A DNA stretch of 32,000 nt, taken from contig NZ_MPIY01000001.1 of assembly GCF_001953355.1 (NCBI RefSeq), positions 403,848 to 435,847 of the forward strand. Reading direction: 5' to 3'. Shown here in pieces: positions 1-32,000 of this stretch. How positions within the stretch are numbered: position 1 is the stretch's first letter; each line of letters opens with the position of its first letter. The position numbers and the translations under genes were made by a program. Source of the DNA: Polynucleobacter sphagniphilus. GTDB lineage: Bacteria; Pseudomonadota; Gammaproteobacteria; Burkholderiales; Burkholderiaceae. The notes under the pieces are model-generated. The model did not search any database. It saw only the letters and a list, made by a program, of their open reading frames with translations, and had not been told where the DNA came from.

Positions 1-1
1 G

Positions 2-817
2 GGGCGCGTGAATGGATCGAGTGGATTAATTACGCGCGATGGCCTAAAGGCCATGAAAAAGCATCTCCTCAAGTACGAGCATATTAGCCAAGTTGAGTTG
101 GACGGCTTAAAAGAAGACCGCAGAGGTGTTTGGCCGGGCGGCCTAGCCATTATGTTGGCGGTATTTGATGAGCTAGGCATTGAAAGCATGGAAGTCACTG
201 ATGCCGCCTTGCGGGTTGGCGTACTGTATGACCTCTTGGGCCGCTCCCAACATCACGATATGCGTTATGTCACTGTCGAGCAGTTCATGCAACGCTATTC
301 AGTGGATCGAGAGCAGGCTGATCGGGTTGGTAAATTGGCTGGAGAATTTTTAGCGCAATTGCCAAAGCCTGATGTCGAGGATCGGGCTGACAATATTGCC
401 TTATTACAGTGGGCCGCCAATCTTCATGAGATTGGTTTATCCATTTCTCATAATGGATATCACAAGCACTCAGCTTATATTGCCGGTCATGCGGATATGC
501 CTGGATTTTCTAAGAACGACCAGGCACGGCTCTCGGCCTTATTGATTGGGCATGCTGGTAAATTAGGTAAGCTAGCCAATAACAGCAGTTTTAATGACTG
601 GCGTATGCTCTTTTGCCTGCGCTTGGCACAGGTCTTATGTCGCGGCAGGAGTGATACAAGTCTGCCTAGGGTAAAAGTTTCTGAGCACGGCGGCTCTTAC
701 TTGGTGACGCTCTCAGAAGACTGGATTAAAGAGCATCCTTTGACTGAATTTAGCCTGCAAAAAGAAGCGGCCGAATGGGAACGCATCGGCCGAACTTATC
801 GCTTGGGTCTGAAGTAA
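2..817 (+). CDS. ppx: exopolyphosphatase (Ppx/GppA family), C-terminal part; the 5' end lies left of the window
   Basis: The reading frame is open to the window edge. The translation (LGIESMEVTDAALRVGVLYDLLGR ... LHEIGLSISHNGYHKHSAYI) matches the Ppx/GppA second domain plus the HD-like C-terminal region. Confidence 0.85.
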   Translation, partial: GRVNGSSGLITRDGLKAMKKHLLKYEHISQVELDGLKEDRRGVWPGGLAIMLAVFDELGIESMEVTDAALRVGVLYDLLGRSQHHDMRYVTVEQFMQRYSVDREQADRVGKLAGEFLAQLPKPDVEDRADNIALLQWAANLHEIGLSISHNGYHKHSAYIAGHADMPGFSKNDQARLSALLIGHAGKLGKLANNSSFNDWRMLFCLRLAQVLCRGRSDTSLPRVKVSEHGGSYLVTLSEDWIKEHPLTEFSLQKEAAEWERIGRTYRLGLK

Positions 818-832
818 TCATTTGATTACTTC
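811..832. terminator. perfect palindrome GAAGTAATCA-tt-TGATTACTTC spanning the ppx stop codon; possible bidirectional terminator hairpin between convergent genes
   Basis: 10+10 bp inverted repeat read directly. It lies in the 31-bp gap between convergent ORFs. The stem is AT-rich and there is no T-tract. Confidence 0.25.
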
Positions 833-848
833 GAGGATGTATAGGCGC

Positions 849-1781
849 TTAGAGCCCTAAAAAATGCTTAGCGTAGCGTGGATTAATATCCGAGAGACGC
901 AGCATCGTTAGTAAATCAGCAGTATTAAAGTCAGGATCCCAGGCTGGAGCGCTACAGATCTTTGCGCCTAATTTGAGATAGCCCTTAATCAATGGCGGCG
1001 GCTCCACCTCAAGACCGCCATTCAGGCGATCTAATGGCAAAGGTAAGCGTGGAAAGGCATGGTTTTCAATGGGAGCCATTTGATCATTGCCTAGCGAGTT
1101 ATATAGGCTAGCAGCAAAGTGGCCGCCATCAGCCATTGGAATGCTTGCGCAACCAAGCATGATTTCATAGTCATGCTTTTGCATGTACTGCGCCAAACCA
1201 CTCCACAAAGACATAATGACTGCGCCAGAGCGGTAATCTGCATGAACACAGGATCTGCCCAGCTCAACCATCTTAGGACGTAAGTGATTAAGGCGAACCA
1301 AGTCAAACTCCGCATCCGAGTAAAGGCGACCAATTTCTTGGGCTTTATGCGGTGGCAGCACGCGATAAGTTCCTACCACTTTGAGAGTTTCTTGATCGCG
1401 AATCAATAAATGGTCGCAATAGGCATCGAATTCGTCGACATCTAAATTCTCTGGGTGGGCAGGAAGGTGGGCACCCATTTCTTCGGCAAATACCTTATAG
1501 CGCAAACGTTGCGCTTCTTTAATTTCATCAGCGTTACTGGCCCAAGTAATCAGGAAGCCAGCTTTTTTGACTTTTTTAACTTGTTGATCGATTGGCGCGA
1601 CTTCATGGGACGTCAATTCAGCGCGAGTCTTCAAGGCAAACTTTTTGCCAAATAGTTTTTTGGCAACTTTTTTAGAAAATAATTTCTTGAGTGGATTTGC
1701 TTTTGCTTTCTTTTGTTTTTTCTCATCTACTCGAGCAGAGAAAATATCAAAAGCAGCTAATGGGTTAGGAATATCTGACAT
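849..1781 (-). CDS. olsB: GNAT-fold N-acyltransferase of the OlsB / 'hemolysin-like' family (ornithine-lipid or other N-acyl amino acid synthase) with a Lys-rich N-terminal extension
   Basis: Motifs RLRYKVFAEEMGA, DEFDAYCDHLLI, VVGTYRVL, ELGRSCVHADYR and LGCASIP are the OlsB-family signature as I remember it. Confidence 0.7.
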   Translation of the reverse strand: MSDIPNPLAAFDIFSARVDEKKQKKAKANPLKKLFSKKVAKKLFGKKFALKTRAELTSHEVAPIDQQVKKVKKAGFLITWASNADEIKEAQRLRYKVFAEEMGAHLPAHPENLDVDEFDAYCDHLLIRDQETLKVVGTYRVLPPHKAQEIGRLYSDAEFDLVRLNHLRPKMVELGRSCVHADYRSGAVIMSLWSGLAQYMQKHDYEIMLGCASIPMADGGHFAASLYNSLGNDQMAPIENHAFPRLPLPLDRLNGGLEVEPPPLIKGYLKLGAKICSAPAWDPDFNTADLLTMLRLSDINPRYAKHFLGL

Positions 1782-1789
1782 AGAGAGCC

Positions 1790-2194
1790 TTACAAATTAA
1801 ATAAAAGGGGAATACACACAATTGCCCAAAACAGCATTGCGATTACAAGGGCGAGCATGACTGCGGCAGAACCATAATCTTTGGCGCGTTTAGAAAGGTC
1901 GTGATGTTCAAAAGAAATGCGATCGATTGCAGCCTCCACGCTAGAGTTGAGAAGCTCAACCACCAAAACTAACACCAAGGAGGCAATCAATACCATTTTT
2001 TCCAAAGGGCGCACTGGAAGAGCTAGTGCAATGGGGCTAAAGATGCATAACAAGAGGAGCTCTTGTCGAAAAGCACTCTCTTCTTTAAATGCGTACACCA
2101 TCCCAGACCATGAGTTCTTAGCCGCGTGCCATGCGCGGGTCAGGCCCCGATTGCCCTTATGCGGATTTTGATCGATGTGATATTTGGTATTCAA
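1790..2194 (-). CDS. dgkA: diacylglycerol kinase (prokaryotic DgkA family)
   Basis: 134 aa with 3 TM segments. Motifs EESAFRQEL and ELLNSSVEAAIDRI...HDLSKRAKDYGSAAV are typical of DgkA. Confidence 0.9.
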   Translation of the reverse strand: MNTKYHIDQNPHKGNRGLTRAWHAAKNSWSGMVYAFKEESAFRQELLLLCIFSPIALALPVRPLEKMVLIASLVLVLVVELLNSSVEAAIDRISFEHHDLSKRAKDYGSAAVMLALVIAMLFWAIVCIPLLFNL

Positions 2195-2206
2195 AATCAG
2201 GTCGAT

Positions 2207-3235
2207 TTACGCTAATGCTGTGAGGTGCACATCTGGAGAGGGCACCGGTCTGAGATGATTGGCAAATTGCTCAGAAGCTGCTCTCCAAGAAAACTTCTCT
2301 GCATGTGCGCGGGCAACTTCACGAGGGATTTTGAGTGCCTGTAAGCAAGCTTCCCGTAAGTCTTCATTCATTGCCCCGGCAGGGGAGTTGCCAAGGACAT
2401 CAATTGGACCGGTTACCGGATAGGCTGCTACTGGTGTACCACATGCCATCGCTTCAAGTAGCACTAAGCCAAAGGTATCGGTTTTGCTTGGAAAAACAAA
2501 TACATCCGCTGCTGCATATACCTTAGCCAATTCTTCTTGCTGAAGAACGCCAAGGTAGTTCACCTCAGGATATTTTTCTTTAATACCAGCCATGGCTGGC
2601 CCATCACCCACAACCCATTTTGATCCGGGTAAATCAATTTCTAAGAACGCATTGATATTCTTTTCAACCGCAACCCGACCTACATACAAGAAAATCGGGT
2701 GTGCCGTATTGAGGGCTTTGGATTCTTGTACTTTGAAAATCTTGAGATCGACTCCACGTGACCATAGGACAACATTAGTAAAGCCGTATTTTTCAAGATC
2801 TTGTTTTACAACAATCGTTGGTGCCATCACAGCCATTGAAGGACCGTGGAACCAGCGCAAGAAAGCATAAGTGAGGCCAAGTGGAATGCCTGTGCGAGCC
2901 TTAACGTACTCTGGGAAACGGGTGTGATATGCGGTGGAGAAGGGCAGTTTATTTCTGACTGCATAGGCGCGGGCTGAAAGGCCCAACGGGCCTTCTGTAG
3001 CAATATGCATGGCATCAGGCGCGAACTCTTTAATCTTTTTCGCAACCAGCTTGCCTGGAAACAATGAAAGTGAAATATCTGGATACGTAGGACATGGAAT
3101 AGTTTTGAACTCTTGCGGCGTAATCATCTGCACTTCGTGACCCATCCCAATGAGCTCGGCACGCGTTTGCTTCAGGGTTCTGACAACACCATTGACTTGA
3201 GGTTCCCAAGCGTCGGTAATGATCATGATCTTCAT
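2207..3235 (-). CDS. family-1/GT4 glycosyltransferase (Agt-like candidate diacylglycerol glycosyltransferase)
   Basis: 342 aa. Has a GT-B N-terminus (MKIMIITDAWEPQVNGVV) and a C-terminal FVFPSKTDTFGLVLLEAMACGTPV (EX7E-type) motif. Its ATG overlaps the upstream stop as ATGA. Confidence 0.85.
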   Translation of the reverse strand: MKIMIITDAWEPQVNGVVRTLKQTRAELIGMGHEVQMITPQEFKTIPCPTYPDISLSLFPGKLVAKKIKEFAPDAMHIATEGPLGLSARAYAVRNKLPFSTAYHTRFPEYVKARTGIPLGLTYAFLRWFHGPSMAVMAPTIVVKQDLEKYGFTNVVLWSRGVDLKIFKVQESKALNTAHPIFLYVGRVAVEKNINAFLEIDLPGSKWVVGDGPAMAGIKEKYPEVNYLGVLQQEELAKVYAAADVFVFPSKTDTFGLVLLEAMACGTPVAAYPVTGPIDVLGNSPAGAMNEDLREACLQALKIPREVARAHAEKFSWRAASEQFANHLRPVPSPDVHLTALA

Positions 3236-4041
3236 AATGTGGCCTCTTTAATGAATAGTTCAGCAGCAGGTAGGTTGCGAGTCTCTAATGCTTCTAAGGG
3301 CTCGCCTTTAATATGGGGCCAGTGAATAATTTTGAGTTCGCCGGTTTGCGTTTCTACTAAGGCGGTCAGACTCTCGACCCAATCGCCGTCATTGCAGTAC
3401 AGCAAGCCATCGATTTCGCGAATCTCTGCTTTATGGATGTGTCCACAGACCACGCCATCACAACCACGCAGCCTGGCTTCACGCGCCATGATGTGCTCAA
3501 AGTCCGCGATGTAACTTACCGCATTCTTCACTTGGTGCTTGAGGTATTGGGATAGAGACCAATACTGCAAACCCATCCGAATGCGAATCATATTGAAGTA
3601 ACGATTGATGTACAGAATGAAGGAATACAGCGTATCGCCCACATAGGCGAGCCATTTGGCATATTGCATGACGCCATCAAATAAGTCGCCATGAGTAACC
3701 CAGAGCTTCTTGCCATCAAGAGTGGTGTGGATTACCTCTTCAACCACCTTGACATCGCCAAAGGACATTCCAAAGAACTGGCGAGCACTTTCGTCATGGT
3801 TGCCGGGAACGTAGATGACCTCTGTGCCTTTACGGGCTTTGCGTAATAGCTTTTGGACAACATCGTTGTGTGCCTGAGGCCAGTAAAATGATTTCTTCAG
3901 CCTCCAGCCATCGATAATGTCGCCAACTAGGTAAAATCGATCGGCATCGTTATGCCGCAAGAAATCGAGGAGGTAGTTTGCCTGACACCCTGATGTTCCT
4001 AGGTGTACGTCTGAAATCCAGATAGCTCTGTAATGCATCAT
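3232..4041 (-). CDS. calcineurin-like metallophosphoesterase of the LpxH-like (UDP-2,3-diacylglucosamine diphosphatase) family; PlcP-type phospholipase C candidate
   Basis: 269 aa with motifs ISDVHLG, VGDIIDGW, GNHDE and GHIH. It is the first gene of the operon and is translationally coupled to the glycosyltransferase. Confidence 0.8.
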   Translation of the reverse strand: MMHYRAIWISDVHLGTSGCQANYLLDFLRHNDADRFYLVGDIIDGWRLKKSFYWPQAHNDVVQKLLRKARKGTEVIYVPGNHDESARQFFGMSFGDVKVVEEVIHTTLDGKKLWVTHGDLFDGVMQYAKWLAYVGDTLYSFILYINRYFNMIRIRMGLQYWSLSQYLKHQVKNAVSYIADFEHIMAREARLRGCDGVVCGHIHKAEIREIDGLLYCNDGDWVESLTALVETQTGELKIIHWPHIKGEPLEALETRNLPAAELFIKEATL

Positions 4042-4076
4042 GAGTTGTTATTAGGCCTGTGGCTTGTGTAAAGATC

Positions 4077-4105
4077 ATGACAATTTAATGTCAGTTTTGT
4101 GACTC
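4077..4105 (-). promoter_or_regulatory. candidate Pho box (PhoB binding site) upstream of the lipid operon
   Basis: The minus strand reads GAGTCAC-aaaa-CTGACAT-taaa-TTGTCAT. The last 18 nt match the E. coli Pho box CTGTCATAAAACTGTCAT at 15/18 with 11-bp phasing. The site lies 36-64 nt upstream of the start codon at 4041. Confidence 0.55.
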
Positions 4106-4127
4106 AATTTATGTTTATCATCTTTAA

Positions 4128-4901
4128 ATGAATGAGCAAAAACCACTTCAAGCAGAGCAGATCTCATTTTTTCGCTTGCTGGGGTCATGGAGCCGAATTG
4201 GAGTCCATGTATTGGCGGGCATTTTTACGCTGTGTTTTATATTCCCATGGATTGATGCCCAGTCAAAAAAAAGACATATACAAAAGTGGTCGGCTCACTT
4301 ATTGGCTATTTTTGAGATTGAGCTTAAGGTATATGGTGGGCAATTACTCCCCAAAAGCCCTTATTTATTGGTAGCAAATCATATTTCCTGGTTAGACATT
4401 CATGCGATCAATTCATATCACCCCCTCCGATTTGTTGCAAAGTCAGAGGTAGCAGGCTGGCCTATTTTTGGTTGGATGGCAAAGCAATTAGGTACTGTCT
4501 TTGTTCGGCGCGAAAGTGCGCGTCATGCTAGAGCGGTAGTGGGGGAGATTGCACAGGTTTTGCAGAAAGATTCTATTTGCATCTTTCCGGAAGGAACATC
4601 TAGTCTCGGAAATATGGTGTTGCCATTTAGGCCTAATTTATTTGAGGCTGCTCTAGTTGCTCAGGTGCCGTTATATCCTCTGGCGATACGCTATGTATCG
4701 AGAGTAACGGGAGAAAAAACGACCATACCGGCATTTGTAGGTGATATGGGGCTCTTGGAGTCGATGGTTCAGGTTCTTAAAAATCCCCGATTGGGTGTGG
4801 AATTACATTTTTTACCACCCATTAGCCCCACCGATGAAGATGCATTGGATCGAAAGCAATTAGCGCTCTATAGCCAGGAGTGCATCTCCCGACAGATCTA
4901 A
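4128..4901 (+). CDS. lysophospholipid (PlsC-family) acyltransferase; OlsA-like candidate
   Basis: 257 aa. Has the H(X)4D motif in VANHISWLDIHA and an FPEGTSS block. Transcribed divergently from the lipid operon. Confidence 0.8.
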   Translation: MNEQKPLQAEQISFFRLLGSWSRIGVHVLAGIFTLCFIFPWIDAQSKKRHIQKWSAHLLAIFEIELKVYGGQLLPKSPYLLVANHISWLDIHAINSYHPLRFVAKSEVAGWPIFGWMAKQLGTVFVRRESARHARAVVGEIAQVLQKDSICIFPEGTSSLGNMVLPFRPNLFEAALVAQVPLYPLAIRYVSRVTGEKTTIPAFVGDMGLLESMVQVLKNPRLGVELHFLPPISPTDEDALDRKQLALYSQECISRQI

Positions 4902-4978
4902 TAGCGCCTTAATTGGTAACAAAATTGACATATGCCTACGATACAAATGAAAATAGGTAATTCGTATTAAGGACTGCA

Positions 4979-5884
4979 ATGACCTCAAAGCATACAGAGA
5001 TGGCCGAATGGTATCGGCGTGCTCAAGAAGAAATTTTAGATAGCATGGATGAAGAGCTCGAAATGGAGCTCGATGATGATCGTCTTGCCATTGATGGCGA
5101 GTCTGGATCAAGCATGCCTCGCCAAGAGTACTTTAAAGAGCTTTTCCGCTTGCAAGGCGAGTTAGTTAAGCTCCAAGACTGGGTGGTGGCAAATAAGGTC
5201 AAGGTAGCCGTTTTGTTTGAGGGTCGAGATTCAGCGGGTAAGGGCGGCGCAATCAAGCGCATTACCCAAAGACTGAATCCCCGGGTTTGTAAGGTAGTCG
5301 CCTTACCAGCACCCAATGAGCGTGAAAAAACCCAGTGGTATTTTCAGCGTTATATTTCACATTTACCGGCAGGCGGAGAAATTGTTCTTTTTGACCGCAG
5401 TTGGTACAACCGTGCAGGTGTTGAAAAGGTAATGGGTTTTTGTACCGATGAAGAGTACGAAGAATTCCTGAAAACCGTGCCTGATTTAGAGCGCATGATG
5501 ATTAATTCAGGGATTATCCTCATTAAGTATTGGTTCTCCATTTCGGATGAAGAGCAGTACAACCGCTTTATGATGCGTATTCATGATCCATTAAAGCAAT
5601 GGAAATTGAGTCCAATGGATTTGGAAGCGCGTCGCTTATGGGAGGCCTACACCAAGGCTAAAGAGACGATGCTTGAGCGCACCCATATTCCTGAGGCGCC
5701 ATGGTGGGTTGTGGCCGCCAATGACAAGAAAAAGGCACGTTTAAATTGCATCACTCATTTGCTCAGTCAGATTCCCTATCAAGAGATTGAGCACCCGGTC
5801 ATTACCTTGCCTGCCCGCGTCCACAATCCGGACTACCTTCGTGGCCCCGTACCCCCCGAGATGTATGTGCCGGAGGTTTATTAG
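4979..5884 (+). CDS. ppk2: polyphosphate kinase 2 (single-domain PPK2)
   Basis: 301 aa. Walker A-like FEGRDSAGKGGAIKRI, then FDRSWYNRAGVE and WKLSPMDLEAR, all typical of PPK2. Confidence 0.9.
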   Translation: MTSKHTEMAEWYRRAQEEILDSMDEELEMELDDDRLAIDGESGSSMPRQEYFKELFRLQGELVKLQDWVVANKVKVAVLFEGRDSAGKGGAIKRITQRLNPRVCKVVALPAPNEREKTQWYFQRYISHLPAGGEIVLFDRSWYNRAGVEKVMGFCTDEEYEEFLKTVPDLERMMINSGIILIKYWFSISDEEQYNRFMMRIHDPLKQWKLSPMDLEARRLWEAYTKAKETMLERTHIPEAPWWVVAANDKKKARLNCITHLLSQIPYQEIEHPVITLPARVHNPDYLRGPVPPEMYVPEVY

Positions 5885-5916
5885 TGGTAATCTCTTTGTA
5901 ATACAGAGAGAACGCC

Positions 5917-6744
5917 ATGAAATTACACCCCTCAATTACTAACCGGGAATTTAAGTTGCTGATCAAGCCCCAGGGCTTGGATCGGCGTTCGCAAATTGAG
6001 AAACTAAGTCAACAAATTCTCAACTTTTGCCATAAAAACAAGGTTGAGTTTTTCCACCTCGATAATGCGACTACAGGTCTTCGCAATATCTATTTTTGGG
6101 ATACACCGGGGGAGCATTTTCGGCAAAATAATATTATTTTGCGCGTAAGAGAATCACGTCAAAATGTATGGGTTGATGACTTTTGCGAAGTCACTTTGAA
6201 GTGTAGAACGCATGACCTTGAAGACTCCTTCAAATTTGATCCAAAGCCTAAGAAAAAAATTAAAGCTCGCCTGAGGCTAAAAGAAGAGATATTACGAGGC
6301 GATGGGCTTGGCACAAAGCGACTTATCTATTCAAATAACGCCATTCTTGATGCAGTACCCCTGGATAATATTTTTGAGCGGACGCATGCCAGCCTGACAG
6401 AATTTTTCCCTACGCTCAAAAAAATATTGATTGATAAAAAAACGCCCATTCGTATTGTGGGTGGTAGTACTAACAAAATTCTGGAAGCCTGCTTACCCTT
6501 GGGTAACTTGCAATTCGGCGCTGGTGTGCAAGCGCATTGCGATATTGCCATTTGGATGAAAAGCGTTGGAGAGCCAATTGTTGGCGAGTTAGCCTTTTCA
6601 TATCGTGTCAATGATGAAAATCGCGAGGCCATTAAGGCGCACAAAAGGGCTGATAAATTTTTTAAGAATCTACAAATTGAGCTTAAAGATTGGCTAGAAA
6701 TTGGCAGCACGAAGACTGCGCTGGTATACGGTAAGCCAGAGTAG
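5917..6744 (+). CDS. hypothetical protein, possibly a divergent CYTH-like (triphosphate tunnel) fold
   Basis: 275 aa. Alternating charged beta-strand motifs (REFKLLIKP, IYFWDTP...ILRVRE, EVTLKCR, RLRLKEE, GELAFSY) resemble CYTH strands. Starts 32 nt after ppk2. The assignment is tentative. Confidence 0.35.
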   Translation: MKLHPSITNREFKLLIKPQGLDRRSQIEKLSQQILNFCHKNKVEFFHLDNATTGLRNIYFWDTPGEHFRQNNIILRVRESRQNVWVDDFCEVTLKCRTHDLEDSFKFDPKPKKKIKARLRLKEEILRGDGLGTKRLIYSNNAILDAVPLDNIFERTHASLTEFFPTLKKILIDKKTPIRIVGGSTNKILEACLPLGNLQFGAGVQAHCDIAIWMKSVGEPIVGELAFSYRVNDENREAIKAHKRADKFFKNLQIELKDWLEIGSTKTALVYGKPE

Positions 6745-6752
6745 GCTTTCTT

Positions 6753-7304
6753 ATGGCAGATAAAAAAAGCGGTGCAAACCTTTGGGATATCTTTCTGCAA
6801 TTTCTGATCATTGGCGCCATTAGTTTTGGTGGCGGTATTATTGCCTATGAACGTATTCTTTTAGTTGAAAAGCGCAAATGGTTAAACGCTGATGAATTCA
6901 TGGCCTACTTGGCGATTAGTCAAACCATGCCAGGCTTAAATTCAGTGAATCTAGCAGTGCTTACAGGGGATTTCCTGCGAGGTGTTACGGGCTCAGTGTG
7001 CGCAGTCCTGGGCTTACTTCTCCCTGGATCGGCATTTATTCTCGGTATTGGTATTTTATATTCCAGTAATTCGAATCATCCTATGGCCAATATCATTTTG
7101 GCGGGAATAGCGGCGGCTGCGACTGGTTTATTGGCAGCCATCACCTACCGCATAGGTGGCGATCACTGGCGGCACATGAAGTCTTTGGCGATTGTGCTGG
7201 CAACCTTTGTATTGATGAGTCTATTTAAGCTTTCCCTTCTGGCGGTGCTTGCAATCATGGCTCCGATTGCGCTGTATGTGTATCGTCCTGGTAAATCAAT
7301 ATGA
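6753..7304 (+). CDS. chromate transporter (CHR family), first half of a split pair
   Basis: 183 aa. FLQFLIIGAISFGGGIIAYERILLVEKRKWLNADEFMAYLAISQTMPG is the CHR-domain signature. Confidence 0.85.
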   Translation: MADKKSGANLWDIFLQFLIIGAISFGGGIIAYERILLVEKRKWLNADEFMAYLAISQTMPGLNSVNLAVLTGDFLRGVTGSVCAVLGLLLPGSAFILGIGILYSSNSNHPMANIILAGIAAAATGLLAAITYRIGGDHWRHMKSLAIVLATFVLMSLFKLSLLAVLAIMAPIALYVYRPGKSI

Positions 7305-7825
7305 ATATATTGCTTCAGCTGGGGCTGAACTTTGTCTTGCTTTCACTTTTGGCGGTGGGTGGCGGAACGGCAGTTTTACCTGAGATGCAAAGTATTTTGT
7401 ATGCGCATTTTGGCCTAGACCATACCCAGTTTGTTCATATGTACAGTATCGGTCAGCTGGCTCCTGGCCCCAATATGTTGATGGTGCTGATCATTGGCTA
7501 TCAAATCGCTGGCTTGGCCGGAGCAGGCATAGTTTTGCTGGCATTCTTTCTGCCATCGAGTATTTTGTGTTTTTATGTTGGCCGTTTGTGGGTGCGAATA
7601 GGGGAGAGTCCTTGGCGCCGTGCAGTACAAAATGCTTTAGAGCCCATCTCAGTCGGACTCATGGCATCGGGTGTTTATGCCGTTGGCAAGGCTTCGATTG
7701 TTAGCTCGCTAACTGCTGGACTGGCGCTGATTACCCTCTATCTTATTTTGCGTACCAAAATTAACCCTGTCATTGTGATTCTGGGCTCGGGTTTGGTGGC
7801 AACCCTCATCACCAAGTTCCTTTAA
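7301..7825 (+). CDS. chromate transporter (CHR family), second half of a split pair
   Basis: 174 aa containing LLAVGGGTAVLPEMQ...IGQLAPGPNML. Shares an ATGA overlap with the first half. Confidence 0.85.
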   Translation: MNILLQLGLNFVLLSLLAVGGGTAVLPEMQSILYAHFGLDHTQFVHMYSIGQLAPGPNMLMVLIIGYQIAGLAGAGIVLLAFFLPSSILCFYVGRLWVRIGESPWRRAVQNALEPISVGLMASGVYAVGKASIVSSLTAGLALITLYLILRTKINPVIVILGSGLVATLITKFL

Positions 7826-9885
7826 AAAGCAGCTCGAACCCCAATCATGGCGCTGCGACCCGGTTGGGGTGCGTATAAGCGTACCGTCTCTGGCGTTGTG
7901 GCATAACGAATATCTTGATTCAATAAGTTTGTCAGACGCAGATAGCCTGTCCAAGAGATGCTGTTAATTCTTTCAGTGTATGACACGCCTGCATTGAGTA
8001 GGTTGTAGCTCGGCGTGGGGCCAATCTCAAAGCTAGCTAAGCGCGTCTGCTCAAAAGCATGGATGTAAGTAGCATTCATTTTCCATTGATTTACTTGTTG
8101 GGCAATTTCAGCCCCTAAGCGTGGGGCTGGTTGCAGGGGTAAATTACCGCCACTATTAAAAGTCCCTTGAGAGGCGTCACCAAATAGGCGAGTGCCAACG
8201 CCATTTTGCTGCCAGTTGTAGGTTAATTCTCCTTCAACCCCTTTAATGGTGGCATTTGCTTGTTGGGAGACTACTACTGGATAGTTGGTATATCCATCAC
8301 CAGAGGCTGTATTTCCAGTGTAGAAGCCATAAATGTAGTTACTGAACTGATTTTGATAGATGTTGGCTTTACCTTGGATGAGTCCACTTGTTTTTTGTAT
8401 ACCCAATTCAATGTTGTGCGAAGTCTCTATTTGTAAATTGGAATTACCCACTATGTATGTGGCGGTAGCATCGTGTGGACCGAAGGCGTAAAGCTCGGGT
8501 GCACTTGGTGCCCTTTGTGAAACGGTGTAGGCTGCAGCTAGTCCATAGCCTTTAGTCACTTCGTAAATAGTTCCCAAAGAGTAGGAGCCCAAATTAAACT
8601 GACGGTTAATTAATGAAGGTGGGCTATAAGTAGAAATCGAGTCGGCGTAAACGCTGGCCTGATTGGGGTTCTGGGTAACATAGTTGTAGCGCAAACCAAG
8701 ACTATTTTTAAAGTCACCAAAATTACCTTGCTCCACCCAAAATAGCGCATTGGAATTGGTGACTGTTTGCGGAACGATATCTGCATTGCCACTAGCGATA
8801 TCGGTTGCCGTTAGTTTGGCGGTAGAGGATTGCAAGCCAACACTACCTTTCCAGCCCATCCAGGATTGATGATCTAGTACCGCGCGTAATTCTGTTGCAT
8901 CATTTACCCAATTAGTTTGCGGCACGCCGTTGTTATCAAATTCATTGTGCATGTAATGGCTATTAGAGATGCTGAATTTGAAAGCGCTAAAACCATCCAT
9001 AGGATCGCGGGTTTCATGCTGCAAATCATAGCGATTTTGCGATTGGTTAATAAATCCGCCATCAGCAGTAGGAACGCCATAGTCATGATTAAGGCGCAAT
9101 AGTGAGACCCCGGTATAACCATGATCACCAATATAAGAAGCGCCCAGCCCTAAGTTATTCTCATTATTAAAGGAGAAGGGTAGCTTGCTAGAGTAGGGCA
9201 CATTTTGCGGAACGCCGGGGCTGATTGCCCAGTTAGCATTCGGCCCACCTTGCTCTGCGTAGCCAGGGATTTGATAGTTATTGGCATTGCTAATGGCGGT
9301 ATCAATATGAAAGGCAATTGGTCCGGTGGATGTATCGACTACTGCGCTGGCGGTCTTGTCTTGATTGACGGTTTCATAGCTCGTATTTACTGACCCCGTT
9401 GGCTCCCCTGGGAGGGAGGTGGCAATGCGATCATTAATCACATTGACCAAGCCGCCGCTCGAGCCAGACCCATACATCAATGCAGATGCGCCGCGTAGGA
9501 TTTCAATTTGACGCGTACTTTGTAAGGGGTTGGCGGTAGCATGATCTGCCGAAATACTCGATACGTCACTCACCGATAGGCCATTTTCTAAAATCTGTAC
9601 CCGCGCACCTTCGAGCCCACGAATGACTGGTCTGGAAGCGCCCGCTCCAAATCCGGTTGCAGAAACCCCCAGTTCATTGGAGAGGGTGGCGCCCAGGTTG
9701 TTACCCAGCTTATTTTGCAACTCATCGCCTGACAAAACTTTGCTCGGGCTCATAAGATTATTTTCGGAGATGGCGTTCGATTCAATCACTAAGCCGCCAT
9801 TCGGATCTTCCGCTCTTGCGGAGTAAGGAAGGCTTACGCCCAAAGCGCTTAATAAAGCCAATTGATAGGGGATTCTAAATTTCAT
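7822..9885 (-). CDS. TonB-dependent outer-membrane receptor (metal-type plug motifs)
   Basis: 687 aa. Has a signal peptide, a plug region (RPVIRGLEGARVQILENG, IEILRGASALMYGSGSSGGLVNV) and a C-terminal ...IGVRAAF barrel terminus. Confidence 0.9.
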   Translation of the reverse strand: MKFRIPYQLALLSALGVSLPYSARAEDPNGGLVIESNAISENNLMSPSKVLSGDELQNKLGNNLGATLSNELGVSATGFGAGASRPVIRGLEGARVQILENGLSVSDVSSISADHATANPLQSTRQIEILRGASALMYGSGSSGGLVNVINDRIATSLPGEPTGSVNTSYETVNQDKTASAVVDTSTGPIAFHIDTAISNANNYQIPGYAEQGGPNANWAISPGVPQNVPYSSKLPFSFNNENNLGLGASYIGDHGYTGVSLLRLNHDYGVPTADGGFINQSQNRYDLQHETRDPMDGFSAFKFSISNSHYMHNEFDNNGVPQTNWVNDATELRAVLDHQSWMGWKGSVGLQSSTAKLTATDIASGNADIVPQTVTNSNALFWVEQGNFGDFKNSLGLRYNYVTQNPNQASVYADSISTYSPPSLINRQFNLGSYSLGTIYEVTKGYGLAAAYTVSQRAPSAPELYAFGPHDATATYIVGNSNLQIETSHNIELGIQKTSGLIQGKANIYQNQFSNYIYGFYTGNTASGDGYTNYPVVVSQQANATIKGVEGELTYNWQQNGVGTRLFGDASQGTFNSGGNLPLQPAPRLGAEIAQQVNQWKMNATYIHAFEQTRLASFEIGPTPSYNLLNAGVSYTERINSISWTGYLRLTNLLNQDIRYATTPETVRLYAPQPGRSAMIGVRAAF

Positions 9886-9962
9886 ACTTCACTCTTAAAA
9901 CTATTGAACTATTTCAACAGGTAAATGCACATAAATTCGCTAATAAGGCGAGGGCAATGTAA

Positions 9963-10331
9963 TTAAAGAGTGATGCTGGGGGGAGCTCGAGATTGATAGG
10001 GTGAGGCAAGAGCCTGGAAAACCGTTACCACTAAGAGCGGGGTAAAAGTGCCTGAATAAGAAAGCTCCCCGATAGAAGATTGAACATCTGGCGCAATAAA
10101 ACTGGCGAGGGTTAAGGCATCAAATAAATGGCAATCGGCTGCAGCATGAGATATGCCAAAGGAAGTGCGATCGCCAGTGTTGAACTCTAAATTAACGCCC
10201 TGGAAGCCGGCATGCGAAACGCTATGTGCAAAGCCTAAATACTGGGTGCCCAAGAGGCTAAATAGCAAAAAGCCAAGAGCGATTAACGCTCGCGTTTGCT
10301 TGCTAACTTTGCCGTTAAAAAGGGTGCTCAT
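9963..10331 (-). CDS. small signal-anchored protein upstream of the TonB-dependent receptor (DUF2946-like by size, position and His/Cys content)
   Basis: 122 aa with one N-terminal TM, plus HSVSHAG and HAAADCH. Lies 77 nt upstream of the receptor on the same strand. Confidence 0.35.
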   Translation of the reverse strand: MSTLFNGKVSKQTRALIALGFLLFSLLGTQYLGFAHSVSHAGFQGVNLEFNTGDRTSFGISHAAADCHLFDALTLASFIAPDVQSSIGELSYSGTFTPLLVVTVFQALASPYQSRAPPSITL

Positions 10332-10392
10332 GGGCCTGAATATTACAGGATTTGGCCCTCAGCAACATGTCGGTGTACAATATCTATTCCGT

Positions 10393-10469
10393 CGGAGTGT
10401 AGCGCAGCCTGGTAGCGCACCTGCTTTGGGAGCAGGGGGTCCAAGGTTCGAATCCTTGTACTCCGACCA
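10393..10469 (+). tRNA. tRNA-Pro (anticodon TGG)
   Basis: Cloverleaf folded by hand: acceptor CGGAGTG/TACTCCG, anticodon stem CCTGC/GCAGG with loop TTTGGGA, T-arm CAAGG-TTCGAAT-CCTTG, encoded CCA. Confidence 0.9.
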
Positions 10470-10508
10470 CTTTCTCAAGTTTCACCATTTAGTCCCAGTA
10501 CACACATA

Positions 10509-10587
<79 letters not shown>

Positions 10588-10860
10588 ATTTCATATTAGT
10601 TCATATAAAAGTAGGCTTGTTGATTGTGTTCGATTGTGGCTGATCATGATCAAGCTTGAGTAGCTTTGGGTTCTCCTTGGGTCTAGCGTGGCGGATCCAG
10701 GCAGACTATCGGCGACCCTGCGACTGGGACAGGCTAGATAGAATTTTGACCCTGGCGATTTAGTGTCGGTTCGACCCGACTTTCGAGCGTCCGGTTACGT
10801 GACGGTCAGGTGGCTCTTATGGAGTGCCTTGGGGATTCTCAGAGTGGTTAATTGGTTGTG
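10588..10860 (+). repeat. island left arm X1, homologous to X2 at 25497-25770
   Basis: Shared blocks are CCTTGGGTCTAGCGTGG (10675-10691 vs 25597-25613) and GTTACGTGACGGTCAGGyGGCTCTTAT (10794-10820 vs 25704-25730). Weaker similarity begins right after the att core. Confidence 0.7.
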
Positions 10861-10915
10861 GCTGGGTGCCTCATAAATTTTTGAGCACCAGCTTTTTAAT
10901 TTATCCACTACTTTT

Positions 10916-12085
10916 TTATTCCATCGAGCTATGAATTGCCCTGACAAAATCTGACTGTGTGATCATGCCTGCTAATTTCTGGTGTTCGTCAATAACTGGA
11001 AGGTGATGATGGCCATCGCCTTCAAATATCGTAACTAAATCGAGAAGATTGCGATTCGTGCTGATAACTCGAACAGTTTTTTGCATAACTTGCCCAACAG
11101 CATTTGGGTAGGCGTCAGATAGCTTGACTGAGGCCCTGCTAAAACTCTGGCGCATAAAACCTTGTAGGCGCTGCCCAAAAGTTTTATCAAAATCAACTGC
11201 TGCATATTTTAAAAAATGTTCTAAGGTGATAATTCCAACTATTCGATCATTTCTATCAACCACTGGTAGTGATTTAATGTGATTTTTTCTTATCCTTATC
11301 CAAGCCTCCTCCAGAGGGGTTGCCATTTCAACGGAGATGACTGGAGAGCTCATGATGGCGGAACAAGTAATGGACTTTAACTTTTGTTGGTATGCATGTA
11401 ATTCAACATCGCGAATAATATTTGCTAAGTCCCCTGGATTGATGTCAATGAATTCTTTGTATTTCGCTAGCACTTGAGCGATGGCATTCTTATCCTCAAT
11501 TAAGCTCATTGTTTCAGCGGATGGGGATTTGCTGGATATGTTGCCAGGAGATTTTTCCGTATGGGGGTATTGTTTTCCTGTGATACGGTTATAAAAGATG
11601 CCGGCTAGTACAAGCAATAGGGAATCCATCAGCACTGGAAATAAAGCAAACCTATAGGTAACGATATGTCCTAGTATCGCGCTAAGTGCTGTAGCTGCCG
11701 CAGGAGCATGTAAGCACTTGAAAAAAAGCATGCCTAAAATAGATACGCCAATCGCTATCGGTATACCAAGTCTAGGGTCAGGTATCAGGATTGCGCAGGT
11801 AACGCCTACAAGTGCAGAAACTATATTCCCGCCAATGACTGCTTTTGGTTGCGCCATTGGACTGGATGGAAGAACGAAAACAAGTAGTGCGCTTGCCCCC
11901 AAGGAGGCCATTGCCCATTCATTAATTTCGGTGTATTCGCTTGCAAATTTGGCTATAAAGGCAACGAACCCACCGCCAACGATTCCGCCAATAGCAGAGC
12001 GGAAATGTTCAGACCACGGAACATGTGGGTTTTTATTTTGCGCCATTTGTTTCAAAATTTGCTTAAAGCTCATCATCAACTCCAA
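10916..12085 (-). CDS. HPP-family membrane protein fused to a C-terminal CBS-domain pair
   Basis: 389 aa. The N-terminal TM region carries CLHAPAAATALSA (an HPP-motif variant). The C-terminal half has two CBS-like units (MSSPVISV..., VMQKTVRVIS...). Confidence 0.8.
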   Translation of the reverse strand: MELMMSFKQILKQMAQNKNPHVPWSEHFRSAIGGIVGGGFVAFIAKFASEYTEINEWAMASLGASALLVFVLPSSPMAQPKAVIGGNIVSALVGVTCAILIPDPRLGIPIAIGVSILGMLFFKCLHAPAAATALSAILGHIVTYRFALFPVLMDSLLLVLAGIFYNRITGKQYPHTEKSPGNISSKSPSAETMSLIEDKNAIAQVLAKYKEFIDINPGDLANIIRDVELHAYQQKLKSITCSAIMSSPVISVEMATPLEEAWIRIRKNHIKSLPVVDRNDRIVGIITLEHFLKYAAVDFDKTFGQRLQGFMRQSFSRASVKLSDAYPNAVGQVMQKTVRVISTNRNLLDLVTIFEGDGHHHLPVIDEHQKLAGMITQSDFVRAIHSSME

Positions 12086-12259
12086 AAAATTAAATAAGTA
12101 GGCTTCATCAATATTGGTGAAAATTACTGGTTAGTACTTTTTTTGACCAACCTGGACTCGCTTATTTTAAAAGCAATTGCCAATTTCAACATACCCATGA
12201 TGTCTTGGTTGGGCGCCTACTTTTATGGGCAGCATGTTTACCTATGAGATTACTTTTAA

Positions 12260-12550
12260 TTATTTCCCCATTAAGCGATCATTTTGGGTTAATAAATTCT
12301 CACCAATCATTTCCACTCGTGAAAACCATTTTTCGTCTAAGTCAGCTTTAATATGAGAGCTAATAACCGTTCTAAATAGTTGCTTCCAGTCCTCTAGCAG
12401 CTCTGCATTAAAAGCGGCAGAAAAATGCTTCCCGACAGGATCATATCGGTAGGATTTCTGTGGTTGTCCACCCAATGCTACCCACCAAAAATGAGCAATC
12501 CTATCTTTGTGGTTTGGCCAATCATCTACGGATGAGAATGGTTTAGCCAA
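12260..12550 (-). CDS. truncated-hemoglobin-like globin (group III/Ctb-like); the start is uncertain and the gene may be N-terminally damaged
   Basis: The pattern WPNHKDRIAHFWWVALGG...YRYDPVGKH resembles the trHb core. Globin-like sequence continues upstream of the only canonical start (TTG at 12550). Confidence 0.6.
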   Translation of the reverse strand: MAKPFSSVDDWPNHKDRIAHFWWVALGGQPQKSYRYDPVGKHFSAAFNAELLEDWKQLFRTVISSHIKADLDEKWFSRVEMIGENLLTQNDRLMGK

Positions 12551-12666
12551 GGTTGGATGTGTTTGAACAAGGCTGTAGAAGACATCAACAACTCTATCTA
12601 TTGATATTTTTCCGATTTGATCGGCAAGGGTAACCTGATTGCTCGGTTTATTTATGACGATGGAGA

Positions 12667-13095
12667 TTATTTGTTTGCACCCTCTAACTCAAGTATTCTT
12701 TTCCGTAAATTTCGTTCATCAGAAAATCGAGCGGTGTCATCTCGAATGACGGCTGCCACGCCAACTGTTTTCTTCTCAGCATCAAAAATCATTGATACCG
12801 TAAATGCAATCGATAAAGGGCGTCCAGATTTATGTGTAGCTGGCACAGCAAGCAATTTATCTCCATAGCTGGTAGTTCTCGTTTCCATGGAGTGGTTATA
12901 TCCATCGTTATGACGTTTCCGTAGCCGTTCTGGAATGATGAGATCCAAGCTTTGACCAAGAGCCTCGGATTGCGTAAACCCAAATATACGCTCGGCTGCT
13001 GGGTTCCAGTATACAATCGTGCCTTGAGCATCAGAAATGACCATGCCATCGCCAAGAGAATGCACTAATTCTTTGAAATTGATATGTAGGTCCAT
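12667..13095 (-). CDS. stand-alone PAS-domain sensor protein
   Basis: 142 aa. GDGMVISDAQGTIVYWNPAAERIFGFTQSEALGQSLDLIIP is a canonical PAS N-terminal cap and core. Confidence 0.8.
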   Translation of the reverse strand: MDLHINFKELVHSLGDGMVISDAQGTIVYWNPAAERIFGFTQSEALGQSLDLIIPERLRKRHNDGYNHSMETRTTSYGDKLLAVPATHKSGRPLSIAFTVSMIFDAEKKTVGVAAVIRDDTARFSDERNLRKRILELEGANK

Positions 13096-13121
13096 TTGAC
13101 CAATATCCTTCGCTTAGTTGA

Positions 13122-14885
13122 TTAAATAGCTTTTTTGGGTGATAAGTGGCGAGTAACCTCGCTTGCTTCTTTTAATCTTTGTGAATGAGCCGACAAGAGA
13201 TCACTCCGGGTAATAATTCCAAGCATGCAATTTGAGTCGGTATCTTTTGTAACAATTATCCTGCCTGTATCATGTTTTAGCATCTGATCAGCAACCTCTC
13301 TTGCGGTATGGCTTTCTGGAATTGTTAGTGGGCTTCGAGCAATCAAATCGCCAATAGAGGCGTCTGGAGGGATCGCTGATTTCATTAAGTCTTTGCGGGT
13401 TACGACACCAACGACATCATTGCTCTTATTTAACACTGGATACCCTTGGTGTTGTGCTTCTGTAGATTCTTGCGCTAGCCAGGTCCGCACTTCGCCAACC
13501 AATTGAGAGCTTTGCAAAGAAATAACATCTTGACTGCTGATTTCTCCAGCTGTAATTCGCTCAAGGTAGTCTGCGCTATATTCGGACGGCACTCTAACAC
13601 CGCGCCGAATCAATTTTTCGCTCATGATAGTATTTCGCATTATTAACGCCGATACAAGATACGCAGCCGTACAGCCTCCAAGCAAAGGAAGTAAGCCATG
13701 GGGCTGCAAAGTAGTTTCAAATGCAAATACAACGGATGCAAGTAGAGCGCGAGAGGCGCCGGCAAATAGGGCCGCCATTCCAACCAAAGCGGCGATGCGA
13801 GGATCTAAATTAAGCCAAGGTAGCCAATGGACAATGGCTAAGCCATAGATTGCACCCAAGGCACTTCCAATTGTAAAGAGGGGTGCTAGTGTACCGCCGG
13901 ATGTCCCGCTTCCCAGGGCAATAGACCAAGAAATAAATTTTAGAAAACAGAGGGTAATTAGTGCATCTATTGCTAATTGCCCATTAAGTATGGAGGCAAT
14001 ATTTTCATAGCCAACACCAAGCGTATGGGGATTAATATAGCCAATAATGCCAACTGCAAGACCGCCTAATGCGGGCCACCACATCCAGTGGATAGGTAGT
14101 TTCTCGAAAATATCTTCAATGCTGTAAATGGATTTACTAATCCAAATACTAATCAAGCCAATTAAGCCACCCAGAATGGTGTACGCAATAATTGCCCCAA
14201 TACCAGGGATGGCAAAATTGGACATGGCAAATATTGCACCATCACCTTCCAGTTGGTAGCGGATACTAGTTGCGGTTACTGTGGCCAATGCAACTGGTAC
14301 AAGTGAGCGAGCGCGGCGCTCAAAGAGAAGTAACTCTATTGCTAGCAGCACTGCAGAAACGGGCGCTGCAAATATTGCAGCCATTCCTGCTGCTGCACCA
14401 GCAGCTAACAATACCTTGCGCTCATCAGCTGTAACGTGAATTAGTTGACCCAATACAGACCCTAGCGCTCCACCTGTGGCAATAATCGGGCCTTCTGCGC
14501 CAAATGGACCACCAGTGCCAATTGCAATGGCGGAAGAGAGTGGTTTAAGCCAAGTAATGCGGGCGGGAATTCGGCTTTCATTGCGTAGAACTTGTTCCAT
14601 CGCTTCAGGGATGCCGTGACCGCGAATAGCTTTAGAGCCCCACCTTGCCATACCGCCAACAATTAACCCTCCAATCATTGGTATGGGAATCACCCATAAC
14701 CCTAGATGATTGGCTGCGGGACTAATAAATGATGTGCTGAGTCGCCCATAAAAAGTGATATTAGTTATTAATCCAATTAATTCAATAAGAGCATGCGCTG
14801 TAAATGCCGACACAACCCCCAAAACGATACACAAACCGCTAATCCACAGTATTCGTTGATTCAATAATTTTGGTTGATTTCGCAC
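13122..14885 (-). CDS. ClC-family voltage-gated chloride channel/antiporter with a C-terminal CBS pair
   Basis: 587 aa containing GHGIPE, GAEGP and GGTLAP blocks, multiple TMs and a CBS pair at the C-terminus. GTG start. Confidence 0.9.
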   Translation of the reverse strand: MRNQPKLLNQRILWISGLCIVLGVVSAFTAHALIELIGLITNITFYGRLSTSFISPAANHLGLWVIPIPMIGGLIVGGMARWGSKAIRGHGIPEAMEQVLRNESRIPARITWLKPLSSAIAIGTGGPFGAEGPIIATGGALGSVLGQLIHVTADERKVLLAAGAAAGMAAIFAAPVSAVLLAIELLLFERRARSLVPVALATVTATSIRYQLEGDGAIFAMSNFAIPGIGAIIAYTILGGLIGLISIWISKSIYSIEDIFEKLPIHWMWWPALGGLAVGIIGYINPHTLGVGYENIASILNGQLAIDALITLCFLKFISWSIALGSGTSGGTLAPLFTIGSALGAIYGLAIVHWLPWLNLDPRIAALVGMAALFAGASRALLASVVFAFETTLQPHGLLPLLGGCTAAYLVSALIMRNTIMSEKLIRRGVRVPSEYSADYLERITAGEISSQDVISLQSSQLVGEVRTWLAQESTEAQHQGYPVLNKSNDVVGVVTRKDLMKSAIPPDASIGDLIARSPLTIPESHTAREVADQMLKHDTGRIIVTKDTDSNCMLGIITRSDLLSAHSQRLKEASEVTRHLSPKKAI

Positions 14886-14909
14886 TCTTGCCCCTTAAGA
14901 TTCTTTCAA

Positions 14910-14930
14910 TTATATCATAATATGATGTAA
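14910..14930. promoter_or_regulatory. 21-bp near-perfect palindrome in the marR/clc divergent promoter region; candidate MarR operator
   Basis: TTATATCATAATATGATGTAA. The core ATCATA-a-TATGAT is perfect and the outer TTA/TAA arms match. It lies in the 78-bp gap between 14885 and 14964. Confidence 0.45.
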
Positions 14931-14963
14931 TAATTTAGGGACGAGATAGGCTATTCTTAAACT

Positions 14964-15374
14964 ATGAAAAAATTTAAGTATGAAGCGCTATCAGAGTTTC
15001 GCTATCAGTTAAGAAGGTTTCTTCATTTCAGCGAAGAGGCTGTTAAATCGGAGGGTTTAACCCCTCTACAGTACTTATTACTTTTGCACGTTAGAGGTTT
15101 TCCTGGGCGTGACTGGGCAACGGTGGGGGAGATTGCCGAAAGGTTGCAGATTAAGCATCACGGCACCGTTGCCTTGCTTACAAGATGCGAGGGCCTTAAA
15201 TTGGTAGAGCGAAGAAAGAGTGACGTAGACCGCCGCCAAGTAGAGGTGCATCTACTGCCCGAGGGTGAACATCGACTTAAGCGTTTAGTATCATTGCACG
15301 AGGCTGAATTAGGTTCTTTGAAGAATGTTTTTCAGGTAGCGCAAATTACAGCCTTCAATAATGAGGATGGATGA
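14964..15374 (+). CDS. MarR-family transcriptional regulator
   Basis: 136 aa. Winged-helix pattern LTPLQYLLLLHV...TVGEIAERLQIKHHGTVALLTRCEGLKLVERRKSDVDRRQVEV. Confidence 0.85.
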   Translation: MKKFKYEALSEFRYQLRRFLHFSEEAVKSEGLTPLQYLLLLHVRGFPGRDWATVGEIAERLQIKHHGTVALLTRCEGLKLVERRKSDVDRRQVEVHLLPEGEHRLKRLVSLHEAELGSLKNVFQVAQITAFNNEDG

Positions 15375-15436
15375 CATCAGGAAACCTCGAGCGTTTCATT
15401 TAACTCTTTTGATTGTTTTCCATTAAGGCTATGGCC

Positions 15437-15579
15437 GCTTATGGGTCGATCTCTGCCTGCAATACTCAATTTAGGTGAAGGTCTGCTGTGTGATAAGCAA
15501 CAGTCCATCACAGCCCTGATCCCGAAGTGTCAGGTATAACGGACCGTAAATAATTCAGGTCGCCCAAACGTAAATCTGA
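15437..15579 (+). repeat. integrase-upstream arm Z1, homologous to Z2 at 31860-32000
   Basis: Shared GCyTATGGGTCG at the start and TAAATmATTCAGGTCGCCCAAACGTAAATCTGA at the end (15547-15579 vs 31968-32000, one mismatch). Similarity in between is looser. Confidence 0.65.
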
Positions 15580-15590
15580 AATTAAGCTAA

Positions 15591-15615
15591 CAAGTGTCGT
15601 GTTTCGAGACACTTG
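15591..15615 (+). promoter_or_regulatory. hairpin/inverted repeat CAAGTGTC-N9-GACACTTG immediately upstream of the integrase ATG
   Basis: Read directly. It ends 2 nt before the ATG at 15618. Confidence 0.3.
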
Positions 15616-15617
15616 TA

Positions 15618-16826
15618 ATGAATAATTTATCCCTATTATTTTCCACTGCTACCACTGATGAAGAGCCCATCAAACTGCTTGATGGTGCCATCACCCTCTA
15701 TAAAAGACCCCATAGTCACCAATGGCAATGCCGTTTTAAGCTGTCTACGGGTGCTTGGCATTCCGCCAGTACTGGATCTGATCAAGTAGCTGAAGCCACC
15801 ACCCAAGCAATTGCCATATATGAAACCGTTAAGGTCAAGCTAGCCAGCGATCTAGCCATTAAGACACGAACCTTTCGCCAGCTAGCCGCGCAAGAACTAG
15901 CTGCTGCTGCGCGAGTGGTCCAAGCCAATCCTAATAAACGTACTCATGCGGACTATATTCATATCTATACCAAGTACCTGATCCCGTTCTTTGGTAATTA
16001 CCAGATTAATGACATTACCCAAGAAGTAGTTGATGACTATGCGGCTTGGCGCATATCTCAGATGGGTAAGGATCCCAAGTCTTATACGCAAAGGCGCCAT
16101 GCTGGCTTATATAAGCGGGTGATTGAACGGGCTAGGGCTCAGGGTTTAATTCACCAGCAACGAACTATTCCATTATTAGAAGTAGCCGGAGATAAACCTG
16201 AAGCCAGACCAGCCTTTAATCAACAAGAGGTCAGTTACTTATTGGAATACATGCGGGACTGGGAGCGTTTTGGGCGTAATCAACGCAGTAACCATATGCG
16301 TAGACTTTGCCGCGTGTATGTGGAGTTCTTGTTAGGCACAGGCATTAGGCAGGGCACCGAAAGCATGCCAATCCGCTGGAAATCGTTGCAATGGCACTGG
16401 ATAGGTGAGCAGCGGTATTTAAGAGTTTGGGTATCAGGTAAGACCGGCCCTAGGTATCTGATTGCCAAGCATTTTGTGGTTGAGGCCTTAGAGCGATTAA
16501 TTGCTTGGCAGGCTTTACCTTATCCGAACCTAGATTCTGTTATTGAAGCCAAGCTAGATCGCAGGGTATTCGTGTTTCCGGAGGGGGATGCTCCTCATAG
16601 TCTAGATAGTGTGTTTGAGAGGCTCATGGTTGAATCTGGTTTATTCAAAGATGCTACTGGCAAGAATAGAACCTTATATAGCCTGCGTCATACCTATGCC
16701 ACATTCGCACTAGCTGAAGGTGTTGATATACACACCCTAGCTAGGCAAATGGGCACTTCGACTTTAATGATTGAGCGTCATTACTCAAAACTTACTCCTA
16801 TGATGGCAGCTGAGAAGTTAGCTTAA
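15618..16826 (+). CDS. int: tyrosine-type site-specific integrase (P4-like size class)
   Basis: The C-terminal catalytic region has LLGTGIRQGTE (Arg), LRHTYATFAL (H-x-x-R) and LARQMGTSTLMIERHYSK (His/Tyr). The ATG at 15618 is preferred over the tracked GTG at 15594. Confidence 0.85.
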   Translation: MNNLSLLFSTATTDEEPIKLLDGAITLYKRPHSHQWQCRFKLSTGAWHSASTGSDQVAEATTQAIAIYETVKVKLASDLAIKTRTFRQLAAQELAAAARVVQANPNKRTHADYIHIYTKYLIPFFGNYQINDITQEVVDDYAAWRISQMGKDPKSYTQRRHAGLYKRVIERARAQGLIHQQRTIPLLEVAGDKPEARPAFNQQEVSYLLEYMRDWERFGRNQRSNHMRRLCRVYVEFLLGTGIRQGTESMPIRWKSLQWHWIGEQRYLRVWVSGKTGPRYLIAKHFVVEALERLIAWQALPYPNLDSVIEAKLDRRVFVFPEGDAPHSLDSVFERLMVESGLFKDATGKNRTLYSLRHTYATFALAEGVDIHTLARQMGTSTLMIERHYSKLTPMMAAEKLA

Positions 16827-16887
16827 AACTGTTCCAAATGGAACAAACTACAAAATAACGGCTACCCCTGCAGTGGTAGCGGTCGTC

Positions 16888-17931
16888 TTAAACAGTAATT
16901 ACGGTGCCTTGAGCTGGATTGACTGTACGCTCTGCCACTTTATAAGCGGCATTGGCCTCGGCGCCTAAGTCCCAAAGATCAGGTTTGAGATCAATGCCTT
17001 TGCTCTTTTGTTTGATCTGCTCGTAGCGTTGATCGCGACGAGCTTTAACAAACTCCGCAGCCTCCTTGTTGATCACAAACTTGATTGGCAAGCGAGCAGA
17101 GATCTCCGCCAACGCTTTTTCCATGGCACGCCAATCAGTGTCATCGGGTTTTTTGGTAAATAAGAGCTTGGCAAATACATAACCAGCGTTTTTACTATCA
17201 AAGCTTAAGGGTTCTTCAATCCTGTTGATGTCCTTTGTGCTTTTGACCAGCTCATCTAGCTTTGCGCCTGTTAGCTTATTTAATGCATACCCCTTTGTCA
17301 CACATTCCTCAAACGTATCTGCTGGAATTTGAGTAATCAAGTAGATATTGGTCCAACTTGCTGGCAGTTGATCCACATATTGAATAAAGCGTGGATATAC
17401 CCGACCAATTGCAGAAAACTTGCGAACAGTACTGCTGTAGTCCTTAAGTCCGACTTCTTCGCAAAAAGTTTTAAATTGAAACTTATCTAGCGATTGCTCT
17501 GCCTCATAAACCACACGGCACATCTCTAAAGTGCTACGAGCAGTTTTCTCAACACCAGCTTTAAACGCAGTTACATACTCTTTGCGCTCTTTTGGGATGA
17601 TTGCTGTTGTCTCTGCTGTGGCAGCCTCTACGCTGAGCTTACGCTCATATTGCACTAATCCAGTGTTTGCTTTGGATTTTTCCAACTTCACTTTATCCAA
17701 AATCGCTTGCACTCGCACCGCCTTTTCCTGCTCAGCTTGGGTAGGTTGCGGTGCTTGAGCAGGTTTTTCTTCACCCTCTACTTCAAATACCTCATCAAAG
17801 GTGGAAGTATCTTCTGTCAGCACATTCGCATTCATGCCACGAATATCGATAGAAGGTATTGCTACTTCAGTTGCCGCAGTACTTACTACATTATTAGCGG
17901 ATTGGTTATTCACTGCAATTGCGTTTTCCAT
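16888..17931 (-). CDS. hypothetical island protein with an acidic N-terminus and a helical C-terminal region reminiscent of phage/plasmid DUF3102-type proteins
   Basis: 347-aa ORF with a strong SD (AAGGAG) 8 nt upstream. The EAEQSLDKFQFKTFCEEVGLKDYSSTVRKFSAIGR pattern suggests the family, but the assignment is weak. Confidence 0.5.
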   Translation of the reverse strand: MENAIAVNNQSANNVVSTAATEVAIPSIDIRGMNANVLTEDTSTFDEVFEVEGEEKPAQAPQPTQAEQEKAVRVQAILDKVKLEKSKANTGLVQYERKLSVEAATAETTAIIPKERKEYVTAFKAGVEKTARSTLEMCRVVYEAEQSLDKFQFKTFCEEVGLKDYSSTVRKFSAIGRVYPRFIQYVDQLPASWTNIYLITQIPADTFEECVTKGYALNKLTGAKLDELVKSTKDINRIEEPLSFDSKNAGYVFAKLLFTKKPDDTDWRAMEKALAEISARLPIKFVINKEAAEFVKARRDQRYEQIKQKSKGIDLKPDLWDLGAEANAAYKVAERTVNPAQGTVITV

Positions 17932-18003
17932 TTTTAAAGCTCCTTAAAAATCAACTTAGCGGTAATGGCGAAAGTGCCTTGGTTTTGCTTTGTTGATGGA
18001 GTC

Positions 18004-18076
18004 AGTATATTTTTTTTCGTATTTTTCGCGCAAATTTGAGCGTTGTTTTATTTCCTTGACACAAAAATACGAAAAA
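18004..18076 (-). promoter_or_regulatory. candidate sigma70 promoter (TTGCGC-18 nt-TATACT, minus strand) overlapped by a 14-bp inverted repeat
   Basis: -10 at 18004-18009 and -35 at 18028-18033. The repeat is TTTTTCGTATTTTT (18013-18026) paired with AAAAATACGAAAAA (18063-18076). One half-site fills the promoter spacer. Confidence 0.35.
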
Positions 18077-18181
18077 TCTAAGCCATATAAATAAAGGCTT
18101 TGCAGGCGATTTTAATTTTTCAGAAAAATCACTACATTTTTGTAATTAAGAAAATATAGTGATTTAATTCTTAGCCATAGA

Positions 18182-18748
18182 TCAAATTAATTCCATCGCA
18201 TTGCGACACATTTCAGGGTTGGCATCAATATACTTTTGCGTTACTGCAATCGAACGATGACCTGCAATCTCAGCTAAGACTCTCACACCGATTCCTTTTT
18301 GTGCGAGTGAAGTGATCATCGAGCGTCTTCCCGAATGGCTGCTGGCACCACTGATACCAGCACCTTTGTAAAGTGAAAAGAACCAGACGCACAAGCCATT
18401 GGGCGTAAATTTGAGCTTATTGCCCGTATGGAAGAAGTGAATTGTTGGGTCTTTGATGTGTCTAGTGCGTAAATAAGCCTCTAGTTCAGCTTTGAGCTTG
18501 GTAGAGATAAAGACAGTACGGGGATGCCCGCCTTTGGTTTGCGCTGCCGATAGCTTTACTTCATTTTTGATGGTGCCATCCTCGTTAACTACATCACCCA
18601 TCTTTAGTGAGGCGATTTCGGCGACACGCATTCCAGTTAAAAAACTGGTGAGGATGATGGCGCGATTGCGCTCGGGGTATTTCTTGGTACTGGCAAACCG
18701 CAGTACTTGATCTAGTTCTGCTTGGGTTAGGGTTTTTGCTTGAGCCAT
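18182..18748 (-). CDS. short tyrosine recombinase, essentially catalytic domain only
   Basis: 188 aa with catalytic signature LTGMRVAEI (Arg), SHSGRRSMIT (H-x-x-R) and AGHRSIAVTQKYI (His, Tyr). Only about 25 aa precede the catalytic domain. Confidence 0.8.
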   Translation of the reverse strand: MAQAKTLTQAELDQVLRFASTKKYPERNRAIILTSFLTGMRVAEIASLKMGDVVNEDGTIKNEVKLSAAQTKGGHPRTVFISTKLKAELEAYLRTRHIKDPTIHFFHTGNKLKFTPNGLCVWFFSLYKGAGISGASSHSGRRSMITSLAQKGIGVRVLAEIAGHRSIAVTQKYIDANPEMCRNAMELI

Positions 18749-18955
18749 TTGTTATTACCTTTCATAAATAAAAAAGCTCATATAAGTGTGTTTTCTTATT
18801 GCAAATAAAGCGACCGAAAGCTTTTTAATAAAGATCTTCCAAGAATCAATGACTTAGCAATTAGGGTTAAGAAAAGTGTGATTTTCTTAACCTTGCTTTG
18901 CTTTAAATATTTATGTCTTTTGTCGTCTTTAGACGACGAATTTGGGCAGTAGCTC

Positions 18956-19038
18956 AAAAAAGCCCTACACGCTATTTGACTGGCGTCCAGCAGCTAGGCG
19001 CTGTGATACTCGAAGATCAGTGCTTGTAGGGCTTTTTT
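18956..19038. repeat. perfect 14-bp inverted repeat AAAAAAGCCCTACA / TGTAGGGCTTTTTT separated by 55 bp
   Basis: Read directly. It begins 17 nt downstream of the stop at 19055. The arms have the A-tract/GC/T-tract form of a bidirectional terminator, but the loop is far too long. Confidence 0.6.
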
Positions 19039-19054
19039 GAGGGGTTTTGCATAA

Positions 19055-19513
19055 TTACTGCTTGGTGTTTAAATCCACATTGGTAGCAACAAATACAGGC
19101 TTATTGGCACCTATAGCCTTGCAGTGATGGGCTTTTAAGTCCCATTCATCCTTTGTTCCATTTAGAACATCATCAATTTCAATATGGACTTCACCTGTTG
19201 ATTGCAAATAGATGCAATATCCATCAACCAGTTCTTTAGATTTGGTTAAAGGCTCGTAATGCACAATCCACGACATCACCAAGTCTGGTGTGTTGCCAAT
19301 ACCGCAGGCATCCAATTTCTTAAGTGTTCTGATTTGATCATCCGTTTTGGCAGTATGTTGAAATTGTTCATAGTCATAAAAGTCCACTAGATACTTTTGG
19401 TTTGGATTATGAAGCTCCACAGAGCCGTTATAGATGGCTCGTCTAAATAATCCCTTGCCAAATAGGGTGTTGTACTTCTCGTTGATAAAGCCTCTGATTG
19501 CGATTTCTCTCAT
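19055..19513 (-). CDS. hypothetical protein
   Basis: 152-aa ORF with non-repetitive composition. I recognise no family. Confidence 0.5.
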   Translation of the reverse strand: MREIAIRGFINEKYNTLFGKGLFRRAIYNGSVELHNPNQKYLVDFYDYEQFQHTAKTDDQIRTLKKLDACGIGNTPDLVMSWIVHYEPLTKSKELVDGYCIYLQSTGEVHIEIDDVLNGTKDEWDLKAHHCKAIGANKPVFVATNVDLNTKQ

Positions 19514-19534
19514 TTATTTTCTCCTTGAGTTCTC

Positions 19535-19740
19535 GTTGCTAGTTGCTTTGTTGGTTACAAGAGAGATCAGAAGAGATCAGTTGCAGTAAAAGTCGCAGAT
19601 CTCAAAAGAGGAGTTACGAAGTTGTGTTGCTTAGTCAGAGTTACTCATTTGCCACTACGAGTAACTTAATAGCAACTACTCAAACTCAACTTTGCAACTT
19701 CTTTTTCTTTATGCGACATCTACTTTGTAACCAAGCAACT
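19535..19740. repeat. array of AGTTGC(T/A) / (T/A)GCAACT sites in a divergent intergenic region
   Basis: GTTGC at 19535, 19542, 19580 and 19626; GCAAC at 19672, 19694 and 19735. The region also has a tandem AGAGATCAG x2 (19562-19580) and the inverted repeat AGTTACTC-N12-GAGTAACT (19639-19666). Confidence 0.5.
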
Positions 19741-19886
19741 CGCAAAAATATTTATGACTGCCACAGAAAAACCATATTTTTTCTATCCAAAATGAGCCGT
19801 TTTCCACTAATAGCCAAAAAGAGGTCGACCAAAATACTTGATTGAAAACAAACTGCTTGTGCCCATTAACAAACAAGGAGAAAGCA

Positions 19887-20327
19887 ATGAGCACATTAAG
19901 TACATTGAAGTTAGTAGCAGTTAAAAAACCAACCCATATGCCAGCGATTGTTGTGCGCCGTCATAAATTAGCAAAGAAGCTTTGGGAGCAGATCCAAATG
20001 GCCAAAAGCCAAATGGACGGAACCCCGTTTGTTGTTACCAAGTTCAAGACTATTAAAGACAAAGAAACAGGCCTGCGTAAGCAAGTAGAAATGCCCAAGA
20101 GATTAAAGCCTTGGTGGTTTCAATCAGAACAAGGCAAAGTCTGCGTTTCAGTCAAATACGGAAGTTGGACTATTGAGCTGGCAAAAGGCAAACCCAGTGT
20201 GGAAGTAGCAAGCGGAGCAGAACTTGTAAAAGCATTGGAGTCAATTAAGACGGCTGTTGAAGCTGGTGAGCTTGACGCTCAAATAGAAACTGCAAGTGCA
20301 AGCTTGAGGAGTGGATTTAAGCGATAG
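19887..20327 (+). CDS. hypothetical protein of a ~150-aa family I recall from proteobacterial islands and prophages
   Basis: ATG at 19887 is preceded by AAGGAG at 19875-19880. Motifs: VRRHKLAKKLWEQI, LRKQVEMPKRLKPWWF, AVEAGELDAQIE. Confidence 0.6.
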   Translation: MSTLSTLKLVAVKKPTHMPAIVVRRHKLAKKLWEQIQMAKSQMDGTPFVVTKFKTIKDKETGLRKQVEMPKRLKPWWFQSEQGKVCVSVKYGSWTIELAKGKPSVEVASGAELVKALESIKTAVEAGELDAQIETASASLRSGFKR

Positions 20328-20334
20328 CAACATA

Positions 20335-20362
20335 AGCGTCCAGCTACTAGACGCTGGACGCT
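20335..20362 (+). terminator. GC-rich stem-loop AGCGTCCAGC-N8-GCTGGACGCT 8 nt after the stop codon
   Basis: 10-bp perfect stem read directly. No clear T-tract follows. Confidence 0.4.
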
Positions 20363-20372
20363 AAATACTTGT

Positions 20373-20519
20373 ATGAAAAGATATAAGGCAACAGTCAATG
20401 CGGCGGGGATGTGGGTAGAAACCATTCTCTATGCACAGAATCAAGCCCAAGCATATGCACTCTTCAAGGCAATCTTCGGGAGCGGTAATGTTCCACATCA
20501 ACCTCTACAGATTGGTTAA
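20373..20519 (+). CDS. small ORF (48 aa), below the ORF-track cutoff
   Basis: Translates to MKRYKATVNAAGMWVETILYAQNQAQAYALFKAIFGSGNVPHQPLQIG. Balanced composition. The stop lies 2 nt before the next ATG. Confidence 0.4.
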   Translation: MKRYKATVNAAGMWVETILYAQNQAQAYALFKAIFGSGNVPHQPLQIG

Positions 20520-20521
20520 CT

Positions 20522-20683
20522 ATGAGATTCGATGAAATTGCTCCGCAAAAGCCACTAAGCCCAGAACAAGCTAGGCTTAAATCAATGAAGGATCGTGTAA
20601 AGCGTGATCAAACGGCTGTCAAGGCTGAGCGGGCTAGGCAAAAGATTAAGGCAGGGCAGAAAGCCCTAACTCAGTTAAGTTGA
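20522..20683 (+). CDS. small ORF (53 aa), basic and probably helical, below the ORF-track cutoff
   Basis: Translates to MRFDEIAPQKPLSPEQARLKSMKDRVKRDQTAVKAERARQKIKAGQKALTQLS. Tightly follows the previous small ORF. Confidence 0.4.
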   Translation: MRFDEIAPQKPLSPEQARLKSMKDRVKRDQTAVKAERARQKIKAGQKALTQLS

Positions 20684-20689
20684 GTTGGA

Positions 20690-21004
20690 TTAAATCCGTC
20701 GCGCAGTTCTAGCGGCATCCTTGTTTGTGTAGGTATAGCCACCCCAGTACTCTTCATCATCATACTCAGACACAACCAAGGCTATTGCAATTGCTTGAGT
20801 TGCTGCCTTGAGCCAATTGCAGTCTGCAAAGTTTTTAGCTGCTTCCAACTCTTTTGCTTCCCAAGGGGGAATCATCCCATATTCATAATTTAAATAATAT
20901 TCAGCCTCTGCAATCAGTAAGCGTGTGGCTTCCTGATTATTTTCATAACCTCGAGTAAGTTTGAGATCTAGTTTTTCGAGTTTCTCCAGGATGTCATTAA
21001 ACAT
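20690..21004 (-). CDS. hypothetical protein
   Basis: 104-aa acidic ORF. I recognise no family. Confidence 0.45.
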   Translation of the reverse strand: MFNDILEKLEKLDLKLTRGYENNQEATRLLIAEAEYYLNYEYGMIPPWEAKELEAAKNFADCNWLKAATQAIAIALVVSEYDDEEYWGGYTYTNKDAARTARRI

Positions 21005-21181
21005 GCTTACTTTCCTTATGAATTGTAGTGATAACGGTATTAATGCATTCTAGGCTACCTGTATTGAACTTTTTTAAGGGATATTGGATCAATAAAAATA
21101 TTTTCAGATTTTAGGTAAAAGAGCCTGCAAAGTAAGGATTTATTCCTTATAGTTAATAAATCAAATTTCAATGGGTGGACT

Positions 21182-21409
21182 ATGGAAAAGTATAAAAATC
21201 TGAGTTGTAACTCAAGTATTGATGCATTTGAGCTTGCGGATGGTTCGATCACCATATTATTTGATGATGGCTGGCTGTATCAGTATTCAAGCGTAAAGGC
21301 TGGTAGCGCAAATATTGCTCAAATGAAATTGTTGGCAAAAAACGGCCAGGGCCTCAATAGTTACATTATTAAAAACGTAAGAAAACTTTACGACAAAAAG
21401 TGGAGGTGA
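21182..21409 (+). CDS. KTSC-domain protein
   Basis: 75 aa. SSIDAFELADGSITILFDDGWLYQYSSV...GLNSYIIKNVRKLY fits the KTSC pattern (I..v.Y......L.i.F..G..Y.Y ... yf...Ik..Y). Confidence 0.55.
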   Translation: MEKYKNLSCNSSIDAFELADGSITILFDDGWLYQYSSVKAGSANIAQMKLLAKNGQGLNSYIIKNVRKLYDKKWR

Positions 21410-21465
21410 TTGAGAGTATCGCTAAACCATCTTGAACTCATAGATTACTTATAAAGGTCTCATAT

Positions 21466-21741
21466 ATGGCATTACCCCCAATTCTTGATGATCTGATTCG
21501 ATACTGTCAGGTTAAAGGCTTTCCAATGGAGAAAGTTACTGAATTTGTAGATCAGTGGGAATGTAGTGATGACCCAGGCTCTTTAGTGGCCATCCCCATC
21601 CCTTGCCCAGAGTGCTTTATGAATAATGTCAAAGATTCAAGAGGACTTTATCAACTAGGATTAGATCAGGCTGAGCAGCAATATATGAAGTGCCATACCT
21701 GTAAAGTTAAGATTCCAGTCACTGATGAGGATGATATTTAG
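21466..21741 (+). CDS. hypothetical small zinc-ribbon-like protein
   Basis: 91 aa with a CPEC...CHTC pair of CxxC motifs. Confidence 0.45.
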   Translation: MALPPILDDLIRYCQVKGFPMEKVTEFVDQWECSDDPGSLVAIPIPCPECFMNNVKDSRGLYQLGLDQAEQQYMKCHTCKVKIPVTDEDDI

Positions 21742-21753
21742 ATCTTCTCAACT

Positions 21754-21924
21754 GTCACTTAACAGGACACCATTTAGTGTCGGTTTAACCGACTCCACAC
21801 CTGCGGATGCCACACACCACACGGTCAGTTCCACATGATTCCACGGATCTCGGTGCGTATCGAACACCTGATCTTGTAAGGCTTATGTCATTGTTTCTGC
21901 TATTGATTTTGCTCATTTTTTAAG
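21754..21924 (+). repeat. island right arm Y1, near-identical to Y2 at 25281-25451
   Basis: About 170 bp alignable by eye with few mismatches. Contains the palindromic motif (21777-21794) and a run of CCAC(A/G) direct repeats. Confidence 0.85.
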
Positions 21925-21971
21925 CTTCTAAGGCGTAGGTCGCACGTTCGAATCGTGCTGGGCAGGCCAAA
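21925..21971 (+). repeat. direct repeat copy B: orphan 3' part of tRNA-Arg (GI-1 right end and GI-2 left end)
   Basis: 47/47 identical to 10541-10587. No tRNA 5' half precedes it. Confidence 0.9.
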
Positions 21972-22080
21972 TTCTCCTAATCAATAGTGTTTCAAGCCTT
22001 TTCATTGCGCCTAGTTGGTTTGATGATTGCTATGAACTTTAGAGAATACCCCCGTCGATGAATCCGACGCATTCTTAAGC

Positions 22081-23718
22081 CTACTCGACATTCCTGGAGT
22101 AAATCACTTTGCCATTTTTGATAGTGTTGACCACCTTAATATCTTTGATTGCATCTGGATCAATCGTTAAAGGATTTTGATCCAACTCCACTAAATCTGC
22201 CAACATGCCAGGCAGGATCTTACCCTTCGTATTCTCCTCGCGATACACATAAGCAGCATTACATGTGAACGCCTGCAATGCTAGGTAAGGATCCATCTTT
22301 TCCTGAGTACCCAATGTTTTTCCAGACATTGTTTTGCGATTGACTGCACTCCAAATGGTAAATAAGCAATCTGGCCCAGAAGAGGGGACATCATTATGGA
22401 TGCCGACTACTATCCCTTTGTTATGTGCTGTCACCATGGGGCAAAAATGATCGGCGCGTTCTTCGCCAACGATATCTAAATAGATATCTCCATACAACCA
22501 TATATGATTGGATAAAGTAATGGCAATAATATGATTGGCTTTGTAGTCGTCAAGCTGATCTTCCCTTGCAAAAAATGAATGGGAGATAGTCGAGCGGCGA
22601 TCTTCCGTAATCCCGGTTTCCGCAATTGCTTTTTTAATGGCGGCTAGGGCCATATCAATGCCTGCATCACCATTGCTGTAGCAAAAGAATGGGATATTTT
22701 TTTCGTAGGCCAGCTTAGTGTAGTGATCAACCTGATCTTGCGTGTAGTAAGCCATACCCCGCCAGCCATCCGGGAAGCCTGTAGTATCGCTGTAGGGTTT
22801 AGAGAGGTAAGCAAGCTTGAGCTGCGGCCCTCCATCTGTTGACATCAATATGCCTGCAACCTTAAAGCCTCGATCAACGTTGCTGTAGGCACCAAAGGAA
22901 TAGTTGGGATTCCCTTTTAGTAGGGTGTCTACCGTATCGCTCATTGGGAGGGCAATTAAATCAATTGAAATAACACCGCTATCAGATGCGAGACGCATCA
23001 ATTGAATGTCTTCAGGACTGGCTTGATAGTGCTGGGCAGTCGTAGTGCCATAGGAGGCATAAATTTTCTCTGCGCTTTGATAAGTCTTAAAAGTGAGATC
23101 CTGAGAAAATTGGCCATAAGCCGCCGCTACTGCGTTCAGATAGGGTAGCCCAATAATGATGCCCGTCATTTGATGAGTAGTGGGATCAACTACGATCGTG
23201 CCAGACTCAACTTTAGTATCTGCAGTAATACCTAGTTTTTTTAGGCCCGCTGTATTAAATAAGCCCGCTAGTGTGGAAATGTTTTGAACAAGTACCGGCG
23301 TATCTGGAAAAGCAGCATCTAAATCAGCAATGGTTAAGGGCCCGTCTTTCATCAAGCCATCCATGTACTCAGCTGCGATCAACCATCCATTTAGAAGCTT
23401 GCCGTCTTTTTTCAGTTGTGCAATCAACTCGGGTCTACTACGTGGAGGATTGTCAGCAAAGTAGCCAACATTCAAACTTAATGTTTGTTGAGCAAACAAA
23501 CCAAAGTGCCCCCAAGTGTCAATAAATCCCGGAGTTAGGGTATGTCCTTGTAAGTCATGCATCTTGACATCTGGGCTCGCTAAATCGCTTGCTTCTTGTT
23601 TGTTACCAGTGAAAGCAATTTTTCCATCTGTCACCAATACCGCTTCAACATACTCAGGTTGATCGCCAGCCATGGTCAAAATATTGCCGTTGAAGTAGAG
23701 GGTTTGATTTGATGTCAT
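22081..23718 (-). CDS. amidohydrolase-family protein (Amidohydro_3/YtcJ-like) with an atypical metal-binding motif
   Basis: 545 aa. N-terminal LYFNGNILTM...VLVTDGKIAFTG...LTPGFIDTWGH is typical of the family except that W replaces the first His. The C-terminus reads GIHNDVPSSGP ... GMLADLV. Confidence 0.75.
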   Translation of the reverse strand: MTSNQTLYFNGNILTMAGDQPEYVEAVLVTDGKIAFTGNKQEASDLASPDVKMHDLQGHTLTPGFIDTWGHFGLFAQQTLSLNVGYFADNPPRSRPELIAQLKKDGKLLNGWLIAAEYMDGLMKDGPLTIADLDAAFPDTPVLVQNISTLAGLFNTAGLKKLGITADTKVESGTIVVDPTTHQMTGIIIGLPYLNAVAAAYGQFSQDLTFKTYQSAEKIYASYGTTTAQHYQASPEDIQLMRLASDSGVISIDLIALPMSDTVDTLLKGNPNYSFGAYSNVDRGFKVAGILMSTDGGPQLKLAYLSKPYSDTTGFPDGWRGMAYYTQDQVDHYTKLAYEKNIPFFCYSNGDAGIDMALAAIKKAIAETGITEDRRSTISHSFFAREDQLDDYKANHIIAITLSNHIWLYGDIYLDIVGEERADHFCPMVTAHNKGIVVGIHNDVPSSGPDCLFTIWSAVNRKTMSGKTLGTQEKMDPYLALQAFTCNAAYVYREENTKGKILPGMLADLVELDQNPLTIDPDAIKDIKVVNTIKNGKVIYSRNVE

Positions 23719-23737
23719 GAGGTTTCTTTAAAAGGTA

Positions 23738-24580
23738 TTAATGTGAAAAAGCATATGTAAGCCCGATGCGCCCACCCCAACCTTGCGCGCCACCTTGGTT
23801 GGTATTGACGGTGTAATAACGAGCACCGATTGTAAAAAGCAGAGGGAGGTCACCCACTTCAATCAATTTGCTGCCCATTAAATTGATTGGATAGGCGTGA
23901 GCACCAGTATCAATATTCGTGATCGATTCACAATCAAGAGTAATGTTCCCATATCTTTTGGTGATGTAGGTGATAAAAGGTTGAAATCCAACATTATTGG
24001 CACTAGGGCCATTGAGTGGCATTGCTCCAAGGCCAAACGATTGGTATGCATAAGCACCCACAATCCAATCCTCGCTTCGATGAATGGCACCCATGCTGTA
24101 TCCCACAGCATTTTGTGAGCTCCCATACATGGCGGGCATATTGGTGCCGATCTGTACCATTGGACCAAAACCAAATGAGTTTTTTAGTCTAGTCTCATTG
24201 GATTCGGTAAAAAAACTTTCAATAATGACTGGTTTAAATCCCGAGCTAGAGTAACCATCGAAATTATTGAAGGATTGATAGGTGATCTGGGGATGCACTA
24301 CATAGCTGTAGTCAGAATTAATACGATAAGGAAGCCAGGGCTCTATTTGGGTGTATTGAGTTGAGCCTTGATGTCCTAGGCCTACTTTTTGGTCAAAGTT
24401 GATATAAATTGGTACTGAGGCGACATCATCCTGAGCTTGTAATTGCCGTTCAGTAGAAATAAGCCGTTCTTTTCCCGGGGTGAGTGTGTCGAAAAATGTA
24501 TTTGCATCTTGAGCGAGCGCAAGCTTGAAGTTAGACAACATCAGGACGGTCAGTAGTGCTTTGAATTGATGCATCTGCAT
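23738..24580 (-). CDS. outer-membrane beta-barrel protein (transporter-like, possibly of the 'MetA-pathway of phenol degradation' type)
   Basis: 280 aa. Has a signal peptide (LALA-QDA), alternating aromatic/Gly beta-strand pattern and a ...GRIGLTYAFSH terminus. Ends 19 nt upstream of the amidohydrolase. Confidence 0.6.
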   Translation of the reverse strand: MQMHQFKALLTVLMLSNFKLALAQDANTFFDTLTPGKERLISTERQLQAQDDVASVPIYINFDQKVGLGHQGSTQYTQIEPWLPYRINSDYSYVVHPQITYQSFNNFDGYSSSGFKPVIIESFFTESNETRLKNSFGFGPMVQIGTNMPAMYGSSQNAVGYSMGAIHRSEDWIVGAYAYQSFGLGAMPLNGPSANNVGFQPFITYITKRYGNITLDCESITNIDTGAHAYPINLMGSKLIEVGDLPLLFTIGARYYTVNTNQGGAQGWGGRIGLTYAFSH

Positions 24581-24699
24581 GATGTTTAAGGTAGGGCTTC
24601 GCAGACTTGAAGGATCAAAATTATTCTAATAATAAGGTATTATCAAAAAAAATTGCAGTAGATTTAGCTATGTAATTCCCTGTTTTGAACGGATCTTAT

Positions 24700-25218
24700 A
24701 TGAAATTTAGCTTTTTAGGACACATGAAGGAAATGTTAAGGGAGCTGCCAATAGTAGCTACCTACCTATCACTCTGGTTTATTGCGATTACTTTTTATAA
24801 TCAAGCTGCCGTTCATATGCCAGAAAAAGGAATTGAGTCCTATGGGTTTGCGGTGATTCAGGCCTTGGTGATGTCAAAAATCATGCTCACCGTAGAAATG
24901 ATTGTTCCTGTTGGAGTGATATTCAACCCTAAGGTGAAATTCACTATTTATTTAGCAGTTTTAGTTCGTACAACCCTCGCATCTATCGTTGCTCTTCTGC
25001 TGCGTTACTCTGCTGCTGGAGCAGAGGGCTTTTTTAAACATGAGGGATTTATTGAATCCATGCGAAATTTTTGTGATGGGGACATTGCCCATATTTTGGC
25101 GCTAACATGTTTCTATTGGCTGATTATCTTGCCCTATATCGCTTATCGCTTTCTTTTGCATCTTGCAGGCAAAAATGACTTGGCATCATATTTATTGGAA
25201 AAAAGATCCCAGAATTAA
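24700..25218 (+). CDS. hypothetical integral membrane protein
   Basis: About 172 aa from the ATG at 24700 (the track starts at TTG 24685). Four hydrophobic segments. Confidence 0.5.
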   Translation: MKFSFLGHMKEMLRELPIVATYLSLWFIAITFYNQAAVHMPEKGIESYGFAVIQALVMSKIMLTVEMIVPVGVIFNPKVKFTIYLAVLVRTTLASIVALLLRYSAAGAEGFFKHEGFIESMRNFCDGDIAHILALTCFYWLIILPYIAYRFLLHLAGKNDLASYLLEKRSQN

Positions 25219-25280
25219 TTTCTTAAAGATTGTTTAAATTCCTTAACGATATTTATTAAGACCTTAGTGGCCTCATGAGC

Positions 25281-25451
25281 GTCACGTAACGCGACACTAT
25301 TTAGTGTCGGTTCGACCGACTCCACACCTGCGGATGCCACACACCACACGGTCAGTTCCACATGATTCCACGGATCTCGGTGCGTATCGAACACCTGATC
25401 TTGTAAGGCTTATGTCATTGTCTAAGCTATTGTTTTTGCTCATTTTTAAAG
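25281..25451 (+). repeat. island right arm Y2
   Basis: Near-identical to 21754-21924. Starts with GTCACGTAAC and contains the palindromic motif at 25304-25321. Confidence 0.85.
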
Positions 25452-25496
25452 CTTCTAAGGCGTAGGTCGCACGTTCGAATCGTGCTGGGCAGGCCA
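25452..25496 (+). repeat. direct repeat copy C: orphan 3' part of tRNA-Arg
   Basis: 45/45 identical to 10541-10585. Confidence 0.9.
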
Positions 25497-25770
25497 CTTA
25501 TCTACCATTTATTGTCATTCTAGGCTTGTTTCAGGCTGGTTAATTGTGCTCAATTGGCTCAATCATGGCCAGAGCTTGGCCGGTGTTAGTGAGTGGCCTT
25601 GGGTCTAGCGTGGAGAATCCTGGGGCACTATGTACTCAGGATGACCTCATAAGGCTCGGGGCAAAGCTTTTAGTATATGTTTGACCCGACTTTAAGGTGT
25701 CCTGTTACGTGACGGTCAGGCGGCTCTTATAAAGAACCTTGCGGACGCTCGAGGCAGGGTAATTAGAGGT
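25497..25770 (+). repeat. island left arm X2
   Basis: See X1 for the shared blocks. The palindromic motif is degenerate here (25671-25691). Confidence 0.7.
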
Positions 25771-25895
25771 ATTTGAGGGGCAGAGAACGGCCAGGAGCAG
25801 TCTGTCGCCGGAAGCCCATAAGCAGTCAGATAAGAGAGCTATTAGCCTGGCAGGTTATAGTTATTAATATTATTTTGTTACCACTCTAAAAGCAC

Positions 25896-26723
25896 ATGTG
25901 TCGACCTTCAAAGATTTGGCTATGCCTACTGGCTGCATGGACCTGCCTAAGTTTTGCACAGAGCAGTGAGACTTCCCCGTACCGACCTTCTTTCTTTTTA
26001 AGCCCATATCAAGTTGAATGGGACTCAAATATTGATAATATCCGTACGAATTACACCATCAATTCTCCTGTTTTAAAGAATTCTGCGAACTCAATCAATA
26101 ATAACTATGCGCAGAAAATTGCAATCGGATTGCCTGATAATTACTCGGTAGGTATTTCAGATCTATATGTTCAGTCTATCGTCTCTAATCCTTTGAATAT
26201 CAACGCGGCTACACCTGGGTTTAAGAATCCTGTTGTATCGGCCGCCAAAATATGGACTATTAATAGCGATGTTTTATTAAAAGCACTTGGAAGTGTTCAG
26301 CCCAATTTGGGAGTTAAGGCTGGCGTTAGCACCTATAACCTGGGGATCTCCGCAATTTTTATTGGCCCTAATGACTGGCAAACAAGTCTTGGCATTAATG
26401 AAACAACGAATGATGCTGACTATGGCGGCGCTCCCACGCTATCTGGGACAATTTCTAAGCAAATTGGTTTATATGTAATTAATGCTACGGCTGGCGTTAC
26501 ACATTTTCCATCGATCTTAATGACTACTGGGTATGCATCATCATCTTATCTATATTCAGGCACTTTGGAGCTTAGTCGCCAACTGACTGATCAGCTTTGG
26601 CTAGGCGCAAGTTACAGCATTGGAAGCAATCAATACACCTACACCCAAAATTTTATGAGCATTCCTTTTAACAACAGAACGCTATATAACTCAGTTGGCG
26701 CAAGCCTAAAGGTACTTTTCTAG
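25896..26723 (+). CDS. outer-membrane beta-barrel protein of unknown family
   Basis: 275 aa. Signal peptide (CLSFA-QS), S/N/Y/G-rich alternating strands and a C-terminal ...SLKVLF with terminal Phe. Confidence 0.6.
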   Translation: MCRPSKIWLCLLAAWTCLSFAQSSETSPYRPSFFLSPYQVEWDSNIDNIRTNYTINSPVLKNSANSINNNYAQKIAIGLPDNYSVGISDLYVQSIVSNPLNINAATPGFKNPVVSAAKIWTINSDVLLKALGSVQPNLGVKAGVSTYNLGISAIFIGPNDWQTSLGINETTNDADYGGAPTLSGTISKQIGLYVINATAGVTHFPSILMTTGYASSSYLYSGTLELSRQLTDQLWLGASYSIGSNQYTYTQNFMSIPFNNRTLYNSVGASLKVLF

Positions 26724-27436
26724 CTGTTAACAATAGATAGGGGTAGGCATAGCTGATAGCCTGTGCCCCAAACGGATCGTATGATACGGCTCTCTGCCCC
26801 ACTCAACATAGGTTGAATTTTCTTTCTCAATCTACTGATGATATTTTCCAAGGAACGCTTTGTCATCGCCTCGGACATTAATTGTTCGGAGAGTATTTCG
26901 CAAATGCTTTCTGACTCTAGGCAATGATTGGGCGCTTGGGATAGTGTCGACAATAAGAGGGACTCAGCAGCTAATAAGGGGATCTTAGACTCTCCATTTG
27001 GCGGGATGAGTTGACCTGATTGGAGTTGCAAGATCCAGCCAGAAGGTGTTGATTCCACAACCCGTCTTGATAGGCCATGAATTGCGGCTAATAATTCCTG
27101 GGATGGGGTTGGCTTGGGAAGGTAAATATCTGCGCCATGCTCATAACTCTTGATGCGGTCAGCCAATGCGGTACGTGCCGTGAGTATTACAATGCCAATT
27201 TTTGGATGTGTTTTTCGAACAGACTGCGCAATTTCCAAACCTGACTGTCCTGGTAAGTTCAGGTCTAAAATAATGATGTCTAAAACCTCCATAAGTAGAA
27301 GGTCATTTAAACCAAGGCTATTGTTCGCCTCATAGACTTTTAATTGATGTGCTTGTAAAAATTGACTTAATTCTTCACGCAAAATGGCATCATCTTCAAC
27401 AATCGCAATCTTTATTGGATTTGACGACTTGTTCAT
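26720..27436 (-). CDS. OmpR-family two-component response regulator
   Basis: 238 aa. The receiver domain has IAIVEDD, IIILDLNLPG and LPKP. The winged-helix output has ISRLRKKI...VWGTGYQL. Shares an ATGA overlap with the kinase gene. Confidence 0.85.
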   Translation of the reverse strand: MNKSSNPIKIAIVEDDAILREELSQFLQAHQLKVYEANNSLGLNDLLLMEVLDIIILDLNLPGQSGLEIAQSVRKTHPKIGIVILTARTALADRIKSYEHGADIYLPKPTPSQELLAAIHGLSRRVVESTPSGWILQLQSGQLIPPNGESKIPLLAAESLLLSTLSQAPNHCLESESICEILSEQLMSEAMTKRSLENIISRLRKKIQPMLSGAESRIIRSVWGTGYQLCLPLSIVNS

Positions 27437-29337
27437 GCTGGTAGCTCTACAAGAAAAGTGATTTCATTAGTAATATAGCGATATTCAATTGTTCCGCCAA
27501 GAACATGACAAAGCTCTTTGCAGATATAAAGCCCTAAACCAGAACCCCTGGTTTTTTGGGCCAGGGGATGGCGATAGAAACGCTCAAATACAGATTTTGG
27601 ATCTGGTGCCAAGCCTGGATGAATGGTATTGGTAATCGAAATACAAATCCTAGGCTCAGTATTTCCAGTCAATTCCTCGGCCATGACTTTAAGCGTGGTC
27701 TTAGCTGGTGAGTATTTCAAACCATTCTCGATGAGGTTACTCAGAATAATTTGTAAAAACTGCGGATCTGATCGAATGCTCAGATGGTCATCTACATTGA
27801 AATCTACTGCTTGTTTGCCTTGGCGGTTTTCAATGAGAGCAGAAAGCATGCCCTTAATATTGACTTCTTCTAGTCTTAACGGAAATGTTTTTTGATCTAT
27901 TAGATTCATTAAGCTGCAGCGCTCAATAATGGCATCCATATTTAGTATCGACTGGTTAATATTGCGTAAACGTTGCCGGTCATTAGGGTTGCTCGTATTA
28001 ATAGATTGGCCAAGTGTATCAACCGCTAGACTAATTGAGGCTAAGGGATTTTTTAATTCATGGGCGAGCATATCAATAAGTGTTGTGCGCTCCTTGAGGA
28101 GTTTGGTCTCAAACTCGGATCTTAGGCGAGTTTCTGTTAGCGCCGATTTCACCTCTACTAACTCTTTGCGGACCAGGCGATTTTGATAAACAATAATCGA
28201 GAGCATCACAAGAGGACTGACAAAGTCAGTGATGCGAGCTAGATAAACAGGGGTCTGGGTATAGCCCTGTAATGGGAATAGTACCGCTATCACGGCTAAA
28301 AGAATCAGGACAATGGATATGCAAAATCCGGCAATTAAAACAATTTGAAATGATTTTTCTATATGAGGCGTTTTGGTGATGGCAATAATTTGAGCTACCG
28401 GTGCAATGAGGATGCCGATCAGCATGAGGGGGTTGGAGATATTATTTTTCTCAGCGCCAACCAGCAATAAGCAGGCAACTACCAAAATGTAAATCGTCCA
28501 ACAAGAGGGCTTGTACCAACCCGGAGTTTTGTAGGGTAATAGAAAAGCTTGGGATACCCAAACCCATAACCCTAGCCTTAGGCAAAGCGCCCAATTAAAT
28601 ATGAGCCCATTAAGTAGAGGCTCTTGCTTGAATATATAAAGCGCCAAAATGCCACTTCCAGCAAGCGTGCATAAGATGAGATTGGCTACAGAGACCCCAA
28701 ATCTTGCCATAACGGCACTTGGATTTAGGCCAAAGCTCACGATTGAAAAAACCAGGATGGCAAAGAGGATGCCAACTTGAGCGCCAATGCCCAGAAGTCG
28801 CTCTGAAACTTGTATTCCAGAACTTGGCCAGGAAGACGCTGAAATTACTATGTGAGTTAGGCTGGAGGCATCGATTTTGAGATAGTAAGTATTGTGGTTT
28901 TCTGGAGTGGGAGACGCAATGAAGAGGTGTGCACCAATATCCCTATGGGACCCATCATTAGCTAATCGGCTGCCTGCTTTTTGAGATGTCCAGCCTTTAC
29001 TGGTGAGTTGAAAGAGTTCAATTTTTTTTAAGAAATAAGGCCCCACCCGAATGGCAAAAGCAGCTCTATCGATTGGTTGATCAAAAATTTGTACTCGTAT
29101 CCAGCGGGGCGACTCGGCAAGACCGGAATTTAAGGGGGAGTAATTGGGCTGGTAATCGCATTGAATAGCCTGCTCAATTGTTACTGGCGCAGTCTTTGCT
29201 TGACAGTAATCAATACGGTAATTTGGAGTACTAAGACTACCAGCAGTTGCTTCTGCAGCAATCACCAAGCAGGCTGCCACTGCGAATAAGTAGCAAAGCA
29301 GGTATTTGCTTATATTCCAGATTGATCCCTTTTTCAT
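27433..29337 (-). CDS. sensor histidine kinase with a 7TMR-DISM-type extracellular domain and a 7-TM module
   Basis: 634 aa. Order: signal/periplasmic domain (WIRVQIF..., YYLKIDAS), about 7 TM segments, H-box LAHELKNPLASI, then an ATPase region with NLIENGLKYS and GSGLGLYICKE. Confidence 0.85.
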   Translation of the reverse strand: MKKGSIWNISKYLLCYLFAVAACLVIAAEATAGSLSTPNYRIDYCQAKTAPVTIEQAIQCDYQPNYSPLNSGLAESPRWIRVQIFDQPIDRAAFAIRVGPYFLKKIELFQLTSKGWTSQKAGSRLANDGSHRDIGAHLFIASPTPENHNTYYLKIDASSLTHIVISASSWPSSGIQVSERLLGIGAQVGILFAILVFSIVSFGLNPSAVMARFGVSVANLILCTLAGSGILALYIFKQEPLLNGLIFNWALCLRLGLWVWVSQAFLLPYKTPGWYKPSCWTIYILVVACLLLVGAEKNNISNPLMLIGILIAPVAQIIAITKTPHIEKSFQIVLIAGFCISIVLILLAVIAVLFPLQGYTQTPVYLARITDFVSPLVMLSIIVYQNRLVRKELVEVKSALTETRLRSEFETKLLKERTTLIDMLAHELKNPLASISLAVDTLGQSINTSNPNDRQRLRNINQSILNMDAIIERCSLMNLIDQKTFPLRLEEVNIKGMLSALIENRQGKQAVDFNVDDHLSIRSDPQFLQIILSNLIENGLKYSPAKTTLKVMAEELTGNTEPRICISITNTIHPGLAPDPKSVFERFYRHPLAQKTRGSGLGLYICKELCHVLGGTIEYRYITNEITFLVELPA

Positions 29338-29410
29338 GGGACCTAGTTTATTTCATAAAAACAACATTTTCGACCCCATTGAAAAAGGAATTCATATTTA
29401 TGGAGCTGAA

Positions 29411-29445
29411 TGAGAGGAAGTGAGAGGAACATAAATGATGTTCCT
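29411..29445. promoter_or_regulatory. direct repeat TGAGAGGAA x2 (10-bp phasing) followed by inverted repeat AGGAACAT-N5-ATGTTCCT; candidate response-regulator site
   Basis: Repeats at 29411-29419 and 29421-29429. Inverted repeat at 29425-29432 and 29438-29445. The site is central in the 163-bp divergent gap between the kinase and the secreted-protein gene. Confidence 0.4.
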
Positions 29446-29500
29446 GTAAAAAGACAAACAACGTAAGTGGTTTATGTATCGCCAAACTTAAAGGGTCAAA

Positions 29501-30289
29501 TTGAAAAAAAATCAAGCAATTACCAGCGTAGCGGCCTTACTGATGCTATTAAGTATTGGAATAGCGAACGCTGACAGTAATAGTAATTATTCAGGTTTAG
29601 TCACTAATGTAACGGATCAAGTGACGGATTTACTCTCTGCTGCATCCTATCAGGGCGGAAATATCAGTAATATTGCAATTAATACAGCGGATATTAAGTC
29701 TAGAGTAGATATTACGGGTGCAAATATCACCACTGGTGGTTCGGGTGCATCCGCCTGGGCAACCTCTACTCAAACTTTAACCAGCTCACAGTCGAATACA
29801 AATGATTTAAGCAATCAATTTTCTCAGAGCAAAATAAATCAATTGAGTGGGGCTGGGAACTCTAGTACAACGAATAATATTGCTTCTACTGCTTCTACTG
29901 CAAGTGCCAATATCACCGCTACTGCAATTGATAACAACTTTAGTGCAACATCTATTGGTGCCATGAATAGTGGCAATATCGATATTACTCAGGCTAGCAC
30001 GAATGGCAAGGCAGGGAACCTTAGCATTGAAGGTCTTAGTCTTGATTCGCATAGCCAGTCAGTTTCGGCTGGTCAATTAGAGCTACTTAACGGATATGCA
30101 ACTTTTAATCCAAGCGTAGCAAATTTAGCTATCAATACGAGTGCTATTTCATCTGAAGTTAAGGTAAATGCATCATCTGATATCAGTTTGGCGAATACAA
30201 GCATATCCGCTGCTTCTGTTGGAGCAATGAACACTGGGAATATTACAGTTACAGCACCAACACCTGCCGTATCAACTGGTCATCATTAA
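29501..30289 (+). CDS. secreted S/T/N/A/G-rich repeat protein; candidate fibre or surface subunit
   Basis: 262 aa with a TTG start and signal peptide (GIANA-DS). Internal repeats N[IL]AINT[AS]xIxSxV and SA[TA]S[IV]GAMN[ST]GNIx[IV]T. No Cys and few charged residues. Confidence 0.7.
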   Translation: MKKNQAITSVAALLMLLSIGIANADSNSNYSGLVTNVTDQVTDLLSAASYQGGNISNIAINTADIKSRVDITGANITTGGSGASAWATSTQTLTSSQSNTNDLSNQFSQSKINQLSGAGNSSTTNNIASTASTASANITATAIDNNFSATSIGAMNSGNIDITQASTNGKAGNLSIEGLSLDSHSQSVSAGQLELLNGYATFNPSVANLAINTSAISSEVKVNASSDISLANTSISAASVGAMNTGNITVTAPTPAVSTGHH

Positions 30290-30307
30290 TATTGTTTAGT
30301 GAGCCTC

Positions 30308-30733
30308 ATGAAAAAAGCACGTCACATATCATGTCTAGGTTTCTTGCTGACCTTAGTTCTGGTGAGTATGGCGCAAGCTGTTTTTGCAGCTGGTGCTTCA
30401 AATGATTGGAATAATTCCTGGGGCTCAAGCCTAGACTCTTCCGCAAGAGCTGTGATGATTCAGCAGGCTAATGCTATTGCACTACGGGAGTCTGATTACT
30501 ATGGTAGTTTTGGCCCTGCCACCTCAAACTATGTGAATTCTGGAAACAGTAGCTATGTTAATAACTCCACAAATAATTCACAAACAAGTAATACCAATCC
30601 TCTCACATACAGCACGACTTCTGTAGGAGTAATGAATTCTCCAACTGCTACCATTAATGGAAATAATAGTAGTTTGAATACTACAAACTCTACGAGTAGT
30701 AGTGGTGGCATGCAGAGCACAATTAGTCATTAG
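30308..30733 (+). CDS. secreted S/N/T-rich small protein sharing a motif with the preceding gene
   Basis: About 141 aa from the ATG at 30308 (the track uses GTG 30299). Signal peptide (AVFA-AG). Has TTSVGVMNSPTATI and an N/S/T-rich tail. Confidence 0.65.
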   Translation: MKKARHISCLGFLLTLVLVSMAQAVFAAGASNDWNNSWGSSLDSSARAVMIQQANAIALRESDYYGSFGPATSNYVNSGNSSYVNNSTNNSQTSNTNPLTYSTTSVGVMNSPTATINGNNSSLNTTNSTSSSGGMQSTISH

Positions 30734-30751
30734 TTCTTACAACGGTCTTCA

Positions 30752-31816
30752 ATGACGGGGAAAAGGCCATGTTACCTAATAACGCTCTTTGTGGCAGTCT
30801 TGCTATCGGGCTGTCAGGGCTATTCAATTATCACTACTACACGTAATGAGGATGTGCCCTTAGTAAAAGGCCCTCCCATAAGAGATATCGTAACTCCATT
30901 CGATAGGGCTCTAATATGTCTTCGTCCTAAGGTTAATAAAAATATTACTTTTTCAGTCGGGGCAGTTCTTGATCAAACTGGCAAGGAGCAGTTAACTGAT
31001 GGAGGGCTCGGAAAATTTGTGACTCAAGGGGCTGGTGATATGTTGCAATCTGCCCTTTATGAGGGTGGTGTAAGCCTTTTAAACCGGAGGGATCCCAGAG
31101 TCCTTGAGGCCGAATTGAAGTGGGGTTTGCAAGACCAAAGACGGATTATTCCGTCGGATTACTTCATTACTGGGAGTATTAATAGTTTAGACATCATGCC
31201 TGGTGGTGGAGTTCAAACTGAAATTGGTGGCATGGGCCCCACGTATAGTCAAATGCGAATGTTGGTGGGGATTGATTTAGCCCTAACAAGTTCGAAAACT
31301 AGTCAAATTATTGCTAATGTAGCATTACAAAAACAAATCTTTGCTACGGACTTTAATGTTGCAATGGGGAATTTTATAGGGGTGACCTTATTCAATGTTA
31401 ACGCCGGATATAAAGAGCGGGAAGCAATCCATTTCGCATTAAGGCAGATGATTAATTTGGCAACCTTTGAATTATTAACTCAAATTATGAATCCTAGAGA
31501 TTACTCAGATTGTAGAAAGTTGATTGACAAAGTCTCCGACGGCTCCATTGAGAATACAAAAACTGCCAAACTTTCATATGAGTATGAGCAAAGCTTGATT
31601 GCAGTAGCCAACACCAAAGAGTCAAATGTAAAATCTTTTACACCGCCAGAGCAAAATCAGGATTTGAGTGACCAATCCATTCAGAGGGCAGTCTCTCCGA
31701 ATGCATATAACCCGAGTAATAGTGCAAATCAGCCTAATAAGGCGCTAACTCCCGATGGTTCAGGCGGGACTGATTTTTTATTAAATAAGCAGGAAATCAT
31801 ACAATTTTCAAAGTAA
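30752..31816 (+). CDS. CsgG/HfaB-family outer-membrane secretion lipoprotein with an extended low-complexity C-terminus
   Basis: Lipobox LLSGC. Segments ITFSVGAVLDQTGK, GAGDMLQSALYEGG, YFITGSINSLD and VGIDLALTSSKTSQIIANV run colinear with E. coli CsgG (FVSVYNIQDETGQ, ATAMLVTALKDS, IMVEGSIIGYE, IAVNLRVVNVSTGEILSSV). Confidence 0.85.
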   Translation: MTGKRPCYLITLFVAVLLSGCQGYSIITTTRNEDVPLVKGPPIRDIVTPFDRALICLRPKVNKNITFSVGAVLDQTGKEQLTDGGLGKFVTQGAGDMLQSALYEGGVSLLNRRDPRVLEAELKWGLQDQRRIIPSDYFITGSINSLDIMPGGGVQTEIGGMGPTYSQMRMLVGIDLALTSSKTSQIIANVALQKQIFATDFNVAMGNFIGVTLFNVNAGYKEREAIHFALRQMINLATFELLTQIMNPRDYSDCRKLIDKVSDGSIENTKTAKLSYEYEQSLIAVANTKESNVKSFTPPEQNQDLSDQSIQRAVSPNAYNPSNSANQPNKALTPDGSGGTDFLLNKQEIIQFSK

Positions 31817-31859
31817 GTTTGTAGTATTGATTGAGCTAGAAAAAATAAAAACCAAGGTC

Positions 31860-32000
31860 GCCTATGGGTCGTATTGAGTCTGCCATTAGCAAGTAGGGTG
31901 ATGGCTGCTTTGCATCAGCATTGACCATTCGCACCCTTTGAAGTCTTGGTGTCGGTTTAACCGACTCTAAATCATTCAGGTCGCCCAAACGTAAATCTGA
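31860..32000 (+). repeat. arm Z2, truncated by the window edge
   Basis: Homologous to 15437-15579. Contains a perfect palindromic motif at 31949-31966. Confidence 0.65.

Follow-up and report, generated by a model that had tools for sequence, protein, structure and literature searches.

A putative HfaB-like secretion module carried as genomic island cargo in Polynucleobacter sphagniphilus

Introduction

To our knowledge, secretion through CsgG-family channels is understood almost entirely from curli, with the Caulobacter holdfast anchor standing as a poorly resolved second case. A genomic island of Polynucleobacter sphagniphilus encodes a lipoprotein of this family beside two secreted proteins rich in Ser, Asn and Thr, and raises the question of what such a channel might export and whether the arrangement is peculiar to the island. 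A first-pass annotation of the window (the whole stretch of 32,000 nt that was analyzed) had read the cargo as a minimal type VIII-like system with novel substrates and its own two-component system. Here we set out what the genes of this cargo are, with what they are linked in other genomes, and which reading of their function is best in keeping with these observations.

Results

Island setting and gene content

The six-gene content proposed in the first-pass annotation was confirmed, with all six ORFs present and intact and a repeat of the tRNA-Arg 3' end ahead of them. The features of the locus are as follows.

25452–25506, forward strand: copy of the 3' part of tRNA-Arg(TCT), repeat family D2; att-type direct repeat and left island border
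25597–25750, forward strand: X2 arm, backbone common to the first island (10675–10840); repeat families D7 and D3, 79–83% identity
25896–26723, forward strand: secreted 275-aa protein, putative outer-membrane protein of unknown family; signal peptide, C-terminal ...LKVLF
26720–27436, reverse strand: OmpR-family response regulator; Response_reg (E 2e-23) and Trans_reg_C (E 4e-10)
27433–29337, reverse strand: sensor histidine kinase; periplasmic 7TMR-DISMED2 domain at the N-terminus, then a multi-TM block, HisKA and HATPase_c (Pfam and hydropathy)
29411–29430, forward strand: tandem direct repeat TGAGAGGAA(G)TGAGAGGAA(C) of 10-bp period, which lies 71 bp 5' of P4 and has no other match in the window
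29501–30289, forward strand: P4, secreted protein of 262 aa, rich in S/A/N/T, partner of the channel in the 'D-position'; signal peptide, homologues beside the channel gene
30308–30733, forward strand: P5, secreted 141-aa protein, 'A-position' partner just upstream of the channel; ATG start, alternative GTG start at 30299
30752–31816, forward strand: CsgG/HfaB-family outer-membrane lipoprotein of 354 aa, putative secretion channel; Pfam CsgG, lipobox
31954–32000, forward strand: Z2 arm, island backbone that runs off the window end; repeat family D5, 89% identity to Z1 (15533–15579)

The proposed island location also held, given the tRNA-Arg repeat and the X and Z arms. A repeat search of the window found the 3' part of tRNA-Arg, of which the first copy lies at 10541–10595 (tRNA-Arg gene at 10509–10585), to recur at both 25452–25506 and 21925–21979; the former places a direct repeat of a tRNA 3' end at the island border, as in tRNA-associated integrative islands. 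In the first island, Z1 precedes an integrase gene (15594–16826). A related Polynucleobacter locus (L009) has an integrase directly 3' of the channel gene, and in another (L008) the sequence past the channel gene is similar to window positions 15433–15688; the integrase of the island with the six-gene cargo would sit beyond the window end. As the six genes are kept across species and in synteny, they are far more than chance ORFs.

The channel protein

The lipoprotein matches Pfam CsgG (PF03783) over residues 59–246 with 58.6 bits against a gathering cut-off of 20.8 (E 7e-16), carries the lipobox LLSGC (MTGKRPCYLITLFVAVLLSGC), of which C21 is invariant in the clade alignment, and ends in a low-complexity tail of approximately 100 aa. 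We found 938 homologues. The best NCBIfam match is HfaB (NF037935) at 92.1 bits, which does not reach the equivalog cut-off of 300; with the same model the clade of this channel scores 68–99 bits, a second clade of HfaB-like lipoproteins (clade II) 195–232 bits and E. coli CsgG 37 bits, and members of the channel clade score no higher than about 20 bits with the E. coli CsgG model. The earlier assignment to a CsgG/HfaB-type channel thus stands as to family (Pfam and lipobox both agree) and falls as to a likeness to CsgG itself (92 bits for HfaB against at most about 20 for CsgG). On these scores the protein is best described as HfaB-like rather than CsgG-like, and not as an HfaB equivalog. The clade profile does align to E. 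coli CsgG chains (3x2r, 4uv3 and others) at chain residues 129–233 (E 2e-4), which we take to be the region that holds the transmembrane hairpins, and by this alignment the conserved channel-forming region appears to be present in the clade.

Two secreted partners

Both P4 and P5 have SPase-I-type signal peptides, consist to 63–66% of S/T/N/A/G/Q, lack cysteines in their mature parts and have in common a TS(I/V)GxxN motif. P5, for which other assemblies take the ATG at 30308 as the start (141 aa), has a conserved N-domain (W-x3-W, a helix with L.QA..I, then DYY) and a C-terminal T-S-V-G-x-x-N beta motif, and belongs to a family of at least 150 clusters at 50% identity. Its N-domain is homologous to that of the small proteins of clade II (hhalign probability 97.3%, E 2.7e-11). 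In P4, the motif pair N-x-A-x-N-T...V.V / S-x-G-A-x-N-T-G-x-I is present twice, and the family alignment has invariant N/G/A columns. P4 is the fastest-evolving gene of the trio (P4, P5 and the channel) by between-strain divergence, and matches the downstream protein of Acinetobacter in BLASTP with an E of 2e-5. A single-sequence search with P4 returned Polynucleobacter proteins only, while profile searches and gene neighborhoods extended the family to many genera. P4 is likely to be the major exported subunit.

The absence of curlin repeats and of CsgE, CsgF, CsgC or CsgD noted in the first-pass annotation was borne out, with no such matches in the six ORFs by Pfam and NCBIfam. Curlin_rpt matched neither P4 nor P5, nor any of 130 P5-family representatives and 48 clade II proteins; no other Pfam or NCBIfam family was matched by P4 or P5, and none at all by the same P5-family and clade II sets. 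Family-model searches on all six proteins, which the annotation had put forward as a check, likewise gave no curlin or Fap-related match for P4 and P5, and only the channel fell to CsgG/HfaB. Comparison of the P4 and P5 families with CsgA, CsgB and CsgF by hhalign was not significant (P5 family against CsgF, E 0.34), and no PDB chain was similar to P4 or P5. AlphaFold2 models of the two proteins (pLDDT 44 and 52) were too poor to reveal a beta-solenoid.

Linkage across genomes

A check fixed in advance was whether channels of this clade are consistently linked to such secreted proteins, and this proved to be so among 78 complete channel homologues in 79 genome loci (Acinetobacter, Thauera, Methylophilales, Brucella, Aureimonas and others). 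A P5-like gene lies immediately upstream of the channel gene in 77/78, often overlapping it or no more than 25 nt away, and a P4-like gene adjoins the channel gene in 75/78. In 73 of the 78 the small protein comes first, then the channel, then the mid-size protein, as in hfaA-hfaB-hfaD; in Polynucleobacter the order is permuted to P4-P5-channel. Since the linkage spans Alpha-, Beta- and Gammaproteobacteria, the claim of novel substrates in a minimal system peculiar to the island does not hold; P4 and P5 represent two large, unannotated families that accompany the HfaB-like channel, and their relatives are labeled 'hypothetical' throughout. Between several strains and species, P5 and the channel protein keep 95–100% identity and P4 is variable, a pattern that suggests constraint on P5 and the channel rather than decay.

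The 275-aa protein does not belong to this conserved core. It has no match in Pfam, NCBIfam or PDB, so that its earlier description as an outer-membrane beta-barrel is a plausible guess and not a result; L087 and L089, which also carry the six-gene cargo, have it at 100% identity, and it was found beside the trio in no other genus. In Brucella, Aureimonas and one further locus (L037), the trio is followed by unrelated OMP_b-brl or OmpA proteins.

Two-component system and other regulators

The divergent, translationally coupled pair described in the first-pass annotation is present, with a 4-nt overlap of the kinase stop codon and the regulator start codon in the coordinates. The regulator matches both the receiver (PF00072) and the winged-helix domain (PF00486) of the OmpR family, and its best NCBIfam match is OmpR, under the equivalog cut-off. 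In the kinase, 7TMR-DISMED2 (PF07696), a family for which carbohydrate binding has been proposed, is matched at residues 42–160 with 37.6 bits against a cut-off of 22 (E 2.5e-9). Hydropathy indicates a signal/TM segment, a periplasmic domain of approximately 150 aa and then 6–7 TM segments (residues 182–382); the Pfam model of the 7TM block itself (7TMR-DISM_7TM) was not matched at E ≤ 0.1.

The kinase is intact in the window and in L087 and L089, is split into 330 and 213 aa in L088 and L090, and persists only as a remnant in P. meluiroseus, while the P. paneuropaeus and AP-Capit copies have a TetR regulator in place of the two-component system. Wherever the regulator has been lost, the trio is still there. 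The regulators are thus swappable, the idea that the two-component system is an intrinsic part of the module was not sustained, and its control is dispensable, given the split kinase in two assemblies and its loss in P. meluiroseus.

The divergent intergenic region between the regulatory genes and P4 measures 163 bp. The TGAGAGGAA tandem repeat within it (1 match in the window against 0.02 expected by chance) is kept in all copies that are or formerly were linked to the two-component system, and is absent from the TetR-linked P. paneuropaeus promoter. It is a candidate binding site for the OmpR-type regulator. In three contexts unrelated to one another, genes for c-di-GMP adjoin the trio.

Discussion

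Comparison with known systems

Like the HfaA-HfaB-HfaD system of Caulobacter crescentus, the trio comprises a CsgG-family lipoprotein, with HfaB as its best model, and putative substrates without curlin repeats, in a three-gene layout that nearly all relatives possess; P5 and P4 presumably also fit HfaA and HfaD in size. In Caulobacter, the surface localization of HfaA and HfaD requires HfaB, and both form SDS-resistant multimers (PMC6707917; bioRxiv 10.1101/2022.07.20.500906). Unlike mature P4 and P5, HfaA and HfaD have cysteines, and the preprint on HfaE states that HfaA is confined to Caulobacterales (10.1101/2022.07.20.500906), whereas the trio occurs outside this order and on a mobile island, with a channel under the 300-bit HfaB cut-off and a permuted gene order in Polynucleobacter. 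No hfs or other polysaccharide genes were found in the window cargo or beside the trio at the loci inspected. It is on gene order and channel family that we liken the trio to HfaA-HfaB-HfaD, with P5 and P4 as putative counterparts of HfaA and HfaD.

The parallel with E. coli curli lies in the Pfam CsgG lipoprotein, in the conserved region that aligns to CsgG residues 129–233, and in two Sec-dependent, Q/N/G/S-rich partners that have short beta-strand repeats and, as a small and a larger protein, recall a nucleator or anchor and a major subunit. Unlike curli, the trio has no Curlin_rpt, its channel clade barely registers with the CsgG model (at most about 20 bits), and control lies with a two-component system or TetR rather than CsgD.

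Clade II, from a Variovorax paradoxus plasmid (CP063168) and soil and water metagenome contigs, resembles the trio in that the gene of its HfaB-like lipoprotein directly follows that of a small secreted protein, whose N-domain is homologous to that of P5. Its channel is much closer to true HfaB than that of the trio, its downstream protein is often of more than 1000 aa ('S-layer family' in the Variovorax plasmid) rather than P4-type, and its small proteins have conserved Cys and a C-terminal Q/N/S/G motif, both of which P5 lacks. An EAL gene lies near the clade II module in the Variovorax plasmid.

In A. baumannii UPAB1, deletion of a CsgG/HfaB-family gene lowered PNAG and Cup pili (bioRxiv 10.1101/2021.05.19.444899). 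That cluster (D1G37_12595–12605) resembles the trio in being an operon of three genes and in the NCBI family label of its lipoprotein, and is tied to matrix and biofilm; it belongs to a different clade, its partners are two GNA1162/DUF799-like lipoproteins, and the role inferred for it concerns PNAG and pili. As the A. baumannii protein affects these and not amyloid export, membership in the channel family does not fix the substrate. Pseudomonas Fap (FapF; FapB/FapC) offers a likeness in concept, that of a dedicated outer-membrane channel with minor and major repeat subunits, although FapF belongs to an unrelated beta-barrel family and none of the six proteins gave a Fap-related Pfam match.

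Proposed mechanism and its alternatives

We consider it reasonably probable that the trio, as cargo of the island, is a secretion module of the Hfa/curli (type VIII-like) kind whose product is a surface polymer or anchor. P4 and P5 would be exported by Sec, as their signal peptides suggest, and would cross the outer membrane via an oligomeric channel of the CsgG/HfaB-family lipoprotein. Because its gene is coupled to that of the channel and its N-domain is conserved, P5 is proposed as the channel-proximal partner, either an anchor or a nucleator. P4, with two Asn/Gly/Ala-ladder beta-repeat units and the S-x-G-x-x-N motif that it has in common with P5, may be the main, fast-evolving surface subunit and multimerize on P5. 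The product would be a cell-surface fiber or anchor that promotes adhesion or aggregation. In the island, the divergent 7TMR-DISMED2 kinase and OmpR-type regulator would control the trio, probably via the TGAGAGGAA repeat.

A stricter version of the anchor, in which P5 and P4 tether an exopolysaccharide made elsewhere in the genome and form no autonomous fiber, is suggested by the HfaB-like channel, the hfaA-hfaB-hfaD order of the relatives and the proposed carbohydrate binding of the kinase's 7TMR-DISMED2 family. The published function of Hfa is indeed polysaccharide anchoring (PMC6707917; 10.1101/2022.07.20.500906). Yet neither the cargo nor the surroundings of the trio at the loci inspected hold genes for polysaccharide synthesis or export, the trio moves as a self-contained cassette, and P5 and P4 are no more than putative counterparts of HfaA and HfaD, so that we regard this version as unlikely. 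The lipoprotein might also serve as a scaffold in the envelope and not as a conduit for P4 and P5, in which case the trio would modulate other surface structures or envelope properties, and the CsgG clan does include non-channel lipoproteins. The loss of PNAG and Cup pili in the A. baumannii deletion (10.1101/2021.05.19.444899) fits such a role; that cluster, however, is of another clade and is accompanied by GNA1162-like lipoproteins, not by secreted N/S/T-rich proteins. Exported polymer subunits typically have repeat motifs and SPase-I signal peptides such as those of P4 and P5. The region best conserved with CsgG is, moreover, residues 129–233, presumably that of the hairpins, and a scaffold seems to us improbable.

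It is more doubtful still that the cargo is a decaying or inert hitch-hiking cassette with no current function in its host. The split kinases of L088 and L090 and the remnant in P. meluiroseus speak for such decay, but the six ORFs are intact in the window, the trio outlasts its regulator, and the near-identity of P5 and the channel across strains and species beside a variable P4 suggests constraint, as far as identities can indicate it. We give least credence of all to the reading of the first-pass annotation as a one-off, a minimal and novel type VIII-like system whose substrates are specific to the island and whose kinase is a dedicated surface sensor. The lack of Pfam or NCBIfam families and of curlin repeats in P4 and P5, and the confinement of the single-sequence P4 search to Polynucleobacter, would be in keeping with it; the profile searches and neighborhoods that place both families beside the channel clade in many genera, and the replacement by TetR or loss of the two-component system in other Polynucleobacter, contradict it.

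Implications

Taking the secretion-module reading further, we tentatively suggest, as a possibility that we would not yet favor, that P5-type proteins and HfaB-like lipoproteins form a large branch of type VIII (CsgG-family) secretion that spans Proteobacteria and has gone unrecognized. The N-domain would be a channel-docking surface anchor, functionally like CsgF/CsgB, and the cargo would be interchangeable, either P4-type Asn-ladder proteins or giant S-layer-like proteins; Caulobacter HfaA/HfaB/HfaD would be a specialized offshoot. In Polynucleobacter the trio would act as an add-on cassette with exchangeable regulators, through which individual strains of a planktonic bacterium could turn to aggregation or attachment.

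HfaB-like channels have a small partner that is strictly co-encoded with them, and a cargo of repeat proteins; such channels are present in no fewer than two clades and three classes of Proteobacteria, on islands as well as plasmids. The three-gene core is related to the holdfast anchor of Caulobacter and to curli secretion, is widespread and has gone unstudied. Work on holdfast and curli thereby gains a comparative set, with culturable Acinetobacter, Brucella/Ochrobactrum, Thauera and Polynucleobacter among its members, in which the role of the small partner, and substrate recognition without CsgE or CsgF, can be asked about. For freshwater ecology, the locus offers a concrete candidate for an adhesion or aggregation trait that varies between strains of a model planktonic bacterium, and for which a sensor can be identified and a candidate operator named.

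Gene content of the cargo

The six genes that the first-pass annotation had described in 25896-31816 are all present:

25896-26723, + strand: 275-aa protein, signal peptide, C-terminal ...LKVLF
26720-27436, - strand: OmpR-family response regulator (Response_reg and Trans_reg_C)
27433-29337, - strand: histidine kinase (periplasmic 7TMR-DISMED2, HisKA and HATPase_c by Pfam)
29501-30289, + strand: P4, 262-aa secreted protein
30308-30733, + strand: P5, 141-aa secreted protein, with a GTG further upstream at 30299
30752-31816, + strand: channel lipoprotein, 354 aa (Pfam CsgG E 7e-16; lipobox LLSGC)

The kinase and regulator genes overlap by 4 nt, and their matched domains, along with a multi-TM block of 6-7 segments in the kinase by hydropathy, agree with the OmpR-type and 7TMR-DISM assignments of that annotation, just as the CsgG domain and lipobox agree with its CsgG/HfaB-family lipoprotein. 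Across a 163-bp spacer the genes for P4, P5 and the channel (the trio) are transcribed divergently from this pair, with intergenic gaps of 18 nt each. P4 and P5 carry SPase-I-type signal peptides and consist to 63-66% of S, T, N, A, G and Q; neither matched a family in Pfam or NCBIfam, Curlin_rpt included, in line with the absence of curlin repeats that had been claimed. The 275-aa protein has no relative in Pfam, NCBIfam or the PDB, and the label of putative outer-membrane protein is for this reason still a guess; among the loci fetched, homologues of it occur only in identical copies of the cargo. An identical channel protein, accompanied by the same six-gene cargo, is encoded in two Polynucleobacter assemblies at NCBI and also in two sequencing runs. 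P4 shares 95% identity with one P. sphagniphilus protein and about 90% with proteins from P. paneuropaeus.

Linkage of the channel to P5 and P4

Homologues of the channel are numerous (938 detected), and those of 45-58% identity occur in Acinetobacter, Thauera, Aureimonas and Ochrobactrum/Brucella under the names 'CsgG/HfaB family' or 'HfaB protein'. The channel gene of A. haemolyticus and of Thauera is overlapped from upstream by a small gene and has a gene of 200-260 aa on its downstream side, and the products of these two neighbours are related to P5 and P4 both by eye and statistically. A survey in which one genome per GTDB species was scanned with the channel alignment gave 79 loci, and local HMM searches of these gave 78 complete channel genes. 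A P5-like ORF lies immediately upstream in 77 of the 78, and an adjacent P4-like ORF is found in 75, immediately downstream in 73 and upstream in two (Polynucleobacter); of the other three loci, two stop at a contig end and the third, in Aureimonas, has a divergent protein in which the motif is visible by eye. The linkage of channel homologues to such secreted proteins, put forward as a check on the first reading, is therefore borne out. The usual gene order is small-channel-mid-size, which is the hfaA-hfaB-hfaD order of the Hfa system, and P4-P5-channel is seen in Polynucleobacter only.

With the P5-family profile as query, a full HMMER search across 1.84 billion representatives yielded at least 150 clusters. 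Nearly all are small secreted proteins, and 79 have E-values below 1e-10. None of 130 members matched Pfam or NCBIfam, and 20 distant representatives traced to their source were unnamed, or 'hypothetical' wherever named. The suggestion of novel substrates is thus not supported in the form in which it was put: P4 and P5 match no Pfam or NCBIfam family, but both are members of widespread families that accompany the channel in many genera. Among the papers searched, none described the trio, and HfaB, CsgG and type VIII secretion led only to work on curli, the holdfast or phage CsgG. The family of the channel is a known one that carries annotation, while its partners appear to form undescribed families, and their universal linkage to the channel appears undescribed too. 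A three-gene 'CsgG/HfaB' cluster has been reported in A. baumannii (bioRxiv 10.1101/2021.05.19.444899), but it differs from the trio in that its partners are two GNA1162-like lipoproteins. The 'hfaB' of an A. baumannii aggregation paper proved not to be a gene: the letters belong to names of strains, HFab23 among them.

Several loci depart from the simple arrangement. Acinetobacter kookii (L039 1073-8805) has a tandem duplication of two full small-channel-mid-size sets, together with a third small/mid-size pair that has no channel gene between, and Acinetobacter sp. UBA3106 (L044 4248-8861) has two sets, the channel gene being truncated in one. The channel homologues of loci L037 and L007 bear very long C-terminal extensions of 743 and 508 aa.

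Relationship of the channel to HfaB and CsgG

The NCBI HfaB equivalog model has a cut-off of 300 bits; the channel of the window scores 92, its whole clade 68-99 and E. coli CsgG 37, and the E. coli CsgG model gives about 20 bits on the channel clade, where it detects it at all. By these profile scores the channel resembles HfaB and not CsgG, without being HfaB proper. A second HfaB-like clade (clade II) stands closer to HfaB, with a Variovorax plasmid homologue at 195 bits and its metagenomic relatives at 198-232; a scan of metagenomes that started from the sequences closest to HfaB peaked at 232 bits and never came to 300, and a tblastn search of plasmids found no Caulobacterales. In nearly every clade II locus a small secreted protein is encoded directly upstream and is matched by the P5-family HMM, the N-domains of the two groups aligning at a hhalign probability of 97.3% (E 2.7e-11). 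Downstream there is often a protein of >1000 aa, named 'S-layer family' by NCBI in the Variovorax plasmid; HfaD has been described as having weak similarity to S-layer proteins and adhesins (PMC6707917).

In both HfaB-like clades the channel thus has a P5-type small protein as its constant partner, and the two clades bracket a range in how similar the channels are to true HfaB. From this we infer that HfaA, found only in Caulobacterales according to the HfaE preprint (10.1101/2022.07.20.500906), is likely a divergent member of the P5-type family. When P5, P4, the relatives of both and the clade II proteins were scanned against NCBIfam, no HfaA or HfaD match was obtained.

The clade II small partners (L096, L099-L176, alignment A10) have invariant cysteines and a conserved end, ...ALN-x2-Q-x-NSG-x-Q-x-A-x-V-x-GS-x-AC-x-FG-x-LN, which is curlin-like by eye in its Q/N/G/A spacing; Pfam Curlin_rpt and hhalign against CsgA gave nothing. 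One HfaB-like protein (L168 3956-5272, metagenome contig VFQP010005086.1; 232 bits on the HfaB model) also has a C-terminal OmpA/Pal-type peptidoglycan-binding domain. The scan of viral contigs found only a distant phage CsgG (IMG/VR contigs, L092 5992-6780 and L093 3637-4425), which scores 209 bits with the E. coli CsgG model and is unrelated to the channel clade; phage-borne csgG has been discussed in papers on pelagiphages and an OM43 methylophage.

Sequence features of P4, P5 and the channel

The channel profile aligns to chain residues 129-233 of the E. coli CsgG structures, the part in which the transmembrane hairpins lie. In P5 the N-domain is conserved, with W-x3-W, a predicted helix (L.QA..I) and DYY in that order, and there is a C-terminal segment T-S-V-G-x-x-N...I.I.G..N. 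P4 holds two copies of the motif pair N-x-A-x-N-T..I...V.V / S-x-G-A-x-N-T-G-x-I-x-V, with invariant N, G and A columns and variable low-complexity linkers separating the copies; the S-x-G-x-x-N motif is all that it shares with P5 (hhalign E 0.002). Between Polynucleobacter strains the identities are 95/90/90/89/42% for P4, 100/100/95/95/45% for P5 and 100/100/99/96/73% for the channel, and the position of P4 as the most divergent of the trio fits a surface-exposed major subunit.

AlphaFold2 models of P5 (mean pLDDT 52, 20-sequence alignment) and P4 (44, 19 sequences) were unusable, and profiles of both families against all PDB sequences gave nothing below E 0.6. In hhalign comparisons with E. 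coli proteins, neither the P5 family nor the clade II small proteins were ever significantly similar to CsgA, CsgB or CsgF, nor was the P4 family to CsgA. By eye, the P5 N-domain resembles the N-terminal plug peptide of CsgF; Pfam CsgF was found in one of 130 family members (E 0.004), about the chance rate, and in none of 48 clade II proteins, and the resemblance was rejected as evidence and stands as no more than an idea.

Regulation and island context

The spacer between kinase and P4 contains a perfect tandem repeat, TGAGAGGAA(G)TGAGAGGAA, of 10-bp period, 71 bp upstream of P4, which is unique in the window (0.02 expected by chance) and kept by all copies in which the two-component system exists or once existed. 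A scan for promoter and terminator consensus sequences was uninformative, with fewer matches than in shuffled sequence. In P. paneuropaeus and in strain AP-Capit the trio instead follows a divergent TetR gene, and the spacer of P. paneuropaeus has two AAACCGACCGCTTGAT boxes; P. meluiroseus (L008 2996-3160) retains an N-terminal kinase remnant only, beside an intact trio; and in two copies of the cargo that are nearly identical otherwise (L088 5135-7029, L090 1693-3587) the kinase gene is split into ORFs of 330 and 213 aa. Since the regulator is swapped, lost or split beside the trio, the trio is the functional unit and the regulator exchangeable, and the view that the module has its own two-component system holds for this island type only. 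At the P. paneuropaeus locus (L094 9548-10001, CP049635) an additional secreted ORF, Gly-rich and of 75 aa (9764-9991), directly precedes the P4 homologue; the window does not have it.

The neighbours of a copy on a Brucella plasmid include a kinase and its regulator as well as an OMP_b-brl and an EAL protein, and two further copies have GGDEF or EAL genes at their side; such neighbours hint at a role of the module in biofilm formation or adhesion. In all, genes related to c-di-GMP adjoin the module in three unrelated contexts: PAS-GGDEF and an MshEN-type ATPase (L005 1026-5851), and EAL proteins (L006 7081-7842, L096 821-1933).

The window has a tRNA-Pro and a tRNA-Arg(TCT), and the 3' end of the latter occurs in three copies (10541-10595, 21925-21979, 25452-25506), two of them preceded by a 216-nt repeat (21754-21969 and 25281-25496, 95% identical). 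The X arm, just past the tRNA (10675-10840), has a second copy at 25597-25750, and the Z arm, ahead of an integrase gene (15533-15579), has one at 31954-32000. Between the first pair of arms lie genes for an HPP-CBS protein, a PAS protein, a ClC channel and MarR, and then the integrase (15594-16826). As the tRNA 3' end and the arms recur around the six genes, these are cargo between the same backbone arms in a tandem island array at tRNA-Arg(TCT). In a related Polynucleobacter (L009) a homologous integrase directly follows the channel gene, and in P. meluiroseus the stretch past the channel gene is similar to window 15433-15688. Two islands of this array (10509-32000) have X and Z arms and integrase type in common and unrelated cargoes. 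From the second tRNA-Arg repeat to the third runs a short island segment with genes for an amidohydrolase (22081-23718), a secreted protein of 280 aa (23738-24580, - strand) and a multi-TM protein of 177 aa (24685-25218, + strand); neither of the last two matched a family.

Discussion

Judged from sequence, the trio is best read as an Hfa/curli-like type VIII secretion module that would make a surface polymer or anchor, with the observation of the first-pass annotation standing and its interpretation supported in part. Such a module would consist of the channel, a small partner (P5) coupled to it and a fast-evolving repeat subunit (P4), and here it is mobilised on a tRNA-Arg island, under a 7TMR-DISMED2/OmpR system. 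The module would be of wider interest if P5-type proteins, with HfaA in their family, prove to serve HfaB-type channels in general for docking or anchoring.
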